DNA from: Candidatus Nezhaarchaeales archaeon | GTDB taxonomy: Archaea > Thermoproteota > Methanomethylicia > Nezhaarchaeales > WYZ-LMO8 | Assembly: GCA_038887515.1 (NCBI GenBank) | Contig: JAWAKK010000001.1 | Coordinates: 1-64,000 of the forward strand | Direction of reading: 5' to 3' | Length of the DNA: 64,000 nucleotides | In this document: positions 1 through 64,000 of the stretch, piece by piece | Layout: every line of letters begins with the position of its first letter | Position numbering within the stretch: the stretch's first letter is position 1 | Notes under the pieces: model-generated | What the model was told of the DNA's origin: nothing | What the model saw: the letters and a program-made list of their open reading frames with translations, nothing else | Database searches by the model: none | Translations under genes and position numbers: made by a program

Positions 1-1094
1 TGTATTTGAAGAATTTCAAGCCTACCCTGCTTATCTGGGACCCCGATCTCGATCTCCCTATCGAACCTACCAGGCCTCCTTAAAGCGGGATCAATAGCAT
101 TAGGCCTATTTGTAGCAGCAATAACTACAACTTTACCGCGGCTTTCAAGACCATCCATCAGCGTCAACAGTTGTGATACAACTCTCTTTTCTACTTCTCC
201 TGTTACTTCCTCGCGTTTAGGTGCTATTGCATCTATTTCGTCGATGAATATTATTGAAGGAGCATTCTCTTCAGCTTCCTTAAATATTTCTCTAAGCCTC
301 TGTTCACTCTCACCGTAGAACTTACTCATTATTTCGGGACCACTTATACTTATAAAGTGGGCATTGGTCTCGTTTGCAACGGCTTTAGCCAGTAAAGTTT
401 TACCGCAACCTGGAGGACCGTAGAGAAGCACTCCCTTGGGCGGCTCGATACCAAGCCTCTCGAAGAGTTCTGGGTGCTTAAGAGGTAGCTCGACCATTTC
501 CCTAATCTTCTGAATGGCCTCTTTAAGACCACCTATATCCTCGTACGTTACCCTCGGTATTGCTTTAGGAACCTTCTCGACCTTTTCAGTTAATACTACT
601 TGTGTATCATGCGAAACTATTACAGCGTCAACGGGCGGATGTATCGAGGTCACTATGAAGTCTACGGTCCTTCCCATAATACCTACTGGTACGTAGTCCC
701 CCCTAGTAATGGCCCTTCCTTCAAGGAGGTGCCTTATGTACTCTTCTCCTCCGACAATCCTCAGTGGCTCTGTAGGTGCTAGAGTTATTTTTTCAGCCTT
801 CTTGACCGACGTCGCAAGCTTTATCGTTACCTTATCGTCTATTCCGACTCCGGCGTTCCTCCTTATGTAGCCATCTATCCTTATAATGCCCTTACCGTAA
901 TCTTCGGGGTAACCGGGCCAACATATAGCCACGGTCTTCTTCTTACCCACTATTTCTACGACGTCGCCAGCATTTATGCCCAACCGGGACATCGCCTCAG
1001 GGTCTACTCTAGCTATTCCTCTACCAACATCTCGAGCTTTTGCTTCTGCTACCCTTAACACGACTGAAGGTAAAGATCTATCGGTCATAAACAT
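1..1094 (-). CDS. cdc48: CDC48/VCP-family AAA+ ATPase, N-terminal part; runs off the left edge
   Basis: Manual translation gives [31 protein letters not shown], then [25 protein letters not shown], Walker A GPPGCGKT and Walker B IFIDEID. Start is ATG 1094 or 1088. Confidence 0.95.
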
Positions 1095-1127
1095 CAACCT
1101 AAAAAAGATAGAAGTGGTTGTGTAAAG

Positions 1128-1664
1128 TTACTCTACTTTGATTTCGTGGCCCTTCTCTTCGACTATTCTCTCTTTTAGTTTCAAAACTGCTTCAAGTACA
1201 CCGTTCCTATAGGTAGCTTTGGCTGACGCTGGGTCAACCTTCGCAGGTAGCTTTACTTCGGTATGGTACTTTCTGTCTCCTTGCTCAGCTCTTATGGCTA
1301 CAGAATCTTCTGTGGCATTTAACTTGATCGACTCTTTGTCGACGCCGGGTAGCTCAGCTATGAGCCTAAGCTCTCCAGCCTTCGTATCTACATGGGTCTC
1401 GACGTACGGCCTCCTCACTTCACTTCGCTCAACACCCCATCTCGATGGCCTAACGTTACCGAATTCTTGTACTACTGGTTTTCCGTCAGGCCCTATGGTT
1501 ATGCTGAAACCATAGAAGTAAGGCCCCTCTATTGTTACTTCTCTACCCTCTCTCGGCATCTTGGTGAAGGTCCTAAACATTCTGTCAATCATTTCGTCCA
1601 CTTCTTCGAATACCTTCTCGAATTCGTCAAAGATACTTGAGAACCTTCTAGGTCTCCACCACAT
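1128..1664 (-). CDS. hsp20: Archaeal small heat shock protein Hsp20
   Basis: Alpha-crystallin domain (AELPGVDKE, ATYRNGVLE) and the archaeal GPYFYGFSITIGPDGKP motif. Confidence 0.95.
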   Translation of the reverse strand: MWWRPRRFSSIFDEFEKVFEEVDEMIDRMFRTFTKMPREGREVTIEGPYFYGFSITIGPDGKPVVQEFGNVRPSRWGVERSEVRRPYVETHVDTKAGELRLIAELPGVDKESIKLNATEDSVAIRAEQGDRKYHTEVKLPAKVDPASAKATYRNGVLEAVLKLKERIVEEKGHEIKVE

Positions 1665-1667
1665 AGG

Positions 1668-1702
1668 TTTCTCACCTCTGGTTAGTAACCAGAGGTGAGA
1701 AA
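1668..1702. promoter_or_regulatory. Perfect 17-bp-arm palindrome over the hsp20 ribosome-binding and transcription start region; candidate operator or RNA hairpin
   Basis: TTTCTCACCTCTGGTTA-G-TAACCAGAGGTGAGAAA lies next to a TATA-like TATTTAAA at 1703-1710, between divergent hsp20 and the ArsR-type gene. Confidence 0.7.
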
Positions 1703-1754
1703 TATTTAAATCTTTCTGTACTCTTATCTCTCAGGAGATATATAAGGTGGGAGC

Positions 1755-2315
1755 GTGGCTCGCCGAGCGCTGAGTTTGCTTGAAGTCCTAGGAAACGAGA
1801 CGCGTAGGAAAATACTGGAACTGTTAGCTAAGGAACCGAAGTACCTATTACAATTGTCGAGAGAGCTTAACGTTAGCCAACAAGCAATACTTAAGCATAT
1901 AAACGTCTTGGTTAAAGCTGGCCTCATAAGAGCTTATGAGGTCAAGGCCGGCTCCTTAGGTCCATCTAGGAAGTATTATGAGCTTGCAAAGCCAATATTC
2001 ATGTCGGTCAACTTGTTTAAAGGTTATAGCGAAGTTGAGGTTTACGACTTCCTAGATGAAATTCCACAGCGTTTAAGAGAAACATTGGTATCTATAGAGA
2101 AGGACCTTGAAAATGGTAAGAGACTTGAAGAGTTGCTTTCCGAGGTAAGGGAAACCATTCAGGTAATAGATAGGGAATTACAGGAGGTAAAAGCAAGAGA
2201 AAGAGCACTACTAAGTGCTAAATGCAAGCTACTGAATTTAGTTTACGAGAGTTTAAGTAGACTCGGCGTTCCATCGTCTAGATGCAAAGACATCTTAGAG
2301 AAATTACTGGGTTAG
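1755..2315 (+). CDS. ArsR-family wHTH regulator, likely a Phr/HSR1-type heat-shock repressor
   Basis: LGNETRRKILELL and LSRELNVSQQAILKH HTH, GPSRKYY wing, C-terminal coiled coil. Divergent from hsp20-cdc48. Confidence 0.8.
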   Translation: MARRALSLLEVLGNETRRKILELLAKEPKYLLQLSRELNVSQQAILKHINVLVKAGLIRAYEVKAGSLGPSRKYYELAKPIFMSVNLFKGYSEVEVYDFLDEIPQRLRETLVSIEKDLENGKRLEELLSEVRETIQVIDRELQEVKARERALLSAKCKLLNLVYESLSRLGVPSSRCKDILEKLLG

Positions 2316-2332
2316 CCTCGCAAATGTTCTTG

Positions 2333-2806
2333 CTAAATCATTTTAGACAAAAGGTCGTTTATTGCTGGACCTCTATAGCCTAACTCTCCTCCTTCTTTGA
2401 AGGTCCTCTTTATTGTCCCTTTAAATCCTCCTGAAGGTGGATGTAACCTGAAAACTGGTTTTAAGTTTGGTATTTCTTGCAAAGCTATCTTGCCTTCAAG
2501 TATAGCTTTAGCCAATTCTCTGAAGTTTTCGAAACCCAACTTTTTAATGTATTCAAGCGTCAGGCTCTCATCGCCTACTAGCCTACCTCTCTTTTCTAAT
2601 AATGATGCTAGAATTTCTTCATTTACCTCCCCGTACGTTATGTAGCCTGAGACTTTCTTCAGCATACCCTCGACCGACGGCGTAGCCTCAACTATTATGC
2701 AGTGATTCTTTCTTGCGAGCCTTAAGGATTGCAATGTAAGCTTAATATCCGGTGGTACGCCAACACAGCCCCTAAGCCTTATGACCGCATAGAGTTTTTT
2801 TGTCAT
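2333..2806 (-). CDS. rpl30: 50S ribosomal protein uL30
   Basis: YAVIRLRG and [13 protein letters not shown] motifs. ATG at 2806 overlaps the rps5 TGA (ATGA). Confidence 0.95.
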
Positions 2807-3456
2807 GCTCTCGCCCAATCCTTAACCGACTTAAAAGCCAGTGTGCCCCGAAGAGCTTCGAGAGTTGCCCTTGCCGTGTTCTCCTTAGTTCGAGATTCGC
2901 CTTTACTAAAAGTCCACACATCCTTTACTCCTGCAAGCCTTAGCACTATTTTAGCCGTATCGCCCGCTACAAGACCAGTTCCTCTAGGTGCTGGTAATAG
3001 CGTTACCTCTACGCTACCAGCCTTACCCCAAACTCTTACCGGTATGCTGTGGGGTCTGCCACATCTGCACTCCCAACTTCCACAACCAAGTCTAACGGGG
3101 ATTATGTTCAACTTGGCCTCAGCTATAGCTTTGTCTATTGCTTCCCTCATTTGCCTTGCTTTAGCACTACCTAGTCCAACATAACCAGCCTCGTTACCTA
3201 TAGCTATCACTACCTTAAACCTCGAAGACTCGCCAGCGTACGGCCGCCTAGTAGCCTACTAGGCGGTGTCCGTCTGCCTTTGAACTATCTTTACGTCAAT
3301 GACTTCGTGCTTTAGGTTTGGCAGTAAAGCATCTACTATTTCTGGCTCTTTTATCACTAAGTTGTTGGCAAATATTTCGTCTATGCTTGTTATCTTGCCC
3401 TCTTTTACTAATCTTCCTACATACGTTGTTGGAGACCATACATCAAGTGAAGACAT
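2803..3456 (-). CDS. rps5: 30S ribosomal protein uS5, two exons: join(3456..3268, 3237..2803), 207 aa after splicing
   Basis: The N-half ([16 protein letters not shown]...VQRQTD) and C-half ([15 protein letters not shown]...[16 protein letters not shown]) are in the same frame, separated by a 30-nt insert containing TAG TAG. Confidence 0.93.
3238..3267 (-). other. BHB-type mRNA intron (30 nt) in rps5
   Basis: Sense strand CAG-ACGG-AC|A-CCGCCTAGTAG-G-CTACTAGGCGG-CCGT-AC|G-CTG: 4-bp helix ACGG/CCGT, two 3-nt bulges, CAG/CTG exon stem. Confidence 0.9.
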
Positions 3457-3529
3457 ACTAATCAACTCCTAAATTGGCTTTGTAGTGAAAACCTACAAAT
3501 TAGGGGGTTTATTTTAAGCTTTCCTTCAA

Positions 3530-4159
3530 TTACTTCGTGCTGTTTTGCTCACTTATTGCTTGTAGCTGCATTAAGTGCTCTATCTTGCTCTTAGTTTCTT
3601 CAAAGGCCTCAATAATCCTCTCTGGATCAAAACCTGTCTTGAGGTAAGCCGAGAACTGTCTTTCGAATTTCTCTGGATTACTTTCCTTAAGCTGTTTTGC
3701 ATATTCCGCTATGTGGGAACCCTTAATTCTGTCCTCCGATGGTAACATCTCCGGACTATGAGGAATTTTAAGTCCGCCATCTAGTGCACCTTTTAATGCC
3801 GCAAAGACTCTGGACCCCTTTACAGCTCTATGTAAACCTATGTATAGGACGGCTTCCTTTACACCGGCTTTTATTGCCCTTAAGGCTGCAAGGTACCCCA
3901 CTAAATAGGATGCGGGAGTATTCTTACCCGAAGCAGGCCAGCCAAACTTTGTTTTTAACTCCCTTCCAGTTGCTTGAGCTAAGACCACATCGCCTCTTAC
4001 TTCGGGCTTGACTACTTGAACTATTATTTGGGAACACGTCCTTCTAACCACGAGCAAGGGCCTACCAGAGAGGATCATTCTTCTCCTTAACCTATAATTC
4101 GTTAAACCCTTCCTCCTTCTATTGAAGGGTATCCTTCTTAACCCCTTCTTTTTAGCCAA
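3530..4159 (-). CDS. rpl18: 50S ribosomal protein uL18
   Basis: RRRKGLTNYRLRR, KNTPASYLVG and FAALKGALDGGLKIPH motifs. Confidence 0.95.
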   Translation of the reverse strand: MAKKKGLRRIPFNRRRKGLTNYRLRRRMILSGRPLLVVRRTCSQIIVQVVKPEVRGDVVLAQATGRELKTKFGWPASGKNTPASYLVGYLAALRAIKAGVKEAVLYIGLHRAVKGSRVFAALKGALDGGLKIPHSPEMLPSEDRIKGSHIAEYAKQLKESNPEKFERQFSAYLKTGFDPERIIEAFEETKSKIEHLMQLQAISEQNSTK

Positions 4160-4161
4160 GT

Positions 4162-4608
4162 CTAAACCCTCCTAATGAGACCCTGCTCCTTTAAGTACTC
4201 CTTTAATTGTGCCCTGCTGTGGAAAGCTCCCCCCTTAACTAGCCTGTAAAGCCTTCTGTATGTTTTCTTGTCTATTGCCCTTTTGTCTCTCAGAAGCTTA
4301 AGGAGCCTTCGAAGCGCTCTTATCCTCGCGATCCAGAGTTTCTTGTCTAAACCAGCTTGGGAACCTTTACGTGAACCCTCGCCCTTCATTAGTCCCTTAC
4401 GTTTTTTTAGGAGCCTAGCTCTAGTTCTCGCTCTACTAGTCCCCCTGATGGGTCTAGCGGATATCACGCCTCTCTCAATGAGCTTCCTGACGTCTTCCTT
4501 CGTTATGGCTGATGCTGCTTCCTCGAGAGCTGAAGGATCTATGTATACCCTGCTTTCTCCTACACCTAAGACCTCTGCTGCAAGTCTTCTAACAACGCTT
4601 AGATTCAT
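4162..4608 (-). CDS. rpl19e: 50S ribosomal protein eL19
   Basis: RRLAAEVLGVGESRVYIDP and GEGSRKG...WIARIRALR motifs. Confidence 0.95.
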   Translation of the reverse strand: MNLSVVRRLAAEVLGVGESRVYIDPSALEEAASAITKEDVRKLIERGVISARPIRGTSRARTRARLLKKRKGLMKGEGSRKGSQAGLDKKLWIARIRALRRLLKLLRDKRAIDKKTYRRLYRLVKGGAFHSRAQLKEYLKEQGLIRRV

Positions 4609-5024
4609 GTCTCAACACCAACCGCATTAAGAACTCTAAGCCCCATGCTCTTGGCTTTTTCAATTATCTGAACTCGTTTTCTCCTCCCTACGGTACGCGC
4701 AATTCTTATACAATAGGTCTTGGGGTCCAGACCCTCTAAATCCTCGGGTCTATAAACTAGAACTTCTATCAAGCCTGAAGGGTGAAGGCCCCTAACAGCT
4801 TTAGGGCCGCGGTATCCTACTCGAACGAGTGGGGGATATCCTTTCCTACAAAGTTTTATCTTATTGTCTATCCCCCTAGGTCTCCTCCAACGCTCTTCGT
4901 CAACCCTTTTAAGACCCAAGGTATTGAGCCGCCTAAATTCCACTCTACTTCTACTCATCTTTAATCTCAATTTCAAGAGCCTCTTCATGGCACCTTGCAA
5001 TGCAAATAACCCTCCAGAGCTCAC
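4605..5024 (-). CDS. rpl32e: 50S ribosomal protein eL32
   Basis: WRRPRGIDNK and RGLHPSG motifs. Confidence 0.95.
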   Translation of the reverse strand: MSSGGLFALQGAMKRLLKLRLKMSRSRVEFRRLNTLGLKRVDEERWRRPRGIDNKIKLCRKGYPPLVRVGYRGPKAVRGLHPSGLIEVLVYRPEDLEGLDPKTYCIRIARTVGRRKRVQIIEKAKSMGLRVLNAVGVET

Positions 5025-5070
5025 TCCTTCATTACATAATTAACTTAAAAACTTTCATGAACTTTAAAGG

Positions 5071-5631
5071 TTAAACGACGCTTTTGCCTTTACGTTCATA
5101 TATGTAGATCCCATCCATGAAAATCCTCGGGTCGTATCCCTTTATCCTAGTTGCCTGTTCAATGTTAGCGGCGGTTTGAGATACCTCTTCGATGTCCACT
5201 CCTTCAACTATTATATCGTCTCCCTTAACCTGTACCTTTACATTGCCAACTATTCTTGCTACCCTCTTAGATTTCTCCCCCATGAAGTTTTCTATGATCA
5301 CTTTGCCATCCTCTACCTTTACGTTCATCGGGAAGTGCGAGTACACTATCTTAAGCTTGTAGACAAAGCCCTCAGTAACGCCTTTGACCATGTTTTTAAT
5401 GTGGGAGGATATAGTTCCACAGGTACTTTTACCCCTTTTACCCTTAATGTAGGATTCTACGAGGATATTGGAGTTCTCCATCCTTATCCAAACCTTAGCG
5501 TGAGAGAAGTCCTTTGTAAGGGAACCTTTAGGACCTTTAACTGTAATCTTTGCGGGTCCTTCTATCTTTACATCTACACCCGGCGGTACGCTTATTCTCT
5601 CGACAACGTAGGGTCGATATAGGATCTTCAT
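5071..5631 (-). CDS. rpl6: 50S ribosomal protein uL6
   Basis: VKGPKG, YSHFPMNV and DPRIFMDGIYI motifs. Confidence 0.95.
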   Translation of the reverse strand: MKILYRPYVVERISVPPGVDVKIEGPAKITVKGPKGSLTKDFSHAKVWIRMENSNILVESYIKGKRGKSTCGTISSHIKNMVKGVTEGFVYKLKIVYSHFPMNVKVEDGKVIIENFMGEKSKRVARIVGNVKVQVKGDDIIVEGVDIEEVSQTAANIEQATRIKGYDPRIFMDGIYIYERKGKSVV

Positions 5632-5656
5632 CTATAGCACCTCAAGAATTTACCAC

Positions 5657-6049
5657 CTAGTAAACGAAAGCTAGCAGGACACCTCCTATGCCAAGTTCCT
5701 TAGCCTCTCTATGAGACATGACACCTCTAGATGTGGAGATTATTAGAAGACCCACATCAGGAGATGGGAGATACCTCTTCTCCCACCTCTCAAATTCGTT
5801 TCTCCTAACGGGAAATCTGGGTTTTATAACTCCGCACTGGTTGATTCTACCTAGTAATTGAACTCTTATTTTACCAAACCTTCCATCGTCTATGTACTCA
5901 AAGTTTCCTATGTAACCCGCCTTAAGCATGACCCTGAGAACATTAGCTATCAGCTTCGATGCCGGCATTATTAGTGCGTCGCTTCTAGCCCTCGCTTCAC
6001 AATTCTTTATAGTTGCTAGAGCATTCGCAAGAGTATCGTTCATAACCAT
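5657..6049 (-). CDS. rps8: 30S ribosomal protein uS8
   Basis: DTLANAL, IDDGRFG and [12 protein letters not shown] motifs. Confidence 0.95.
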
Positions 6050-6063
6050 ATCCCTTCACCTAA

Positions 6064-6228
6064 CTACATGTACTTCTTAAAGCCTAATTTGGGAGCGACT
6101 TCTCTAAAACAGCGCCTACAAATCATGAGCGAATATTTGCGGATTAATGCCTCATGAGTTCCACATATCCTGCACCTTCTACTCCCCTTACCAAATTTTC
6201 TTTCTTTTGGCGGCCTGTACTTACCCAA
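6064..6228 (-). CDS. rps14: 30S ribosomal protein uS14 (zinc finger)
   Basis: [11 protein letters not shown]...CRRCFRE. Likely TTG start at 6228 after a GAGGTGG SD sequence. Confidence 0.93.
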
Positions 6229-6253
6229 CTTCTCCACCTCGCATAAGTTTAAG

Positions 6254-6775
6254 CTACACAATTTTTACACCAAGAAGTTCTTTTACAAAATTTATACTCT
6301 CTTCCCGAGTTACTCTATGGTTTTTGCCTACTTTCGATCGTTTTCTCCTTCTTCTTGCTACGCGATAACCCGGTCTCTCTACCGTTACACAGACGTCAAA
6401 CCCAAAAACTCCTAGAGAAGGATCATACTTCGTACCCGGCAGGGATACGTGCTCTTTAATTCCAAAGGAGAAGTTGCCGCGCTCGTCGAATGATTCGCTC
6501 TTAACCTTGAAGTCGACAGCCGTAAGTGCCCTCTTTAAAAACTCTAACGCTCTGTCTTTCGTTAAAGTAACAACGCACGCAATGCTTTCTCCCTTTTTTA
6601 TCCCGAACTCTTTAATTGTCTTCTTAGCCTTTCTAAAGCTAGGCTTTTGTCCTGTAAGAGCCTCTAAAACCTGAGCCGCCTTGGCTAGTCTCTCGCCTGA
6701 AGTGCCGACTGCCATGTTAACTACGACTTTAGCTATCTTTAGCTTCCTCATAACATTTTGTTCTTGGACAGTCAT
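6254..6775 (-). CDS. rpl5: 50S ribosomal protein uL5
   Basis: KVVVNMAVG and [10 protein letters not shown] motifs. Confidence 0.95.
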
Positions 6776-6781
6776 GAATTT

Positions 6782-7513
6782 TCACCCTAAAGTTATCGTG
6801 GGCGAGTCCTTTCCAATTATGAATACTGTTAAGTATCCTACGTCGAACCTTTCATCTCCATGTTCAAGAGTAACGATCTTATACTCCCTCATGGGCCCTC
6901 CCTTGACTTCGACTATCTTTCCTATCCTGCCCACCTTCCTTCCGCTTGTAACTAACGCTAAGCTTCCGGGTTCGAACCGGTAGTGTTCTAATATCTTGCG
7001 ATCCGGCAATGATATCTTAACGACGTCAAAGGTCTTGTAAGCATTAATGGAACTTGAGGCCTCAACTATAATGTTGCTTCCGTCGTGGAGATTCAGCTGT
7101 ATGCGTCCTCCCCTAACGCTCCTCTTGTCTTCTATTCTGCATAACTTAAAGTACTTTTCATGTTCAGGTATTGGAACCACATCCAAGAACTTACCTGGTC
7201 TAGGCAATAATCTGAAGATTAAATTCTCTTTTTCGATCTCTATTACGTCCATAAGGCCTACCGGGAACCTATAATCCTTCCTTACAACGCCATCAACCTT
7301 AACAGCCCCAGACCTCAATATGTACTTTACCTCCCGTGCACTTTCAGCCAATTTGAGGACATCTCTTAATAGTATGAGAAGAGGCATTGACTTATCAAGT
7401 GTATGAGGACCGGGTGACGGTCTTGGAGCCCATACATGCTCTTTTACTGGAATAGGCCACCAAGCAGGAATGGTATATCGTTTTAAACCTTTAGACGCTG
7501 ACTTTTTAGTCAC
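6782..7513 (-). CDS. rps4e: 30S ribosomal protein eS4
   Basis: PSPGPH, VKVDGVVRKDYRFPVGLMDVI and QLNLHDG motifs. Confidence 0.95.
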   Translation of the reverse strand: MTKKSASKGLKRYTIPAWWPIPVKEHVWAPRPSPGPHTLDKSMPLLILLRDVLKLAESAREVKYILRSGAVKVDGVVRKDYRFPVGLMDVIEIEKENLIFRLLPRPGKFLDVVPIPEHEKYFKLCRIEDKRSVRGGRIQLNLHDGSNIIVEASSSINAYKTFDVVKISLPDRKILEHYRFEPGSLALVTSGRKVGRIGKIVEVKGGPMREYKIVTLEHGDERFDVGYLTVFIIGKDSPTITLG

Positions 7514-7530
7514 GTCAACTCACCTTTAAT

Positions 7531-7917
7531 TCACGAAGAAGTCTTCATCATCTTCCTTTCAATAATCTTCTTCCTCCATCCATCATCTAAATTGAGCTTG
7601 ACTATCTGGACCTTTGATGGGTTGACTGGAATAGGTACTTCAGATCCATCCGTCTTCTTCCTTACCAGCCCCTCTATATAGACCCTATACTTCTTATGGT
7701 CTAGCTTTATCACTTTACCAGTATGACCTCTGTGGTCCCCCCTCATGACCATAACGACATCTCCTGTCCTTAGGGGTAGTGACCTAAGGGGGTACTGGTT
7801 TCTAAGTTCTTTAGATAGGTGTGCAGATACAATCTTATGCCTAACGTGGTTTGGAGCTTGATATAGCCAACGCCTCTGCTTTCTCGGTTGTTTACTTTTA
7901 AAGTGCATGAGGTTCAC
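7531..7917 (-). CDS. rpl24: 50S ribosomal protein uL24
   Basis: SKQPRKQR and GDVVMVMRGD KOW motif. Confidence 0.95.
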   Translation of the reverse strand: MNLMHFKSKQPRKQRRWLYQAPNHVRHKIVSAHLSKELRNQYPLRSLPLRTGDVVMVMRGDHRGHTGKVIKLDHKKYRVYIEGLVRKKTDGSEVPIPVNPSKVQIVKLNLDDGWRKKIIERKMMKTSS

Positions 7918-7918
7918 C

Positions 7919-8347
7919 TCATACTATTAAAGTAGCTAAAGCTGCTATTCTAGGCCACCTCTCAGCCGCTTCGCGAGCTATGGGGCCCCTTACCTCGGTA
8001 CCTTTGGGACTACCGTCTTCGGTTACTATGACTACAGCGTTATCTTCGAACTGGACCCATTGACCGCTAAGCCTCCTAAATGGCTTCTTCTGTCTTACCA
8101 CTATTGCCCTCATAATCTGCTTTCTCAGCTCAGGAGTCCCTTTCTTAACTGAGACTAATATCATGTCCCCTACCCCTGCTCCTACGATCCTCCTATGCCT
8201 ACTTTTACCTCCGATCATCCCTATCATTGCAACTTCGTGCGCACCACTATTATCTACACATTTTATTCTTGAACCCGGAAAGACAGCTGGGCTTATTCTA
8301 GGTCTATATGATATCCCAGCTGCCACCTTTGGTCCTCGCTTAGCCAT
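7919..8347 (-). CDS. rpl14: 50S ribosomal protein uL14
   Basis: CVDNSGA, FEDNAVVI and GPIAREAAERWPRI motifs. Confidence 0.96.
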   Translation of the reverse strand: MAKRGPKVAAGISYRPRISPAVFPGSRIKCVDNSGAHEVAMIGMIGGKSRHRRIVGAGVGDMILVSVKKGTPELRKQIMRAIVVRQKKPFRRLSGQWVQFEDNAVVIVTEDGSPKGTEVRGPIAREAAERWPRIAALATLIV

Positions 8348-8430
8348 CGATTGAGAACCTCCAGTCGACGTTGTGGACTCAAAAAGCCTTGCCGGGTATA
8401 AAAATTTACCCTTTTACTCGAAGCTATTAA

Positions 8431-8775
8431 TCAGGTAACGGTCTTACCTAAGACCACGAAACTAACGGTCTTAGCTAACGGCCTGCATTCTCCTATAACT
8501 ACTTTGTCGCCTACTTTAATGTCGAGGCAGGGTGGAAGATGTGCGTGGATCTTACTCCTCCTTCTCTCATACCTCTCATACTTTTTAATGTAGACCTCGT
8601 ATTCATGCAGTACAGTAACGGTAGACTTCATCTTCACGCTCACTACGCTACCCTCTAGTATCTTACCTCTAACGGATAAAGAACCATGATAAGGACAGCG
8701 CGGATCACTACAAATCTTTTCTGGAGGCTTAATTCCCGCTATACCTACGTTTCTCGTTTTTACCGTCTTACTCAT
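8431..8775 (-). CDS. rps17: 30S ribosomal protein uS17
   Basis: CSDPRCPYHG, KKYERYERRRS and GECRPLAKT motifs. Confidence 0.95.
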   Translation of the reverse strand: MSKTVKTRNVGIAGIKPPEKICSDPRCPYHGSLSVRGKILEGSVVSVKMKSTVTVLHEYEVYIKKYERYERRRSKIHAHLPPCLDIKVGDKVVIGECRPLAKTVSFVVLGKTVT

Positions 8776-8856
8776 GAAGTTGGATCACCGCTAAGCGAAA
8801 GAGGATTAAGAGGTTATTTAAAAACTTTTGCTTGAGAACTAAGGCTTCGAATGTCT

Positions 8857-9144
8857 TCACCAGCGCTTCTTGAACAAGCGCTTAATTCTATCTTCAGGCC
8901 TACCAAGGAGGTATGGACCTTCCACTTCAACAATAACATTGTCGGGGAGTTTGAACCTAAAGATGCAGCACTTTTTCGGTATTGTCTTGATGGATCCTTT
9001 GTCATCCATTATTTTAATAGTCTTCATAGTTTCATCGACGACTAAGCCCTCCACTCCCTCGTAACTCTTGTTGGTGCTCTTAACGATCTTGACCCTTAAG
9101 CCTATCAGTTCATGATTTAAGATGTTGTAGGGGGTTATAGGCAT
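8857..9144 (-). CDS. rnp1: RNase P protein component 1 (Rpp29)
   Basis: NILNHELIGL, GLVVDETMKT and GRPEDRIK motifs; usual position upstream of uS17. Confidence 0.93.
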   Translation of the reverse strand: MPITPYNILNHELIGLRVKIVKSTNKSYEGVEGLVVDETMKTIKIMDDKGSIKTIPKKCCIFRFKLPDNVIVEVEGPYLLGRPEDRIKRLFKKRW

Positions 9145-9333
9145 CTAAATTCACAACCCGTTAAGCTCTAAATTCTCACTACCACTAAAACTGTTGAGCT
9201 TTACGCTACAAATTTACAAAATAGATTAAGTCGCCAAATCCTCCCTTGATAGAACTTTAGTAGTCGATTGCGCGAGGAACCTAAAAGACTCGCCTTCGTA
9301 AATACGCGATTTAATTATTTAAGAGTAAAGAAT

Positions 9334-9429
9334 TGGTGCGGCCGCCGGGATTTGAACCCGGGTCCCCAGCACTCTTCGAGGATGTCTCTTGGAAGGCTGG
9401 TGTCCTAGTCCAGGCTAGACGACGGCCGC
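9334..9429 (-). tRNA. tRNA-Gly(TCC) with an 18-nt canonical 37/38 intron (9372..9389); CCA encoded
   Basis: GCGGCCG acceptor stem, GGTTCAAATCC T-loop. BHB: CCAGC-CTTC-CA|A-GAG ACATC CTC-GAAG-AG|T-GCTGG. Confidence 0.95.
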
Positions 9430-9567
9430 TTCTCGTTTTATTGGGTACTCGAGTATATTTTTATTTTCGGGCTCAACCTAATGCCTCCTAATCATTGCGC
9501 GCGCTCATTTTAACTCTGACATTTCATCGCCCATCTTCTAATTTTTGTAGCGCCCAATAAACATTTG

Positions 9568-10638
9568 CTAGTCGGTTCCTAAGATTTTAGGTATGTTCTC
9601 CCCGTAGGGCGACCTTATGATTCCCTTCTCGGTTATTATTGCAGTTATAAGGTCTGGAGGGGTTACGTCAAACGCTGGGTTTAAAACCTTAACGTCTATC
9701 GTAATCGGTTTCCCATTCACTTCTAAGATCTCTTTTGGATCTCTATGCTCTATGATTATATCTTCAACCCTAGACTTCAAGTCGAAAGTCGAAGAAGGTG
9801 CTGCTACATAAAAAGGCACCGAGTACTTATTGGCTACTATCGCTATAGTTAGAGTCCCTATCTTATTTATTACATGCCCGTCTTTCAGCACTCTATCGGC
9901 TCCGACTATGACTTTGTTTATCATGCCTTGGCTCATGACGTAACCAACCATGTTATCGGTTATCAATGTTACGTCGATGCCGTCGCACTTAAGTTCATAG
10001 ACCGTTAGCTTTGCCCCTTGAAGTCTCGGTCTAGTCTCCGTCGCTATTACCCTAACCTTCTTGCCTTGAGCTACGGCGCTCCTAATGACTCCTAGAGCAG
10101 TACCATAACCGACTGTGGCCAAAGCCCCCGCAATCTACCAGCTGAGCCTTTAGCTCAGCTGTTTGCAGTGGGTTAATAATACGTCGCCATCTTCTACGAG
10201 CTCCGCACCAATATCACCGATCCTTTTATTGACTTGAAAGTCCTCTTCAGCCATCTTGAGTGCCTCTCTTAAAGCAAGTTTCTTAGCTTCCTCGATGTCC
10301 TTGGCTTTCTCTACCACTCCTATCATTCGTTCAATAGCCCAAAATAGGTTTCTAGCGGTAGGCCTAGCCCTAGAAAGGGTCTCTGCTGCAACTCTTAGAT
10401 CACTTAAAAGCCCTTCTAAACTTTCTGCGCTAGAGTGCATAGCTGCCAGCGCAATCCCCATAGCGGCGGCAACGCCTATTGCTGGTGCCCCCCTAACGGT
10501 CATGTCCTTTATCGCTCTAACAATCTCTTCGATGTTCCTACACTCTACGTATCTCTTTTCCCATGGTAAAGCGTTTTGATCTAAAAGCCTAACAACACCG
10601 TCGCGCCACTCAACACTTCTAGCTTCAAAGAAGGTCAC
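9568..10638 (-). CDS. mtnA: Methylthioribose-1-phosphate isomerase (eIF2B-alpha-like), two exons: join(10638..10163, 10132..9568), about 346 aa
   Basis: [28 protein letters not shown]+[21 protein letters not shown] and NPAFDVTP motifs. The halves are in frame, separated by a 30-nt insert containing TAA. GTG start inferred from an upstream GGGTGG. Confidence 0.9.
10133..10162 (-). other. BHB-type mRNA intron (30 nt) in mtnA
   Basis: Sense strand CTGC-AA|A-CAGCTGAGC-TAAAG-GCTCAGCTG-GTAG-AT|T-GCG: helix CTGC/GTAG with one G-U pair and a 9-bp intron stem. Excision gives TGC AAT GCG (C-N-A). Confidence 0.88.
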
Positions 10639-10739
10639 GAGGAACCACCCGATCAACTGTTAAGCATAACAATTTTAAAAGTCAATCCGTCTCTAGCCCT
10701 CAAGATTTTTAAAGCCCTATCAACCAGACAACAATAAAG

Positions 10740-10857
10740 GCGGGGGTGCCCGAGTCAGGACAAAGGGGCGGGACTTAAGATCTCCGCTGTTTGAGGCCGG
10801 AAGTGGTAAGAAATCCCGTGGCGTAGGCCTTCGTGGGTTCAAATCCCACCCCCCGCA
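10740..10857 (+). tRNA. tRNA-Leu(TAA) with a 33-nt canonical 37/38 intron (10780..10812)
   Basis: GCGGGGG acceptor stem, long variable arm, GGTTCAAATCC. BHB: CGGGA-CTTA-AG|A...TAAG-AA|A-TCCCG. Confidence 0.93.
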
Positions 10858-11219
10858 CTATTTGCTAGTAAAACTTACATGGACTTTCACTTTTGCTCTT
10901 CATTAATTATATAAGTCGGTCGTAGATGTAAGGAAAATCATAATTGTACTTACATGTAACCTTCATATTGTAAGATATTTCGAAGAATTGCTGTAATAAT
11001 TTTCTTTTCCTTGAAGCGTTTTCCTTCAATTCGCACATAACTTTGCTGTCTTCTCTCCTTTTGTGTTTCGTTTAACTTTCCTTTAGATTCCATGATGCTT
11101 GCGCGTTACGCCCGATTAAATGAAGTTAAAAGATACATGGTGTTCTGCGCTTCTCCACAAAGTTTTCTTTTAAAGGTTTCCTCTTTATTATATTCCAATA
11201 TTTGTTGGCGTGGTTGAAA

Positions 11220-11900
11220 ATGTCTCTTCCAAAAACCATAATCTTCTCGACAGTTACTATCGATGGAAGGCTTGCCAGCAAGACCAGGTTTAGTCAGTTA
11301 AGTTGCCCTCACGACCTGAAGAGGCTCCACGAGCTTAGGGCGCAGTGTGATGCAGTAATGGTAGGAGCTAACACGGTAATCATAGACGATCCATCTCTCC
11401 GCTTGAAGTATGTTAATGGCAGAAACCCTGATAGGATAGTTGTTGACGGCATGCTTCGAACTCCGATAAACGCTAGAGTGTATACCCTAAAGGCTGCTAA
11501 AACTTTGGTATTAACGACTAAGATGGCACCGTTAGATAAAGTTGAGATGCTTAGAGAGATGGGGGTTGAGGTTTTGTATCTAGCTAACGAACCCCCGATA
11601 GACATGAAGAAGGCCATGGAGACTCTAAGCTCTCTCGGCTATAGGAAGATAATGGTTGAGGGGGGAGGAGAACTTATATGGCACCTCTTCAAGGATCGCG
11701 TCGTCAACGAGCTTAGAATAACGATAGCCCCCTACATCTTCGGCGGCAGAGAATCAGTAAGTCTCGTTATGGGCGAAGGCTTCTCTACAACATCTGAGTC
11801 ACCAATCTTCATTTTGAGGACGATTGAACGCTGTCAATGCGGTAACGAGGTACACTTAATATATGATGTTGAGTATGGGGGAAGCAACTATGATAATTAA
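11220..11900 (+). CDS. RibD C-terminal-like pyrimidine reductase (2,5-diamino-6-ribosylamino-pyrimidinone 5'-phosphate reductase)
   Basis: TIDGRLA, DAVMVGANTVIIDDPSL and MVEGGGEL motifs. Confidence 0.88.
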   Translation: MSLPKTIIFSTVTIDGRLASKTRFSQLSCPHDLKRLHELRAQCDAVMVGANTVIIDDPSLRLKYVNGRNPDRIVVDGMLRTPINARVYTLKAAKTLVLTTKMAPLDKVEMLREMGVEVLYLANEPPIDMKKAMETLSSLGYRKIMVEGGGELIWHLFKDRVVNELRITIAPYIFGGRESVSLVMGEGFSTTSESPIFILRTIERCQCGNEVHLIYDVEYGGSNYDN

Positions 11901-13020
11901 CGTAGGTCTCGCCCTTCTAGGTAAAGATCTTGAACTTCGGAAGAGAGTTAGCATAGAGTTCGAGGATGGCATTATAAAGTCAATAGTTGATGGCTTTAGA
12001 AGCAGAGGCCTGACCTTTAGGAACGGGATAGCTATTCCAGCATTAGTAAATGCACACATCCATGTACTAGATTACGCTTTTCAAGAAATAGGCTTAAATT
12101 TGAAGCTCTCAGAGCTAGTAAGCGAACCTCACGGCCTCAAGCATAGACTCATAGCAAAATTAACCCCCGAAACAGTATCCTATGTTGCCTTCAAGCTCTT
12201 CAATAAGCTTGCTAAGCAGGGGGTCTACACAACTATAGTCTTTTGTGAAAGGTTTGACATCATTGATTGTTTAAGGCGTGCCTCTCGACGGGCAAATCTA
12301 AATGCAGTCATCTTAACGAGACCTAAAAGAATAGACTCGACGTTGCAGGTTGATGAAGCGCTAGAAGGGACTGATGGCCTAGGTCTTGATTCTCCTCTAA
12401 GATACGATGTTAAGGAACTCATGAATATGAAACTCAAGTGCGCTGATAGGAAGCTTTTCAAGGCGGTTCACGTATCAGAAACCTCAGAGACCCACGAAAG
12501 AGGGGATTTCAAGTTAGCACTTGACTTCTTCGATCCAGATATGATAGTGCACGGCGTCTACCTAGAGGAGGACGAGGTACGAACGTTATCGTCAAGGGGC
12601 ACGAGTTTAGCCTTATGCCCAAGATCCAATATGTGGTTTTCCTCAGGTCTTCCACCCTTAAGCTACCTCTTAAAAAATAATGTTAACACACTCCTTGGAA
12701 CGGATAACGCTGGTTGGATAAACCCAGACGTTTGGAGGGAGTTAGAGACACTTTTCAACATTTCAAGACTTCAAGGCCTATACTTAGATCCAAGAGAATT
12801 GCTAAAAATTGCTACCGTAAACATAAGCAAGGTGAGGAACCTTAGGGTTCCAAGCAACGTGTTGGAGGAAGGATCTCCGGCAAACTTCATAGTATTAAGT
12901 GGCGAAGAGCTAGGTCTAGGTCTCTCAAGAAATATGTATGCATCAATAGTTAAGAGAGGTTGCGCACAAGCAGTAGTATTTAGATCCTTCAAGCATACCC
13001 CTAACAAGTGTAGACCTTAA
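11890..13020 (+). CDS. Metal-dependent amidohydrolase (deaminase-like)
   Basis: PALVNAHIH, HVSE, HGV, CPRSN and LGTDN metal-binding motifs. Confidence 0.85.
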   Translation: MIINVGLALLGKDLELRKRVSIEFEDGIIKSIVDGFRSRGLTFRNGIAIPALVNAHIHVLDYAFQEIGLNLKLSELVSEPHGLKHRLIAKLTPETVSYVAFKLFNKLAKQGVYTTIVFCERFDIIDCLRRASRRANLNAVILTRPKRIDSTLQVDEALEGTDGLGLDSPLRYDVKELMNMKLKCADRKLFKAVHVSETSETHERGDFKLALDFFDPDMIVHGVYLEEDEVRTLSSRGTSLALCPRSNMWFSSGLPPLSYLLKNNVNTLLGTDNAGWINPDVWRELETLFNISRLQGLYLDPRELLKIATVNISKVRNLRVPSNVLEEGSPANFIVLSGEELGLGLSRNMYASIVKRGCAQAVVFRSFKHTPNKCRP

Positions 13021-14146
13021 TTATTTCGTAAGTAGTGCTTCGCTGTGCGGGTATTCTCCCAATCTCTTTAATTAGTTTCACAATTTCTAGGATGTCCATG
13101 CTTGTACCATAAGGTGAACCGGCCTCCCTCGATATGTTTTCTTCCATCAATGTCCCACCAACATCATTAGCTCCCGCCTGTAACATCATCTGAGCCATCT
13201 TGGGGCCCAGCTTGACCCATGAGACTTGAATGTTACGAATATACCCTAAGAAGAAGAGCCTTGAAACGGCGTGGACCTTCAAGTCTTCTAGCCACGTCGT
13301 TCCCGGCCTGCTTACTCCTTCCCTATAGAGTCTAGTCTTGTAGTGGACAAACGGTAGTAGAACGAACTCTGTGAAACCCCCAGTTTCCTTCTGTATCTCT
13401 CTAATTACTTTCATGTGCTTTACCCTATGCTCGTTGTTATCAATGTGTCCGTACATCATCGTAGCCGTTGTAGGTATGCCAAGCTTATGAGCCTCCTTTA
13501 TTATCTCGATCCACTGGTTGGTTAAGATTTTTCGTGGCGCAATAACCTTCCTAACATCATCATCAAGTATCTCAGCAGCTGTTCCGGGCATGCTGTCAAG
13601 CCCCGCTTCACGAAGCATCTTTAAAGCATCTCTATAAGATACTCCAAGCCTTGAGGCTATGTGATGAACTTCTTGGGGGGAGAAGGCATGTATATGTATT
13701 GGAACCTTTTCCTTTATGCCCTTCAAGATATCAAAGTAATAATTTACAGGAATTCTAGGGTTTATTGCTCCTTGTATGCAGACTTCAGTAGCCCCTTTCT
13801 TCCAAGCTTCGTAGGCTCTACTTACTACTTCGTCTACGCTAAGCAAGTATCCATCGGGAGCCCCTAAGGGTCTTGAATATGCACAGAATGGACAAAGCAT
13901 CACGCATTCATTCGCGAAGTTAATGTTCCTGTTCACGACGAAGGTTACGAGGTCTCCTACGTAAGCCTTTCTAACATAATCTGCAGCGAGAGCTAGTACA
14001 AGCGCTTCCTCGTAGCTTGAATTTAATAACCTTAAGGCCTCGCTTTCGTCTATAGCTTTCTCGGATAGGGCCTTCTCGATTATGCTTGAAAACTCTGGAT
14101 CGAGACTCTTTAAAGCGCCTTCCAGTATTCTTAGGCTAATACGCAT
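13001..14146 (-). CDS. cofH: FO synthase subunit 2, radical SAM
   Basis: NRNINFANECVMLCPFCAY, SMPGTAAEIL, NIQVSWVKLG and GANDVGGTLMEENIS motifs. Confidence 0.92.
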   Translation of the reverse strand: MRISLRILEGALKSLDPEFSSIIEKALSEKAIDESEALRLLNSSYEEALVLALAADYVRKAYVGDLVTFVVNRNINFANECVMLCPFCAYSRPLGAPDGYLLSVDEVVSRAYEAWKKGATEVCIQGAINPRIPVNYYFDILKGIKEKVPIHIHAFSPQEVHHIASRLGVSYRDALKMLREAGLDSMPGTAAEILDDDVRKVIAPRKILTNQWIEIIKEAHKLGIPTTATMMYGHIDNNEHRVKHMKVIREIQKETGGFTEFVLLPFVHYKTRLYREGVSRPGTTWLEDLKVHAVSRLFFLGYIRNIQVSWVKLGPKMAQMMLQAGANDVGGTLMEENISREAGSPYGTSMDILEIVKLIKEIGRIPAQRSTTYEIIKVYTC

Positions 14147-15308
14147 CTTCCCCCTTCTTTACTAGTCCCATTTCATCTACTAAACTCTCAATCCTTTCCT
14201 TCAAAGTGATCGGCATCCACCCTTTAGCAATGAAGGCTGGGTATATGGGCAATCTTTCTCTAAGCTCGAAACCTAACTTCCTAGTTACATCTTCCACATC
14301 GCTAATCTTGGGCCAAGGGTATGCCATGTTTACGAAATCCGGGGTTAAAGGTGATATACCTCCCCAATCGTTTATCCCTGCTAATAAGTATGTTGAGTAT
14401 GCCTTTGGATTTAAGTTTGGAGGAGCTTGTACTGCAACATCTACTTTAAAAATAAGCCTGGCAATAGCTATAGTCTTCAAAATATCCAAGAGGCTAGGAG
14501 GATTATAACTCTCCATGGGTGTCCCGGGCTCTGGCATGAAGTTTTGAATTATAACTTCTTGTATATGACCGTACCTCTCGTGTTCCCTCTTTATAGCTAT
14601 GAGGGAGTCTATTCGTTCTTCCCAAGTCTCACCAATACCTACGAGTATGCCAGTGGTGAACGGTATTCTTAATTCGCCAGCTTCTCTTATAACCTTCAGC
14701 CTAACTTTTGGGTCTTTTGACGGCGACTTTTCGTGAGGCATACCCTTACTCATGAGCCTCTCGCTTAACGATTCTAGCATTAACCCCATGCTAGCATTGA
14801 ATGGTCTAAGCTCAGCCATTTCAGCTTTTGAAAGAACACCTATATTGGTATGGGGCATTACCTTCTCGGTCTCCATTAAGACTCTCTCTTCGAAGTCCCT
14901 AACGTATTCTACGGTCGAACTGTAACCCATAGACTTAAGGGCCCTTCTAGCTTCTTCGTAGACTTCTTCTGGCTTCTCGCCCGTACTCACGAGAACCTCT
15001 TTGACCTTAAGTCTCTCGCCTTCCTTGACTATGCTCATAGCCTCTTTTATATCCATGTATGGTTTACGTACTTGTACTCTAAAACCGCAATAAGCACATT
15101 GGTTCCTACACATCCTCGTCAATGGCACGAAGACTTTTCTCGAATAAGTCGTTAACCTTCCAAAGTATCTGAGTCGGACTATTAAGGCCGTAGCTAGGAG
15201 CATTGGAAGCTTATTAGCGTCCATATTGGCCAAGAGCAGGGCTTCTTCACGCGTTAAGTCTCTATCGTCTTCAATAAACCTACATAGTACCTCGACTTCT
15301 TCCTCCAT
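14136..15308 (-). CDS. cofG: FO synthase subunit 1, radical SAM
   Basis: TYSRKVFVPLTRMCRNQCAYCGF, FTTGILVGIGE, QAPPNL and DWGGISPLTPD motifs. Confidence 0.93.
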   Translation of the reverse strand: MEEEVEVLCRFIEDDRDLTREEALLLANMDANKLPMLLATALIVRLRYFGRLTTYSRKVFVPLTRMCRNQCAYCGFRVQVRKPYMDIKEAMSIVKEGERLKVKEVLVSTGEKPEEVYEEARRALKSMGYSSTVEYVRDFEERVLMETEKVMPHTNIGVLSKAEMAELRPFNASMGLMLESLSERLMSKGMPHEKSPSKDPKVRLKVIREAGELRIPFTTGILVGIGETWEERIDSLIAIKREHERYGHIQEVIIQNFMPEPGTPMESYNPPSLLDILKTIAIARLIFKVDVAVQAPPNLNPKAYSTYLLAGINDWGGISPLTPDFVNMAYPWPKISDVEDVTRKLGFELRERLPIYPAFIAKGWMPITLKERIESLVDEMGLVKKGEDAY

Positions 15309-15355
15309 AAATGATTCCCTGTTTTTGCCTTCGCCCTGCTTGGTTGAGGTGTTTT

Positions 15356-16129
15356 CTAAGTGGCAACTTTTAGACCTTCTAAAAATGATTTAACGTTTTT
15401 TCCTAAAACCAATTGATTGTATCCTCCTTCTAAAACTGCAAACATCGCTCCTTTACAGTTACTCAGGGAAAACTTCCTTAAGATCTTGCCTATCTCGTAG
15501 TAGTCTTCTGTCTTCAAAGTCTTTCCCCAATCTTCTTCATGTCTATCAAATCCAGCGGAGACAGCTAGCAAATCATATTCCCCCTGTCTTTCAAGGAAGG
15601 ATTTGAGCTCAACTATCTGCTTTGTCCTGGGCACGCATGGCAAGTAAAAGTACTCGACGTTTAAGCTTCGGGAGAATATGTCTGCAGTACCATCACCGAA
15701 GTGGAGATCGAAATCTATTATTAAGACTTTATTCACGCTCTTCGTTTCAAACATCTTCGCAACAGCTATGGCGATATTGTTGAAGTAGCAGAAGCCCCAA
15801 GCATAATCCCTACTGGCATGATGTCCAGGAGGTCTAATTAGTGCAAATGCAGGTTCACCGCTTAACGCGATTTGAGCTGCCTTTATAGCGCCTCCAGCGG
15901 CTAAGAGTGCAATTGGATAAACATGTTCAAGCCTCTTTACTTTCTCTAAATAACTTGAAGAGTGAACTAGCAAGACATCGCTTTCAGAGGCAGGCGAGCA
16001 CCCGATAAACTCAAAGCGATCTTTAACTTCCTTTACAATACTCTCAATTCTACCTGGTGCGGCTGCAGGATCATCGCTATAAACCTTACAAAACCTTTCA
16101 TCGAAGATTATTTTAACCATTATTTTCAA
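15356..16129 (-). CDS. Zn-dependent histone-deacetylase-family protein
   Basis: RPPGHHA, GFCYFNN, DFDLHFGDGT, SAGFD and LEGGY motifs. Confidence 0.92.
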   Translation of the reverse strand: MKIMVKIIFDERFCKVYSDDPAAAPGRIESIVKEVKDRFEFIGCSPASESDVLLVHSSSYLEKVKRLEHVYPIALLAAGGAIKAAQIALSGEPAFALIRPPGHHASRDYAWGFCYFNNIAIAVAKMFETKSVNKVLIIDFDLHFGDGTADIFSRSLNVEYFYLPCVPRTKQIVELKSFLERQGEYDLLAVSAGFDRHEEDWGKTLKTEDYYEIGKILRKFSLSNCKGAMFAVLEGGYNQLVLGKNVKSFLEGLKVAT

Positions 16130-16194
16130 CCTAAAAAAAGTTACAACAAAAACGTATTTACAAGTTACCCCTAGCAGGGCCCATTAACTTTTAT

Positions 16195-16269
16195 TGGTGC
16201 CCCGGGTGGGACTCGAACCCACGACAATCCGGTCTTCAGCCGGACGCTCTCCCTCTGAGCTACCGGGGC
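16195..16269 (-). tRNA. tRNA-Phe(GAA); CCA encoded
   Basis: GCCCCGG...TCCGG CT GAA GA CCGGA...GGTTCGAGTCC...CCGGGGC ACCA. Confidence 0.95.
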
Positions 16270-16285
16270 AGCCCATGGAACTTAA

Positions 16286-16359
16286 TGGGCCCGGTGGGAT
16301 TTGAACCCACGACCACTCGGTTATGAGCCGAGCGCTCTGCCGGGCTGAGCTACGGGCCC
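16286..16359 (-). tRNA. tRNA with CAT anticodon, probably Ile2 (agmatidine type)
   Basis: CTCGG CT CAT AA CCGAG anticodon arm. The GGGCCCG acceptor stem resembles archaeal tRNA-Ile more than tRNA-Met. Lies in tandem upstream of tRNA-Phe. Confidence 0.85.
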
Positions 16360-16704
16360 CAACACAACGAAAACGTACAAGAAAAGATTTAAGGTTTATC
16401 CCGAACGTCACTTATGACATGTTAGGATCCATACTGCCAAGTAATCCGATACTTTCATAATTACAATTGTTAACGCAGTAACCTAGAAATGCTTTATCAA
16501 ATCAAGCATATAACTATACGTCATAACGATCCGTTATTGACGTAGAAAAATACTCAACATCAGAAACCGTCTTCACTGCGTTCGCCAATCTAGTCCTCAT
16601 CATCCAATAAGTAGGCAGAGGAACCCCTTGTATTAATTTTAATGAGGTTCCGACGACAACACGCTTAAATAAAACTCCTATCTTAATAGGAAAGAACGCA
16701 AGAG

Positions 16705-16779
16705 GCCCCGGTGGTGTAGCCCGGTCTAGCATGTAGGCCTGTCGAGCCTGCGACCCGGGTTCAAATCCCGGCCGGGGCG
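16705..16779 (+). tRNA. tRNA-Asp(GTC)
   Basis: GCCCCGG...TAGGC CT GTC GA GCCTG...GGTTCAAATCC, discriminator G. Confidence 0.95.
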
Positions 16780-16834
16780 CTACTTATTTTATGCCTTGGT
16801 AACATTGATAGCCTAGGCTTAACAAATTTTTACT

Positions 16835-17338
16835 ATGTCTCAACTTAAAATAAGCGAAGAACTTTATCCTCGCCTAACAGTACTTATAACTACTTGCAGT
16901 AAGGATGGATCGCATAACGTTGCAACCTTCTCCTTTATTATGCCAGTATCTTTTGAACCCAAGTACTTAGCCTTCTCTATATCGCCTCGTAGACGGACGT
17001 TCGATAACATAAAAGATGTAGGAGAGTTTGTAGTCAACGTTCCGACGGAGGACATGTTACAAAAAGTCTGGCTGTGCGGATCGCGGTCTGGGCGGGATAT
17101 AAATAAGATTGATTTAGCTAAATTGCAGATTGTCGAGAGCAAGAAAGTTAAGCCCCCAAGAATAAAAGGATGTCCGGTACAATTGGAGTGTAAGGTAGAG
17201 TTCATGAAGGAGTTCGGAGATCATTACCTTGTAGTTGGAAAAGTTGTTGAAGAACACGTAGAGAAGAGGAACTTCAAACCGATCCTACATTACTCTGGAA
17301 GGACCTTCTTTAAAGTAGATGATACAATTACTGTCTAG
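16835..17338 (+). CDS. Flavin reductase-like (DIM6/NTAB, flavoredoxin) protein
   Basis: GEFVVNVP, CGSRSGRDINK, LECKV and GDHYLVVGKV motifs. Confidence 0.88.
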   Translation: MSQLKISEELYPRLTVLITTCSKDGSHNVATFSFIMPVSFEPKYLAFSISPRRRTFDNIKDVGEFVVNVPTEDMLQKVWLCGSRSGRDINKIDLAKLQIVESKKVKPPRIKGCPVQLECKVEFMKEFGDHYLVVGKVVEEHVEKRNFKPILHYSGRTFFKVDDTITV

Positions 17339-17698
17339 CCAACGTTAGAACCTCTCGATTAACCTCGTTAGACAGCGTAAATCCTTGCAGAAAGGATACT
17401 ATTGACTCTTAACTTACCAAGGGATCGCAGCAACGAATCGTTTGATTATGAGCTTACGGTAAGTTAGTTAAAGCTCTATTGTTTTCACACTTTAATGTTT
17501 TCACATACACTCTAGTCCCACAACATAAAGACGTAGTTGTAAACATTGCAACATGTCGAATACCGGTTGAACGAACATCGAATAATCAGGAACTCTTCTT
17601 ATTGCTAAAGATTACATGCTCAACTTTGATCTTTAGATATGCTATTTAACGCACGTCAAGAATAAACCTTTTAAAAGAGGAACGGAAAGCCTAAGCAA

Positions 17699-17772
17699 GG
17701 GCCCGTAGCTCAGCACGGTAGAGCGCCCGGCTCTTAACCGGGTGGTCGCGGGTTCAAATCCCGCCGGGCCCG
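17699..17772 (+). tRNA. tRNA-Lys(CTT)
   Basis: GGGCCCG...CCCGG CT CTT AA CCGGG...GGTTCAAATCC. Confidence 0.95.
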
Positions 17773-17899
17773 CTTCTTTGAAAATAGGCTTCTATAGTTC
17801 TTCAAGGTAATCTTTATTATCGCGCACTTCCTCTAATGAAGCGGTTGATTTGATACCTTTAAGTTGTTACGTTAAAGATTCAAGTCGAAGTGGAGAGAT

Positions 17900-19501
17900 A
17901 TGGTCAAATTACCTGTAAAAGAAATAGCGCTGAAGTCCAAGGAGAATTTTGAAGAAGCTTGGATAGCTTACGGTAAGTTCATTCCAAGCAAGAGGCTTAG
18001 ACCCAAAGATATCTTGAGTTGCGGGATCGGTAAACCCCACCCGGTATATGAAGTTAGTCAGAGATTGAGAGAGATTTTTTTAAGTCTAGGCTTCGAAGAG
18101 GTCGTAAACCCCCTAATAGTCGAAGACGAGGAAGTAAAGAAGCAGTATGGACCCGAGGCTACAGCAATACTTGATAGGTGCTACTACTTGGCCGTACTTC
18201 CAAGACCGGATGTCGGTCTAAGTAAAGAAAAGGTTGACAAGCTAAGGAACTACGTCACTGATTTAACTTCAGATAAGCTTCAAAGGCTTCAGCAAGTGCT
18301 CCACGGCTACAAGAAGGGCCATATCGCGGGCGACGACTTGATAGAAGAGATCGGTAAGGCACTAAACGTTGAGGACGCGATAGCTACCAAGATATTGTGG
18401 GAAGTTTTCCCGGAATTTAGAGAACTTAAACCTGAGCCTACGAAGCTCACTTTGAGGTCTCACATGACGACGGCCTGGTTCCTAACGGTAGCCGCTCTAC
18501 AGCATAGGAGACCTAAGCCCATAAAGCTCTTCTCAGTAGATATAAGGGTTCGAAGAGAACAACAAGAGGACGAGACCCACCTTAGAACACATAGGGCGGC
18601 TTCATGTATCGTGGTCGATGAAGATGTAGTAGCCGATGATGGAAAAGATTTAGCCCAAGCAGTCTTGGAGGGCCTTGGCTTTAAGGAATTCAAGATCGTC
18701 AAGAAGCTTTTCACGGCAAAATACTATGCACCCGGGACAGAGCATGAGGTCTACGTGAGGTCCCACGACGACTGGATTGAAGTGGCTAACTACGGTCTCT
18801 ATAGCCCAGTAGCTTTAGCAAATTACGAAATAGAATACCCCGTGTTAAATGTAGGAATAGGTGTCGAAAGAATAGCCATGATGCTATACGGCTATAAGGA
18901 CGTTAGAGAGCTCGTATATCCCCAATTCTACGGTAAGCTGTTTATTAGCGACCAAGAAATGGCCAAGTACGTCTCCATACACCTAAAGCCAACGACTAAT
19001 GCTGGATGGCATTTAGCAGAACTGATAGTTAAGACAATAGAACAGTACGCTGAAGCTTCAAGCCCCTGTGAGTTCAAGGTTTACGAAGGTGAGTTTCTCG
19101 GCAAAAATATCGAAGTCTACGTTTACGAGAAGGACGTAGGGGTTAAGTTAGCGGGTCCGGCGGCCTTCAACGAAATAATAGTTTACGACGGGAATATCCT
19201 CGGAATACCGCCTTTAAAATCGTATTCGATAAGTAGTCCATTAATTGAGGAAGCTAGGTCAAAAGGGTATAGGACAGGGATAAGATACGTAGATGCTTTC
19301 GCAGCTTTAGCAGCCTTAAAGATAGAAGCCGCCTGCCTAGTCGGTGTTCCTGAAGTAGACGTTAAGGTTAAAATGGTGAAGTTGCCCAGCGACATTAATA
19401 TAGAGATAGGGGAGGTTGCGAGGAAATTCATAAGCGAAAACAGGAAGATCATAGACGTAAGAGGACCTGTTTTCCTAGCCGTCAGGGCTAGGCTATTATA
19501 A
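17900..19501 (+). CDS. sepS: O-phosphoseryl-tRNA(Cys) synthetase
   Basis: GKPHPVYE, KQYGPEATAILDRCYYLA, TLRSHMTTAWF and VLNVGIGVERIAM motifs. Confidence 0.95.
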   Translation: MVKLPVKEIALKSKENFEEAWIAYGKFIPSKRLRPKDILSCGIGKPHPVYEVSQRLREIFLSLGFEEVVNPLIVEDEEVKKQYGPEATAILDRCYYLAVLPRPDVGLSKEKVDKLRNYVTDLTSDKLQRLQQVLHGYKKGHIAGDDLIEEIGKALNVEDAIATKILWEVFPEFRELKPEPTKLTLRSHMTTAWFLTVAALQHRRPKPIKLFSVDIRVRREQQEDETHLRTHRAASCIVVDEDVVADDGKDLAQAVLEGLGFKEFKIVKKLFTAKYYAPGTEHEVYVRSHDDWIEVANYGLYSPVALANYEIEYPVLNVGIGVERIAMMLYGYKDVRELVYPQFYGKLFISDQEMAKYVSIHLKPTTNAGWHLAELIVKTIEQYAEASSPCEFKVYEGEFLGKNIEVYVYEKDVGVKLAGPAAFNEIIVYDGNILGIPPLKSYSISSPLIEEARSKGYRTGIRYVDAFAALAALKIEAACLVGVPEVDVKVKMVKLPSDINIEIGEVARKFISENRKIIDVRGPVFLAVRARLL

Positions 19502-19516
19502 GGAAAGTGACTGCCA

Positions 19517-20224
19517 ATGTTTTACAAGATGCCCAGCAACTTCTCGCTTGAAAAGGCTGAGAGGGCCCAGAGATTGCTGGCCCCTAGAGTAAAGGTGTAT
19601 GACGACTTTGAAAAACCCATAAAGTTTGTTGGAGGGGCAGACGTTGCCTGGAGAGGGGACCTAGCTGTTGGCTGCATAACAGTGCACTCGTACCCCTCCC
19701 TACAGCTCTTAGAGAAATGTACTGCTAGGGTCGAATCATCCTTCCCCTACATCTCGACCTTCTTGTCGTTTAGAGAAATCAGGCCGCTAATGGCCGCGTT
19801 GTCGAAGCTATCGATTAAGCCTACGATACTTTTCGTGAATGGGCAAGGGATAGCTCATCCTAGAAGGTTTGGGCTAGCTTCTCATCTTGGTGTTGTAGCT
19901 AAGATCCCAACGATAGGTGTAGCGCAAAGAGTGCTATATGGAAAACCTAAGAACCCCTTAAATGAAGTAGGCTACGTAGAACTTATCGACGACGCTAGTG
20001 GTCGCGAAGAGATCATAGGCTATCTTTATAGGAGGAATAAACGCTTTAACCCTATTTGTATAAGTCCTGGACATAGAGTTAGTCTTGAAACTGCTTTAAG
20101 ATTAACAATATCATGCATAAAAGAAGGTGTTAAGCTTCCGATACCACTTCATTCAGCTCACGTAGAGGCGAGGAAGGAGGCAATAAGGATTGGCTCATTG
20201 GGGCAGAACGTTAAGCGACAGTAA
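19517..20224 (+). CDS. nfi: Endonuclease V
   Basis: GGADVA, FPYISTFLSFRE, GIAHPRRFGLASHLG and ISPGH motifs. Confidence 0.92.
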   Translation: MFYKMPSNFSLEKAERAQRLLAPRVKVYDDFEKPIKFVGGADVAWRGDLAVGCITVHSYPSLQLLEKCTARVESSFPYISTFLSFREIRPLMAALSKLSIKPTILFVNGQGIAHPRRFGLASHLGVVAKIPTIGVAQRVLYGKPKNPLNEVGYVELIDDASGREEIIGYLYRRNKRFNPICISPGHRVSLETALRLTISCIKEGVKLPIPLHSAHVEARKEAIRIGSLGQNVKRQ

Positions 20225-20912
20225 AATCGCGGGGGTGCCTTGGGTAGATCCAGATCTATGGTTTACATTACTTTGCTTAGCTAAACGAGGAGCTTTGAGG
20301 AAAAGTATCTTCATAAGTACGTCCGAACTTGCTAAGGAGATGGGAACTTCGCAACAAACAGCATCGCGAAGAATACTAGAACTAGAAGCTCAAGGTTACA
20401 TCAAAAGGAACGTTAGTAGAAGAGGGCAGACGATCGTCGTAACCGAGAAGGGTGCTCAAAGTCTCAGCCAAGTCTACGCAATTCTTCATACAGCCCTAAG
20501 CGATGCGCTAAAGAGCATAATTATATCCGGAGAAGTATTTACGGGATTTGGTGAAGGTGCCTATTACATAAGTCTTACAGGATACAGGTCGCAAATAATA
20601 GAGAAGCTAGGCTTCGATCCATATCCCGGCACCTTGAACATTAAGTTAACGGATTCTTCAGACATATACTTCAGGGAGATGCTGGATCATAGGTCTGGGA
20701 TATTAATAAAGGGCTTTAGCGACGGTAAGAGGACTTACGGATCAGTTAAAGCCTTTAAAGCAAAGATCGGGAATGTGGACGCCGCCGTGCTACTTATAGA
20801 GAGGACTCACTACGGGATTGACACATTGGAGATAGTAGCTCCAGTTAATCTACGTCAAGTGTTGAAGTTGAAGGATGGAGATAGGATATCTGTCGAGGTT
20901 CTACTCGCTTGA
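20190..20912 (+). CDS. ribK: CTP-dependent riboflavin kinase with N-terminal HTH
   Basis: GTSQQTASR HTH, then GFGEGAYY, GFDPYPGTLN and ERTHY...LEIVAP. True start may be slightly downstream. Confidence 0.92.
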   Translation: MAHWGRTLSDSKIAGVPWVDPDLWFTLLCLAKRGALRKSIFISTSELAKEMGTSQQTASRRILELEAQGYIKRNVSRRGQTIVVTEKGAQSLSQVYAILHTALSDALKSIIISGEVFTGFGEGAYYISLTGYRSQIIEKLGFDPYPGTLNIKLTDSSDIYFREMLDHRSGILIKGFSDGKRTYGSVKAFKAKIGNVDAAVLLIERTHYGIDTLEIVAPVNLRQVLKLKDGDRISVEVLLA

Positions 20913-20962
20913 TGCTTACTTCATTAATTAAGCTTAATAACTCGATCATACAACATATTAAC

Positions 20963-21287
20963 GGGCACGGCGGGTAGGCCCGGGGGGCTCGGCCTCCCCT
21001 GTAACCGCAAACGGCCGATATGGCGGGGGCAGCAACCCCGACAAGCGGCTTTAGGAAGTCCGAGCCCCCTGGCTCTAAACTATGAGGTCCCGCCCCATGG
21101 AGACGCTGTAGGGGATAGCTCCCCCGTAGGGGGGATACGAATCTCCTTGCCGACCGAACCAGGTTAGGCCCGGGAGGGAGCGGCCTTAAGGTCGGGCAGC
21201 GTCGTTCATGGGTTAACGGGGCTGAGGAAAAGAGCCAGATGCGAGCTCGGACCGACCTAAGCCCATTGTCGGGGGGCCGCCGTGCCC
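20963..21287 (+). ncRNA. ffs: Archaeal SRP (7S) RNA
   Basis: GC-rich island with complementary ends GGGCACGGCGG/CCGCCGTGCCC, Alu-domain TGTAACC, helix 6 CCCCC-GTAG-GGGGG and helix 8 AGGCCCGGGAGGGAGCGGCC. Confidence 0.93.
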
Positions 21288-21350
21288 TTAAGTAAACGCA
21301 ACTAAATTTAAGAGACTACTACTTTCTTCTCAACACTGGAGCGTGATTTA

Positions 21351-22490
21351 TTGGAAGAAGTGTTGCTAGGGCTCTCAGCCTTCTTAGGACTTTGGGGCAT
21401 CATAGCCCTCTTGTACAAGAGCTTAGGGCTTAAGAAGTACGGCTTCTCTCTTAAGCCCTTCCTGTTGATCGTAAAGTCAAGGAGTTTGGCGAAGAAGTTC
21501 GAATATTTAGGTTATTCTAACTCTAGAAGCTGGAAGCTTGTTTCAAACGTAGGTTTATTTGTCTCTGGAGGTCTCATGTTTTTCGCATTCTACTTCTTAA
21601 TCACTAACTTAGTGACTAGGTTCACCGTAGGGCAACCTCAAACCGGTCTCTACGTCGTTATACCTGGTATCACGATAGGATGGCACGTCGTACCCTACTT
21701 CATTGTGGCCGCTGCCATAACTATAATAGTTCATGAAGCTTTCCACGCAATAACGTTTGGCAACGAAAATGTGCCGGTCAAGAGTTTTGGCATCTTCATT
21801 GCAGCAATACTTCCTGGAGGTCTCGTTGAGGCTGATGAAATTGCTTTTAAGAACGTAAAACCTATCTCAAAGATGAGAATCTATGCTTCAGGCTCTTTCT
21901 CAAACTTTGTGGTCTTTTTGCTGGCTCTAGCCCTTACCGTGGCCACGATCGCTCCAGTTCAACAAGGAGCCTTAGTTCTTGAGACTCGTGAAGGCTATCC
22001 AGCTCATGGAGTAATTAAGAGCTGGGATGTAATAGTGGCAATAAACGATAACACGATCTACAGCGTTAATGATTTTCAGAGAGTGTTGAGGAATATATCG
22101 CCCGGTACCGAGATAGAGGTCTCGGTCTTAAGGGACGGCTCACCCATCAAACTATCGCTCGTAACAGCGCCCAGCCCAGATAATAACTCTAGGGCTATTC
22201 TCGGAGTGAACGTAATAGACTATTATCCATCAACAGTACCTTGGTTGAGAGGGGAAGCCTACTTGCATTGGACATCGACGCTATACTGGCTTAGGCTCAT
22301 ATCCTTCAGCGTAGCCATGATAAACATGCTCCCAATACCTTTACTTGATGGCTCAGGTTTTGTAAGAGCTCTTTTGGAGAACCTATTTAGAGGTAAAAAG
22401 AGAGCATGCGACATAATTGCAAATGTACTAGGTACTCTAACGCTCTTCCTTTTCCTTGCAAACATAATACTTCCAGTATCAACACCCTAA
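21351..22490 (+). CDS. Site-2 protease (M50) with PDZ domain
   Basis: HEAFH zinc motif, NMLPIPLLDG, several TM helices and a central PDZ domain. Confidence 0.92.
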   Translation: MEEVLLGLSAFLGLWGIIALLYKSLGLKKYGFSLKPFLLIVKSRSLAKKFEYLGYSNSRSWKLVSNVGLFVSGGLMFFAFYFLITNLVTRFTVGQPQTGLYVVIPGITIGWHVVPYFIVAAAITIIVHEAFHAITFGNENVPVKSFGIFIAAILPGGLVEADEIAFKNVKPISKMRIYASGSFSNFVVFLLALALTVATIAPVQQGALVLETREGYPAHGVIKSWDVIVAINDNTIYSVNDFQRVLRNISPGTEIEVSVLRDGSPIKLSLVTAPSPDNNSRAILGVNVIDYYPSTVPWLRGEAYLHWTSTLYWLRLISFSVAMINMLPIPLLDGSGFVRALLENLFRGKKRACDIIANVLGTLTLFLFLANIILPVSTP

Positions 22491-22500
22491 GGGCGATAAC

Positions 22501-23427
22501 ATGTACTGCATCAGGTGTAGGGCAAAAGCTGTCTACCACTCAATTCACTCCGGTCATAACTTTTGTGCTAAGTGTTTTATGAAGAGTATTGAGCATAGAG
22601 TCCAAGCGACCATAAACAGGTACAAACTCTTCGAACCCGAAGACAAAATTCTCATCGCAATATCTGGTGGAAAGGACAGTCAAGTCCTAGCCACTATATT
22701 AGCAAAGATAGAAAGGAAGTTTCCAGAAGTAACATTAATGGCGCTAATAGTTGATGAAGGAGTTCCAAGTTATAGAGACTTCGGTTTAAAAAGAAGTAAA
22801 GAATTATGTGAAGGTCTAGGTATACCGCTAACTGTGGCATCTTTTAAAGAACTATTTGGCATCTCCTTACCAGAGATGGCGTCAATAGCTGAAAGAAAGA
22901 ACATACATCTTAAGACCTGTACCTTCTGTGGAATACTTAGAAGGAGGGCTATAAACATCAAGGCTAAAGAGCTCGGAGCTACTAAAGTAGCTACTGGGCA
23001 CAACCTCGATGACGAGGCTCAGACAGCGCTGATGAACTTACTTAGAGGTGACACCTTAAGGCTACTCCGCTTAGGACCTAAACCTATAGAAGAGTTTCCA
23101 GGCTTCGTGCCGAGAGTAAAACCTCTCCGCTATATACCTGAAAAAGAGGTAACACTCTACGCATACCTTAAGGGCTATCCCTTATACGAGACTGAGTGCC
23201 CCTACGTCAGGTCATCCATGAGGGACGAAATCCGCTTCATATTAAATGAAATAGAGGGGAGACACCCCGGTACTAAGTATGCGATCGTTAAAGCGGTGGA
23301 CAAGTTGTCGTTGATAGGCACAAACTTAAAGGTACAAGTTAAGACCTGTAAGTATTGCGGTGAGCCAACCTCTAGGGAAGTATGTAGAGCCTGCGAGCTG
23401 CTTGAAGCCATAGGTGTCGTGTATTGA
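22501..23427 (+). CDS. tRNA 2-thiolation protein, TtuA/NcsA family
   Basis: Terminal zinc fingers, PP-loop SGGKDS, CTFCGILRR and ATGHNLDDEAQT. Confidence 0.9.
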   Translation: MYCIRCRAKAVYHSIHSGHNFCAKCFMKSIEHRVQATINRYKLFEPEDKILIAISGGKDSQVLATILAKIERKFPEVTLMALIVDEGVPSYRDFGLKRSKELCEGLGIPLTVASFKELFGISLPEMASIAERKNIHLKTCTFCGILRRRAINIKAKELGATKVATGHNLDDEAQTALMNLLRGDTLRLLRLGPKPIEEFPGFVPRVKPLRYIPEKEVTLYAYLKGYPLYETECPYVRSSMRDEIRFILNEIEGRHPGTKYAIVKAVDKLSLIGTNLKVQVKTCKYCGEPTSREVCRACELLEAIGVVY

Positions 23428-24494
23428 AATGCTCCAAGTACTTTTCATACTATGTGGGGAAGCTACCAGAAGGATGTAAGCTATGCATGAATGGCATGAA
23501 GCTCGTTTACTTTGCAACGGGTCTCTGTGGTAGGTCCTGCTTTTACTGCCCTCTCTCTCAAGAAAGGAAGAGGAAGGACGTTACCTATGCTGATGAAGTG
23601 CTCGTAAATAGCTTAGAGGACGTCATTAACGAAGCGAAGCTCATCGAAGCTAGGGGGGTTGGTATAACTGGTGGGGATCCTATCCTAAGAGTTGATAGGG
23701 TAGTCGAAACATTAAGGACTTTAAAGGAAATGTTCTCCAAAGATTTACACGTCCACATGTATACAACGACTCAGCCGTACGTTAATGAACATTCTCTGGA
23801 TAAGCTTCTTAATGCTGAGATCGACGAATTACGATTTCATCCAAACCTTGAAGTAGACGATCAATTACTTCCACTTAAGCTGGCAAGTGATATGGGCTTT
23901 AAAGTTGGAATAGAGATCCCAGCAATACCAGGGTTTGAGGACAAGATATTGAAGATTATTGATAAAGCTAGGAAGTTGGGAGCATCGTTTGTAGTAATAA
24001 ACGAGCTTGAAATGACCGAATCAAATGCGGCAATGCTTCAAATAAGAGGTTTAAAATTGAAGGATGGCTCGGCCTCAGCCGTTGAGGGAAGTTGGGAAGT
24101 AGCAATGCTTCTGCTTGAGGGAGTTGAAGAAATGGGCCTTAACGGACATTTCTGTCCAGCGTACATCAAAGATTCTGTTCAGCTTAGAAATAGGCTGAGG
24201 AGAAAAGCTAAAAACATAGCTATGCCTCATGAAACGATAACCCGAGATCCTTTACTCGTTAAAGGGGTTATTGAGCCGCCCGAAGGGGTAAGTCTTGAGG
24301 AAGTCCTAGAATCTCTTAGATCTATCGCTCCGAATCTTTACTTCTATGTAAATAGCAAAAGAAGGAGACTTGAGTGCAACTACAAAGAGTTGAAGAAGTA
24401 CTCAAAGCAGTTAAAGAAGATGAACTTTAAACTTAGTGTGGTGGGCGAGTTGCCTACAAGCTTTAGAGAAGAGCTCTTCCTCAAACCGATTTAA
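23424..24494 (+). CDS. Uncharacterised archaeal radical SAM protein
   Basis: LPEGCKLC, CGRSCFYC and GITGGDP motifs. Confidence 0.88.
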   Translation: MKCSKYFSYYVGKLPEGCKLCMNGMKLVYFATGLCGRSCFYCPLSQERKRKDVTYADEVLVNSLEDVINEAKLIEARGVGITGGDPILRVDRVVETLRTLKEMFSKDLHVHMYTTTQPYVNEHSLDKLLNAEIDELRFHPNLEVDDQLLPLKLASDMGFKVGIEIPAIPGFEDKILKIIDKARKLGASFVVINELEMTESNAAMLQIRGLKLKDGSASAVEGSWEVAMLLLEGVEEMGLNGHFCPAYIKDSVQLRNRLRRKAKNIAMPHETITRDPLLVKGVIEPPEGVSLEEVLESLRSIAPNLYFYVNSKRRRLECNYKELKKYSKQLKKMNFKLSVVGELPTSFREELFLKPI

Positions 24495-24503
24495 CTATTT
24501 TAA

Positions 24504-25316
24504 CTACAGGCCTATTTCCTTTTCATTTTTCTCTTTAGCCTTAGTTATCTTTTCGGTAACTTTCTGAGGCAATGCCATATCCTCTCTACGCATTGCTGTA
24601 GGACCTATTACCACGAGCCCTTTTCCGTCAACTATATCAATTTCGTACATTCTCTTATCGTGGGGGGTCCACCTCATCTTTTCTATCATTATGAAGCGCC
24701 TTAGGACTCCACCTAATACGCTCTTCCTAAACCTGATGATGCCATCAGCCACATGTTCAACTCCGAATCCAAACGCCTCTGATGTAGTTATAGCGTACTG
24801 GCTAGTCATCAACATGGTCATGTCCCATTGGCTCAAAACTCTTTTTATGAAGTAGCTATGTCTTCTAGCCATAGCTGGTGCGTCTAACCAGAAAGCCGAC
24901 ATAGAATCTATCACGAGCCTAGTAGGACCGTAGCCTAAGTGCTTCTTTGCTTCTATGACTTTTTGAACAAGCTCTTCGGGATTGAGAGAGTTCAGAGTCC
25001 AAGGAGCCTTCTCTCCGCGCATAAGAGCATCGATTATCACAAGCTTATTTTCATCTTCTCCTTTCCTGAAGTCGAAGCCGAACTGAGCCGCTTGAACTAT
25101 TATCGAATGCCTACTTTCTTCAGTTGTTACGAATATGCACTTTTCTCCCTTCTTTAGTCCTTCAGCTATGAAATGAATGCAGAAGACAGTCTTTCCAGTA
25201 CCAGGTTCGCCTGTGACGGCCACCGCAAATCCTCGAGGTATCCCGCCAGCAAGCATATCATCTATCTTCAACACTCCAGTAGAGACCCTCTCGATTTTTG
25301 TTGGATTAGCACACAT
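24504..25316 (-). CDS. KaiC/RecA-superfamily ATPase, single domain
   Basis: GGIPRG, GEPGTGKT, RLVIDS, EHVADGII and IEKMR motifs. Confidence 0.9.
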   Translation of the reverse strand: MCANPTKIERVSTGVLKIDDMLAGGIPRGFAVAVTGEPGTGKTVFCIHFIAEGLKKGEKCIFVTTEESRHSIIVQAAQFGFDFRKGEDENKLVIIDALMRGEKAPWTLNSLNPEELVQKVIEAKKHLGYGPTRLVIDSMSAFWLDAPAMARRHSYFIKRVLSQWDMTMLMTSQYAITTSEAFGFGVEHVADGIIRFRKSVLGGVLRRFIMIEKMRWTPHDKRMYEIDIVDGKGLVVIGPTAMRREDMALPQKVTEKITKAKEKNEKEIGL

Positions 25317-25394
25317 ACGCCTTACGATAAAGTGATAGGTACGAAGTAATTAACGTTTGCACATAAGATAAGTTTATTTAGGTTAATAGCAAGA

Positions 25395-25422
25395 CTCTAC
25401 CAAGAAATCTCTACCAAGAAAT
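25395..25422 (+). repeat. Perfect 14-nt tandem duplication upstream of htpX
   Basis: CTCTACCAAGAAAT occurs twice, directly before the GGTGA SD sequence. Confidence 0.85.
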
Positions 25423-25434
25423 TGGTGATAATGG

Positions 25435-26346
25435 TTGCTCTTACGCATAGTAACTTTAATGGGCACTCTAACAGCCTTATTGGCTGCAATAGGCTTTGTT
25501 ATCGGTTGGTTTTTAGGTGACCCGCTATTCTACACAATGATGGCTGTAATAGTGGCAGCCTTATTCAATATGGTTGCTTTCTTCTATTCAGACAAGTTCG
25601 TTCTGGCGGCAACAGGAGCTAAATTAGTAGGTCCTAGTGAGGCCCCCAGGCTCCACGCTATAGTTGAAAGAGTAGCTATGAGTGCTGGGATACCTAAACC
25701 TAAGGTAGCAATAGTTAAGAAGGATGTGCCCAATGCCTTTGCTACCGGAAGGAGTCCACAACGAGCACTGGTAGCGGTAACCGAGGGGTTGCTAAACAAC
25801 TTCTCTGAAGAAGAGATCGAAGCGGTCATAGGCCATGAGATAGCACACATAAAGCACCGTGATACGTTAATAATGACAATGGCAGCTACGATAGCTGGAG
25901 CTATAGGGTACCTAGCTTTCATCAGTAGGTGGGCTCTAATCTTCGGTAGCGGGCGTAGAGATCGAGATTCAGGAGCTTCCTTACTTCTCCTGTTAGCCTT
26001 AATTCTCGCTCCTTTAGCGGCAACCTTCGTTCAATTGGCCATATCGAGAGCCGGCGAGTATAGGGCGGACGAAGGCTCGGCTCAGATAACTAGGAAACCA
26101 TTAGCTTTAGCTCGAGCACTTTCGAAGATTGAGCTTATAGTTCGGAGGAAGCCTGTTGTAGACGTATCGCCATCAACCGCCCCCCTTTGGATAGTGAACC
26201 CGATACGAGGAGACTCCCTAGCAGAGCTATTTTCGACTCATCCACCGACAGAGAAGAGGATAGCGAGACTTAAGAAAATAGCAGAAAAAATGGGTGCCTT
26301 TGAGAGAGAAGTTTATGGAGGGCTTAGAGGAGGAACATTACTCTAA
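25435..26346 (+). CDS. htpX: HtpX membrane zinc protease (M48)
   Basis: PNAFATGR, HEIAH, EYRAD and FSTHPP motifs. Confidence 0.95.
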   Translation: MLLRIVTLMGTLTALLAAIGFVIGWFLGDPLFYTMMAVIVAALFNMVAFFYSDKFVLAATGAKLVGPSEAPRLHAIVERVAMSAGIPKPKVAIVKKDVPNAFATGRSPQRALVAVTEGLLNNFSEEEIEAVIGHEIAHIKHRDTLIMTMAATIAGAIGYLAFISRWALIFGSGRRDRDSGASLLLLLALILAPLAATFVQLAISRAGEYRADEGSAQITRKPLALARALSKIELIVRRKPVVDVSPSTAPLWIVNPIRGDSLAELFSTHPPTEKRIARLKKIAEKMGAFEREVYGGLRGGTLL

Positions 26347-27190
26347 GCCAGAAGTCAGAGAGGAGATATCTAAATTTGCTAGAAATAGATGGGTAGGAGT
26401 GCACTGTGTCAAGGTTGACGATAAAGGTAACAAATTGATGATTAGATACATCAATAAAAAACCCATAACTATAAGCTCGCCGGGCGACGTCTCTCTACTT
26501 TGTCAAAAGTTGAAGGAGAAGGGATTGAGAACGATTTATGCTACCGCAGCGGTGTACGGTAGGCTTTCCTCCGTCGAGGGCCTTCTTTCTCTAGACAATA
26601 TAATGTTTTATACGCCTACGTGGGATGTCGATAGCAACTTTGAGAACTGGAAATCAACCATTAAAGCATGTATGGAGATAGTAGAAGCATTAAGAGAGGA
26701 GGGCATTCAGAAGTCTATTTACATAAAGTGGAGCGGTAATGGAGCTCACGTCCATCTCCACGAGAAGGCCATTAGCTCTAAGAGCTTAAAGGGTAGATCT
26801 CCGCTAGATGTTGCTTATGCAATAGTAGAATACATAATAATGAAGGTTGAGCCGAGAATATATGAAATAACGCGATATGATGGATGCCGTGTGGTAATTG
26901 AGAACAGAGTGGATAGACAACGAATGTTTACCTGTCCTCTAAGCCTTCACAGAGATCACGATAGAGTATGTATATGTATGAAGCCTAATCAGTCAAGCTA
27001 CTTCAACCCATCTTGGGTTGAACCGAAAAGTTACGTTCACGATAAAGAATGGTGGCTTCACGAAGAAGGAGAAGCCGATAATTTAGTTGAAAAGGCGATG
27101 AACGTCGTTGGAGGATATCGCCCGAAGAGGAGTAAGAGAAGGAAGTATCCAAAGCTTGATGAGGCTATAGCAAGGTGGCTCAATCTATAG
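26294..27190 (+). CDS. Archaeo-eukaryotic primase (AEP) superfamily-like protein
   Basis: WDVD, KWSGNGAHVH and DRQRMFTCPLSLH resemble AEP motifs I-III. Start may be ATG 26315. Confidence 0.6.
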   Translation: MPLREKFMEGLEEEHYSKPEVREEISKFARNRWVGVHCVKVDDKGNKLMIRYINKKPITISSPGDVSLLCQKLKEKGLRTIYATAAVYGRLSSVEGLLSLDNIMFYTPTWDVDSNFENWKSTIKACMEIVEALREEGIQKSIYIKWSGNGAHVHLHEKAISSKSLKGRSPLDVAYAIVEYIIMKVEPRIYEITRYDGCRVVIENRVDRQRMFTCPLSLHRDHDRVCICMKPNQSSYFNPSWVEPKSYVHDKEWWLHEEGEADNLVEKAMNVVGGYRPKRSKRRKYPKLDEAIARWLNL

Positions 27191-27361
27191 GTTTTAAGAG
27201 GATCTAGTATTAGCAACCTCTTTCCTTCCTGCGATTTCAATGTCCCAGCTGATACCGATCGAAGGACGTGCTTAAAGGGATAGTTTTAACCCAAAGGGCG
27301 AGTAGTAGGACTATCTTTTTTACTTTATAAAGGGTTATCCTATTATCAGGGAGGGGGCTAC

Positions 27362-27721
27362 ATGAAAATAGGGTTGGTACTCAATACCACGCCTTACTCT
27401 TTCGAGTACACAGATATTGTGATAAACATGGCTAAGGAAGCCATAAAGAAAGGCCACGAAGTTAAGGTCTTCCTCTTCATAGATGGAGTATACAACTCGC
27501 TAAGATCTCTAACGCCACCTTTGCCGGAGGAGAGAGATATAAGTAGCCTATTGAAGGAGCTGGTAGGTTTAGGCGTTGATATTAAGGTAAGTCTTCCATG
27601 TGCAACGGTTCGTGGTATAGGAGGCGAGGAGATCATTACAAAAGGCATGAAGTACGAGGACATAAGTTACATCGGGAGACTTGTGGCAGAGTGCGATAGA
27701 GTCGTAGCATTCTCGTATTGA
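27362..27721 (+). CDS. DsrE/TusD-like sulfur relay protein
   Basis: TTPYS, GHEVKVFLFIDGVY and CATVRG motifs. Confidence 0.85.
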   Translation: MKIGLVLNTTPYSFEYTDIVINMAKEAIKKGHEVKVFLFIDGVYNSLRSLTPPLPEERDISSLLKELVGLGVDIKVSLPCATVRGIGGEEIITKGMKYEDISYIGRLVAECDRVVAFSY

Positions 27722-27722
27722 G

Positions 27723-28088
27723 GTGTCCTTAGTGGTTAAGTCTATCGTTATTGTGTTGACGAAGTCGCCGTATGGTAGCGTAGCGACCGTTGGTGGTTTA
27801 ATGTCTGCGTTAGCCACATCTTCTCATGGTGTTAAGACTACTATAGTGTTCATGGATGATGCTATCCTCTCGTTAACTAAAAATCAAAGGCCTGATGTGA
27901 TTAGGATGGCCTCAGTTCAAGGGTTAGTAAAGGCTATGGCAAATGTGAGGTTAGCTGTACATTTACAATCTCTCGAGGAGAGAGGGCTCACTGAAGACAA
28001 CTTGATGAGCGACGTCAAGCTTGAGCTGCTAGAAACTGGCGAGTTGGCGAAGCTTGTAGCTGAAGCTGATGTTACGTTTACACTGTAG
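27723..28088 (+). CDS. DsrF/TusC-like protein
   Basis: TKSPYGS, FMDDAI and SLEERGL motifs; second gene of the trio. Confidence 0.85.
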   Translation: MSLVVKSIVIVLTKSPYGSVATVGGLMSALATSSHGVKTTIVFMDDAILSLTKNQRPDVIRMASVQGLVKAMANVRLAVHLQSLEERGLTEDNLMSDVKLELLETGELAKLVAEADVTFTL

Positions 28089-28413
28089 GGTGATAGTTGT
28101 GAGCTACCTCTTTATATTATATAAGTCGCCGCTGATATGCGAAACATCAAGGAAGTCCTTAGAGGTTATTGAAAGGCTCGCGGAATTAGGTTTTAAAGTC
28201 GATATTCTTTTACTATCGGACTCTGTCGTTATGCTATATAGTAGAACCATGGTACCGAAACTCCAAGCCCTCAAAGAGAGGAATGTAGAAATATATGCAT
28301 TAAAGGAGGACTTGGAAGCTCGAGGGTTGGAAGCACGTATAGCTAGGCCTATAACTTATATGGATGTAATCTCGCTGATCGAAAATCACGAGAAAGTATG
28401 TACGTGGTCCTAA
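28069..28413 (+). CDS. DsrH/TusB-like protein
   Basis: KSP, LLLSDSV, YALKEDLEARG and terminal TW. True start probably a GTG a few codons downstream. Confidence 0.85.
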   Translation: MLRLHCRVIVVSYLFILYKSPLICETSRKSLEVIERLAELGFKVDILLLSDSVVMLYSRTMVPKLQALKERNVEIYALKEDLEARGLEARIARPITYMDVISLIENHEKVCTWS

Positions 28414-28565
28414 GCATCAACAATATAGTCCTTTAATAAGATCATGAGTGCATCTTTACAAACCTTTAAACGTACAAGTTAAAATTGAAGAAATTACCAT
28501 AACTATTGAGCTTCCAGCTCATGATAATACTTAATAGTCTCGCATTCAATACATCTTGAATAATT

Positions 28566-29042
28566 ATGAGACCAGAGAGCCGATTGAAACTACTAAAGAT
28601 TATATCGTTAGCAAGCAAAGGACATTGGATCAGGCATTGGTATACGATATCATCAATTCAAGGGGACTTCGATCAATACTTAGGTGACACATACGCTCCA
28701 TTTCAGTTCGATGATGTGTGGTGGCTAGGCAAAGTAGCTTTCGGCATAAGCGATAAAATAGGATTTACGAGTGAGTGCTTTGTACAAGCGAAGAGAAACA
28801 CTAACGTAATTATAGAGTACGGTTGTGATGACGGTGCAAGGCTATTCGTATACGATCGGCAAGGAAACTTAATATACTCAAAAGTTGATAGCTGGAGGGT
28901 ACAGCCTTATACGTCGTATGAAGCGACCTTCGATCTCAAGAAGGGCACTTACAAGTTCGTATTTGACTTCTACGAATGGACGGCTTATGGAAGGGTATCG
29001 TTTAAGGTCTTAAGTGGGGATATTAAGCCGATCAAGATATAA
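28566..29042 (+). CDS. Hypothetical protein with a PA14-like beta domain
   Basis: CDDGARLFV...VDSW...LKKGTYKFVFDFYE resembles the PA14 consensus. Confidence 0.55.
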   Translation: MRPESRLKLLKIISLASKGHWIRHWYTISSIQGDFDQYLGDTYAPFQFDDVWWLGKVAFGISDKIGFTSECFVQAKRNTNVIIEYGCDDGARLFVYDRQGNLIYSKVDSWRVQPYTSYEATFDLKKGTYKFVFDFYEWTAYGRVSFKVLSGDIKPIKI

Positions 29043-29073
29043 GGTTTTGAAGCCTCCCTCCATATAGATAGCT

Positions 29074-29394
29074 ATGTCTGAACCTAAAATCGTAGTTTCT
29101 AAGTCGAGCGACTTCAAACAAGTCTACATTTCAGGTGTATCGATTGGCCATACCCCCTTCGACTTTCATGTGCAGTTTTTCAGAGATAGCTTTGAACCCG
29201 ACGAGGAAGCCCTAACAGGGAAGAGACCTCCAAAAATTGTTAGAGAATTCATAATCGAAGTAGTTATGTCACCAAATCAAGCTAAAGCCCTTGCGCTTCT
29301 ATTGATGAAGCACGTTGAGGATTATGAGAAGAAGTTCGGTAAGATTCCTACGCCTCAAACGGTCTCCACACAACCTCCAAGCGGTTACATGTAG
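29074..29394 (+). CDS. DUF3467-like protein
   Basis: YISGVSIGHTPFDFHVQF...VVMSPNQAKAL...YEKKFGKI. Confidence 0.75.
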   Translation: MSEPKIVVSKSSDFKQVYISGVSIGHTPFDFHVQFFRDSFEPDEEALTGKRPPKIVREFIIEVVMSPNQAKALALLLMKHVEDYEKKFGKIPTPQTVSTQPPSGYM

Positions 29395-29397
29395 CCT

Positions 29398-30984
29398 TTA
29401 AACTCTTCTTCTCTCTATAACCATTGATAACCCATCAGTCCAAGGTTCAAAACGTCGCATGACTTCAGGAATTTTATCTATTACGTCAGTTGCAAGTATG
29501 TGGTAACCTTTTTCTTCGGCGGCCAGCGAGCCAGCTGCTCCACATATAAATGAGCCAGCGGCTGCCGCCCTTAGGCAAGGGTACTTTCTACTTAGTATCG
29601 AAGCTACTATGCCAGTTAAAACGTCTCCAGTACCCCCAACGGTCATAGCCGGGTTGCCGGTCATATTGACCTTCACTCTTAAGCCATCTGAAATTATGTC
29701 CTCTGGATGTGCTTTAACTAGCAACGTTACTTCGTGTTCTCTTGCAACCTTCATTACATCAAAAGCCTTCTTAACCCATGAATCCTCTAAGTCTTTATTG
29801 AAAAGGAGTTTAAACTCACCGACGTGCGGAGTCAATACGGCTTGAGCACCCTTAACAACATCGAGGTGTCCTGCAAGAGCTTTTAAAGCATCTGCATCGA
29901 TCACCATGGGCTTGCCTAGGACCTTAAACCTTTCAATTATAAGTCTAGAAAATTCGAATACATCATCGTCAACCCCCATCCCAGGGCCCACAACTATACA
30001 ATCGAACTTATCAGCCACTTTAGCGACTATATCCACATGTTTTAACGTGAACTTAGAACCGTCAACTTCCTGGACTATCAGGTTCGGTGAAAAACCTCTG
30101 ATGACATTCGAGACGGAACTAGGGGCCATGACGACTACTAAATCGCAGCCTCCTCTAAGAGCGGCCAGGCCGGCAAGAGCTGGAGCACCCGAGTACTGCC
30201 ATCCACCGCCAACTATAAGTACCCTACCCCAATCGCCCTTCTTAGAACTTGGAGGTCTTCGCCTCACGACGTACCTGACATCACCAGGTCCAACAATTAA
30301 CTCCGCTTCAGGCGGTACACCTATGTTGGCAATTACGACCTCGCCTGTGTAACTTTCGTTGCCCTTAAGTCCTTTCTTCGGTTTATGCATCGTCACGGTC
30401 ACATCGGCTCTTATCGCTTCTCCACGAACTTCACCCGTTGAAGGATCCAGGCCCGTCGGTACGTCTATTGACACCTTGAATGCTTTACAGGAGTTTATAG
30501 TCTTAACTACTGAGAGCAATGGTTCTCTTAAAGGACCCAGCAAGCCAGTCCCTATTAAAGCGTCAACTACGACGTCAGCCCCTTCTAGCTCGTTTTTGAG
30601 AACATCAAGGTTCACGGCATCTCCAAGCTCTATGAGCCTTACGGACGAATCCATCCTCCTTACTACCTCCCAATTGTATTTAGCCTCCTTTCCTTCAATG
30701 TCTGTACTCTTACCAATAATGATTATTGTAGGCCTTCCCCCTCTACACGCTATATGACGTGCAGCAACGAAACCATCTCCACCTTTATTCCCCTTACCGA
30801 CAACTATGGCTACCTTCTTTCCTTTGATACCTACTCGTTGCTCTATAGCTTCTACAACACTTCTACCGGCGTTCTCCATTAAGAGAAGTCTTGAAACGCC
30901 GAAGTATTCTGAATTTTCATCTATTATCATCATCTCTTCGGCCGTCAATTCCTCAAACTCTCCTCGAAGCCCGGCAAAGTCCAC
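29398..30984 (-). CDS. nnr: Bifunctional NAD(P)H-hydrate epimerase/dehydratase
   Basis: LMENAG, GNKGGDG, DVPTG, KGDWGRVLIVGG, DADAL and GGTGDVL motifs. Confidence 0.94.
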   Translation of the reverse strand: MDFAGLRGEFEELTAEEMMIIDENSEYFGVSRLLLMENAGRSVVEAIEQRVGIKGKKVAIVVGKGNKGGDGFVAARHIACRGGRPTIIIIGKSTDIEGKEAKYNWEVVRRMDSSVRLIELGDAVNLDVLKNELEGADVVVDALIGTGLLGPLREPLLSVVKTINSCKAFKVSIDVPTGLDPSTGEVRGEAIRADVTVTMHKPKKGLKGNESYTGEVVIANIGVPPEAELIVGPGDVRYVVRRRPPSSKKGDWGRVLIVGGGWQYSGAPALAGLAALRGGCDLVVVMAPSSVSNVIRGFSPNLIVQEVDGSKFTLKHVDIVAKVADKFDCIVVGPGMGVDDDVFEFSRLIIERFKVLGKPMVIDADALKALAGHLDVVKGAQAVLTPHVGEFKLLFNKDLEDSWVKKAFDVMKVAREHEVTLLVKAHPEDIISDGLRVKVNMTGNPAMTVGGTGDVLTGIVASILSRKYPCLRAAAAGSFICGAAGSLAAEEKGYHILATDVIDKIPEVMRRFEPWTDGLSMVIERRRV

Positions 30985-30990
30985 GTCAGT

Positions 30991-31359
30991 TCACCTCATA
31001 GCCAGTAGCTCAGCAAGCGCTTTGTATACGCCATAGGCTTTAACTATTGGAGTCGTTATCAATATGCTCTCTTCGTTAATCAACAACCCCTTCTTATACT
31101 CGTTCATATTGGTATAACAAACTTGCTCCATTATTATCTTTTTTTCCGTTATGAACTTTTTAGCTACCGTCCTTAAGTCAAGGAAGTCATAGCATCTACA
31201 CAAGAGGATTCCACTATGCCATAGTGGGGCGCACTTTGTAATATAGCTACAAAATGCTATATCTTTTAACTCCTTACGTTCAATGTTTATAACCTCAACT
31301 TCGTACTCGAACCATTTAAAATTAAGGCCTCTTGTGGTGTTCATACAAGACCCCCTCAT
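30991..31359 (-). CDS. Hypothetical protein
   Basis: Fills the gap between thrS and nnr on the same strand; no recognisable motif. Confidence 0.6.
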   Translation of the reverse strand: MRGSCMNTTRGLNFKWFEYEVEVINIERKELKDIAFCSYITKCAPLWHSGILLCRCYDFLDLRTVAKKFITEKKIIMEQVCYTNMNEYKKGLLINEESILITTPIVKAYGVYKALAELLAMR

Positions 31360-31415
31360 AACATGATGGTAAAGGGAATAAAGTTGCGAATGAGTGTGGT
31401 ATTAGAGGGGTACAG

Positions 31416-33275
31416 CTAAATAAACTTGGGTCTTAAAGACAATAGCCTTGGAAGCCATAACTTTGCTCTGGGCTTGCCCTCACATGCTTTGTTTATTGTT
31501 TCGATCAATTCGTTTAACTTCATCGAGACAGTCTCTCTCCTCTCTCTAATCCTGACAGAAAGGATACTTTCTTCAACTTCCCTTTTTCCTACCACAACGA
31601 TAAACGGTATCCACTCGACTTCTGCATCTCTTATTTTCTTAGCTACAGTCTCATCTCTATCGTCCATGTCTACCCTTATACCAACCCTTTCGAGGTCGTC
31701 AACTATCTTCAAAGCTTCTTTGTGATACTCCGACGAAACAGGGATGACCCTAACTTGCGTCGGCGATAGCCATACAGGCAACATAGGTGGTTTCCCTACA
31801 ATTCTGTCTTTTTCTGCTTGTTCTAGTAATGCATACATCCACCTCTCTATAGAGCCCATAGAACTATGAACTATTATGCATCCCTTCTTTGATCCGTCTT
31901 TATCAACAAATTTTATGCCGTAACGCTCTGAGTCTTCAACGTCTAACTGAACGGTACATAACTGCGCATTTCCTCCCGAAGAGTCTATGAACTGATGTTC
32001 TTCTTTAACGACCCAGTAGTGCTTCATGGCAGGTAGTACTTCCAATAATATAGGCTCTCCGACATCCTTAGCCAAAGACGCAAACCATCCTTTATTCTCT
32101 ACGAAGAAAGACTCAACCGCTCTGAGTACTATAATGTAGCTTAAGTTCATAGCTTTTACAAGCTTCATGTACTTTCTCAAGAGATTGATGAACTCTTCTT
32201 TTCCCTGCTCTAGATCGGCACAGAAACAATGTATATCTGGCATGGTAAAGCTTCTAAGCCTTCTTAGACCAACGCACTCGCCTCTTTTTTCAAGCCTAAA
32301 GGAATGTGACAATTCATAGATCCTCAATGGAAGTTGCCTATGACTCATGGTCACCTTTTTCATCATGCTGAAGAGACCGAAGTCTCCTGCAAATCTAAGT
32401 GTAAATTCTTCGTTATCCATCTTAAATCTATAATCTCTTTCAAGGAACCTTGATGCTTGCTCGGCTATATCAGGAACGCTTAGTCTGTATATCATAGGCG
32501 TTTCAACAACTGTAGCACCTACATCGTTAACTGCTATGTCCATCGCGAGCTCTTCAAGTAAATGTTTGATTAACGCTCCTTTAGGGAGGAACTTAAAGTG
32601 CCCAACGTCGGATGCAGGTTCATAATCAACAAGCTCAAGCTTCTGCATTAGCTTGATGTGGGGCGGGGTGCCTTTCTTTGATTTTAACCCCCTCTCATTC
32701 ATTATGAGTCTCTTTATGAGAGGATACTTACTGACTGCCTTATCGTTGTAAGGAGTTTCGCGATCTAGTTCTACAATCTCGCCAGTAGGCTCTATCAAGA
32801 CATAATATCCCTCTTCGACTTCACGTTTAATAGCTTCGGTTACCTTAACTTCCGGTTTAATTGTTTTCGATAACTCTGATAACGGATGACCTTTACATGC
32901 TATCTTAAAGGCTTTGTACCAACCGAAGGGGGCCCGCGAAACCTTGATACCGTGACTCTTCAGTTTTTCCTCTAGCTTTACGAGGATGTCAAGCGCCTCT
33001 CTTGGCCTGGCCAAGTTGGACGATAGATGAGCATAAGGGTATAGCACAAGAACCTCAGCTTTGACATCGTTAAAGATATTCATTATTTCTTCAGAAGCGG
33101 TGTTGACTACAATCTCCGGTGCTCTTACATCCTCTTCCTCGACGGCGGTGAACACTACTAAGGCATTTTCAAATGTACCACTTTGTCGATCATTAATTAT
33201 TTCTTCGGCTTCCTCTACAGCTTTTTCCTTAACTTCGTAACTCATGGTATCTGCATGAATTAGCAATAACTTCAT
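31416..33275 (-). CDS. thrS: Threonyl-tRNA synthetase with archaeal editing domain
   Basis: MKLLLIHAD, YPYAHLS, RAPFGWYK, GLRRLRSFTMPDIH and HSSMGSIER motifs. Confidence 0.96.
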   Translation of the reverse strand: MKLLLIHADTMSYEVKEKAVEEAEEIINDRQSGTFENALVVFTAVEEEDVRAPEIVVNTASEEIMNIFNDVKAEVLVLYPYAHLSSNLARPREALDILVKLEEKLKSHGIKVSRAPFGWYKAFKIACKGHPLSELSKTIKPEVKVTEAIKREVEEGYYVLIEPTGEIVELDRETPYNDKAVSKYPLIKRLIMNERGLKSKKGTPPHIKLMQKLELVDYEPASDVGHFKFLPKGALIKHLLEELAMDIAVNDVGATVVETPMIYRLSVPDIAEQASRFLERDYRFKMDNEEFTLRFAGDFGLFSMMKKVTMSHRQLPLRIYELSHSFRLEKRGECVGLRRLRSFTMPDIHCFCADLEQGKEEFINLLRKYMKLVKAMNLSYIIVLRAVESFFVENKGWFASLAKDVGEPILLEVLPAMKHYWVVKEEHQFIDSSGGNAQLCTVQLDVEDSERYGIKFVDKDGSKKGCIIVHSSMGSIERWMYALLEQAEKDRIVGKPPMLPVWLSPTQVRVIPVSSEYHKEALKIVDDLERVGIRVDMDDRDETVAKKIRDAEVEWIPFIVVVGKREVEESILSVRIRERRETVSMKLNELIETINKACEGKPRAKLWLPRLLSLRPKFI

Positions 33276-33359
33276 CCTTCTACCCTCATGTTAGATGAAT
33301 CCTTTAAGTTATGGAAATATAAGGTCAAATAAATATAAGGTCTTCTAGCATCATAACAG

Positions 33360-34067
33360 TCATATCTTACCAAGTTCTTCCGTGAACTTTTTAACGGCTT
33401 CTTCGTAGCTAGCCATATCTCCAATGTCGTAAACCTCACCCGTAAACTCATAACCGTAAACTCTCTCCCCTCTTTCTATCATTACTTTAAATACCCTATC
33501 CATGCTATCGACTCCATCCAATATGTAATCGAAGACTCTAGGTTCAAAGACGTAAATTCCAGCGTTAACTCTAAACTCCAACTGCGGTTTTTCACGCCAT
33601 TCGAGTACTCTACTCTGATTATCAATTTCTATAACTCCAAACCTTACGTTATGCTTCATCCTTCTAAGAACCATGGTGGCAGTGGCTTTTAATGACTTGT
33701 GATAAGTTAAGAGGTCTCTATAGTCAACCTTAGCATATACATCACCGTAAATAGCTATAAACGTCTCATTTATAACGTCTTTAGCTTGCTTCAGCTGACC
33801 AGCCGTACCCAAGGGTTTTGGGGCCTTAACGTAACTTATATCGACGCCGAGCCAAGAACCATTGCCAAAGTAGGCCTCTATAATTCTTGCCAAGTAGCTA
33901 CAAGATATTACAATGTCCCTTATCCCTTGATCTCGTAGGTCAATTATTATTCTTTCAAGAATAGGCTTATCGCCTAGAGGCAACATAGGCTTTGGAACTA
34001 AGTACGTCAGTGGTCGGAGTCTCGTGCCTAGACCGCCAGCTAGAATAACAGCCTTAATTTTGCTCAA
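33360..34067 (-). CDS. NDP-sugar pyrophosphorylase / nucleotidyltransferase
   Basis: ILAGGLGTRLRPLT..PKPM, GTAG, EKP and DIG motifs. Confidence 0.9.
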   Translation of the reverse strand: MSKIKAVILAGGLGTRLRPLTYLVPKPMLPLGDKPILERIIIDLRDQGIRDIVISCSYLARIIEAYFGNGSWLGVDISYVKAPKPLGTAGQLKQAKDVINETFIAIYGDVYAKVDYRDLLTYHKSLKATATMVLRRMKHNVRFGVIEIDNQSRVLEWREKPQLEFRVNAGIYVFEPRVFDYILDGVDSMDRVFKVMIERGERVYGYEFTGEVYDIGDMASYEEAVKKFTEELGKI

Positions 34068-34082
34068 GCAAGACCCCTAATA

Positions 34083-34409
34083 TTAAAACATGTCTTCGGT
34101 TAACTTTTTACCCTTAAACTTCTCAAGCATGCTGCCGTACTTTTCCTCGTACCTCTTAACTTCCTGTTCTAGGCTCCTCACAACCTTCTTCTCCGTTCTA
34201 TATTCAAGCCCGCAAGTACCGCTAGGTAACATAGCGTTTCTAATACATGTAGCGTATTGACATTTACTGCCTAAACACTCTTCGCCGGTCTCTCTACACA
34301 TTAAGGACATTCGTGTAATCGATTTTGCGCGGGGATTTCCTGCAATTCTTACGATCATCTTTTTGGCGCACCTAAAGAACTCGCAATCTACTTCGCATCC
34401 TTTGGGCAC
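34083..34409 (-). CDS. Cys-rich conserved hypothetical protein
   Basis: C-x3-CEFFRC...CRETGEECLGSKCQYATC...GTCGL. GTG start inferred. Confidence 0.65.
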   Translation of the reverse strand: MPKGCEVDCEFFRCAKKMIVRIAGNPRAKSITRMSLMCRETGEECLGSKCQYATCIRNAMLPSGTCGLEYRTEKKVVRSLEQEVKRYEEKYGSMLEKFKGKKLTEDMF

Positions 34410-34648
34410 AGCGTCTAACGCCCCTAATGAAATGTTGACCTCTAATGTAAAGAGGGTTGGGGTAGCTATAACCTTTTTCGCGACTCTGCAGTCGACGTAC
34501 TTGTTATAGCAGCGATAGAGCAAAGCGCAATAGCTGAAACGGAGGTTGTGAACTATAGTTCTTGAGAACAAGCATACGGGGCATCATAAACCTAAGACCG
34601 CAACCTTAAAGAGTCTTCGAAATAAGCCCATTGAGGGAGGACCGAACC

Positions 34649-34819
34649 TTGCCAGAAAAGGAACACAACTTCAGGTCTCAGATATATGAGATAGATTATT
34701 ATAAAGGAATTATAAAGTTAAAGAACAGATTGTGCCCCCGTTGCGGCAGGGTCATGGCTAACCACAAAAAACGCTGGAGTTGTGGATACTGTCACTACAC
34801 CATATTCGTTTCCTCTTAA
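34649..34819 (+). CDS. rps27ae: 30S ribosomal protein eS31 (S27ae)
   Basis: [24 protein letters not shown] start after GAGGGAGG. Confidence 0.92.
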
Positions 34820-35037
34820 GGGGTAGAGGTAAACCACGCCGCTACTCAACCATTACTGTGGGAATGATAGAAAAGATGATCGAAGTTGTTTGCTAATGTT
34901 TACTATAACAGAGCAAAGAAGTGGCTTAAAGAAATATACTAAGAGAGGTCAGCTCGTCAAGACTTAGTAAACGGGTATTGTACCACAGCTTTATTTATGG
35001 TTTACAATATATTTTAGGATATACATGGGCGGTCGCC

Positions 35038-35580
35038 ATGAATGAAGCTAAGAAGCTTGCAATATTGTGGGCCCCTTGGAGGATAAAATACATAGAATCG
35101 CCGAGAGTTGAAAGCTGCATCTTCTGCGTAAGCTCATCAGAAGATAGGGATCGTGAGAACCTAGTGATTTATAGAGGGGCACACTCATTCATATTGATGA
35201 ATAAGTACCCCTACAATACTGGTCATTTAATGGTAGCGCCTTATAGACACGTTAAAGACTTAATAAGCCTAAGAGAGGATGAACTCTTGGATATTATGAA
35301 GAGTGTAAATATGTCGATAAGGGTTTTGAATGAAGCTTTAAGACCCGAGGGGTTTAATATTGGAATTAACATGGGTAGGGCTGCCGGAGCGGGTATCGAG
35401 GATCACGTACACGTACATGTAGTGCCTCGATGGATTGGAGATACCAACTTTATGCCAATACTGTCCAACGTTAAAGTTATACCTGAACTTCTAGAGTCGA
35501 CATATGACAGACTGAAGAAGGCTTTGTCAGCTCTCTTGGAGGGCCCTATTCATGAAAATAGGGATTTTTACAAGAAATGA
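35038..35580 (+). CDS. HIT-family hydrolase (Ap4A phosphorylase-like)
   Basis: LWAPWR, CIFC, NKYPYNTGHLM and HVHVHVVPRW motifs. Confidence 0.92.
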   Translation: MNEAKKLAILWAPWRIKYIESPRVESCIFCVSSSEDRDRENLVIYRGAHSFILMNKYPYNTGHLMVAPYRHVKDLISLREDELLDIMKSVNMSIRVLNEALRPEGFNIGINMGRAAGAGIEDHVHVHVVPRWIGDTNFMPILSNVKVIPELLESTYDRLKKALSALLEGPIHENRDFYKK

Positions 35581-36430
35581 ACATTCTTGGTGTTCCCGAA
35601 AGCTTAGAGACGAGATCATAAAAGCTGGCCACGAACCTTACTCGATGAAATTTAACAGGGTAAGGATCAATATAGGGTCAAAGCCTTCCATAATATGTAA
35701 CGGTATCGACTTAATTAATGACTTATCCATAGTAATAGTTAGGCCTATAGGTAGGTGCTCAGTCGACGAATGCTTCTTTAGGATAGACCTTCTACACAAA
35801 CTAGAGAGATCGGGCTTACCAATAGTAAATAGACCGTCAACTATAGAGAAATGCATGAGTAAGTTCACGACGTTAGCTCTATTAGAGGAACATGGATTGC
35901 CAGTACCAAAAACAGTAGTGACCGAGAACCCTCTTGAAGCTCTAAAAGCTTACCACGAGCTTGGCGGCGACATCGTTATTAAACCTCTTTACGGTTCGAG
36001 GGGGTTTGGTATTTCAAGGTTAAGAGACGAAGACGTGGCTAGAAGAGTACTTTCAGATCTACACTTCTTGAGACATGTCCTTTATTTGCAGGAGTTCATT
36101 CCTCACGGCGGCAGGGATATAAGGATATTCGTCGTGGGCGGCGAAATAGTAGCCTCAATGCAGAGGGTCGCACCTGGGTGGAAGACTAATATAGCTTTAG
36201 GTGCAAAACCAGTCCCGTTTACTCCAAGCGAAGAACTCTCAAACCTAGCATTAAAAGCATGTGAGGTCTTGGGTTGTGATATAGCTGGTGTCGACGTTAT
36301 AGAGTCCCCCTCAGGTTACCTCTTAACTGAGGTAAACAGCCAGCCAGGCTGGATGGGTTTACAAGCAGTTACCAGAGTAAACATAGCCGCGAGAATAGTG
36401 AAATACTTGATATCCAAGGCGAAGAAGTGA
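35552..36430 (+). CDS. RimK-family ATP-grasp glutamate ligase (MptN/CofF-like)
   Basis: KPLYGSRGFG, YLQEFI, DIRIFVVG, WKTNIALG and EVNSQPG motifs; lies next to the C1 cofactor cluster. Confidence 0.85.
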   Translation: MKIGIFTRNEHSWCSRKLRDEIIKAGHEPYSMKFNRVRINIGSKPSIICNGIDLINDLSIVIVRPIGRCSVDECFFRIDLLHKLERSGLPIVNRPSTIEKCMSKFTTLALLEEHGLPVPKTVVTENPLEALKAYHELGGDIVIKPLYGSRGFGISRLRDEDVARRVLSDLHFLRHVLYLQEFIPHGGRDIRIFVVGGEIVASMQRVAPGWKTNIALGAKPVPFTPSEELSNLALKACEVLGCDIAGVDVIESPSGYLLTEVNSQPGWMGLQAVTRVNIAARIVKYLISKAKK

Positions 36431-37329
36431 TGAGTAGAGTTGTAAGATGGAGAAACTTTGTGGCTATAGCTTTAGAGTCGAAGATTTGGAGGCCGAAAAC
36501 AGACTTTAAGAAGAGTATAGCTGAGCTAGTTAAGGAAGTGGCTTTAGACGGAGATTACATCGTCGTCTCTGAGAAAGCTCTTTCATCGGCCCTAGGACTT
36601 CTTTACGACGAATCGTCTATAAAAATCGATCCTTATAGCAAGGTTATGACGTATTTGACCACTAACCTTTTATGGGGTTTAGCTTTAAGCCGGGTGTGTA
36701 AACTTTCACTTGAAACATCTCTCTTTTTAAGGAAGTACCCCCTTACTGAGGGGGCGCGCCACAAAAAGTTGGCTTTAAGGGTTGGTGGGCTACTTCAAGC
36801 CCTTAAACCAACTTCTGAATGCGGGATAGATGCTACGAACGTTCCTGGGTATCTTGTATCACTACCACTTAAAAACCCCTTTTATATTGCGAACGACATC
36901 AGAACGTATCTGGAACAAGAACTAGGGATAAATGTTCGAGTGGTGATAAGCGATAGTGACAAGTGTTATCAGTTCAAGCCCCTTCCAAAGTTAATATTGT
37001 CTTGTAGAAACACAGGTATCAGATCGTCTGTGAACTTAGGCTTTATATCCTTCCTTGTAGCTCGTCTTTTTAATAATTTCTTTAGTCCCTATGCTACCCC
37101 AATAGGTTTTTCACCTCTTAACTTAGATGTAACTGAGCTCCTTATAGTAGCTGAACTTGCTGATAGAGCTCGAGGTTTCGGTATTGGTAGAACGATTTAT
37201 GATATCGAGAAAAAACTAAAGATTAAGGCTACTGAAATAACATGGGATATTTTAGACCTATTTCCTCACTACCCGGTAGTAGTAGTCAAAAAGGTTAGGG
37301 GGACTCGGCGAGCTTCACGGCATCTTTGA
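36427..37329 (+). CDS. CofE-like (F420-0:glutamate ligase family) protein
   Basis: DGDYIVVSEKA, GIDATNVPG and VVISDSDK motifs. Confidence 0.7.
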   Translation: MMSRVVRWRNFVAIALESKIWRPKTDFKKSIAELVKEVALDGDYIVVSEKALSSALGLLYDESSIKIDPYSKVMTYLTTNLLWGLALSRVCKLSLETSLFLRKYPLTEGARHKKLALRVGGLLQALKPTSECGIDATNVPGYLVSLPLKNPFYIANDIRTYLEQELGINVRVVISDSDKCYQFKPLPKLILSCRNTGIRSSVNLGFISFLVARLFNNFFSPYATPIGFSPLNLDVTELLIVAELADRARGFGIGRTIYDIEKKLKIKATEITWDILDLFPHYPVVVVKKVRGTRRASRHL

Positions 37330-38230
37330 GGTTTATTTTGTATGGTCCTAACTTGCCTCCGTAATTGCCCGCAGTTATCTTAACTACACCCCTGACACTG
37401 CAAGCAGCTTTTACTCCAACGCCAACGGCTTTTGCAACGGAATCCACGTCAAGTCCATTAATGACTATCTCCATGACACTTCGGACGCCCTCAGGTATCT
37501 TGGTATCAGGGACCTTATCTCTTATCGATGGACAATACAGGTGGTTCGTCGTAGCGACCAACTTTGGATACTTGATGGAACCGACCTTCGACCCTGATCT
37601 CACAATTCCTCCAGGGAATGGCAAAACTACGTTTCTACAGGTCTTCGATATTTCTTCAACAGCTTTCTCAGCAGCTTCTAGGGCAGCTTCACGACTAGAA
37701 GCTAGAATGAAGAAATTCCCTCCGGCAACCGCTTTAACTACTCCAACAGTGTCCTCAACTATGAACTCTCCTTCCATAACTGGTATTCTCCAGACGGTCT
37801 TACCGTACATGGTGTCTTTAACTTCAAACCCATCCCCAAATTTTGCAAGAGCTTCACCTATATGCATCTTCCTCTTAGACTTCGGTATTCCATCGAATAG
37901 CGCTGTTGTAGGACATGTCAGTATGCACTGACCAACCCTAACCAATGTCTGGAGCTTCAGCTCAGGCACCGACCTGTGGTATATGTGTATTAGAGCCCCA
38001 ACTCTCTTGTCGGGGGTTTTTTCCGCTGGAACTAAACCTTCAAGACCAGCCTCGGCAGGGGACATTATTATTGAAGTTGCAAATCCTGTCGCAACTCTAG
38101 CCGCAGTCAAGGCCCATTTATCGTTTAAAGCAGTTATTAGCAATCTCGTAGCATACATGGGGAAGGCTTCAGCGAAGGTATCTTCAACCTCAACATCTCC
38201 AATCTTGAAAGACAAGCCCCACACCACCAA
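37295..38230 (-). CDS. ftr: Formylmethanofuran:H4MPT formyltransferase
   Basis: VEDTFAEAF, TGFATS, RVGQCILTCPTT, PFPGGIVRSGSKVGS and AGNYGGKLG motifs. Confidence 0.96.
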   Translation of the reverse strand: MVVWGLSFKIGDVEVEDTFAEAFPMYATRLLITALNDKWALTAARVATGFATSIIMSPAEAGLEGLVPAEKTPDKRVGALIHIYHRSVPELKLQTLVRVGQCILTCPTTALFDGIPKSKRKMHIGEALAKFGDGFEVKDTMYGKTVWRIPVMEGEFIVEDTVGVVKAVAGGNFFILASSREAALEAAEKAVEEISKTCRNVVLPFPGGIVRSGSKVGSIKYPKLVATTNHLYCPSIRDKVPDTKIPEGVRSVMEIVINGLDVDSVAKAVGVGVKAACSVRGVVKITAGNYGGKLGPYKINLKDAVKLAESP

Positions 38231-38251
38231 GCTCTAACTTTTGATAGTACT

Positions 38252-38303
38252 AAGCTAAAAAACTCTTTTCCTTCTCATGGTTAGGAAAAGAGTTTTTTAG
38301 CTT
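38252..38303. promoter_or_regulatory. 21-bp inverted repeat forming mirrored promoter-like elements for divergent ftr and mtd
   Basis: AAGCTAAAAAACTCTTTTCCT-N10-AGGAAAAGAGTTTTTTAGCTT. Confidence 0.7.
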
Positions 38304-38336
38304 TTATCATGAAAAATTGAAGCGGGTGAGCTGGGC

Positions 38337-39188
38337 TTGAGTCAACAAGCTCCTGTCAGGGTGGGCATCATAAAGTTGGGTTGCGTAGGCTGCGCCCCCC
38401 TCCTAGAATATTTACTCGATGAAAGAGCTGACAGAAACGATATAACCGTCAGGATTGTGTCAAGTGGGGCAAAAATGACTGCTGAAGAAGCAGAAGAAGT
38501 CGTTAAGATGCTGGAACCATTTAAACCTCAATTAATCTTAATTGTTAGTCCGAATGCAGCCTTGCCGGGGCCGACGAGAGCTAGAGACTTAGCCAAGTCC
38601 TTTAATGCACCCATAGTAATAATATCCGATGCGCCGGCTAAGAAGGCGGTAAGCAAATTCGAAGAAGGCGGGTTCGGCTACATAATAGTCGAAGCAGACT
38701 CTATGATTGGAGCGCGAAGAGAGTTTCTTGATCCCACAGAAATGGCGCTTTTCAATGCCGATATAATAAGGGTTTTAGCTATAACGGGGGTCTTTAACTT
38801 AATAGTCAAGACATTGGACGACATTATAGCTTCAATTAAAAAAGGAGGAGAAGTAAAGTTACCGAAGCTTATAGTAAGCAAAGAACTAGCACTTGAAAAC
38901 GCTGGCTTCTCGAATCCCTACGCCTATGCCAAGGCCATGGCGGCCTTTGAAGCAGCAAAAAAGGTCGCAGATTTAACTACAGAAGGTTGCTTTAAGGTTC
39001 AAGAGTGGGAAAAATACATACCACTCGTAGCGGCTGGTCACGAATTGATGAGGTATGCTGCTAAGTTATCGGATGAAGCTAGAGAAATCGAGAAGGGATT
39101 AGACCAACTAATGAGAATGCCTCATAGGGCAAGTGGCGAATTAGCAGTTAAAAGGAGATTGATAGAGAAGTTGCCTCCAAAAGCGTGA
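38337..39188 (+). CDS. mtd: F420-dependent methylene-H4MPT dehydrogenase
   Basis: LLDERADR, SGAKM, SPNAALPGP and DSMIGARREFLDPTEMALFNAD motifs. Confidence 0.96.
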   Translation: MSQQAPVRVGIIKLGCVGCAPLLEYLLDERADRNDITVRIVSSGAKMTAEEAEEVVKMLEPFKPQLILIVSPNAALPGPTRARDLAKSFNAPIVIISDAPAKKAVSKFEEGGFGYIIVEADSMIGARREFLDPTEMALFNADIIRVLAITGVFNLIVKTLDDIIASIKKGGEVKLPKLIVSKELALENAGFSNPYAYAKAMAAFEAAKKVADLTTEGCFKVQEWEKYIPLVAAGHELMRYAAKLSDEAREIEKGLDQLMRMPHRASGELAVKRRLIEKLPPKA

Positions 39189-39198
39189 GTGATAATTA

Positions 39199-40941
39199 AT
39201 GCCACGATTAGAAGCCATACTGATAACGGGTAGAACGCTGAGGCAAGGTGCTCAGATAGAAACTGCCCGCCTTACCAAAGACTATGCGGATGCAGCCGCT
39301 GTGTGTTTCATGAACCCTGAAGATATGGCGGAGTTAGGGATAAAGGAAGGGTCCAACGTTAAAGTAACTACAGAAGCTGGTTCCGTGGTTGTTAGAGCAT
39401 CAGCTTATAGAGGAAACCCCAAGGGACTAATATTTATCCCGTTAGGGCCTTGGGCAAACACTATCATTCCTTCAAAGACAAGGAGCACCGGCATGCCCTT
39501 CTTTAAGGACGTCAAAGCGATCGTGGAACCTACTGACGAGCCAGTACCATCAGTAGAGGAAATAGTCTTTAGGAATTCTAGCAAAAAACCTCTAAAGGTG
39601 CCCGTGGAATACTTAATGAGTCCAGCGGACTTTAAAGGTGAAGGTATTTTCGAAAATCATGTTTGTACTATATGTGCATGCCTTTGCGACGACTTAGTGC
39701 TTGAAGTTAAAGGAGGTATAATAGCGAATGTAAAGAATGCTTGCGCGAGATCGATTGCAAAGTTCAAATCTTACGCTGCTGAGAGAGTTAAAACCCCGCT
39801 CCTAAGGATAGGCGATGAGCTCAAACCCATTAGTTACGAAGAAGCGATAGCGAGGGCAGCTAAGATACTTGTTGAAGCTAAGTACCCTCTGTTATTTGGT
39901 TGGAGTGAAACTTCAAATGAAGCTGCGAGACTTGGAGTGAGATTGGCCGAACTTGTAGGAGGCGTAATTGACTGTCTAGCTACGTTCTGTCATGGTCCAT
40001 CAGTTATGGGTATCCAACAATTTGGAATAGTGACATCGACTTTGGGAAACATAAGGGACAACGCGGACTTAATGGTCTTCTGGGGTTGCAACCCTCCAGC
40101 TGCGCATCCGAGGCACTTCATTAGGTACTCAGCCTTGGCTAAAGGGTCTAAGATTAAGGGTCGTGCTGATAGAAAGATAATAGTAGTCGATGTAAGAGAG
40201 ACGGAAGCTTCCAAGACAGCGGACATTTTCGTTAAAGTGAAACCTGGAATGGATTATGAGCTTTTGACAGCTTTATTAATGGCGGTGAAGGGGCTCGATG
40301 TAGAAGACGACGAGGTTGCAGGAGTACCAAGAGAAACAATACTTAAGCTGGCCGATGCCATGATGTCGGCCAAGTTTGGTGTGCTCTTTTATGGTCTAGG
40401 GCTAACGGCTACGTCTGCAAGAAATAGGAACATCGAAGCCGCTATAAGGCTGGTACAAGCACTAAACGATTGGACAACCTTTAGCTTAAACTTGATGAGA
40501 GGTCATTGGAACGTGGCTGGAAATAATCAAGCTTTTAGCTGGCTGACGGGCTACCCCTACGCAATAGACTTGAGCCAGGGCTATCCGAGATACAATCCAG
40601 GCGTAACGACGACTATAGACTTGTTGGTCAGAGGAGAAGTAGATGCGGCCATGATAATAGCAAGCGATCCTGGAGCTCACTTCCCTGCTCAAGCTCTTAT
40701 GCATTTAGCTAAGATACCTCTAATAGTTGTAGACCCTAAGTGGTCATTAATAGCTAGCCTAGCCGACCTTTACATACCAACAAAGATGGTTGGAGTAGAC
40801 GCTGAAGGGTCTTGCTATAGAATGGACAACGTGGTCCTAAGAGCTAGAAAGGTACTTGAAACCGACGGCTTGATGGATGACGTCACGTTACTCGAGAAGT
40901 TGATTGAAAAAGTTAAGGAGGTTAAGTCTCATGCGGCATGA
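39199..40941 (+). CDS. fwdB: Formylmethanofuran dehydrogenase subunit D-B fusion
   Basis: About the first 125 aa are FwdD-like (LITGRTLRQG, IFIPLGPWAN, TGMPFFK). The rest is FwdB (CTICACLCDD, CHGPS, FWGCNP..AHPRH, MRGHWNV, YRMDNV). Confidence 0.92.
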   Translation: MPRLEAILITGRTLRQGAQIETARLTKDYADAAAVCFMNPEDMAELGIKEGSNVKVTTEAGSVVVRASAYRGNPKGLIFIPLGPWANTIIPSKTRSTGMPFFKDVKAIVEPTDEPVPSVEEIVFRNSSKKPLKVPVEYLMSPADFKGEGIFENHVCTICACLCDDLVLEVKGGIIANVKNACARSIAKFKSYAAERVKTPLLRIGDELKPISYEEAIARAAKILVEAKYPLLFGWSETSNEAARLGVRLAELVGGVIDCLATFCHGPSVMGIQQFGIVTSTLGNIRDNADLMVFWGCNPPAAHPRHFIRYSALAKGSKIKGRADRKIIVVDVRETEASKTADIFVKVKPGMDYELLTALLMAVKGLDVEDDEVAGVPRETILKLADAMMSAKFGVLFYGLGLTATSARNRNIEAAIRLVQALNDWTTFSLNLMRGHWNVAGNNQAFSWLTGYPYAIDLSQGYPRYNPGVTTTIDLLVRGEVDAAMIIASDPGAHFPAQALMHLAKIPLIVVDPKWSLIASLADLYIPTKMVGVDAEGSCYRMDNVVLRARKVLETDGLMDDVTLLEKLIEKVKEVKSHAA

Positions 40942-42646
40942 ATCCCTAATAATTAAGGGAGGCTACGTAATCGACCCATTAAATAAAGTGAACTGTGAAG
41001 TCGTGGATATAGGCGTGGCTGGTGGAAAAATAGTCGATCCATCAACTATAGAGGGGAAAGCTAAGGTCATAGATGCAAAAGGCAAATTAGTAATGCCTGG
41101 AGGGATCGATCTCCACACTCACGTTGCAGGACCTAAATTCAATGCTGGCAGGATCATGAGCCCTCAGGATCACAAGAGGGCGTGGATTAGAGCAACATTA
41201 ACTAGCAGGTCTGGAGTAGGGCTGACAGTTCCATCAACGACCTTCATTGGCTACAGGTACGCTCAGATGGGATGGACCACCATAGTAGAGCCGGCGACTC
41301 CGCCATTTAAGACCAGACACACCCATGAAGAGTTAGACGACATACCGATAGTCGACAAGGCATGCTTCCCACTTTTCGGTAATAGCAGGATAGTCATGGA
41401 CCTCGTCAGTAAGGATGACATCGAAGGTCTCAAGGCCTATGTAGCGTGGGTACTGAAATCCATTAAGGGATACGCTATAAAGATAGTGAACCCAGGTGTT
41501 GCTGAACCCACCTGGTGGAATAAGTACATAGGTCTAGACCTAGACGACGAATTACCTGAATTCGGTATAACCCCTCGCGACATTGTAAGGGCACTTTGTA
41601 GAACTTCTATAGAACTTAAGCTCCCTCATCAAATACATGTACATTGCAACAGGCTTGGCTTCCCTGGGAACTATATGTCGACTTTGAAGACCATGGATTG
41701 CGTATCCGATTTGTACGGAGGTAGCAAACCAATAATCCACATAACTCACGTACAATTCACGGGCTATGCTGGCACGTCGTGGGCTAACTTAGCTTCTGGA
41801 GGCGAAGATATAGCTAAGTACCTGAACGCCCACGATCACGTAACGCTAGATCTAGGTCAAGTGGTCTTTGGCGATGCTTTAACTATGACTGCTGACGCAC
41901 CATTCGAGTACGTCCTCTTCCACATAATGAAAGGTAAGTGGCATAGCGTGATGACGGAGGCGGAAGCAACAGCTGGCGTTGTCCCTTATGCTTACAAGAA
42001 GAACAATTATGTAAATACCGTGCAGTGGTGTATTGGACTTGAGATAGCGCTCCTAACCAAAGATCCTTGGAAGATAGTCTTCGCAACGGACAATCCAAAT
42101 GCGGGCAGGTTCACTAAATATCCCCTGGCTCTCTCATGGTTCGTAAGCAAAAAAGCGAGAGAAGAAGTCATGAAAAAGGTTAACCGAAGAGCCCTCAAAC
42201 ACACTACTCTTCCATCAATAGAGAGAGAGTACACCTTGTATGATGTAGCGATAGTTACGAGAGCTGGCCCCGCGAAAATACTAGGCGTCGAAAAATATAA
42301 GGGTCACCTGGGAGTAGGGGCTGATGCAGACATAGCCATTTATGATCTAAACCCAGCAGAGGTCAACATTTCGCGAGATTACAAGGCCTTTGTGAAAGCC
42401 TTCAAGAGGGCTTGGTATACAATAAAGTCCGGTGTAATAGTTGTAAAGGAGGGCAGTATCGTCGAGCCAAACTTTTATGGAGCCACATACTACGTCGACG
42501 CAACAAAGCTAGTAGACTCGGACGTCTACAATAGAACTGTTAACTATCTTAAAGAAGTGTTTCCACAAAACTACAGTATGTCGTTCCATAATTACATCAT
42601 AGATGATAGAGAACTTAGGAACCCTGTCAAACTGGAGGTGAGATAA
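40931..42646 (+). CDS. fwdA: Formylmethanofuran dehydrogenase subunit A
   Basis: MPGGIDLHTHVAG, RHTHEE, KIVNPG, HVHCNRLGFPGN and TDNPNAG motifs. Confidence 0.95.
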   Translation: MRHESLIIKGGYVIDPLNKVNCEVVDIGVAGGKIVDPSTIEGKAKVIDAKGKLVMPGGIDLHTHVAGPKFNAGRIMSPQDHKRAWIRATLTSRSGVGLTVPSTTFIGYRYAQMGWTTIVEPATPPFKTRHTHEELDDIPIVDKACFPLFGNSRIVMDLVSKDDIEGLKAYVAWVLKSIKGYAIKIVNPGVAEPTWWNKYIGLDLDDELPEFGITPRDIVRALCRTSIELKLPHQIHVHCNRLGFPGNYMSTLKTMDCVSDLYGGSKPIIHITHVQFTGYAGTSWANLASGGEDIAKYLNAHDHVTLDLGQVVFGDALTMTADAPFEYVLFHIMKGKWHSVMTEAEATAGVVPYAYKKNNYVNTVQWCIGLEIALLTKDPWKIVFATDNPNAGRFTKYPLALSWFVSKKAREEVMKKVNRRALKHTTLPSIEREYTLYDVAIVTRAGPAKILGVEKYKGHLGVGADADIAIYDLNPAEVNISRDYKAFVKAFKRAWYTIKSGVIVVKEGSIVEPNFYGATYYVDATKLVDSDVYNRTVNYLKEVFPQNYSMSFHNYIIDDRELRNPVKLEVR

Positions 42647-42648
42647 GA

Positions 42649-43500
42649 ATGCCCATCTTGAATTTAACATTAAGTAAGGATCCAATAGTCCCTGTAGAAG
42701 TTGAGACGGTGACTCCAGATAAAGTAGCTGGCTTAACGTTGAACGAAGTGGCTAAGATAACATTGTGGGTTGGAAATAGACAGCTAAGAGTAGGTGAGGT
42801 TTTCCAACTAGAGGGCGAGGTGGGCTCAAAGCCTGATGAAGTGAAGATAGTCTTTAAAGGCTTTACAAATAGACTAAGGCGAGTTGGCGAAAAGATGAGT
42901 TGCGGCGAGATCGAAGTACTTGGAGGTGTAGGACCGTACGCCGGGCGGAAGATGAAAGGGGGGAAGCTAGTGATAAAAGGTTCGACTGGAGCATGCCTAG
43001 GAGCGAAGATGTATGATGGCATCATAGAGGTTTTTGGGTCGGCTGGAGACCGCGTAGGTGGAGCATACAGAGGAGAGCTCCCGGCGAAAGGTATGAAGGG
43101 CGGAACGATAATTATCCATGGCGATGCGGGAGCTGAAGTAGGGCTTGGCATGAGGGGCGGAACCATAGTAGTCGATGGCTCGTGCGATATCATGCCAGGT
43201 TTGGATATGAGTGGTGGGACTATACTTGTAAAGGGGAGCTGTGCTGGCAAGGCGGGTGCGAGGATGACCGGAGGGAGGATCGTAATAGTCGGGAGGATCT
43301 CGACGATATTGCCGAGTTTCTATGCCGATGAAATAAGGCCTTCAATAAAGATAGCGGGCGAAAAGATTGATGGACCATTGCTGGTATTCGTTGGCGACGC
43401 TATAGTAAGTGAGAAGTGCGGTGGAAGGTTGATGATAAATTTAAGGAACAACCCCCACCTGAAAAGGTACGAAGAACTTCTGGTGGAGAAGATAGAATAA
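42649..43500 (+). CDS. fwdC: Formylmethanofuran dehydrogenase subunit C
   Basis: Repeated G-x-x-M-x-G-G beta-helix motifs. Confidence 0.95.
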   Translation: MPILNLTLSKDPIVPVEVETVTPDKVAGLTLNEVAKITLWVGNRQLRVGEVFQLEGEVGSKPDEVKIVFKGFTNRLRRVGEKMSCGEIEVLGGVGPYAGRKMKGGKLVIKGSTGACLGAKMYDGIIEVFGSAGDRVGGAYRGELPAKGMKGGTIIIHGDAGAEVGLGMRGGTIVVDGSCDIMPGLDMSGGTILVKGSCAGKAGARMTGGRIVIVGRISTILPSFYADEIRPSIKIAGEKIDGPLLVFVGDAIVSEKCGGRLMINLRNNPHLKRYEELLVEKIE

Positions 43501-43547
43501 TCCTAAACTTTTTTCATTAACTTTTAAGAAAAGGGGGAAGTTTAGGC

Positions 43548-44552
43548 TTATTTGAATGCGGTTATGATTTTCCTACCTATAACGTCTATAGCGGCCTTCT
43601 TCTTCGGACCTAGTGGTGACCCTGCGACAAACTGTGTTACTCCCATCTTCAGGAGTTGTTCAATCCTTGATATACAATCTTCAGGAGTTCCAGAAACTGA
43701 GAATGCGTCTAGAGATGCATCAGAAACGGCTTTACTCGCTCCTGGAATATCACCTCTAGCTAAGGCCCCTCTTATGGTTTCCACCTCTTCTCTCTTAATA
43801 CCGTGCCTATTAAGTACGTTATCCGGTGCACCAGCTACTATAAAAGCTACAACAGTTTTCGCGGCCTCCTTGGCTTTAGCCGCATTTTCATCAACTGATA
43901 AAGCTGCGTAAGCTACTACGTCTATATCCTCTACCCTCCTGCCAGCCTTAGCTGCGCCCTCTCTTATGTACTTCACGGCTTGTTCAAAGTCTTTAGGGTG
44001 AGATGCATTGATTAATACTCCGTCGCCTATAGCTCCTGCAAGCTCAAGCATCTTAGGCCCTTGAGCACCTATGTAAACCGGTATTTGCGTTGAAGGCTTA
44101 AAACTGAGCTTAGCATTAGATAGGTTAAAGACGTCTCCTGTGAAGTTAACGGTTTCACCTGCCCAAAGTCTCCTTATTATTTCGACGGCCTCTCTAACTG
44201 CTGACAGCGGCTTCTCGAAGCTTATCCCTATTTGACCTAGCGTCGATCGATCACCAGGGCCTAGCCCCAAGACGGCTCTACCGTTACTCACTTCGCTTAA
44301 TGTTGCTATCGCTGATGCCGTCCAAGCCGGGTGTACGTGAAACGGGTTTGTGACGCCAGTGCCAAGTTTCACATTTTTCGTATTTAATGCAGCTACTGCT
44401 AGTGCTACGTAGACGCACCGGTTAGAGTAGTGGTCTGTCACCCAAACGTAATCGAAACCGGCATTCTCTGCTTGAACTATAGAACTTACTAGCCCATCGA
44501 TAGTAGTTGCAGGGACGAATTCTATACCAAATTTTAGGGGCATTTCGAACAC
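43548..44552 (-). CDS. mer: F420-dependent methylene-H4MPT reductase
   Basis: KFGIEFVP, WVTDHY.NR, GVTNP, GAQGPKML, LINAS and GSPLGP motifs. Confidence 0.95.
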   Translation of the reverse strand: MFEMPLKFGIEFVPATTIDGLVSSIVQAENAGFDYVWVTDHYSNRCVYVALAVAALNTKNVKLGTGVTNPFHVHPAWTASAIATLSEVSNGRAVLGLGPGDRSTLGQIGISFEKPLSAVREAVEIIRRLWAGETVNFTGDVFNLSNAKLSFKPSTQIPVYIGAQGPKMLELAGAIGDGVLINASHPKDFEQAVKYIREGAAKAGRRVEDIDVVAYAALSVDENAAKAKEAAKTVVAFIVAGAPDNVLNRHGIKREEVETIRGALARGDIPGASKAVSDASLDAFSVSGTPEDCISRIEQLLKMGVTQFVAGSPLGPKKKAAIDVIGRKIITAFK

Positions 44553-44688
44553 ACCCTAAACTGCTTTAGAGATTTTGCTACCTTATTTTTGCTTATGTAT
44601 TGTCGCTTAAAGCTTTCCTTTCTCAATGGTCATTCAAAGGGTTTAAACAAACCTAAACCATCAAAATAATTAAAAATAAAGAGACAGC

Positions 44689-45639
44689 CTATAGTTCTAC
44701 TGATCTTCTCAGGACTTCTGGGTTTACTCTTCCGCCTACGTACGTCTTTCCACTCTTCTTGCTTGTCAATAGAAGTTTGCCTATCGTGAAGAATGAGGGG
44801 TCGAGCTTTGACCAGTCGAAGTTGACCGCTTTTAACGCTTCGTATGAAGTCTTCCCATAGTCTGGCCAGGCGGTGGCAGGGGCTTTAGCTATGTATTCCA
44901 TCAACTTACCGTCGTCTTCGTCTATTACGTAACATCCAACGCCACCATAGAGCAAGGCATCCTCCTCTTTAGCTGTTGAGATACCTACGTCGGGGTGTGG
45001 AGGCATTATAGGAGCAGACCCACTTGCGAACGCAACCTTGTTCGGGTCTAACCCTAAGTATTCGAGCCTATATAGTCCTGTCTCAACAACCCTTCCGGAT
45101 ACTTGGACTGAGCCAGCCATGGAGGCAGTCGTAGTCAAGATTATGTATAGATTTTGCGGTGAAACTTTACACTCAGCGGCTACCTTCTGGGCGACCTCAT
45201 CTGTGGGCCTCTTAGTGGTCTCCATAACTATGACAGCTTCACTATGATCGTCTCTGTAACCTATTTTCTCGAATACTTTCTTAGGCTTTAACGCTAAGGC
45301 TCTCGCGGGTCCCGACGATGGGGCAAAGAAATCTCCAACTTTCACCATCCATCCAGCTAGCTGACACCCAAGCAACGATAGGGCTGGGTGGTCTGTTGCG
45401 ACAACTATAGTTGGGAGTTCAAGTTCGCCGTAGGTCTCATAAGTAAGCCAGCAGTTTGCTAAGCCTCCTAGGCATATCTCTGTTAGCTTTATTCCAGCCA
45501 AGTATCCACCTAAAGCTTCTAAACCGGTGTCTATTACCGTAGCCCCGCAAGCTAGCTTCTCTACCTTAACTTTGTACTCTTCCTGCCTATCTATAAGCTC
45601 TTTGACTATATTCATAGCTAAACGGTTAACGCTTAACAT
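44689..45639 (-). CDS. mch: Methenyl-H4MPT cyclohydrolase (divergent)
   Basis: MLSVN, ICLGGL, GCQLAGW, SGPARALALKP and GSVQVSGRVVETG motifs. Confidence 0.9.
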   Translation of the reverse strand: MLSVNRLAMNIVKELIDRQEEYKVKVEKLACGATVIDTGLEALGGYLAGIKLTEICLGGLANCWLTYETYGELELPTIVVATDHPALSLLGCQLAGWMVKVGDFFAPSSGPARALALKPKKVFEKIGYRDDHSEAVIVMETTKRPTDEVAQKVAAECKVSPQNLYIILTTTASMAGSVQVSGRVVETGLYRLEYLGLDPNKVAFASGSAPIMPPHPDVGISTAKEEDALLYGGVGCYVIDEDDGKLMEYIAKAPATAWPDYGKTSYEALKAVNFDWSKLDPSFFTIGKLLLTSKKSGKTYVGGRVNPEVLRRSVEL

Positions 45640-45725
45640 AGCCTACCGATCACCACGCAAATAATTGCTCGTCGGTCGGCAGATAACTTTTTATCAAGTT
45701 TACAAGGTTTTGATTCTTCAACTAT

Positions 45726-46448
45726 CTAAATGAAGCCAAGGGATTTTAAGTCTTGAACCCTAACTTTACCTGAGTGTAGAGCTGAACCTACGAGTACGCC
45801 GGATACACCTTCTCTGCATAGTTCAATTATGTCAACGAGTCCTCTAACGCCTCCGCCGACGTAGACTTCGAACCCTCTTCGGACAAGATACTTTGCGCCA
45901 TCTATGTTAGGTCCAGAGCACGACCCTATTCTGTTGAAGTCCATTAAGATAATCTTCCGAACATTCAGCTTACTAAGTATTTCACATGCTTCCTCTAAGT
46001 TTTTGCCAGCAATTTCAGGTGCTCTACTTACAATGGCATCATTCTTCAGATCAATACTAAGAAAAACATTACTGTTACAAGCTTTGAGAGCCCTTGATAG
46101 GAAGTTTAAGCTGGGAGCGCTCTCAGTTGCAATAACGGGGTAATCCGCTATCTGGACAGCTTTCTCGAGCTTTTCTTCACAATCTACCCCTATGTCGGCC
46201 ATTATCTTGATCCTCGCCTCCCTCCTCAACGAGTTAAAGATAGCCTCATTGATTCTACCATTTAGTATGGAGTCTAGGTCAGCTATGTAAATGACCTTAA
46301 AGCCTTCTAACATGAACTTGTAGGCCAGCTTAAGCGGGTCGCAAGTCCCATAAACGCTGTCTGATATCGGCTTATATAGATCTCTAAGACCTCGTATTGC
46401 GCGAACAACTAACCCATCCTTTATGTCTATAACTGGCACTACTATCAT
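45726..46448 (-). CDS. HisA/HisF-related TIM-barrel protein associated with C1 cofactor clusters
   Basis: PVIDIKDGLVVRA, YIADLDSI and YVGGGVR motifs; adjacent to the mfn genes. Confidence 0.8.
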   Translation of the reverse strand: MIVVPVIDIKDGLVVRAIRGLRDLYKPISDSVYGTCDPLKLAYKFMLEGFKVIYIADLDSILNGRINEAIFNSLRREARIKIMADIGVDCEEKLEKAVQIADYPVIATESAPSLNFLSRALKACNSNVFLSIDLKNDAIVSRAPEIAGKNLEEACEILSKLNVRKIILMDFNRIGSCSGPNIDGAKYLVRRGFEVYVGGGVRGLVDIIELCREGVSGVLVGSALHSGKVRVQDLKSLGFI

Positions 46449-46635
46449 GTAATATCAAACCTCTCTTCTTGATCAATGCATCGAGTTTTTTAAGCTGTAC
46501 CCGCAATTTAACATTAGTACACCGACACAATAATACGCAAAAACGTCTACGTGCTTATCGACAATTCGTATATAAGATCTTCGTAATCCTTGAAATCTTT
46601 TAATGTAAAGCTTTACTAGTTTTCCTGGTGAAAGT

Positions 46636-47697
46636 GTGTTGTTCTTGGGTATAGACATTGGAGGGGCTAACATTAAAGCCTCACTTTTCAAGGTTGATAA
46701 TTACTTTGAGTTAAAGTCGGTTAAGCTACACTACCCCATCTGGATTAGAGGTGTCAATGAGTTACCCAGAGCTATCGAGCATGTTATGTCTCTACTAGGT
46801 TGTAGCAATGCAAATTACGTGGCTCTAACTATGACTGCAGAGCTCTCAGACATCTTTAAGGATAAGAGGGAAGGCGTCGAGAAGATAATATTCAATTTAA
46901 AGCAAGTTTTTAAAGACTTCAAGGTTATAGCGACTGATGGCTCTCTACTAGATCCCGACGATGCGGTTAAACGCTTCATGGATGTAGCCGCTGCGAACTG
47001 GTGGTGTGTAGGTTGGTTTGCAGCTCAGTTAAATGAGAGTTGTGTCGTTGTGGATGTTGGAAGCACTACTACAACCATAACTCCGGTTGTTAAAGGACGG
47101 AGCGCAGCTAGTGGCTTCAACGATCTAGAGAAGATGAGCTTAGGAGAAATAGTTTATGTGGGCTCTCTAAGGACACCTGTATCTTCCGTGGTTTCAGCAG
47201 TCCCGGTAAACGGGATATTGTGCAGAGTTTCGTCGGAATACTTTGCTAATATAGGCGATGTAAACATTTTGTTGGGTCTCCTCAAAGAAGAGGAGTACGA
47301 TGTAGGCACTCCAGATGGGAGAGGAAAGAGCCTAGAAGATTGCCACTACAGATTATCAAGAGTTGTGTGCGGTGATGGGAAGATGTTAAAAATGTTACAA
47401 ACAAAAATAATGGCCAGTTTCATATATAATAAGGTTGTCGAAAAGGTTTTCGAAGGTCTTTTACAAGTTCTTAGTAAACTGGCTTCAGAAGATCACTTTA
47501 TCGATTTAGGCTTCGCAGCAGGTCTAGGAGACTTTATAGCGCTTGACGCTATAAAGAGAGCAGGTCTTCGAGGAGTTTTATTTAGAGAGATTATAGGCCG
47601 GGACAATAGCATTGCCTTAACTTCGTCCTCACTCGCTATATACTTAGCTTACAATATGGGGGTCGATGTTAAAAAATGGATTTCATTATTAAAATAG
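46636..47697 (+). CDS. mfnF: MfnF-like hydantoinase/oxoprolinase-family protein (methanofuran biosynthesis)
   Basis: GIDIGGANIK, TMTAELSD.F..KREGV, AAANW, DVGSTTT and TPDGRGK motifs. Confidence 0.85.
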   Translation: MLFLGIDIGGANIKASLFKVDNYFELKSVKLHYPIWIRGVNELPRAIEHVMSLLGCSNANYVALTMTAELSDIFKDKREGVEKIIFNLKQVFKDFKVIATDGSLLDPDDAVKRFMDVAAANWWCVGWFAAQLNESCVVVDVGSTTTTITPVVKGRSAASGFNDLEKMSLGEIVYVGSLRTPVSSVVSAVPVNGILCRVSSEYFANIGDVNILLGLLKEEEYDVGTPDGRGKSLEDCHYRLSRVVCGDGKMLKMLQTKIMASFIYNKVVEKVFEGLLQVLSKLASEDHFIDLGFAAGLGDFIALDAIKRAGLRGVLFREIIGRDNSIALTSSSLAIYLAYNMGVDVKKWISLLK

Positions 47698-48326
47698 GTG
47701 GATCACTCTGTAAGCACCCCAACGCACTTCATAGACTTTGTAGTAGGTTGTCTAAGTGGCTGAAGGGTAAAGAATGCATTGTAACGCCAGGGGGAGGACC
47801 TTTTGCCGACATTATAAGGCACATGCAGCGCGTTCATACCATATCGGACGATGTAGCACACGAAATGGCTCTATTAGCTGTAGATCAGTATGGACTAATG
47901 TTAAGCGAGTTGATAAGAGGATCTATTCCGGTAAGAACCTTAGTTGATGCGAAGAAAATAGCGAACCATGCAATCCCGATATTGTTACCCAGTTACTTAA
48001 TCATTAGCTTAGATATACTTGAACACACGTGGAACGCAGGTTCAGATTGTATCGCAGCTATAGTAGCTAAAACATGTTCTTCAAAGAGACTGATATTAGT
48101 TAAAGATGTTGATGGGATTTACGACCCGCAAGACCAATCAAAGATGCTAACCGAAGTTCCCTCAAGTCAGCTCGAAAACGTTAAGACGTGTCTCGACCCA
48201 CTACTTCCGAGACTGCTCAGAGGCTCTACCATAGAATGTATAGTAGTTAATGGTCTTAAACCGAGTAGAGTAAAGGCAGCAATCGAGGGGTCAGAGACTG
48301 TATGTACTAAGATTGTAGCTGATTGA
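47676..48326 (+). CDS. mfnE: MfnE-like amino-acid-kinase-family protein
   Basis: IKIGGSL, PGGGPFAD, HEMALLA and KDVDGI motifs; coupled to mfnF. Confidence 0.8.
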   Translation: MDFIIKIGGSLCKHPNALHRLCSRLSKWLKGKECIVTPGGGPFADIIRHMQRVHTISDDVAHEMALLAVDQYGLMLSELIRGSIPVRTLVDAKKIANHAIPILLPSYLIISLDILEHTWNAGSDCIAAIVAKTCSSKRLILVKDVDGIYDPQDQSKMLTEVPSSQLENVKTCLDPLLPRLLRGSTIECIVVNGLKPSRVKAAIEGSETVCTKIVAD

Positions 48327-48330
48327 TGTC

Positions 48331-49038
48331 TTAAGTGCGTTTGTAGGCTTCAACCAACAGTCTTACGTTCTCTCTTGTAACCTTTTGCCTTATCCTATCA
48401 CCTCCGCAAGCAGCTGATCTGAAACCTACTATGTCCGGCTTAACCTTCTGCACCACTTCTACGTGACTTAACTTCAGTGATCCCGCTAGCGCGAATAGCA
48501 ATCCCATTTCATGAGCTAACTCTTTAATCTTAACTATCTCGCCCACATTCAAATAGTCGAATGTGGACATTCCGTTCTTGATGAATGTGTCAATCATGAA
48601 TACTTCAAAGTCGGATAGGTATGCGGCCCTCAGTACGTCTATCGGGCTTAGACAATTTGCAACCCTATAATCAGCGTAAGCCACTGCAACAAGCTTAATG
48701 TTCTCAGCGCTTACTTCCAAGTCCCTATAAGCTTTAACGGCATCACTAATACTTCTAAGACCCAAACTTCCTGTCTTTGCATAATCTATGGCCAGCTCTT
48801 CAGCTATTAATGCTATCTCTTTTACTTGATGCTTTGTCGGATCATCACCTAAGGCAACGCTCGTAACTATGTTAGTGCGCGAATCACCACGTATCAAGTT
48901 TATTATCGAACCGATAATGGTGGTATCAGGGGGGCCGAGAGAGCCCTTTGTTGGGTCCTTAACGTCGACTATGTCGGCACCACCCATTAATGCCTCAATA
49001 GCCTCACTGGGGCTCGTGACGCTTATTAAGACCTTCAT
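48331..49038 (-). CDS. mfnB: 4-HFC-P synthase
   Basis: LISV, EA..A..GGADIVDVKDP.KGSLG, MIDT..K, ALAGSL and PDIVGFRSAAC motifs. Confidence 0.9.
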   Translation of the reverse strand: MKVLISVTSPSEAIEALMGGADIVDVKDPTKGSLGPPDTTIIGSIINLIRGDSRTNIVTSVALGDDPTKHQVKEIALIAEELAIDYAKTGSLGLRSISDAVKAYRDLEVSAENIKLVAVAYADYRVANCLSPIDVLRAAYLSDFEVFMIDTFIKNGMSTFDYLNVGEIVKIKELAHEMGLLFALAGSLKLSHVEVVQKVKPDIVGFRSAACGGDRIRQKVTRENVRLLVEAYKRT

Positions 49039-49090
49039 TTTTGCTTCATCTCGCAGGAAATTTCTTTTATGCTAGCAAAATAAAGCTTTA

Positions 49091-49540
49091 ATGAGAAGAT
49101 ACACGTTAACAGTAGGAGGGTCCTTCTTGTCGAGTTGGAAGGATGAGATCTTAAACATCTTAAACCAAGGTAAAGGCTTCGAGGTATACTACGAAGATGG
49201 GAAAATCAAGGTATCTGAAGCCAAGGGCATCTCTAAAGCACCAATAGACTTAAAGGATATAAAGGGCATCAGAAAAAGCAGGGCTAAGTCTCCGCCGTCG
49301 AAATTAAAGGACTTAATAATTAAGTTGGCTTTAAGGCTTATTGAAGCGGGTAAAAGCTTCAAGGTGACCTTAGGTCAAGGAGATTTTGTGTTAAGATTTG
49401 ACTTAGACCACTACGTTAGAGCTGACTCGAGGTCGGTAAGCGTTGTAGGCTTCAATAGCCTAGAGGACGAAACCATAAAAACCATAGCAGACATACTCCA
49501 AGAACATGGTGAAGTAAAGATACTAAAGCCGTTGAAATGA
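49091..49540 (+). CDS. Hypothetical protein
   Basis: 149-aa ORF with plausible codon usage; no family recognised. Confidence 0.65.
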   Translation: MRRYTLTVGGSFLSSWKDEILNILNQGKGFEVYYEDGKIKVSEAKGISKAPIDLKDIKGIRKSRAKSPPSKLKDLIIKLALRLIEAGKSFKVTLGQGDFVLRFDLDHYVRADSRSVSVVGFNSLEDETIKTIADILQEHGEVKILKPLK

Positions 49541-49808
49541 GGAACATCAAAACCTCCCAATCGATTTGTTGTTTTATTAATAAGATAGTCTACATATTTT
49601 GCTTCGCTTTAAGATTGTTAGGACCTCAACACGAGTCGATAACATACATCTACATTGATGAATCGTCTACGCTTTTAAATATTGGTGGCCAAATGCTAGC
49701 TAGCAATTAAAGTACCAATAATAAAGGGCCTGGGTCCACGAAATAGTGCCGAGACACTCGTAATACGCCTTAAGTAAGGCTACTTATCATAGTTTTTGGG
49801 GGTACGGG

Positions 49809-50972
49809 TTGCCAGCTAACTTACCGGCTGAAGCAAAAGCCAAGTGGCTTAAGGTTCTCGAAGCCAAAGAACCTCATGAAAAACTGAAGGCATTACAAGA
49901 GTTTCTTTCATCAGTTCCACAACATAAGGGCACTGAGAAGCTTCGAGCTCAAGTAAGAGCCAAGATAGCGGCCCTTCGAAGAGAAATAGAAGAAAGGAAA
50001 TCCAAGAGAGCGGGTGGGGGTCTAAGAATATTCCCAGAGAAAGAGGGTGATGCCCAAGTCGTATTAGTAAGCGTTACCGGGGCTGGTAGAAGTAGCTTAC
50101 TCTGGGAGTTGACTAACGCGAGACCCGAGATAGCTTCTCGCCCATTTACGACTACAAAGCCAGTTCCTGGTATGTATATAAGCGATGGAGTCATGTACCA
50201 GCTAATCGAAGCTCCTCCGCTTGTTAGAGGGTCGGCCGAGGGTGAAGCGTGGGGTGCAATAATTATGACTTTAATTCGTAATGCGGATGGAGTAATAATA
50301 CTTCTTGACGCATCGAAGGATCTCCTCGATCAATATAGGCTCATAGTTGAAGAGTTGGAAAAATCTGGAATAACTCTGAAGAAACCTCGGGCGAAGATTG
50401 ACATAACGAGAGGCTCTGTTGGAGGAATTCAGGTAATAGTAAACGGCAGGCTAATCGACTGCACTGTTGACGAGGTCAAGAAGCTCTTCATGAGCTATAA
50501 GATGTTTAACTGTAAGATTCTAATAGATGGCGAAGCTTCTCTCGATGAAATTGAAGAAGCGATATTGGGAGGGAAGGTATACAAACCATCAATTGTAGTG
50601 GTTAATAAAATGGACTTATTATCAGATAGATCTTCACTTGAAGAGCTTAAGAAGGAGTGTAGCCCTCTTCCAGTAGTTGAGATTTCTTGTGCTACTGGCG
50701 AGGGTCTTGACAAGATAGGTAGAGCGTTATTTGAGCAACTTGAGCTAATAAGGATTTACACTAAAGAGCCTTGGGAGGAAAAGCCAGCAGTAAGACCTTT
50801 AGTTCTAAAGAAGGGCTCTACAATTAAGGACGTCGCTGAACAAATACATAGTAAGATGGCGGAGAACTTAAAGTATGCGAGGGTTTGGGGCTCTTCAGTT
50901 AAGCATCCGGGCGAGAAAGTTGGTCGCGACCACGCTTTAGCTGATGGAGATATCGTAGAGCTTAGGGCCTAG
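49809..50972 (+). CDS. DRG/OBG-family GTP-binding protein with TGS domain
   Basis: MPANLP, HKGTEKL, PFTT, NKMD and the C-terminal TGS motif ARVWG.S...DGDIVE. Confidence 0.9.
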   Translation: MPANLPAEAKAKWLKVLEAKEPHEKLKALQEFLSSVPQHKGTEKLRAQVRAKIAALRREIEERKSKRAGGGLRIFPEKEGDAQVVLVSVTGAGRSSLLWELTNARPEIASRPFTTTKPVPGMYISDGVMYQLIEAPPLVRGSAEGEAWGAIIMTLIRNADGVIILLDASKDLLDQYRLIVEELEKSGITLKKPRAKIDITRGSVGGIQVIVNGRLIDCTVDEVKKLFMSYKMFNCKILIDGEASLDEIEEAILGGKVYKPSIVVVNKMDLLSDRSSLEELKKECSPLPVVEISCATGEGLDKIGRALFEQLELIRIYTKEPWEEKPAVRPLVLKKGSTIKDVAEQIHSKMAENLKYARVWGSSVKHPGEKVGRDHALADGDIVELRA

Positions 50973-50973
50973 G

Positions 50974-51195
50974 CTACCTTAGGGCTTCGCCTATAGCAAA
51001 CCTAGGTCTAACGCTGACGATCTTAACTCTAAGTCTTTCTCCGACCTTAGCGCCAGGAACCAGTACAACAAAGCCTTTTATTCTAGCTACACCTTCTCCT
51101 CTTTGATTAACACTTTCAATACTTACATGGTAAACTTCGTTCTCTTTTACGGGTGGGTTTTTTAAAGAACTTCTTTTGCCCCTCTTAGTCACCAA
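50974..51195 (-). CDS. Single-TRAM-domain RNA chaperone
   Basis: PPVKENEVY.V.IE...GEGVARIKGFVVLVPGAKVGE. Confidence 0.9.
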   Translation of the reverse strand: MVTKRGKRSSLKNPPVKENEVYHVSIESVNQRGEGVARIKGFVVLVPGAKVGERLRVKIVSVRPRFAIGEALR

Positions 51196-51354
51196 CTGAA
51201 CCTCCGCACTGTCTCCATCGAGCAGACAACTCCTTTTCGAAGGTCTTTTCTAACTCCTCAATATTTAAACTGTTCTGATAGCTAACTTAGCTTAAGCTTT
51301 ATCTCTTTGTAAAGAGAGTTTAAGCGTCAAAGGAAGGGTGGAGAGAGGAGTTAA

Positions 51355-52668
51355 ATGAGACTTCACAATCCAGAGTGGAAGACTCACAGTACTAGAGATG
51401 TACTTCGGTTATCTGAAGGCTTGACCGTAAAAATTGCGGGTTGGGTTCATGTCATCAGAGATCTAGGCGGTATAATTTTCTTACTAGTGAGGGATTCAGA
51501 TGGTCTAATTCAGGTATTAGCTTCCAAGTCCGAGCTCGACGACGAAACCTTCAATAAACTCAAAGAGGTTAAGCCAGAGACCGTCCTATCAATTGAAGGG
51601 GTTGTCAAAAAGTCGCCTAAGGCCCCTGAAGGCGTTGAAATAAAGGCAAAATCAGTAATCGTGCTCAACAGAGCATCAGTACCTTCACACTTAGAGCCCA
51701 GTAGCAGGGGCAAACTCAGTCTCGACGAAAGGCTTGACAATAGGGTCGTGGACTTAAGGAAACCACGAAACATGCTTATATTCAAGTTTCAATCCGCCCT
51801 CTTAAGATACATAAGAGAGTTTCTTAATGAGAAGGGCTTCATAGAAGTCTTCACTCCAAAACTCATAGCTACCGCAACTGAAGGTGGAGCGGCCCTATTT
51901 CCAATTGCGTACTTTGATATGGAGGCTTTCTTAGCTCAAAGCCCACAACTCTACAAGGAGCAGTTGTCTTCAGTCTTTGAGAAGGTCTACGAGATAGGTC
52001 CACTTTTTAGGGCTGAAGAGTCGCAGACGGATAGGCACGTCTCTGAATACATAGGGGTGGACGTGGAGGTGGCGTTCGCGACATGTGAAGAGGTTATGGA
52101 GCTACTTGAAGAAATGCTTACGTATAGCGTTTCAAAAACGATTAATGAACTCGAAGACGAGCTGAAGAGATGTGGGTTCAGTTGTCTCGTACCCGAAAAA
52201 CCATTTCCAAGAATAACGTATAATGAAGTCATATCAATTCTAGCTAAAAAGGGCGTTAAGATGGAGTGGGGAGAGGACCTATCAACCGAAGCCGAAAGAA
52301 AGCTTGGCGAGCACTTTAAGGGGCCTTACTTCATAACTGAGTGGCCCACAAGAACCAAACCATTCTACATAATGCCGAGACCAGAGAACCCTGATGTTAG
52401 TCTCTCGTTTGACTTAATGATAGGAAGGATGGAGATAGCTTCGGGAGGACAACGAATTCACGATAAGGACCTCTTAATATCGCGCTTAAAGAACTCAGGA
52501 CTTGAGCCTGAATCTTTTAAGCATCACTTGAAGTGTTATGATTGGGGCATGCCTCCTCACGCCGGCTGGGGTCTTGGACTAGCACGTTTGGTAATGTCGT
52601 TACTTGGATTAAATGATATAAGAGAAGCAATACTTTATCCAAGAGATAGGCGGAGACTTATCCCTTAA
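51355..52668 (+). CDS. aspS: Aspartyl-tRNA synthetase (archaeal type)
   Basis: [33 protein letters not shown] and [11 protein letters not shown] motifs. Confidence 0.96.
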
Positions 52669-52753
52669 CGAGACTTAAGTTTATAAAGATCTTGCGATTA
52701 GAAATCTACTAACCTTCTATTAAGCTACGAGTCCGTTGCTCGAAGTTGATTAA

Positions 52754-54334
52754 ATGAGAGGAATGATGATAGAGGTCGACGCTATGGTGGGCTTCACGCA
52801 ACTCTCAGTGTCGGATTGGTTCTATAGGAATAGGTATATAGCCGGGTTTAGTAATCCAGCTCGATCGTTATATCAAGCAGTTAGGGAACTTGTTGAAAAT
52901 AGCCTAGATGCTTGCGAAGCTGCAGGCAACTTACCCTACATAACCGTCGATCTTAAGTTGATGAGTGAGCGTAAAACCCCCAAGGTCTATAAGTTAACGG
53001 TTTCAGATAATGGAACTGGAATACCTCCACAATACGTTCCACAAGCTTTCTGTACGGTGCTCTTCGGCAATAAGTTTGAGCTAAAGCAACATCGAGGACT
53101 TTTCGGTCTTGGAGCTAAGATGGCGGTCTTATATTCTCAAATTACTACTTACAAGCCCATCGAAGTGACTACGTGTCATGATGGTCAGATGGAATATGAG
53201 TTCATGTTGCAAATGGACCTTAAAAACAATAAGCCTATTGTTCTCTCGACTAAGTCTCGAAAACTTCGAAGAGCTAAGACGGGGACCACAGTTACTCTAT
53301 ACCTTGTTGGGGATTACGATCGTAGCTTAGGTTCGAGAACGACAGGTGAGCTGATAGTCGAGTATTTAAAGCTCACGACGGTCGCTAATCCTCATGCAAC
53401 TATAGTCTTCTCAGACCCTTACGGTAACGTTCACAAGTTTGAGAGGTCTGTCGAAAAATTACCACCATTACCGAAAGAGACTGCACCACATCCTCATGGT
53501 ATTGATGCTGAAATGCTTAAAAGATTGATAGAGAGCAGTAGGGACACTAACCTTCAAACATTCCTCTATAAAAACTTCGATAGAGTGGGACCCAAAAAAG
53601 CATTGGAGTTCCTAAGGTGGGCTGGTTTTGACCCTAGTAAGGATATAAAGGAGCTATCTAATGAAGAGGTTGTTAAGCTCGCCAATGCCCTTAAGGCATA
53701 TGATAAATTCCTTCCGCCATCGCCCAATGTATTGAGCCCTATAGGAGCCGAAGAATTGAAAACTGCAATAGTGAAGCTTTTCAGCCCTGAGTTTGTCAAG
53801 ACCGTTACGAGACCGCCGAAATCGTACTCCGGGTATCCATTTCAGGTAGAGACCGGAATTGCCTATGGAGGTCCGATAATAGAAAAAGTGTGTAATGAAG
53901 AGGGTAACTTCAGGCTAATCTTTAGGTTTGCGAATAAGATACCCTTGCTATTCGACGAGAGGGGAGACGTCTGTAGAAAAGTTGTGGACAGCATGAACTG
54001 GAGACAGTATAGGATTGACGATACGACGCCAATAGCAATTTTCGTGCACGTATGCTCAACAAGGGTACCTTACAAAACGGCTGGAAAAGAGATGATAGCT
54101 GACGTCGAAGAAATAGAGGAAGAGATAAAATTGGCGCTGATGGAGTGCGCCCGCGAAGTTCGAAAGTATATATACAGAAAGCTTAAGGCTGAGAGGGAAC
54201 AAGAGAGGCTCGCGCTCTTTAAAGCATACATAACCGAGATAGCTGAAGACCTTGTTAGGGTAGTGAAAGAGGACAAGCATAAGCTTATGGAATCTATGTG
54301 GAAGGTGGTGCTGAAACGTGACAAGTCAAGATAG
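52754..54334 (+). CDS. top6B: DNA topoisomerase VI subunit B
   Basis: RELVENSLDA, DNGTG, RGLFGLG and RFANKIPLL motifs. Confidence 0.96.
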   Translation: MRGMMIEVDAMVGFTQLSVSDWFYRNRYIAGFSNPARSLYQAVRELVENSLDACEAAGNLPYITVDLKLMSERKTPKVYKLTVSDNGTGIPPQYVPQAFCTVLFGNKFELKQHRGLFGLGAKMAVLYSQITTYKPIEVTTCHDGQMEYEFMLQMDLKNNKPIVLSTKSRKLRRAKTGTTVTLYLVGDYDRSLGSRTTGELIVEYLKLTTVANPHATIVFSDPYGNVHKFERSVEKLPPLPKETAPHPHGIDAEMLKRLIESSRDTNLQTFLYKNFDRVGPKKALEFLRWAGFDPSKDIKELSNEEVVKLANALKAYDKFLPPSPNVLSPIGAEELKTAIVKLFSPEFVKTVTRPPKSYSGYPFQVETGIAYGGPIIEKVCNEEGNFRLIFRFANKIPLLFDERGDVCRKVVDSMNWRQYRIDDTTPIAIFVHVCSTRVPYKTAGKEMIADVEEIEEEIKLALMECAREVRKYIYRKLKAEREQERLALFKAYITEIAEDLVRVVKEDKHKLMESMWKVVLKRDKSR

Positions 54335-55424
54335 TGGGGGAAGGGACTGGATAACAGAAAGAATAGTAAAGCTCCTCGAGAAGTCAGTTCTAAAACCGCT
54401 TAAAGTCGAGAAGGTACCGTACTTCGAGATGCTGGCTAGGACCAGGGACAACGTATACATAGACCAAGAGTTGCAAGTAATAAGGCTCGGAAACAAGAAG
54501 GTGAAAAGGAGACTTAACGACATAGAAGAAGCCAAGACGTTCATGAGGACTGTGCTAATTGCTGCGATAATATACGAAGCAATCAAACATAATAAGTATC
54601 CTACGATTAGGGACGTCTTCTACGACGCAAAACATACGATACCTGGAACGGACATTGATACTGTCGACGTCCAAGCAGAGTCAGACAATATAATAGAGGA
54701 CTTGGAGGTCATGCTTGGAGCTAGCAGGGAAGAGATGGGTCTTCAAACGGATGTAAAGTGTAAGGTCGTAGGCCTTATGAGGGTTAGGAGTGGGCGGGAT
54801 ATAATAGATTGCTCAAGACAAGGCGAAGGAGGTGCTTACACCCCTCCTTCAAACGTTGATAGGCTTGAATTCCTTGAGGTTAATGCTGAGTATGTCTTGG
54901 TGGTCGAGAAGGACGCTGTTTTCAATACCTTAAACATGGAGAGGTACTGGGAGAAGAACAAATGCGTACTAGTAACGGCCGGTGGCCAGCCAGATAGACC
55001 TGCAAGGAGACTGGTAAAGAGATTAAATGAAGAGCTTGGCTTGCCCGTTTATGTCTTAACAGATGCAGATCCTTACGGGTTCTACATATATAGCGTTTAC
55101 CGAATAGGGTCAATAACGCTTTCTCATGAAAGCGTTAGGTTGGCGTGCCCGAAAGCTAGATTTATAGGAGTAACTGTAAGCGACATTTACGAATACAACC
55201 TACCCAAGAACGTTATAATTAAGGCAAAAGAGGCAGATATAAAGAGAGCCAAAGAATTGAAGGGTTATCCATGGTTTGGATCACCAGCATGGCAAAAGGA
55301 ACTTGACATCTTTCTTGAAAAGAAGGAAAAAGCCGAGATAGAGGCTCTCAGCTCAAAGAGCTTAGGCTTCTTGGAGGAGAGGTACCTCCCTGAGAAAATT
55401 AAAAGTGGACATTACATCGTATAG
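54318..55424 (+). CDS. top6A: DNA topoisomerase VI subunit A
   Basis: TIRDVFY (catalytic Tyr), VVEKDAVF, GQPDR, DADPYG and EIEAL motifs. Confidence 0.96.
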   Translation: MTSQDSGGRDWITERIVKLLEKSVLKPLKVEKVPYFEMLARTRDNVYIDQELQVIRLGNKKVKRRLNDIEEAKTFMRTVLIAAIIYEAIKHNKYPTIRDVFYDAKHTIPGTDIDTVDVQAESDNIIEDLEVMLGASREEMGLQTDVKCKVVGLMRVRSGRDIIDCSRQGEGGAYTPPSNVDRLEFLEVNAEYVLVVEKDAVFNTLNMERYWEKNKCVLVTAGGQPDRPARRLVKRLNEELGLPVYVLTDADPYGFYIYSVYRIGSITLSHESVRLACPKARFIGVTVSDIYEYNLPKNVIIKAKEADIKRAKELKGYPWFGSPAWQKELDIFLEKKEKAEIEALSSKSLGFLEERYLPEKIKSGHYIV

Positions 55425-55582
55425 GTCTCTAAGGCGACTCAATGAACGTCATCACAAACTTTAAATTACTTTGCCCATTTAACCTTAAAGTAGGAAGTCG
55501 TAAAAGATTATAGGATTACGAAGCATAGTAGGGCGATATATAAAGCTAGTAAGAATATGCTGTGATAAGTGGGGTTTGAGCT

Positions 55583-55855
55583 TTGGTTAGGCTTAATTTT
55601 GAAGATGGATACGAAATCGCCAAGTTCATAGCTAAAGGTATCGACCTTACTAAGCTCCAGAAGGTGCACGAAATTTTAAAGAAGGCATTAACGTGCTTTG
55701 CTGACGAAAGCGACGAAAGGGACTTCATGCTAGGCCTCGTAGAAGGTCTAGGTGAAATAGCCAAGCTTAGAGAAGAGATAGCGAGACTAATTAATGTGGC
55801 GAAGTCTATAGGAATAACGATCGAGGTCAACGTGAAATACGACGAGGAAACATGA
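55583..55855 (+). CDS. Small hypothetical protein
   Basis: 90-aa helical ORF with an upstream GGGG SD-like element. Confidence 0.55.
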   Translation: MVRLNFEDGYEIAKFIAKGIDLTKLQKVHEILKKALTCFADESDERDFMLGLVEGLGEIAKLREEIARLINVAKSIGITIEVNVKYDEET

Positions 55856-56029
55856 GAATCACCTTTTTACATGCAACTAACATTGAAGATACGATGTAAT
55901 TCTACTATAAAGTTCTGTAAATCTTTACATTCTATTAGACTTACTAAATTCTGGAACCTGCTTAACTAAGAATATTTAATTCAGTCTTCCTGTAGGATAC
56001 TGAACCTTAGCAGATGAGGGGTATTCGAG

Positions 56030-57637
56030 TTGAAGGAGCATTGGCTCGACGAGTTCGTATCGAAAGTCTTAGAGTACTCTAAGGAGCACATAGTGGCTAG
56101 TGGGACATCTATCTCAGGCTCAGCGCACATCGGTAATGTAGCTGACCCACTGTATGCGCACGCAATTGCAGAAGAGATAAAACGAAGAGGGGGAAAAGCC
56201 ATGTCTTTGTGGATTGCCGATGACATGGATCCTCTCGATAGCGTACCCCCATCAATATCGGATAGTTTTAAAATGTACTTGGGCATGCCGTACGTAGACA
56301 TCCCAGACCCTTATAGATGTTGTCGAAGTTGGGCCGAACACTTCACTCAAGAATTCTTGGACGTCATTGAGAAGTTAGGGCTTGATGTAAAGTACCTTTC
56401 AGGAGCAGTAATGTACCGTAATGGTACATATTTACCTTGGATAAGGATATCGATTGAAAAAGCGGCACTCATAAGGAGCATACTGCTGAAGGTCAGTGGA
56501 ACTTCGAAGCCAAGCGACTGGCTTCCGTACATGCCTGTATGCGAAAAGTGCGGTAAGGTAGGAACTACATATGCTTACGACTTTCAGGGGGACAAAGTTC
56601 TTTACGTGTGCAACGTTGATGTGGGCTATGCTAAGGGGTGTGGCTACCAAGGCGAGTGCGACGTTAAAGAAGGCAGAGGTAAGCTACAGTGGAGAGTTGA
56701 GTGGGCCGCTAGATGGGCGGCTCTTAGCGTTACCATAGAGCCTTTCGGTAAAGAACATGCAGCGGCGGGCGGCTCCTACGATACTAGCAAGCTGATAGTC
56801 AAAGAAGTATTTGGCAAGGACCCTCCAATACCGTTAACGTACGAGCACGTGATGATCGGTGGTAAGAAAATGTCTAAGTCAAAGGGCAACGTATTTACGC
56901 CGTCTCAATGGTTTGAAGTAGCTCCTCCTCAAACTCTAAAGTTCTTCTTCTTCAGAGTCCATCCCATGAGGCATAAGGACTTCAGAGTTGAAGATTTACC
57001 AAACCTCGTAGCCGAATACGAAAAAGCTGAAAGGATATATTATGACTTCGAAAAAATCAAGGATCCAAAACTAATGGCCCTAGCTAAGAGGAACTATGAG
57101 CTCTCTCAAATAGGTAGACCTAGCCCAATAATGCCCATACAGTTGCCCTATGACTTTGCAGTAGTCTTGGTACAACTGTATCCTGATATCAAGATCGAGA
57201 GGCTGCTTGAAATCTTAAAGCTGACAGGCCATCTGTGGAGAGAGCCTTCAGGGGAGGATATCGAAAGGCTGTTAACAAGGCTAAGACATGCATCGACTTG
57301 GGTTAAGAAGTATGCCAGCGAAAACGCTAAGGTAAAGTTACTAGACGATCCGTCAATTGTAAGTAGCTTACTGTCAGATAAGCAGAGGGAAGCCCTAACT
57401 AAAGCTGCTAATATACTGCTCCAAAAAGAATGGGATTTGAACGAGCTCAATAACGAATTCTTCGAAATCTCAAAATCCATAGGCTTACCTCCTCCTCAAT
57501 TCTTTGAAGCCGCATACTTGGCGTTAATGGGAAGAAGATCCGGCCCTAGACTCGTGAACTTCATAGCTGCAATAGGGAAAGATAAGGTAGCCAAAAGATT
57601 CCTTATTGCTGCAGGGCATCAGAAGTTTTGGCAATAG
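56030..57637 (+). CDS. lysS: Lysyl-tRNA synthetase, class I
   Basis: SGSAHIGN, GKLQWRVEWAARW, EPFGKEH, KMSKSKG and SGPRL motifs. Confidence 0.96.
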   Translation: MKEHWLDEFVSKVLEYSKEHIVASGTSISGSAHIGNVADPLYAHAIAEEIKRRGGKAMSLWIADDMDPLDSVPPSISDSFKMYLGMPYVDIPDPYRCCRSWAEHFTQEFLDVIEKLGLDVKYLSGAVMYRNGTYLPWIRISIEKAALIRSILLKVSGTSKPSDWLPYMPVCEKCGKVGTTYAYDFQGDKVLYVCNVDVGYAKGCGYQGECDVKEGRGKLQWRVEWAARWAALSVTIEPFGKEHAAAGGSYDTSKLIVKEVFGKDPPIPLTYEHVMIGGKKMSKSKGNVFTPSQWFEVAPPQTLKFFFFRVHPMRHKDFRVEDLPNLVAEYEKAERIYYDFEKIKDPKLMALAKRNYELSQIGRPSPIMPIQLPYDFAVVLVQLYPDIKIERLLEILKLTGHLWREPSGEDIERLLTRLRHASTWVKKYASENAKVKLLDDPSIVSSLLSDKQREALTKAANILLQKEWDLNELNNEFFEISKSIGLPPPQFFEAAYLALMGRRSGPRLVNFIAAIGKDKVAKRFLIAAGHQKFWQ

Positions 57638-57826
57638 TCCTTACAAGTAAAGGGCGAACTATCCCTCTTGGCTAGGCAAACCTCACTCTTGCCAATCAAT
57701 AAACCTCAAGGATACGCGATATCCAGCAAAGCCCTATGGCTCAATTAACATCACATATGTTTAATTCCCTTTTGGTAAGCCTTATTAGCTAGGTTAGCTT
57801 AAGCTTGCGAAGTAGTCAGATGCGAG

Positions 57827-59914
57827 GTGGAACGAATGTACTGGCTCGCTCTCCTAGCTTCTTGTGTAGCCCTAATTGTTGCAGCAGTTATAGTAATCAC
57901 GACACTATCTAAGCCTAAAGGCAGTGAACGTATGGTTGAAATTTACGAAGCCATTAAACAAGGAGCCAAAGCTTATCTAAGCAGGCAGTACAAGACCCTC
58001 TTTGTCTTCATAGTTCTACTGTCCCTAGCATTCGCCATAGCCGTAGACTACAGTTTTTTCATGGCTGGGCGCTATCCGTCATACTTTCCATACATTGGAT
58101 TATCGTTCTTAATTGGTTCTCTGCTCTCAGCCATGGCTGGTTACGTGGGAATGAGGGTCGCAGTGGAGTGCAATGTTAGGACTGCTTACGCAGCTACTAG
58201 CGGTTTAAGAGCGGCTCTAAGTACCTCCTTTAGAGGAGGGCTGGTCATGGGCCTCTGCATGGTAGGGTTTGCCCTTCTAGGGGTTACGCTATTCTATCAA
58301 GCATATGGTATGAACCCATCTCTCTTTGCCGGCTTTGGGTTTGGCGGAAGCCTCGTCGCTCTCTTTGCAAGAATTGGTGGAGGTATATACACTAAGTCGG
58401 CTGATGTAGGAGCAGATTTAGTGGGCAAGATAGAAGCAGGAATACCTGAAGACGATCCTAGAAATCCTGCTGTAATAGCTGATGCTGTCGGAGACAACGT
58501 CGGCGACGTGGCCGGGATGGCTGCGGACGTATTTGAGACTTATGCTGTTACGTTAATAGGGGCAATGTTGTTAGGATGGCCTCTATATTCTCAGACTAAG
58601 AACATTGCCTTCCTAGAGTACCCGCTGATTTTAGGTGCCATAGCCATCTTCGCAACAATTATTGGATCACTATTTGTAAGGGTTAAGGGGGAGGGGGATC
58701 CAACCTCGGCTATATTTAAAGGTATAACCACTACAGTGATTTTAGCCATAATAGGGTTCTTCTATGCAACTTGGCAACTATTTGGTTCTCTCGAGTTATT
58801 CTACGCAGCTATGATAGGAGTAGTCATAGTAATTCTACTCGCCGTATTTACCATATATTATACTTCATACAAGTACTCGCCTACTAAGGCGATAGCCGAG
58901 GCATCTCAAGCAGGGCCAGCTATAAACATAATAAGGGGGCTGGCTAACGGTCTTGAGAGCTCTTTTCTCCCAATACTGGTCATAGCGTTAGGTGTGATAG
59001 GGGCCTATTGGCTTGCTGGAGGCGTTGGTAATGTCGCTATGGGAATGTATGGAGTAGCCGTAGCAGCCATGTCAATGCTCTCTGTGGCTGGAATAATAGT
59101 TTCTGTGGATGCCTATGGACCTATAGTCGATAATGCCGGTGGCATTGCCGAAATGGCAGGTTTAGATCCTAAGGTCAGAGAAGTTACCGACGTTCTCGAT
59201 GCTGTAGGTAATACTACTAAGGCCTTGACCAAGACTTTTGCCATAGGCAGTGCGGGCTTGGCGGCACTTTCACTTCTATTAGCTTACATCGAGGAGGTTA
59301 TGGGCTATACAAATATCGATCTAAGCACGCTCTCTGCGGAATTATCGCTTACTCGACCAGGCGTAGTTTTGGGCTTACTGCTGGGAGGAGGCCTAGTATT
59401 CCTGTTTGCAGCGTTCTGCATGAAGGCGGTGGGCAAGGGGGCTTTCAGTATGGTATCTGAGGTTAGGAGGCAGTTCAAGGAAATACCAGGCATCTTAGAT
59501 GGAAAAGCTAAGCCCGATTACGCTAAATGTGTGGACATAGCTACACGCACAGCGTTAAGGAGTATGGCGTTACCGGGAGCTTTAGTAGTTCTTAGCCCAA
59601 TAATTATAGGCTTCGTATTCGGCCCTTACGCTCTTGCCGGTCTTTTGATAGGAAGCATCATCGCGGGCCTAGCGCTTGCCTTGATGATGGCCAACGGAGG
59701 GGCTGCATGGGATAATGCGAAGAAGTACATTGAGACTGGAGCTTTTGGAGGGAAACGTTCACCAGCTCATGCAGCTGCCGTGGTCGGAGACACCGTTGGA
59801 GATCCATGCAAAGATACAGCAGGTCCGGCCATCAACCCAATGATAAAAGCAATAAACATGATTTCGATAATTTTTGCAGGACTTATAGTAATGCTGGCCA
59901 TTTTGTCTATCTAA
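57827..59914 (+). CDS. hppA: Membrane-bound pyrophosphatase, K+-independent H+-pumping type
   Basis: GGGIYTKSADVGADLVGK, EDDPRN and GDTVGDP motifs. GNTTKA has the Lys that marks the K+-independent class. Confidence 0.93.
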   Translation: MERMYWLALLASCVALIVAAVIVITTLSKPKGSERMVEIYEAIKQGAKAYLSRQYKTLFVFIVLLSLAFAIAVDYSFFMAGRYPSYFPYIGLSFLIGSLLSAMAGYVGMRVAVECNVRTAYAATSGLRAALSTSFRGGLVMGLCMVGFALLGVTLFYQAYGMNPSLFAGFGFGGSLVALFARIGGGIYTKSADVGADLVGKIEAGIPEDDPRNPAVIADAVGDNVGDVAGMAADVFETYAVTLIGAMLLGWPLYSQTKNIAFLEYPLILGAIAIFATIIGSLFVRVKGEGDPTSAIFKGITTTVILAIIGFFYATWQLFGSLELFYAAMIGVVIVILLAVFTIYYTSYKYSPTKAIAEASQAGPAINIIRGLANGLESSFLPILVIALGVIGAYWLAGGVGNVAMGMYGVAVAAMSMLSVAGIIVSVDAYGPIVDNAGGIAEMAGLDPKVREVTDVLDAVGNTTKALTKTFAIGSAGLAALSLLLAYIEEVMGYTNIDLSTLSAELSLTRPGVVLGLLLGGGLVFLFAAFCMKAVGKGAFSMVSEVRRQFKEIPGILDGKAKPDYAKCVDIATRTALRSMALPGALVVLSPIIIGFVFGPYALAGLLIGSIIAGLALALMMANGGAAWDNAKKYIETGAFGGKRSPAHAAAVVGDTVGDPCKDTAGPAINPMIKAINMISIIFAGLIVMLAILSI

Positions 59915-60165
59915 TCATACTCATTTTTTACATCGAGTATTAAGGTAAATTTAGCAGGGTATTAACTAGGCAATTCGACGTTTAAAGTAGTAGTGCTTAC
60001 CAGCTCATCTTTGCATATAGAGTTTAATACCCACATCACGCAAGAGCGAGGAGACATGTTTAAATACCTCTTCCCCCCTTTGAGGGAACAACTACCTCTA
60101 GGGGTGTAAGCCTCCTTTTTGGTTTGCACTCCTGGAGAGAACTCTAAGGCGAGGTGAAAACGAAA

Positions 60166-60387
60166 ATGAGGTTTAAGGGTGAAGGGAGAAAGAGTAGATT
60201 ACCTAAACCGGTGACTCTAGGACAAGAGTACGATGTAGAGATCTCCGAGGTAAGTAGACGAGGCGATGGGTTAGCTAGGATTCAAGGTTTTGTGATATTC
60301 GTACCGGGCACGCAGAAAGGTGACAAAGTGAAGGTTAAGATAACAAGGGTAGGGAGAAGTTACGCAATAGGCGAGGTAGTCGAGTGA
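60166..60387 (+). CDS. Single-TRAM-domain RNA chaperone (second paralogue)
   Basis: KPV..GQEYDVEI...RRGDGLARIQGFVIFVPG. ATG follows a GAGGTG SD sequence. Confidence 0.92.
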   Translation: MRFKGEGRKSRLPKPVTLGQEYDVEISEVSRRGDGLARIQGFVIFVPGTQKGDKVKVKITRVGRSYAIGEVVE

Positions 60388-60402
60388 ACTCCTTAATTAA
60401 GC

Positions 60403-60846
60403 TCATAAGATGACTATCTTCTTACCTCCTTCTTTCTTAGCTTTTTTTAAGGCTCTTAAGACCATTAAGACTTCAATAGTTTTCTTAGCCTTACTTGGAG
60501 GTTGAGGCTTAAGGGAAGTTATTGGGCCTATGTATATGCCTATACTAATGGTCGCATTAGAACCACTCTCTCTTCCAATCCTCTCTATTTCTAGCCGGAT
60601 TTTCTCCATTTCCCTTAGGACTTCATCTATGTTGGTATCAACAAACTTCATTACAACTTCTTCGGTACCCCGTTCCTCGTCGAGACCATAAATCACGATA
60701 CCCCCTAGCTTCGATATCACCTCTTCAACTAATCGAGTTAAACTTCCTGTTACGATATTGGGTTTGTATTCGGTCCAGTGCATGTTGTTAGTTACATCCT
60801 TGAACCTATCCAGATCAAGGGCTACTGTTATCCCGTTAAACTGCAT
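60403..60846 (-). CDS. Stand-alone GGDEF/nucleotide-cyclase-like (palm) domain protein
   Basis: LDLDRFK...RGTEE...TISIGI...ALKKAKKEGG follows the GGDEF-domain pattern. Confidence 0.6.
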   Translation of the reverse strand: MQFNGITVALDLDRFKDVTNNMHWTEYKPNIVTGSLTRLVEEVISKLGGIVIYGLDEERGTEEVVMKFVDTNIDEVLREMEKIRLEIERIGRESGSNATISIGIYIGPITSLKPQPPSKAKKTIEVLMVLRALKKAKKEGGKKIVIL

Positions 60847-61096
60847 GGCGTACCTGAGATATATGATCTTAAAGCTATCTAAAAGGCTATCTTTAAGCGA
60901 TGCGTTTGTATTGCATGTTAAATTGTGGAACTCAAACGAAGAGATCTTTTACTTAAAGTTGAAGGCCTATGTTTTAAGCGATAAGGCCTTATGACATGTA
61001 TACCTCATAATCTTCGGAGCTTATTAAGAATTCGTGTTACATATTCTTTTTTACTTGGTTCAATCAAGTTTATGCTTTTGCCTATCAATAACTTGA

Positions 61097-62275
61097 GTGG
61101 GGGTTGACTTGCTACGGCCTATCGATGAAGTTAAGAGTGTGGCCATTGAAGCCCTTAAAATAATTGAGCGGTACGATACTAGCTTACAGAAGGCTTACTT
61201 TAAGGCTCTTCAAGATTTAGGACTTAAACCTAGCAGGAGGTCGTACGAATTCCTTTACGACTTAGTGATGAATTATCATAGGGTTCAGTATGCCTTCATG
61301 AAAAAGACTGGTAGGCCAGGTAGGCCGAAAGAGATTGTAGAAGTATATGAGTCTGGCGAGCACCTTAAGGTTGACATGCCCGAAAGCCCTCTACGACGTC
61401 TATCGATAGAAGCATCGTTCCCTTACTGGCTCGTACTAAGACTATCGAAGCATCTTAATCTCGAATCTCTTGAGTCAATGCTTAAAGCACTAAATCAACG
61501 TAGGGTGTGGTTGCTAACTCTCGTGGAGCCCGAGAAGATAGTCGATATGCTAACAAAAGAGGGAGTTGAGGCGAGAGTTGACAACGACTTAAGCTATATG
61601 GTTGAAGTCGTGAAGTCAGATAAGCCGCCTTCAAGGTTAGAACCTGTTAAAAAGAATTTAGCTATACCGGTAGACAAGGGCTCTTCTTTAGTTGTTGAAG
61701 CATTAAGAGCTAATGGTTACGAAGTGCTTGATGCATGCGCTGCTCCCGGTATTAAGTCTTCACTCCTCGCTCTTAGAGGATCTTCATTGATTATTGCAGT
61801 AGATAAGTCTAAGACTAGGATAAAGGAAGCGGTTAAGTTACTTAATAAGTTTGGAGTAAAAGATAGGGTATTGTTAGTTCTAGCGGACTCACGAAAACCT
61901 CCTATATCTCGACGCTTTGTAAAAGCGCTACTTGATGTACCGTGTAGCGGTACAGGTACGATAGGTGACGATCCAAGCATAAAGATCAGGCTTTCAAAAC
62001 CTAATAAAATTAGGATGTACCATAAAATCCAGGTAAAGCTCTTAAGCTCCCTATCTAAGGTTGCAGAGGACATAGTATATGCATCGTGTAGCCTACTGCC
62101 AGATGAAGGCGAGCTCGTCGTGGATACTTGTTGTGTAGATGTCGAAGAACTTAGGGTTCCATCTACTGTAGAGTGCTATCAAGGATTCATGTGTAGTGGG
62201 AAGGCGAGAAGGACCATGCCTCACATTCATAGATGCTCGGCCTTCTTCATAGCCCTCTGCAGAGGCCTTAGTTAG
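61097..62275 (+). CDS. RsmB/NOP2-family RNA m5C methyltransferase
   Basis: LDACAAPGIKS, LLDVPCSGTG and VYASCSL motifs. Confidence 0.9.
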   Translation: MGVDLLRPIDEVKSVAIEALKIIERYDTSLQKAYFKALQDLGLKPSRRSYEFLYDLVMNYHRVQYAFMKKTGRPGRPKEIVEVYESGEHLKVDMPESPLRRLSIEASFPYWLVLRLSKHLNLESLESMLKALNQRRVWLLTLVEPEKIVDMLTKEGVEARVDNDLSYMVEVVKSDKPPSRLEPVKKNLAIPVDKGSSLVVEALRANGYEVLDACAAPGIKSSLLALRGSSLIIAVDKSKTRIKEAVKLLNKFGVKDRVLLVLADSRKPPISRRFVKALLDVPCSGTGTIGDDPSIKIRLSKPNKIRMYHKIQVKLLSSLSKVAEDIVYASCSLLPDEGELVVDTCCVDVEELRVPSTVECYQGFMCSGKARRTMPHIHRCSAFFIALCRGLS

Positions 62276-62372
62276 TAAAACGTAAGTCTTTAATGTACGA
62301 AAAGACGTAAAATCATTGAAGAATATGTAGTTATGTAGTGCATTATGGAAGGACTAACGACCCTCTCTACGC

Positions 62373-63725
62373 CTAATATCGTTCGACCCTCTCCACGACC
62401 CCTTTAACTATGTTCAAGTATTTTCTTAGCAGTACTTGAACTGAGTCTTTGCTTGTAGCTTCGCATAGAATTCTAATTTTTGGCTCAGTCTGCGATGGTC
62501 TTATTAGGATCCAGCCATCTCTAAGCCACAGTTTAATGCCATCAGTTAAGTCTAACTCTTCACCATAAAACTCGCTAATCAAGTTCTTCATAACTACTTC
62601 GTACTTCGAAGGATGGCAATTAACAGCCTCTTTAGCTTGATAGTACTTTGGCAATCTTTTTATGTACTCTGATAGCCGGCTTTCACTTAAAGTTAAGGCT
62701 TCAACTATCAATGCTGCGCCAAAGACTCCATCTCTAGCTAGATTAAAGAATGCTGGGATTATTCCTCCACTGCTACCTTCGCCACCTATTGGGGCCTGAT
62801 GCTCCAATATAGTTCTTACTACCCTGGCTTCCCCTACAGGGCTCCAATAAATGTTGACGCCCATTTTTTCGGCAATCCATTTAAAGACCATCGAAGAAGC
62901 TACGCTAACTACTAGGGGGCCCTTACGATTACTCAGGACATGAATTGACGCTATAGCTAGTCCATAGTCTTCAGCCAATACTTCGCCGCCGTCAGCGACG
63001 CAAACGAGTCTGTCAGCATCAGCATCATGGGCAAAACCAACATCGGCCTCATGAGCCTTGACTGCCTTACTTAGTGACGATAATGCGCTTGGACTAGGCT
63101 CTACTTCTCTACTGAACAATCCTGGAGCAGAATTTATCGTTATAACTTTACATCCCAACTTCCTCAAAAGTAGTGGTGTAGCTATAGAACCAGCTCCTCC
63201 GCCGGGGTCTATCACAACTATAGGCTCTCTCCTCTTTATTGCCTCTACGTCTAGGAACTTAATTGCTTCACGCATGTATTCTTCAAGAGGGTCGAACGAA
63301 AGCGTAATTGCCCTTCTACCGCCTACAGCTAGGTAACGACCTTCTCCAGCGTAAGTCATTAGTTTCGAGACTTCATCTACATCAAGTAACATGCCTTTAA
63401 GAGCGAACTTTAATGCATTCCACTCAGGAGGGTTATGGGAGGCGCTGATGATTATTGCCCCATCAGCTCTAATACTTTTGCAGGTCCATAAAATTACAGG
63501 TGTTGGTTGGATTCCAACCACGTATGTCTTGCAGCCCAGGTCGGCTAAAGCAGAAAGTACTGCATGTTCCATGGCTTCGCCGCTAGGCCTAGTGTCTCTT
63601 CCAACTACTACACTATTGACCTTCCATAAACTTACAAAGGCTTTTGTTAATTTAATTACAAGATCCGGAGTGATACTTTCTCCATATATCCCACGTATCC
63701 CGGAATGTGAAGCCATGAGAGGCAA
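62373..63725 (-). CDS. Phosphohexomutase (PMM/PGM/GlmM family)
   Basis: GRDTR, SASHNP, DADADR, GGEGS and RPSQTEP motifs. Confidence 0.93.
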   Translation of the reverse strand: MPLMASHSGIRGIYGESITPDLVIKLTKAFVSLWKVNSVVVGRDTRPSGEAMEHAVLSALADLGCKTYVVGIQPTPVILWTCKSIRADGAIIISASHNPPEWNALKFALKGMLLDVDEVSKLMTYAGEGRYLAVGGRRAITLSFDPLEEYMREAIKFLDVEAIKRREPIVVIDPGGGAGSIATPLLLRKLGCKVITINSAPGLFSREVEPSPSALSSLSKAVKAHEADVGFAHDADADRLVCVADGGEVLAEDYGLAIASIHVLSNRKGPLVVSVASSMVFKWIAEKMGVNIYWSPVGEARVVRTILEHQAPIGGEGSSGGIIPAFFNLARDGVFGAALIVEALTLSESRLSEYIKRLPKYYQAKEAVNCHPSKYEVVMKNLISEFYGEELDLTDGIKLWLRDGWILIRPSQTEPKIRILCEATSKDSVQVLLRKYLNIVKGVVERVERY

Positions 63726-63798
63726 TTTTTCTCATCTCCTTTCATACGTAAGCTATAAAGGTCTATATTTACTTAAGCCTTGATAGGTTAGCTACCTT

Positions 63799-64000
63799 AT
63801 GTCGGAACAACAAGACTTTCTCGACTACTTCCCCTACCCTAGCCTTAGACCTCATCAAGATAAGGCCATTCTCTTCTCTCGTGAGGTCTTTAAAAATGGG
63901 TTAATAGGTCTCCTCTCTTCACCATGCGGTACTGGCAAATCTATTTCCGTATTGACTGGTTACCTAGCTGCTGGCGGTCCATCGATAGGAAGACTCTTAA
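63799..64000 (+). CDS. XPD/Rad3/DinG-family helicase, N-terminal part; runs off the right edge
   Basis: Manual translation gives MSEQQDFLDYFPYPSLRPHQ (Q motif) and SSPCGTGKS (Walker A). Confidence 0.8.
   Translation, partial: MSEQQDFLDYFPYPSLRPHQDKAILFSREVFKNGLIGLLSSPCGTGKSISVLTGYLAAGGPSIGRLL

Follow-up and report, generated by a model that had tools for sequence, protein, structure and literature searches.

The closest described counterpart of the introns reported here is that of the crenarchaeal cbf5 pre-mRNA, a short coding-region BHB intron of 16-44 bp which is reported to be cleaved between the second and third residues of the bulge and has been linked to a hetero-oligomeric EndA (Watanabe 2002; Yoshinari 2006; Yokobori 2009, PMC2738675). 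A 2020 study still names cbf5 as the one documented archaeal protein gene whose transcript the tRNA machinery splices; the mRNA of Haloferax volcanii HVO_1309 described there likewise has a BHB processed by EndA, with the difference that this intron lies in the untranslated leader (5′ UTR) and leaves the coding sequence uninterrupted (Schwarz 2020, PMC7714728). In the searchable open-access literature, we found no report of a coding-region BHB intron other than that of cbf5. Among eukaryotes, the HAC1/XBP1 mRNAs undergo stress-regulated splicing after being cut by Ire1. That system resembles the one proposed here in its independence of the spliceosome, its short structure-defined intron, its RtcB-type ligase, and the change of frame upon intron removal; it differs in the endonuclease, which is Ire1 there and proposed to be EndA here, and in regulation, which is seen there and of which there is no sign here.

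The host of the present introns is a hot-spring archaeon which, different from the hosts of the crenarchaeal cbf5 intron, does not belong to the Desulfurococcales or Sulfolobales but is related to records that carry the labels Nezhaarchaeota and Methanomethylicia. In a 64-kb stretch of its DNA (the window), we consider rps5 and mtnA to be intact genes, each with a short BHB intron that would be spliced out by EndA and RtcB, a reading to which we assign a probability of about 0.92.

Two 30-nt inserts in rps5 and mtnA

An earlier note on this DNA had proposed a 30-nt insert in both rps5 and mtnA, which is borne out by the open reading frames, the geometry, and the two profile halves of each gene (Table 1). 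Each insert contains an in-frame stop and a 10-bp hairpin, pairs with the upstream exon over 4 bp (helix H), and has two 3-nt bulges; when both bulges are cut after their second base, the conserved S5 and MtnA sequences are recovered exactly. Without such removal, the upstream rps5 ORF (3259..3465, minus strand) terminates after ...QTDTA and S5 resumes in a downstream frame, and the mtnA ORF (10150..10656, minus strand) terminates after ...THCKQLS. The S5 halves on NF003125 are separated by 9 residues, which lie upstream of the GTG with which the second query began. The rps5 hairpin has the loop GGC and its motif an outer helix of 3 bp (CAG/CUG); at mtnA, the H helix includes one G-U pair and the outer helix is absent, and this intron would be of the relaxed HBh' form. 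Minimum-free-energy folds recovered both hairpins, but paired the flanks in a register other than the H helix; the fold Z-scores of the two introns are -2.85 and -5.37.

Table 1. Features of the window that bear on BHB splicing
Feature	Position	Strand	Basis and details
rps5 (ribosomal protein uS5) exon 1	3268..3465	-	ORF; NCBIfam NF003125 4-67 of 213; 5′ limit is that of the open frame, candidate start codon somewhere within
rps5 BHB intron, 30 nt	3238..3267	-	in-frame TAG TAG; H ACGG/CCGU; 10-bp hairpin; bulges ACA/ACG
rps5 exon 2 incl. stop codon	2803..3237	-	Pfam Ribosomal_S5 27-65 of 65 and S5_C; NF003125 77-208 of 213
mtnA (S-methyl-5-thioribose-1-phosphate isomerase, IF-2B family) exon 1	10163..10656	-	Pfam IF-2B 2-115 of 280; NF004700 2-156 of 339; last two bases belong to a split Asn codon
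mtnA BHB intron, 30 nt	10133..10162	-	in-frame TAA; H CUGC/GUAG; 10-bp hairpin; bulges AAA/AUU
mtnA exon 2 incl. stop codon	9568..10132	-	Pfam IF-2B 117-279 of 280; NF004700 160-337 of 339
tRNA-Gly(UCC)	9334..9429	-	Rfam tRNA match; aragorn -i; BHB check
tRNA-Gly(UCC) canonical BHB intron, 18 nt	9372..9389	-	H CUUC/GAAG; bulges CAA/AGU
tRNA-Leu(UAA)	10740..10858	+	aragorn -i; BHB check
tRNA-Leu(UAA) BHB intron, 33 nt	10780..10812	+	H CUUA/UAAG; bulges AGA/AAA; placed by BHB check, 2 nt off aragorn's position

Searching the window with Rfam at the gathering threshold returned tRNAs and SRP RNA only. Group I and group II introns as well as inteins are ruled out by the size of the inserts (20-32 nt across the genome), which leaves no room for a ribozyme core, hundreds of bases long, or for an in-frame domain for protein splicing.

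A different way of reading through the inserts would be for the ribosome to skip them, by translational bypassing or other recoding, with the RNA left unspliced. The inserts are short, with a stop codon just past the take-off point and a stable hairpin, and thereby bear what we take to be a superficial resemblance to phage T4 gene 60. Bypass elements of the gene 60 type have a take-off codon before the gap and a matching landing codon after it. Here these codons do not match, being GAC versus UAC at rps5 and interrupted by a split codon at mtnA, and bypassing leaves the conserved 4-bp exon-intron helix, which covaries (see below), and the two 3-nt bulges unexplained. The same geometry moreover recurs in the tRNA introns of the genome and at the cbf5 site, for which the crenarchaeal study reports a spliced cDNA (PMC2738675). 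We therefore regard ribosomal skipping as highly implausible.

Shared geometry with tRNA introns, and the enzymes encoded

As the earlier note had suggested, our BHB check gives the tRNA-Gly and tRNA-Leu introns the geometry of those in rps5 and mtnA, and the sequence confirms that an A stands at both the first and the penultimate position of all four introns. More generally, archaeal pre-tRNA BHB introns, both canonical (37/38) and noncanonical, have the same 3-4-3 geometry as the mRNA introns described here; in this genome they measure 13-33 nt, sizes like those of the mRNA introns, and in the clear tRNA cases an A starts the 3′ bulge. The mRNA introns differ in that they lack a tRNA body for recognition, have a weak or absent outer helix, and sit in transcripts that must be ligated exactly to keep their reading frame.

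Typing of the splicing enzymes, proposed in the earlier note, identified two EndA paralogues (PF01974) and an RtcB (600 bits) in the genome. The alpha-like EndA paralogue is nearest to crenarchaeal catalytic chains (match to 3p1z_B, E 2.6e-48), whereas the second has a Gly aligned at the catalytic His and gives weak matches to structural subunits. Such a pair fits an (alpha-beta)2 enzyme, a subunit stoichiometry that we infer from the paralogues. The weak or absent outer helices at rps5 and mtnA point to relaxed motifs that would require an enzyme of broad specificity.

At least eight introns in seven protein genes

The expectation that more such introns would be found genome-wide held: the 1.29-Mb genome contains at least eight BHB introns of 20-32 nt in seven protein genes, namely rps5, mtnA, aIF2-gamma, aIF5B, cbf5, pyrG, and hypD. 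In all eight, we find the 4-bp helix and two 3-nt bulges on opposite strands, and canonical cuts restore the frame. The outer helix (h) measures 0 bp in mtnA, 3 bp in rps5, and 6 bp in aIF5B, and the intron-internal helix (h') is strong (4-11 bp). An internal control is provided by the 21-nt cbf5 intron (G000:C2:333915-333935), which separates the first letter of the catalytic Asp codon from the second, at the very site published for crenarchaeal cbf5 (PMC2738675). Compared with the crenarchaeal case, six further genes bear introns here, one of them two, with hairpins (9-11 bp) that exceed the crenarchaeal ones in length and regularity.

The protein profiles are likewise split at the junctions: aIF2-gamma covers GTP_EFTU 4-80 and 85-187, Cbf5 the DKCLD domain and TruB_N 17-149, and PyrG CTP_synth_N 1-40 and 54-265, with a 33-nt micro-exon of 11 codons between its two introns; the downstream part of HypD covers positions 29-350 of 351 of its profile. 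Each intron-bearing gene has one match in the genome and is thus single copy.

Scanning for compact motifs with a hairpin of at least 9 bp returned 41 genome-wide, and at six loci two long ORFs are fused, as compared to a mean of 1.3 and a maximum of 4 such loci when motifs were placed at random (20 trials). For hairpins of 5-7 bp, the motif by itself was not above chance. Five strong-looking motifs were rejected as introns, being located between adjacent, unrelated genes. A BHB motif alone is weak evidence.

Conservation and covariation in relatives

Orthologues were surveyed in 30 related genomes, another step that the earlier note had proposed. Each intron occupies an identical codon wherever it occurs, with varying length and compensatory changes, and its presence is clade specific; in more distant relatives the genes are uninterrupted. 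The intron is found in 14/30 related loci for rps5, 10/30 for aIF2-gamma, 20/30 for aIF5B, 21/30 for cbf5, 10/30 for the second pyrG intron, all 10 loci of its own family for the first, 12/28 for hypD, where the distribution is patchy, and 9/30 for mtnA, all within the same family, counts that partly reflect inheritance because the ten genomes of the same family are closely related. Intron-less orthologues align gap-free over the junctions (G016 comparison), the gap in intron-less relatives being 0 or 3 nt.

Among the 96 intron instances thus collected, 61 have a length that is not a multiple of 3 and the remaining 35 all contain an in-frame stop; in no instance is read-through translation possible. 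In 92 instances every position of the H helix is paired, and in the other four the helix has one mismatch. Over all helix positions, 900/934 cells are paired, as compared to 33-44% when the 3′ partner is slid, and none of 500 within-column shuffles reached 900 (maximum, 846). Double compensatory changes occur at 24 of 70 pair positions, an example being the rps5 H helix, in which ACGG/CCGT has become ACAG/CTGT. This comparative evidence supports the earlier inference that the lineage splices several mRNAs with the tRNA machinery.

It also bears on whether the inserts might be artefacts that arose in sequencing or assembly, or whether the genes might be pseudogenes in decay or be split and expressed as two separate polypeptides. 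The genome is indeed a metagenome-assembled draft in nine contigs, with deviant G+C in contigs C5-C9, and each gene, if unspliced, reads as two ORFs. However, inserts at the same codon but with different hairpin sequences occur in up to 21 separate genomes, both flanks are open and conserved, and the hosts include single-copy, essential genes (S5, aIF2-gamma, aIF5B, CTP synthase). The junctions cut through conserved motifs (PGHE/ML, GTL/DP, and HC[N]AG; slashes mark the cuts), and one would-be gene fragment, the pyrG micro-exon, is just 11 codons long. DNA lacking the inserts, which the earlier note had named as the sign of an artefact, was not what we saw in the contigs of an independent assembler (likely source run), which carry both window inserts with 0 differences. 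We judge this explanation largely refuted and very improbable.

Proposed splicing route

Returning to intact genes with BHB introns, the pre-mRNA would fold by pairing four bases close to the 3′ end of the intron with four close to where the upstream exon ends, leaving a 3-nt bulge at each junction, with the stable intron hairpin buttressing the fold. EndA, the tRNA-splicing endonuclease and here presumably assembled from two paralogues and probably an (alpha-beta)2 enzyme, would cut two bases into each bulge, and RtcB would ligate the exons to restore the reading frame. The same mechanism would serve at least six further introns, those in aIF2-gamma, aIF5B, cbf5, pyrG (two), and hypD. Cleavage and ligation in vivo, and the enzyme responsible, are proposed by analogy with the crenarchaeal cbf5 case and with tRNA splicing. 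Two metatranscriptomes, of which about 3/100 of each run was read, gave 0 reads on the window and constitute no test of splicing, since none of the reads examined came from the organism. The introns are of a known kind, and it is their scale in this genome that is unexpected.

Might EndA cut these introns only partially or conditionally, making them a regulatory gate instead of neutral passengers? With such a gate, the production of S5 and of translation factors would depend on the capacity of the cell for tRNA splicing. Four of the seven hosts (uS5, aIF2-gamma, aIF5B, Cbf5) have roles in ribosome biogenesis or translation, the introns persist throughout whole families, and removal of the Haloferax 5′-UTR BHB intron is reported to matter for expression (PMC7714728). 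Yet pyrG, hypD, and mtnA fall outside the translation theme, patchy gain and loss is equally compatible with neutral or selfish elements, and a set of seven genes is too small to test for enrichment; we consider conditional splicing rather improbable.

It is also unlikely, though conceivable, that these mini-introns are a proliferating mobile population, not isolated relics, and that the copies in translation genes could link the output of translation factors to EndA/RtcB activity. Possible routes to new sites would be, for example, duplication into exon contexts that match, or reverse splicing combined with recombination. As hints of mobility, the two pyrG introns, 33 nt apart, share the context ACCCAU/A (slash, junction) and their end sequences, the hypD intron is patchily distributed, and other families of the phylum also have the aIF5B intron, with an aIF5B insert at a second site in one further family. 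If this is true, archaea would have their own equivalent of regulated mRNA splicing without a spliceosome, and early intron gain could be studied in a living model.

Implications

To our knowledge, cbf5 has been the sole documented archaeal protein-coding case for more than 20 years. With at least eight introns in seven core genes, tRNA-style mRNA splicing would turn from a curiosity into a genome-wide process. Gene callers are expected to truncate, split, or miss S5, aIF2-gamma, aIF5B, CTP synthase, HypD, MtnA, and Cbf5, which would distort completeness and metabolic inferences for these genomes. The introns would also be natural substrates for studying how EndA recognizes BHB motifs without a tRNA body, and their clade-specific presence and absence may show, as a dated series, how introns were gained and lost in the protein genes of prokaryotes.

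Two split genes and two tRNA introns in the window

The archaeal ribosomal-protein operon, located on the minus strand at 2.3 to 8.8 kb of the window, contains the gene for ribosomal protein uS5 (rps5) as two ORFs, the first of which (3259..3465, minus strand) ends in QTDTA before its stop codon, while the second picks up S5. The insert between them comprises, in order, an A, a perfect 10-bp hairpin with the loop GGC, the sequence CCGU, and a final AC. In the resulting bulge-helix-bulge (BHB) element, intronic CCGU pairs with exonic ACGG to form the central 4-bp exon-intron helix (H), accompanied by bulges ACA and ACG and an outer helix of 3 bp. The same build is seen in mtnA, the S-methyl-5-thioribose-1-phosphate isomerase gene, whose upstream ORF (10150..10656, minus strand) terminates in THCKQLS and where the outer helix is absent.

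In profile searches, the two S5 halves cover positions 4-67 and 77-208 of 213 in NF003125, and the MtnA halves cover 2-156 and 160-337 of 339 in NF004700; on Pfam IF-2B, the latter match 2-115 and 117-279 of 280. Since the family profiles are continuous across the halves, rps5 and mtnA are each one gene. The predicted exon junctions (3268/3237 and 10163/10132, minus strand) join QTD to AGE in S5 and read HC-N-AG in MtnA. ORFs, sequence and profile halves thus bear out the 30-nt BHB inserts that the earlier note had described in both, and the introns of tRNA-Gly and tRNA-Leu match the geometry and bulges it had listed.

Introns and intron-bearing tRNA genes with their positions (in the window, or in source-genome contigs C2 and C3; G016 census, motif-free comparison with reference genome G016)
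Feature	Position	Strand	Length	Remarks
rps5 intron	3238..3267	-	30 nt	insert between two ORFs
mtnA intron	10133..10162	-	30 nt	10-bp hairpin; H CUGC/GUAG; bulges AAA/AUU
tRNA-Gly(UCC)	9334..9429	-		intron-bearing
tRNA-Leu(UAA)	10740..10858	+		intron-bearing
cbf5 intron	C2:333915-333935		21 nt	G016 census and Pfam
hypD intron	C3:12273-12294		22 nt	G016 census and Pfam
pyrG intron	C2:221611-221630		20 nt	G016 census and Pfam
pyrG intron	C2:221664-221695		32 nt	G016 census and Pfam
aIF5B intron	C2:21722-21750		29 nt	motif scan only

Several other elements were observed. DNA-run contigs have joints at window 10768..10819 (tRNA-Leu) and from 9364 (tRNA-Gly), with word depths in the thousands, most likely representing tRNA genes of other metagenome organisms in which the introns are different or absent. 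Among tRNA introns, the one closest in look to the mRNA introns is that of tRNA-His (C2:358795..358905, plus strand), with 31 nt, a 10-bp hairpin, a first A and a terminal AA. A full hBHBh' motif at window 60455..60481 (minus strand; 6-bp outer helix, H UAAG/CUUA, 8-bp hairpin) lies within a 147-aa ORF (60403..60846); 27 nt long, in frame and stop-free, it could be an intron whose excision would remove 9 residues, or could be due to chance. The archaeal SRP RNA at 20968..21282 (plus strand; Rfam RF01857, 168.6 bits) is ordinary.

Eight introns in seven genes of one genome

For a genome-wide view, both strands of the nine contigs (1.29 Mb, the window being the start of C1) were scanned for a hairpin adjoining a 4-bp H helix with its two bulges of 3 nt. 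The 83,508 loose hits are uninformative, and with hairpins of 5-7 bp, ORF-fusing motifs are no commoner than at random positions (67 vs 64.8, 27 vs 25.9 and 13 vs 11.05, observed vs random placement). Compact motifs with a hairpin of at least 9 bp number 41 and fuse long ORFs at 6 loci; random placement yields 1.3 such loci on average and never more than 4. By Pfam, ten candidate pairs resolved into four single split genes (rps5, mtnA, aIF2-gamma, aIF5B), five boundaries between adjacent genes and one unsupported case, so the scan that the earlier note had proposed did uncover further split genes.

The boundaries, all between unrelated neighbors, are argG/argH (C1:103722-103752), KaiC-like/CarS (C4:18162-18188), nuoD/nuoH (C1:743780-743804), amino-acid kinase/FMN_dh (C2:17106-17130) and ABC ATPase/next ORF (C2:44395-44424). 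The unsupported pair (C2:343809-343836) has an upstream half with neither a family nor a match in G016. Also rejected were an in-frame TGA at C1:290130, downstream of which the ArsP permease is complete, and C3:74996-75032, which is AAA ATPase coding sequence; stops flagged within some orthologue matches are the genes' own C-terminal stops. Seventeen candidates with 6-7-bp hairpins were judged by comparison with G016 instead of Pfam.

As a motif-free census, ORFs of G016, the complete 1.52-Mb genome of a class member without an rps5 intron, were searched against the source genome by tblastn, and every candidate spliced in silico was also compared with G016. This re-found rps5, mtnA and aIF2-gamma; four more introns came to light, two of them in pyrG, where they enclose a 33-nt exon of 11 codons. 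The aIF5B intron escaped, since the G016 gene is itself interrupted by an intron there. The total of eight introns in seven genes is therefore a lower bound, as a single reference can mask shared introns. All eight have A as first and as penultimate base.

In pyrG (C2:221487..223173, plus strand, outside the window), the two introns, 33 nt apart, share end sequences and the context ACCCAU/A, which suggests that one intron was duplicated or re-inserted. A small ORF at C2:20890..21160 (minus strand), homologous to an 88-aa G016 ORF, is spread over two reading frames, has some 10 additional bases and contains a weak, ambiguous BHB candidate (C2:20987-21008). A ninth intron may lie here, or else a frameshift or off-frame artefact. 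Two further weak split pairs appeared in the G016 comparison (C2:9515-10218 and C2:37257-36906). The small contigs C5-C9 (6.6-12 kb; G+C 0.50-0.63 vs 0.44-0.45 in C1-C4) may be mis-binned, and no finding depends on them.

Distribution among related genomes

The same 30 related genomes, from eight families (f1-f8, f1 being that of the source genome) of one class, were searched for each gene and the junctions read. A survey of orthologues of this kind had been proposed in the earlier note. By sequence, the nearest named records carry the labels Candidatus Nezhaarchaeota (76% identity over aIF2-gamma) and Candidatus Methanomethylicia (70%), and one at 85% bears the label Nitrososphaerota; the matching DNA run is a hot-springs metagenome. 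The codon position is identical wherever an intron is present in these genomes, and orthologues without it are exactly colinear (gap of 0 or 3 nt). Within the order, 14 of the 15 species examined have the rps5 intron, and both pyrG introns are retained in all 10 f1 genomes. Carriers of the aIF5B intron include the complete genomes G016 and G019.

Occurrence of each intron among relatives
Intron	Loci with intron	Families
rps5	14/30	all 10 of f1, all 4 of f3, not f2
mtnA	9/30	f1 only
aIF2-gamma	10/30	f1 only
pyrG intron 1	10/10 of f1	absent in 4/4 inspected of the other 20 loci
pyrG intron 2	10/30	f1 only
aIF5B	20/30	f1, f2, f3, part of f5
cbf5	21/30	every family but f5 and f6
hypD	12/28	f1; single genomes of f4, f7 and f8

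Outside f1, the hypD intron (loci L367, L366 and L364 in genomes G025, G027 and G029) occupies the same codon with an unrelated hairpin, and is absent from the close kin G023 and from the G025 paralogue; so patchy a distribution would need several gains or losses.

Among 150 sampled genomes of the phylum, short aIF5B frames were found in several further families. Twelve were read (the insert-bearing ones at L381-L384 and L388-L390), and six (G149, G096, G052, G045, G148, G117) have a BHB intron at the same site, between GxM and TQHIGA, with differing H helices (GAAA/UUUC, GGGA/UCCU). In G077, a hairpin-bearing insert sits elsewhere in the gene, inside the GHVDxGKT motif; of the remaining frames, two have no intron and in three the search pattern missed the site.

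Frame, pairing and rival explanations

Among 96 intron instances, 61 have a length that is not a multiple of three and each of the remaining 35 has an in-frame stop, so that none can be translated through. For rps5 alone, lengths of 22, 28, 29, 30, 31 and 34 nt occur. All four H-helix pairs form in 92 of the 96, and with positions counted from the two intron ends, pairing holds in 900 of 934 helix cells. Sliding the partner by 1-2 bases lowers pairing to 33-44%, and none of 500 within-column shuffles reaches 900 (mean 828, maximum 846). Double compensatory changes occur at 24 of 70 pair positions, one of them within the rps5 H helix. Because the relatives are kin, intron counts are not independent events; the hairpin sequence, however, differs in every rps5, aIF5B and cbf5 instance, and variation this wide argues for selection on the structure despite that kinship. 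Minimum-free-energy folds recover the hairpins and do not reproduce the H register.

Could ribosomes bypass the inserts with no RNA splicing? The take-off and landing codons do not match, and the covarying exon-intron helix would be left unexplained. That the inserts are artefacts, mark pseudogenes or separate two-piece proteins is excluded by their conservation, by the single-copy, essential nature of the host genes, by junctions falling within conserved motifs and by an exon of just 11 codons. DNA support from run X1, probably the source sample, excludes an assembler artefact only. From two metatranscriptomes generated in the same study, about 3% of each being read, 0 reads fell on the stretch, which says nothing either way about splicing. 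A regulatory role for splicing is possible.

Splicing machinery and the cbf5 precedent

Typing of the splicing enzymes, likewise put forward in the earlier note, identified RtcB and two EndA paralogues, the latter encoded at C1:132427-133002 and by the ORF 1474-2010 of locus L196. One is nearest to crenarchaeal catalytic chains (3p1z_B, E 2.6e-48) and keeps the Tyr/His/Lys positions in the alignment; the other has Gly at the aligned His and weak matches to the structural subunits 3p1z_A and NEQ261. The pair fits EndA of the heterotetrameric (alpha-beta)2 type, a stoichiometry that we infer, and this type has been linked to relaxed motifs and cbf5 splicing (PMC5829648, PMC2738675).

For the published cbf5 introns of 16-44 bp, the cut separates the second bulge residue from the third (Yokobori 2009, PMC2738675). 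The cbf5 intron found here interrupts the gene at the same site as its published crenarchaeal counterpart, between GTL and DP, and in exactly the same phase; the genome thus has one intron of the established type and seven others built alike.

Excerpted text of Schwarz et al. 2020 (PMC7714728), who added a 5'-UTR case of their own, names the intron of crenarchaeal cbf5 as the sole additional one of BHB type to have been reported from archaea. The excerpted part of a 2025 paper (PMC12397907) cites the cbf5 papers alone for pre-mRNA splicing, and that of Yokobori 2009 mentions introns predicted in other genes as unconfirmed. In literature other than subscription journals and supplements, with the name stems Nezhaarchae and Methanomethylic included, we found nothing beyond cbf5 and the one 5'-UTR case. 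The interest of these introns is high, and lies in the number and nature of their host genes.

Follow-up and report, generated by a model that had tools for sequence, protein, structure and literature searches.

The single rps5 gene of this hot-spring archaeon of the Nezhaarchaeales encodes ribosomal protein uS5 and lies on the minus strand in a ribosomal-protein operon, with ORFs for ribosomal-protein-like products on both sides. It is split by a 30-nt insert carrying two in-frame TAG codons at positions 3238–3267 (minus strand) of the window, the 64,000-nt stretch of DNA analysed here. The insert falls precisely at the Asp–Ala codon boundary in the invariant uS5 motif QTD/AGE. Taken together, the features described below make it highly likely that the insert is an archaeal BHB intron in the pre-mRNA of this single gene, which EndA and RtcB very probably splice. 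The gene and its neighbours are arranged as follows.

3530–4159 (−): upstream operon gene, a 209-aa ORF in the ORF list, which we read as uL18 by gene order only
3268–3465 (−): uS5 exon 1, 66 codons from TTG 3465 or 63 from ATG 3456; its last codon is the Asp of QTD
3238–3267 (−): predicted BHB intron, 30 nt, with splice sites at 3268/3267 and 3238/3237
2803–3237 (−): uS5 exon 2, 144 codons followed by the stop at 2803–2805; its first codon is the Ala of AGESSRF
2333–2818 (−): downstream operon gene, a 161-aa ORF in the ORF list that overlaps the uS5 end with its start and that we read as uL30 by gene order only

The uS5 frame runs from 3465 (TTG, with an ATG at 3456) to the residues QTDTA and halts at TAG TAG (3261–3256), as the first-pass annotation had read it, after which the same frame reopens. 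The 207 residues given there for the spliced product hold if translation starts at ATG 3456; from TTG 3465, the product would be 210 residues long. The N-terminal ORF (3259–3465) and the C-terminal ORF (2803–3210) are both uS5. The Pfam S5 N-domain (Ribosomal_S5) is matched completely, at profile positions 1–65, only when the insert is read through; the second piece alone enters this profile at position 17 (17–65) and also matches Ribosomal_S5_C. The read-through sequence scores 304.6 bits against NCBIfam NF003125 (30S ribosomal protein S5; cut-off 252), and the solved archaeal uS5 chains 9e71_BF and 9fhl_F align with it end to end, leaving a single 10-residue gap exactly over the insert. With the exon 1 peptide as tblastn query, the alignment to every relative stops at one and the same residue. 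Since a stop codon follows within a few codons of the 5′ splice site, the unspliced mRNA would give only a 68-aa fragment. The search for a second rps5 copy, suggested by the first-pass annotation, returned only one uS5 match in the assembly (1.29 Mb in 9 contigs); uS5 is thus single-copy in a genome whose 94% completeness leaves a little room, in this genome only, for a second copy on the missing DNA.

The insert and its flanks adopt the strict hBHBh′ form, with two 3-nt bulges on opposite strands, a 4-bp spacer helix between them and helices on both flanks. Re-reading the letters of the minus strand reproduces the layout of motif parts that had been proposed. The 11-bp stem with a 1-nt loop that had been drawn for the hairpin is sterically impossible; RNAfold predicts a 10-bp stem and a loop of 3 nt instead. 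From 5′ to 3′ on the sense strand, the parts are:

3274–3276 (−): outer helix (h), 5′ strand CAG, pairing with 3234–3236
3270–3273 (−): central 4-bp helix (H), exon strand ACGG, pairing with intron 3240–3243; present in the MFE fold
3267–3269 (−): 5′ bulge ACA, left unpaired by the MFE fold; predicted cut after the second base
3244–3266 (−): inner helix (h′) of 10 bp with a 3-nt loop in the MFE fold, containing both TAG codons (3256–3261)
3240–3243 (−): central helix, intron strand CCGT, pairing with ACGG
3237–3239 (−): 3′ bulge ACG, with the predicted cut after its second base; exon 2 begins with its G
3234–3236 (−): outer helix, 3′ strand CTG, within the codons GCT GGC

RNAfold recovers the hairpin, the central 4-bp helix and the 5′ bulge, and on the 3′ side the MFE fold has a 2+2 interior loop and a shifted outer helix rather than a 3-nt bulge. 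The 76-nt fold is modestly more stable than its shuffled versions (z = −1.83, with 12/200 shuffles at least as stable), so that thermodynamics alone is insufficient for an intron claim. According to the rule stated for cbf5, BHB introns are cut between the second and third bulge bases (PMC2738675, partial text). Applied to uS5, this rule excises the 30 nt of 3267–3238 and brings the Asp and Ala codons together, yielding a junction identical to the invariant QTD/AG of 20/20 uninterrupted relatives and removing exactly the 10 residues that are gapped relative to 9e71_BF and 9fhl_F. The earlier statement that canonical cuts restore the conserved QTD/AGE junction therefore agrees both with intronless relatives and with solved chains. 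The same rule also matches the intron that ARAGORN places in the tRNA-Leu(CAA) of this genome (position 41, length 26). A self-splicing group I or group II intron, with its catalytic RNA core of hundreds of bases, does not fit: the inserts of this and the related genomes span just 22–34 nt, and Rfam at gathering thresholds reports tRNAs only in window 1–20000.

The interruption is shared by related genomes. We surveyed 41 genomes of the class, including our own, and found uS5 in 40; the lone genome with no match is 57% complete. All 15 species genomes of the order (Candidatus Nezhaarchaeota) have uS5, and in 14 of them the site is interrupted, comprising 10/10 genomes of family f1 (our own included) and 4/4 of family f3, which is labelled Methanomethylicia archaeon in named records. 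The gene is uninterrupted in the single genome of family f2 (G010) and in 25/25 matched genomes of families f4–f8, whose 26th genome is the incomplete one mentioned above. With the peptides of both exons as tblastn queries, the insert lies between the same two codons in 14/14 genomes. Its length varies (22, 28, 28, 29, 29, 29, 30 in five genomes, 31, 31 and 34 nt) and in 9/14 cases is not a multiple of three. A stop codon appears soon after the 5′ site in 14/14 genomes and is TAG, TAA or TGA across genomes, and the bulges read A-(C/T)-A on the 5′ side and A-(A/C/G)-G on the 3′ side in 14/14. Two intronless relatives from other families, L013 (G031) and L017 (G027), already have CAG ACG GAC/GAT at the insertion point, so the exon half of the motif exists without an intron.

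To evaluate the BHB pairing, the 14 intron-bearing sequences were aligned and pairs were counted on the BHB structure (17 pairs). Standard pairs fill 95.3% of cells, compared with 13–43% when the 3′ partners are slid by 1–3 columns, and two-sided changes occur in 9/17 pairs, a number reached by 0/500 shuffles; the 14 genomes are kin, and these counts and shuffle figures consequently overstate independence. In the inner helix, 8/10 pairs covary across the 14 genomes. The central helix is paired in 100% of cells, and one of its exon–intron pairs covaries, being G-C in 12 genomes and A-U in two (G005 and G006), where a synonymous change of the Thr codon from ACG to ACA in the exon is accompanied by a C to T change in its intron partner. 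The outer helix, which has only 3 bp, exhibits no covariation: its pairs are C-G in 14/14, A-U in 12/14 and G-C in 14/14, with an A·G mismatch in 2/14 genomes, both of genus g6 in family f3. Codon choice in the exon follows the same pattern. Gln is encoded by CAG in 14/14 intron-bearing genes and Thr by ACG in 12/14, with the compensated ACA in 2/14, while the 20 uninterrupted loci use CAG in 7/20 and ACG in 2/20 although the peptide QTD/AG is invariant in 20/20. The synonymous sites of the exon fit the BHB helix.

How often a comparable motif arises elsewhere was estimated by scanning both strands of the 1.29-Mb genome for a 4-bp central helix, 3-nt bulges, an inner stem of at least 8 bp, an outer helix of at least 3 bp and a length of at most 70 nt. 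Such motifs occur at 23 places, two of which restore a conserved protein (uS5 and aIF5B). With 23 comparable motifs genome-wide, the motif alone is not decisive; that the site is conserved in 14 genomes and shows compensatory changes is, as judged from the alignments, far beyond chance.

These comparisons also bear on explanations that do not involve splicing. In a split gene, an N-terminal piece of ~66 aa and a C-terminal piece of ~135 aa would be translated apart and assemble in trans on the ribosome, with the hairpin serving as an intergenic element or as an EndA site without ligation. Gene callers do find a start for the second piece, as public proteins of 111–141 aa and the GTG at 3210 attest. 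The AGE.SRF codons right after the 3′ splice site, however, are kept with third-position changes in 14/14 genomes, suggesting selection on translation from the junction onward and speaking against a C-terminal piece translated on its own from a start farther downstream. The same holds for all nine codons from the 3′ splice site up to GTG 3210, the first listed start (AGESSRFKV), which are protein-conserved with synonymous changes in 14/14, a pattern not expected of an untranslated spacer. Covariation of exon–intron base pairs, restoration of the invariant motif to the base by the bulge cuts, and the same architecture at the cbf5 site established by experiment in other Crenarchaeota all speak against the split gene as well, and we consider it very unlikely.

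Translational recoding, in which the stops are read through or the hairpin is hopped over (bypassing) and the RNA is never spliced, might be entertained for our own genome, whose 30-nt insert is in frame and blocked solely by two TAG codons. Across the 14 genomes, the frame-breaking lengths of nine inserts and the occurrence of TAG, TAA and TGA in different genomes mean that a recoded stop (e.g., TAG as pyrrolysine) cannot be the general answer, and none of the solved uS5 chains compared has the 10 extra residues. In bypassing as known from phage T4 gene 60, the take-off codon has to recur at the landing site, yet here the take-off codon is GAC/GAT and the pre-landing bases are GTA plus A, C or G; recoding of either kind is extremely unlikely. 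A decaying pseudogene, inactivated by a palindromic insertion, or an assembly artefact would be in line with a formally broken gene that public annotation treats as truncated. Against this stand the single-copy state of a universal gene, the interruption of 14 independent assemblies at the same base, and purifying selection on both exons, which retain 82–87% protein identity within the genus and carry no further defects, leaving decay or artefact exceedingly improbable. We therefore favour the BHB intron proposed in the first-pass annotation, which is supported by motif geometry, junction, single copy, conserved site, covariation and the presence of EndA and RtcB.

The genome encodes the enzymes expected for such splicing. 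Two EndA paralogues, 191 and 178 aa long and sharing 31% identity, account for two PF01974 matches above cut-off, and TIGR00324 matches both ORFs. Against two-repeat EndA models, one paralogue aligns with the C-terminal repeat; its counterpart aligns with the N-terminal repeat and gives weak matches, below cut-offs, to subunit-beta models. As two diverged paralogues are encoded, EndA is probably an alpha-beta heterotetramer. RtcB is encoded once (PF01139, 600.8 bits).

In the mechanism that we propose, the operon transcript would fold such that the exon segments CAG-ACGG and G-CTG form base pairs both between themselves and with the intron CCGT, presenting two 3-nt bulges, 4 bp apart, atop a 10-bp intron hairpin. 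EndA would cut after the second base of each bulge and RtcB would join the exons, releasing the 30-nt intron, which would probably be circularised. The ligated mRNA would encode full-length uS5 of 207 or 210 aa with the invariant QTD/AGE loop. Three hot-spring metatranscriptome runs from the same study, each sampled to ~3–5%, gave 0 reads on window 2300–4700, which bears on neither expression nor splicing. Metatranscriptomes accompany an enrichment culture from this lineage described in PMC12700198.

Three further protein genes of the same genome, aIF5B, aIF2-gamma and cbf5, are split by BHB motifs into pieces with complementary profile coverage:

G000 contig 2, 21722–21750 (+), in the region L132:722–751: predicted strict BHB intron of aIF5B (IF-2), 29 nt, with a 6-bp outer helix, between REVGAM and TQHIGA
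Contig 2, 24144–24175 (+), L170:1145–1176: predicted BHB intron of aIF2-gamma, 32 nt, between DCPGHE and MLMATM
Contig 2, 333915–333935 (+), L171:916–936: predicted relaxed BHB intron of cbf5, 21 nt, with a 4-bp inner stem and a weak outer helix

Exon 1 of aIF5B matches GTP_EFTU at profile positions 4–31 and exon 2 matches NF003078 at 45–591. The aIF5B site is interrupted, by 22–33 nt, in 15/15 genomes of the order and in 4/6 genomes examined of family f5, and is uninterrupted in all 9 genomes examined of families f4, f6, f7 and f8; compensatory changes are visible in the inner stem of the intron. Among its carriers in the sister family are complete genomes of 1.5 Mb (G016 and G019). The exons of aIF2-gamma correspond to NF003077 positions 3–96 and 97–411, and its intron is found in 10/10 genomes of family f1 (31–35 nt) and in 0/20 others. 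The aIF2-gamma gene adjoins the intron-bearing aIF5B gene. In cbf5, whose exons cover NF003280 positions 4–66 and 68–320, removal of the intron recreates the Asp codon of GGTL/DPRVTG, which we take to be the catalytic residue; this is the classical crenarchaeal site, here occupied in the class Methanomethylicia. A blastn-short comparison detected no similarity among the four introns or between them and other parts of the genome, and there is accordingly no sign of recent transposition. The nested distributions of the introns suggest gains at different times. In an aIF5B gene tree (one gene, quick search), the intron-less family f2 groups with f3 at 86% SH-aLRT on a long branch, and on this single tree loss and primary absence of the uS5 intron in f2 cannot be told apart.

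BHB-like elements are also present in RNA genes of this genome. The 23S rRNA gene has a very strong BHB motif with a 13-bp inner stem at contig 2 232902–232938 (+) (37 nt; L202:6903–6939). The Rfam LSU match that covers it (L202:3903–7047) is ~158 nt longer than the model, and the motif, which is among the 23 comparable ones, may be an rRNA mini-intron. When run with intron search, ARAGORN makes 18 intron calls in the tRNA genes of the genome, some of them doubtful. Two intron-bearing tRNA genes of the window, Gly-TCC at 9334–9429 (−) and Leu-TAA at 10740–10858 (+), are missed by default ARAGORN and found with intron search; Gly-TCC is confirmed by a 93-nt Rfam tRNA match.

A strict BHB scan of the genome gave 6262 raw matches, of which 323 restore an ORF and 41 of these have an inner stem of at least 6 bp and a length of at most 100 nt. 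The halves of six candidates, chosen by eye, were tested with Pfam. Only aIF5B proved real, and the other five are adjacent separate genes: NADH-dehydrogenase subunits, an amino-acid kinase and an FMN dehydrogenase, an AAA ATPase and an ArgZ-like gene, a CCA-adding enzyme and an unidentified ORF, and an unidentified ORF and a nucleotidyl transferase (window 34069–34089). A relaxed scan gave 14088 raw matches and 235 ORF-restoring candidates ranked by hexamer coding potential; the top 70 of the 235 were inspected by eye and one, aIF2-gamma, was taken to a family search. Scans of this kind may miss introns with short exons, with relaxed motifs, or in frame without stop codons. One in-frame, stop-free motif was set aside: window 8277–8324 (−) is BHB-like, 48 nt long, with a 9-bp inner stem and a 5-bp outer helix, and lies in the 5′ part of the ORF at 7919–8347, presumably uL14, whose unspliced N-terminus looks normal to us. 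Given this normal-looking unspliced protein, we take the motif to be a chance or structural hairpin.

A pre-mRNA intron in the cbf5 gene of Crenarchaeota was reportedly described by Watanabe et al. in 2002. The uS5 intron resembles the cbf5 intron in being a short BHB intron at an invariant motif in a protein gene of translation or ribosome biogenesis, in having its cuts placed between the second and third bulge bases, and in belonging to a lineage with two EndA paralogues (PMC2738675, partial text). It differs in its host gene, with cbf5 bearing its own intron elsewhere in this genome, and in its confinement to one Methanomethylicia order, whereas the cbf5 intron is that of Desulfurococcales/Sulfolobales. 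Its motif is of the strict hBHBh′ form, while those of cbf5 are frequently relaxed (PMC2738675, partial text); and splicing was shown experimentally for cbf5, whereas for uS5 it is inferred from sequence. The 5′-UTR BHB intron of Haloferax volcanii HVO_1309 is likewise an mRNA substrate of the splicing endonuclease, but lies in an untranslated leader and leaves the coding sequence intact (Schwarz et al. 2020, PMC7714728, partial text). Archaeal tRNA and rRNA BHB introns share the motif and presumably the enzymes, EndA and RtcB; the substrate in uS5, by contrast, is an mRNA, so that splicing must restore the reading frame and competes with translation. In eukaryotes, unconventional splicing of HAC1/XBP1 mRNA is carried out by Ire1 together with tRNA ligase or RtcB. 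Splicing of uS5 would parallel it as spliceosome-independent removal of a short mRNA intron by a structure-recognising endonuclease, with tRNA-ligase joining and an altered translated product. The two differ in that HAC1/XBP1 uses the nuclease Ire1, a motif of two stem-loops and a stress-regulated switch, while regulation of uS5 is only conjectured. HAC1/XBP1-type splicing is itself named in PMC13149111 (partial text).

In the partial texts available, the 2020 paper gives cbf5 as the sole reported mRNA BHB intron further to its own 5′-UTR case (PMC7714728), and the 2009 cbf5 paper treats splicing of non-cbf5 genes as unconfirmed and some introns as predicted (Yokobori et al., PMC2738675), with other putative mRNA introns predicted in a book chapter and a virus paper (per PMC2738675). 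The portions seen of two recent papers, PMC12397907 and PMC13149111, cite or discuss only known cases. Our literature search, made in open full text, found no intron described for uS5, aIF5B or aIF2-gamma, and no paper pairing Nezhaarchaeota with introns, nor Methanomethylicia or ribosomal protein S5 with such an intron. The uS5 intron is thus a member of a rare class of archaeal pre-mRNA BHB introns for which cbf5 is the only established protein-gene case in the literature searched, and of the four introns in this genome only that of cbf5 is already described there.

The intron has a practical consequence for annotation. The five public proteins closest to exon 2 (84–87% identity; P0001–P0004 and P0009) are C-terminal uS5 fragments of 111–141 aa, and full-length public uS5 of ~195–223 aa appears only at 71% identity or below, indicating that automated annotation truncates this universal marker gene at the intron. 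For this lineage, truncated uS5 calls can skew both marker-gene sets and estimates of completeness.

Conservation of an intron in a ribosomal protein that is both essential and highly expressed would take endonuclease-type mRNA splicing beyond a one-gene curiosity, and the two initiation-factor introns of the same genome, in aIF5B and aIF2-gamma, point the same way. It raises the questions of how splicing keeps pace with coupled transcription and translation, whether it gates expression of the operon, and how such introns are gained. As a speculation to which we attach a rather low probability, the introns in aIF2-gamma (a single family), uS5 (two families), aIF5B (all of the order plus some of a sister family) and cbf5 could belong to a growing lineage-specific set of BHB introns in invariant motifs of translation genes, through which synthesis of ribosomes and initiation factors could depend on EndA and RtcB, an archaeal counterpart of XBP1/HAC1 control. 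If so, translation capacity in these archaea would be tied to tRNA-splicing capacity, and the nested distribution of the introns would record repeated intron gain in protein genes.

Follow-up and report, generated by a model that had tools for sequence, protein, structure and literature searches.

How might a gene that is closed by stop codons in the middle of an invariant motif still give rise to one continuous protein? This question is raised by mtnA on the minus strand of the window, namely the whole stretch of 64,000 nucleotides analysed here, where a 30-nt insert separates two open halves (Table 1). We propose that this insert is very probably an archaeal endonuclease-type intron of the BHB class, which lies within the coding sequence and would be spliced out of the transcript. 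The initial annotation had already placed a BHB intron here, and the sequence that it described is present on the minus strand exactly as given.

Table 1. Positions in the window of mtnA, its insert and the neighbouring features discussed in the text.
Feature	Position	Strand	Description
mtnA exon 1	10163..10656	-	Ends in ...ACC CAC TGC AA; Pfam and NCBIfam matches cover both exons
mtnA exon 2	9568..10132	-	Begins with U + GCG GGG GCU; stop codon at 9568-9570
mtnA insert (putative intron)	10133..10162	-	30 nt; A, hairpin CAGCUGAGC-UAAAG-GCUCAGCUG, GUAG, AU
Central helix, exon strand CUGC	10165..10168	-	Last base of the His codon plus the Cys codon; 4 bp with GUAG
Central helix, intron strand GUAG	10135..10138	-	GCAG, GCGG or GUGG in relatives
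5' bulge AAA	10162..10164	-	Predicted cut at 10163/10162, after the second bulge base
3' bulge AUU	10132..10134	-	Predicted cut at 10133/10132; U at 10132 would complete AAU (Asn)
uS5 (ribosomal protein), putative intron	3238..3267	-	30 nt; same geometry; conserved protein motif restored
tRNA-Gly(UCC) with 18-nt intron	9334..9429	-	Directly downstream of mtnA; ARAGORN intron option; Rfam tRNA at 9337-9429
tRNA-Leu(UAA) with 33-nt intron	10740..10858	+	Upstream of mtnA, opposite strand; ARAGORN intron option

The interrupted gene is assigned to the MtnA / eIF-2B-related (IF-2B) isomerase family by profile matches to PF01008 (E 2e-90, 303 bits, cut-off 22.4), TIGR00512 salvage_mtnA (384.6 bits, cut-off 279) and PRK05720 (426.5 bits, cut-off 271), in agreement with the earlier assignment. 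Its scores against the archaeal equivalogs PRK06036 and PRK05772 fall under their cut-offs, and among PDB chains 1t5o and 1t9k match best. Exon 1 starts with TTG at 10656 or with GTG at 10638, the latter being indicated by alignment with an orthologue that begins with MTFFE. Without splicing, the upstream open reading frame spans 10150-10656 on the minus strand and ends in THCKQLS*, as had been predicted, which would leave only a 168-residue N-terminal fragment. When the stops are read as X, the segment KQLSXRLSWXI stands where six intron-less orthologues have a single Asn; against these orthologues the insertion is exactly 30 nt (10 codons), and alignment with two MtnA-like chains from the PDB opens a gap of 10 residues at this site. 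Removal of the 30 nt gives back THCNAGALAT exactly, which again agrees with the initial annotation. The break falls in the Asn codon of the invariant THCN motif, in phase 2, and directly follows a Cys that all nine aligned sequences share and that we take to be the catalytic residue of MtnA. No further disruption was seen in either mtnA half of the window gene.

Read along the sense strand, from position 10162 to 10133, the insert and its borders have the sequence CAC TGC AA/A CAGCTGAGC TAAAG GCTCAGCTG GTAG AT/T GCG GGG GCT TTG, in which the slashes mark the insert boundaries; two stop codons, TAA and TAG, lie inside it in the frame of exon 1. In the pre-mRNA, CUGC and the GUAG close to the intron's 3' end would form a 4-bp central helix that includes one G-U pair and is flanked by AAA and AUU as two 3-nt bulges on opposite strands. 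The remaining intron would fold into a hairpin of nine Watson-Crick pairs plus one G-U pair (that is, 9-10 bp), in line with the 9-bp stem noted earlier. In the canonical hBHBh' form, helices close both bulges, whereas here the 5' bulge is closed by the hairpin and the outer exon helix is missing. The insert thus represents a predicted BHB motif of the relaxed, bulge-helix-loop-like form rather than the canonical one. A self-splicing intron of group I or group II is rejected, since no ribozyme core of either group was found in the window at the Rfam gathering thresholds, where all six matches are tRNA or SRP RNA, and since the insert has 30 nt as against hundreds of bases.

Such a fold would present both bulges to a two-subunit EndA (alpha + beta), which would cut each of them after its second base, a rule that we adopted from section 8 of PMC2738675. 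RtcB would then join ...UGC AA to U GCG..., giving an Asn codon and a continuous MtnA frame of the 352-residue class, with an expected spliced junction of ...CACUGCAA/UGCGGGG.... The 30-nt intron would be released, probably as a circle.

How much of this case can geometry carry? A loose genome-wide BHB scan gave 2014 matches, compared to 1870 in a control with non-physical pairing; a second genome scan gave 24 versus 22, and the mirrored geometry, in which intron and 3' exon form the central helix, 203 versus 194. BHB-like geometry that joins open frames is no rarer than chance on its own, and because it is equally common in the control, the case for mtnA rests on conservation.

An insert at the same site is present in all nine mtnA-bearing genomes of the family to which the window's genome belongs (f1, the count including that genome), the tenth member, G004 (75% complete), giving no mtnA match, and also on four metagenome contigs. 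Across the phylum, this Asn codon is interrupted in at least 28 of the 401 genomes sampled, namely nine in f1, seven in f17, eight in f18, two in f28, one in f45 and one in f59, the genomes within one family being non-independent observations. The carrier lineages are labelled Nezhaarchaeota, Caldarchaeum and Nitrososphaerales, among others. The inserts measure 27, 29, 30, 31 or 32 nt in f1 and 19-34 nt in at least 19 genomes of the five other families, many of these lengths not being multiples of three; as a result of the varying lengths in f1, several genomes have the two mtnA halves in different frames. Five of the 30 phylum pattern matches (G334, G236, G054, G191 and G190) lay outside mtnA and were dropped, a number similar to the four matches in a backward-read control of the search. 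The split mtnA match of G104 was due to contig ends, and the internal 'stops' of G011 and G012 are terminal stop codons only. A search of genome contigs for related loci gave only distant, mostly bacterial, intron-less ones.

In all 26 parsed cases, drawn from six families, the central helix has four of four pairs, and the bulge directly adjoins a hairpin of 3-10 bp. The AA before the cut is invariant in all cases, and exon 2 opens with T or C in each of the 28 verified cases, giving AAY and hence Asn; applied in silico, the predicted cuts restore both the frame and this codon in 28 of 28. In an alignment of 11 distinct sequences, 100% of the cells are paired in the central helix and 96% in the hairpin; the outer exon helix is paired in 34.5% of cells, which fits the relaxed motif with weak outer exon pairing described in the initial annotation. 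In f1, the overall pairing amounts to 97.2% of cells, compared to 17-46% with the partner slid. Compensatory changes occur in the hairpin at columns 23-40 (UA/UG/CG) and 26-38 (GC/GU/AU); the central helix of f1 shows one-sided changes only (G-C to G-U etc.) and no fully compensatory one. Moreover, C is the last base of the codon preceding Cys in all 28 intron-bearing genes versus 8 of 22 intron-less orthologues, indicating a synonymous constraint on this codon in the intron-bearing genes.

In-frame stops in a draft genome of nine contigs and 94% completeness might also be read as a decaying pseudogene with a palindromic insertion, or as an assembly artefact. We can practically dismiss this reading, as the insert recurs in 28 independently assembled genomes and four metagenome contigs, and dN/dS is 0.03-0.15 over both halves, with dS saturated. 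By exon, these likewise saturated estimates are 0.10-0.15 for exon 1, against family members where dS was computable, and 0.03-0.06 for exon 2. Purifying selection acts strongly on both exons; relaxed selection and further frameshifts were looked for in the exons and none was found.

Purifying selection on two open halves would also suit a permanently split mtnA, whose products of ~165 and ~185 residues would assemble without RNA splicing. The halves are indeed stored in public databases as separate predicted proteins, often 'hypothetical'; among the best 120 clusters of the N-terminal half, 102 terminate no more than 40 residues from THC. The genome of the window even offers a TTG three codons into exon 2. 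However, no start codon for a separate C-terminal half is conserved: across 21 genomes the first start in the exon-2 frame is scattered from codon -23 to +60, and its use would lose at least 14 conserved residues in 15 of the 21. From the 3' boundary up to any start (AGALAT...), the encoded residues are conserved while the codons vary synonymously. Two independent genes, which we consider very unlikely, would not require AA + Y to yield Asn in 28 of 28 cases, would be broken inside an invariant THCN, and would leave the covarying BHB geometry with no role.

One protein could in principle also be made from the unspliced message if the ribosome bypassed or read through the insert, by a hairpin hop as in phage T4 gene 60. 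A stable hairpin right after the take-off region and inserts that are in part multiples of three (27 and 30 nt) speak for such recoding. Yet lengths of 19, 22, 23, 25, 29, 31 and 32 nt also occur, each with one to three stops, which would demand a different hop in each lineage, and there is no conserved pair of matching take-off and landing codons. In addition, the Asn codon is built from bases on either side of the insert, which is explained only by cutting and joining of RNA, and cbf5 has the same geometry, for which splicing has been experimentally demonstrated in other archaea (PMC2738675, accessible part). Altogether, recoding appears highly improbable.

Splicing of mtnA would not stand alone in this organism, as the genome holds at least four coding genes with predicted interruptions, namely mtnA, cbf5, uS5 and aIF2-gamma. 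The mtnA insert of the initial annotation is confirmed, but the phylum-wide spread and at least three more putative introns in the genome had gone unseen. The cbf5 gene carries a 21-nt insert between letters one and two of the catalytic Asp codon, a boundary identical to that reported for experimentally spliced cbf5 introns in the accessible part of PMC2738675. The insert of aIF2-gamma has an mtnA-like geometry, and those of uS5 and aIF2-gamma show variable lengths and helix covariation. A strict genome scan gave 14 matches, of which the three with the longest stems all lie in conserved genes and restore conserved motifs; others, C2:228868-228911 and C7:2144-2177 among them, yield no protein that can be recognised and were treated as noise, leaving only four convincing scan matches in the genome. 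ARAGORN finds introns in 18 of the 46 tRNA genes of the genome.

Because the outer exon helix is missing, cleavage of the mtnA transcript would depend on an enzyme of relaxed specificity. Endonucleases able to cleave such motifs are of the (alpha-beta)2 type with the Crenarchaea-specific loop or of the epsilon2 type. Two EndA-family genes are present in the genome, encoding proteins of 191 and 178 residues. The former is of the catalytic type and closest to the alpha chains 3p1z_B, 3ajv_B and 2zyz_B (E 1e-46 to 1e-48) of heterotetrameric crenarchaeal EndAs, and its K46 and K48 align gap-free to K44 and R46 of the Crenarchaea-specific loop. According to the accessible part of PMC3241643, it is this loop that enables EndA to cleave relaxed motifs; its role is also documented in PMC5829648. 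The 178-residue protein matches a beta subunit weakly (3p1z_A, E 2.5e-4). The genome is thus predicted to encode a two-subunit EndA of the type fit for relaxed motifs, and the broad-specificity endonuclease foreseen in the initial annotation has a plausible counterpart with Lys at both loop positions. RtcB (PF01139, E 5.2e-181) is present as an open frame of 492 residues. Three metatranscriptome runs, taken from the same study as a run that contains the DNA (no RNA run containing the stretch is listed), were compared with positions 9300-10900 of the window; mtnA was uncovered (0 reads), and only tRNA-like fragments from other organisms matched.

The RNA around the insert can adopt a second fold. 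The 70-nt stretch is more stable than all 200 shuffles (z -3.55), and in its minimum-energy fold CUGCAA pairs with UUGCGG, exon with exon, the central helix of the initial annotation being absent. The BHB conformer has an energy of -19.4 kcal/mol at 37 C versus -27.9 kcal/mol for the competing fold, and of -5.85 versus -10.26 kcal/mol at 75 C, which favours the competitor by 8.5 and 4.4 kcal/mol, respectively. In the family, 89.9% of the cells of the competing fold are paired, mostly at invariant coding positions.

In eukaryotes, the HAC1 and XBP1 mRNAs are cut by IRE1 and ligated by RtcB or Trl1 in a stress-regulated manner. The proposed splicing of mtnA resembles this system in that a protein endonuclease acting at stem-loops would remove a short mRNA intron without a spliceosome, and in that a tRNA ligase would join the exons and thereby change the frame; it differs in that EndA rather than IRE1 would cut, and in that splicing is stress-regulated there. 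Such unconventional mRNA splicing is mentioned in the accessible part of PMC13149111. By analogy, EndA/RtcB activity might gate the output of MtnA, together with that of uS5, aIF2-gamma and Cbf5. A competing fold that is more stable than the BHB conformer and conserved makes a structural switch conceivable, such introns are shared by four genes with roles in translation, RNA modification and salvage, and the intron is retained across deep lineages. Nevertheless, the alternative helix consists mostly of invariant coding positions, so that its conservation may be a by-product, and no regulatory role of cbf5 is known to the accessible part of PMC7714728. Regulated splicing of this kind seems rather unlikely to us, and the preferred reading remains excision of the mtnA intron by the tRNA splicing machinery.

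Since at least six families of the phylum have an insert at the identical site, the mtnA intron, as far as sequence comparison tells, is old or recurrent. In a quick MtnA tree (SH-aLRT, no bootstrap; 58 rows, with 23 intron-bearing and 35 intron-less genes), the intron-bearing genes are not monophyletic, so that a single origin with losses and repeated gains are indistinguishable. This tree omitted the intron-bearing G006, G083, G139, G360 and G140 and the intron-less loci L022 and L151-L157.

An intron in the cbf5 pre-mRNA of Crenarchaeota was reportedly described by Watanabe in 2002. The mtnA intron resembles the cbf5 introns, as presented in the accessible part of Yokobori 2009 (PMC2738675), in being a short intron in a coding sequence at an active-site codon (19-39 nt there, 19-34 nt here), in an 'unconventional' BHB motif with cuts after the second bulge base, and in its link to hetero-oligomeric EndA, patchy distribution and lengths that are often not multiples of three. 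They differ in the host gene, which encodes an RNA-modifying enzyme in one case and a metabolic isomerase in the other; moreover, the carriers of the mtnA intron belong to Nezhaarchaeota-labelled, Caldarchaeum-labelled and other families, and this intron is a prediction from sequence. The HVO_1309 intron of Haloferax volcanii, as far as the accessible parts of PMC7714728 and PMC10485636 describe it, is likewise an mRNA BHB element cut by the tRNA splicing endonuclease, but it lies in the 5' UTR and interrupts no codon, has a canonical motif, and is processed by a homodimeric enzyme in a euryarchaeon. Archaeal pre-tRNA and pre-rRNA introns of the BHB/BHL type follow the same motif logic and are presumably served by the same enzymes. 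The mtnA substrate, by contrast, is an mRNA in which the exon strand of the helix is codon-constrained, and since it lacks a tRNA body, the local motif must suffice for recognition. The tRNA genes on either side of mtnA both contain introns themselves.

According to the accessible parts of PMC7714728 (2020) and PMC10485636 (2023) and to the works cited in the reference list of PMC12397907 (2025), cbf5 has been the sole archaeal coding sequence described with an endonuclease-type intron since 2002, in addition to one case in a 5' UTR; the 2023 review (PMC10485636, accessible part) expects that more such introns probably await discovery. No published intron in mtnA, uS5 or aIF2-gamma was found in the main texts of openly accessible articles that were searched. 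With strong comparative support, mtnA would thus be the second host gene of an intron in a coding sequence, and uS5 and aIF2-gamma, identified in passing as third and fourth, would bring core translation genes among the hosts.

Four interrupted coding genes in one genome, each broken within an invariant or active-site motif, together with an identical mtnA site in at least six families that include Nezhaarchaeota-, Caldarchaeum- and Nitrososphaerales-labelled lineages, raise a broader and more tentative possibility. Splicing of mRNA by the tRNA machinery might be regular across a large part of Thermoproteota, with ancient introns that may couple translation and salvage enzymes to EndA/RtcB in a HAC1/XBP1-like way; we would not yet expect this to hold, although it is conceivable. 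In practical terms, metabolic reconstructions can miss MtnA because its halves are filed as separate proteins, and uS5 and aIF2-gamma can appear truncated in marker-gene sets, with consequences for completeness estimates and for the phylogenomics of these lineages. The relaxed recognition of mRNA by EndA, as well as the gain, retention and loss of introns, may now be tested in these archaea.

The mtnA gene, which encodes an isomerase of the MtnA/IF-2B family, is broken into two open frames by a short insert. With the stops read as X, the 363-codon stretch matched PF01008 over profile positions 2-279/280 (E 2e-90), and the read-through protein scored 426.5 bits against PRK05720 (cut-off 271) and 384.6 bits against TIGR00512 salvage_mtnA (cut-off 279) in NCBIfam. 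It also matched PDB chains 1t5o (E 1e-107) and 1t9k (E 4e-104), with a 10-residue gap located exactly at the insert. The sense strand at the break is CAC UGC AA/A CAGCUGAGC UAAAG GCUCAGCUG GUAG AU/U GCG GGG (slashes mark the predicted cuts), which agrees with the initial annotation. Alignment with six intron-less orthologues showed that a single Asn is swapped for the insert, so that its removal restores THCNAGALAT; the predicted exact insertion relative to MtnA orthologues is thus borne out by both comparisons. Altogether, the observation of an intron-like insert in mtnA is confirmed, and its interpretation as a pre-mRNA intron of the endonuclease type is supported. Three metatranscriptome runs mapped to the region gave no read on mtnA and did not cover the organism.

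Coordinates of the mtnA insert, its RNA elements, and related features (f1, family of the window; other f-numbers, other families of the phylum; L-numbers, loci)
Feature	Location	Strand	Description
mtnA N-terminal open frame	window 10150-10656	minus	adjoins C-terminal frame
mtnA C-terminal open frame	window 9568-10122	minus	same MtnA/IF-2B-family protein as N-terminal frame
mtnA insert	window 10162 to 10133	minus	30 nt; TAA and TAG in upstream frame
Central helix	exon CUGC + intron GUAG	minus	4 bp
5' bulge	AAA	minus	proposed bulge-helix-bulge (BHB) motif of mtnA insert
3' bulge	AUU	minus	proposed BHB motif of mtnA insert
Intron hairpin	within mtnA insert	minus	9 bp plus one G-U
mtnA insert outside f1	L145, L159, L169, L181-L209		families f17, f18, f28, f45, f59; identical codon, 19-34 nt
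uS5 insert	window 3238-3267	minus	30 nt, BHB geometry; removal restores continuous uS5 protein
aIF2-gamma insert	contig 2 of the same genome, 24144-24175; L108 1145-1176	plus	32 nt, same geometry
cbf5 insert	contig 2 of the same genome, 333915-333935; L109	plus	21 nt, same geometry, 4-bp hairpin
tRNA-Gly UCC	window 9334-9429	minus	18-nt intron; flanks mtnA; ARAGORN
tRNA-Leu UAA	window 10740-10858	plus	33-nt intron; flanks mtnA; ARAGORN
Archaeal SRP RNA	window 20968-21282	plus	Rfam RF01857, 168.6 bits

All nine f1 genomes that hold the gene, including that of the window (G000), carry the insert at the same codon, with lengths of 27 nt (G005, G006), 29 nt (G007), 30 nt (G000, G001, G009), 31 nt (G003, G008) and 32 nt (G002); the tenth, G004, is 75% complete and gave no mtnA match. 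In addition, four metagenome contigs have 31-nt versions with a compensatory C-G pair in the hairpin. The insert is absent from all five genomes of the two other families of the order, and the “stops” flagged in two insert-free genomes of the order are merely terminal stop codons.

The 70-nt stretch at window 10113-10182 (minus strand) folds more stably than all 200 shuffles (z -3.55). Aligning 13 family sequences (11 distinct) showed pairing of the proposed BHB structure in 97.2% of cells, compared to 17-46% when the partners are slid by 1-3 columns. Two hairpin pairs have changed on both sides (U-A/U-G/C-G and G-C/G-U/A-U), and changes in the central helix are one-sided only. An outer helix of exon with exon, running on from the 3' bulge without a gap, forms in only 34.5% of cells, so the motif is relaxed, of the bulge-helix-loop (BHL) kind, as had been proposed from the weak pairing past this bulge. 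The proposed central helix of CUGC with GUAG is paired in 100% of cells across the family, yet it is absent from the minimum-energy fold of the 70-nt stretch, where exon CUGCAA pairs with exon UUGCGG. This competing fold reaches -27.9 kcal/mol at 37 °C against -19.4 for the BHB conformer, which is less stable by 8.5 kcal/mol at this temperature and by 4.4 at 75 °C. In the family, 89.9% of cells retain the competing helix, largely at invariant coding positions; it could follow from the conservation of codons, or it could act as a structural switch.

A search with the N-terminal half of MtnA against ~5.8 billion predicted proteins gave 3194 matches of 92-294 residues. Of the top 120 clusters, 102 stop no more than 40 residues past THC without continuing into NAG, and most read THCK followed by a stop or a few residues, which indicates that mtnA is widely annotated as fragments; many of the THC-ending proteins lie on long contigs and are therefore not contig-end truncations. 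Among the source labels are Candidatus Nezhaarchaeota archaeon WYZ-LMO7, Nitrososphaerales archaeon and Candidatus Caldarchaeum sp. The Nezhaarchaeota-labelled protein and the exon-1 frame of G005, which belongs to the window's genus, agree at 160 of 162 residues.

At the DNA level, a degenerate pattern of the interrupted site matched 30 of the 401 sampled genomes of the phylum, 392 of which have an MtnA protein, against four for the backward-read control. The matches fall in mtnA in 25 genomes and outside it in the other five, which were discarded; inspection added three carriers missed by the pattern (G383, G140 and G298). The insert is thus present in at least 28 of the 401 genomes (nine in f1, seven in f17, eight in f18, two in f28, one each in f45 and f59), a lower bound because several further genomes with split or weak matches lie outside the count. 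Beyond f1, some loci match proteins with Caldarchaeum or Nitrososphaerales labels. Script parsing of 26 cases gave inserts of 19-32 nt with all four central pairs formed (exon CUGC or CUGU facing intron GCAG, GUAG, GCGG or GUGG) and with a 3-10 bp hairpin directly adjoining the 5' bulge. Exon 2 starts with T or C in 28/28 carriers, so that AA plus a pyrimidine encodes Asn in every one. Moreover, every one of the 28 carriers has C as the last base of the codon preceding Cys, compared to 8 of 22 orthologues of the class without the intron, as expected if this base must close the helix.

Other readings of the broken gene fit these data poorly. Decay into a pseudogene would account for the in-frame stops, but dN/dS values of 0.03-0.15 (with dS saturated) show purifying selection on each of the two exons, which rules it out. 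A separate gene for the C-terminal half would need a start of its own; none is conserved, the first start codon lying anywhere from codon -23 to +60 among 21 genomes. Recoding or ribosome hopping could carry translation past the insert, but insert lengths fall in every residue class modulo 3 and the Asn codon is assembled from both flanks. The recurrence of the insert across independent assemblies rules out an assembly artefact.

The genome encodes an RtcB ligase and two genes of the tRNA splicing endonuclease (EndA) family. The 191-residue EndA protein is closest to 3p1z_B, 3ajv_B and 2zyz_B, the catalytic chains of the heterotetrameric enzymes of Aeropyrum and Pyrobaculum. For the Aeropyrum enzyme, this status is confirmed in PMC3241643, according to which the Crenarchaea-specific loop, K44 especially, confers cleavage of relaxed BHL motifs. 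The 191-residue protein aligns through this loop without gaps and has Lys aligned with both K44 and R46; together with the presence of two EndA genes, this is consistent with the broad-specificity endonuclease anticipated in the initial annotation. ARAGORN with introns allowed found 46 tRNA genes in the whole genome, 18 of them with introns. The tRNA-Leu beside mtnA was missed by ARAGORN without the intron option and by Rfam at gathering score. As to the assembly itself, the SRP RNA (RF01857) fits an archaeal origin of the window, and the small contigs C5-C9 (6.6-12 kb each), C8 and C9 above all, seem from the scan output to be far richer in G+C than C1-C3 and may come from another organism.

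A whole-genome scan for the same geometry joining open frames gave 14 matches at strict settings, with the longest stems in mtnA, uS5 and aIF2-gamma. Looser scans and the mirrored geometry yielded no excess over controls across the genome, and we therefore limit the claim to four introns, in mtnA, uS5, aIF2-gamma and cbf5. The read-through uS5 protein matches uS5 models. All ten f1 genomes carry the uS5 insert (22-30 nt), and split matches indicate it at the same residue in 4/4 genomes of f3; neither f2 nor the 25 further members of the class with a uS5 match showed it. The central helix ACGG with CCGU becomes ACAG with CUGU in G005 and G006, a compensatory exon-intron change. The aIF2-gamma exons match PRK04000 profile positions 3-96 and 97-411, and in silico splicing gives DCPGHE/MLMATML, the insert lying directly past DCPGHE. 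It is present in all ten f1 genomes (31-35 nt), and 30 other genomes with a match have uninterrupted, full-length frames of 413-439 residues.

The cbf5 insert separates the first letter of the catalytic Asp codon from the second, at the boundary for which PMC2738675 reports splicing in other Crenarchaeota by cDNA and endonuclease assays. Within the class, cbf5 is interrupted at this Asp in f1, f2, f3, f4, f7 and f8 and continuous in f5 and f6; the intron therefore extends beyond the orders named in that 2009 paper. All four introns of the genome begin with A and lie within invariant motifs (MtnA THC/N, Cbf5 GGTL-D with the catalytic Asp, aIF2-gamma DCPGHE/M and uS5 QRQTD/AG). Such placement might arise because the exon strand of the helix has to stay constant, or it might be an effect of ascertainment.

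The f1 and f28 mtnA introns are alike (ACAGCU...AGCUGGCAGA), and those of other families have mainly the helix-required bases in common. In a fast MtnA tree built from 58 rows, where branch support is limited to SH-aLRT and the more careful search was unfinished, intron-bearing genes are not grouped: f17 stands apart, and intron-less f2+f3 and f24 are nested among carriers. The intron may descend from one ancient gain followed by several losses, or may have been gained repeatedly at a favoured site.

We found no published report of an mtnA intron in literature on archaeal protein-gene introns, methylthioribose-1-phosphate isomerase, Nezhaarchaeota, Caldiarchaeum and Aigarchaeota/Thaumarchaeota, subscription journals and supplementary files lying beyond the scope of the search. 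In the text available for each source, PMC7714728 (2020) gives cbf5 mRNA as the sole BHB intron reported besides the 5'-UTR one described there, PMC12397907 (2025) and PMC5829648 (2018) cite just the cbf5 papers for pre-mRNA introns, and Yokobori 2009 (PMC2738675) describes introns of other protein genes as predicted, not confirmed. Judged from sequence, mtnA is a putative new host gene for a known element, the endonuclease-spliced archaeal pre-mRNA intron; the predicted intron occurs widely across the phylum, and the window's genome contains three other such candidates.
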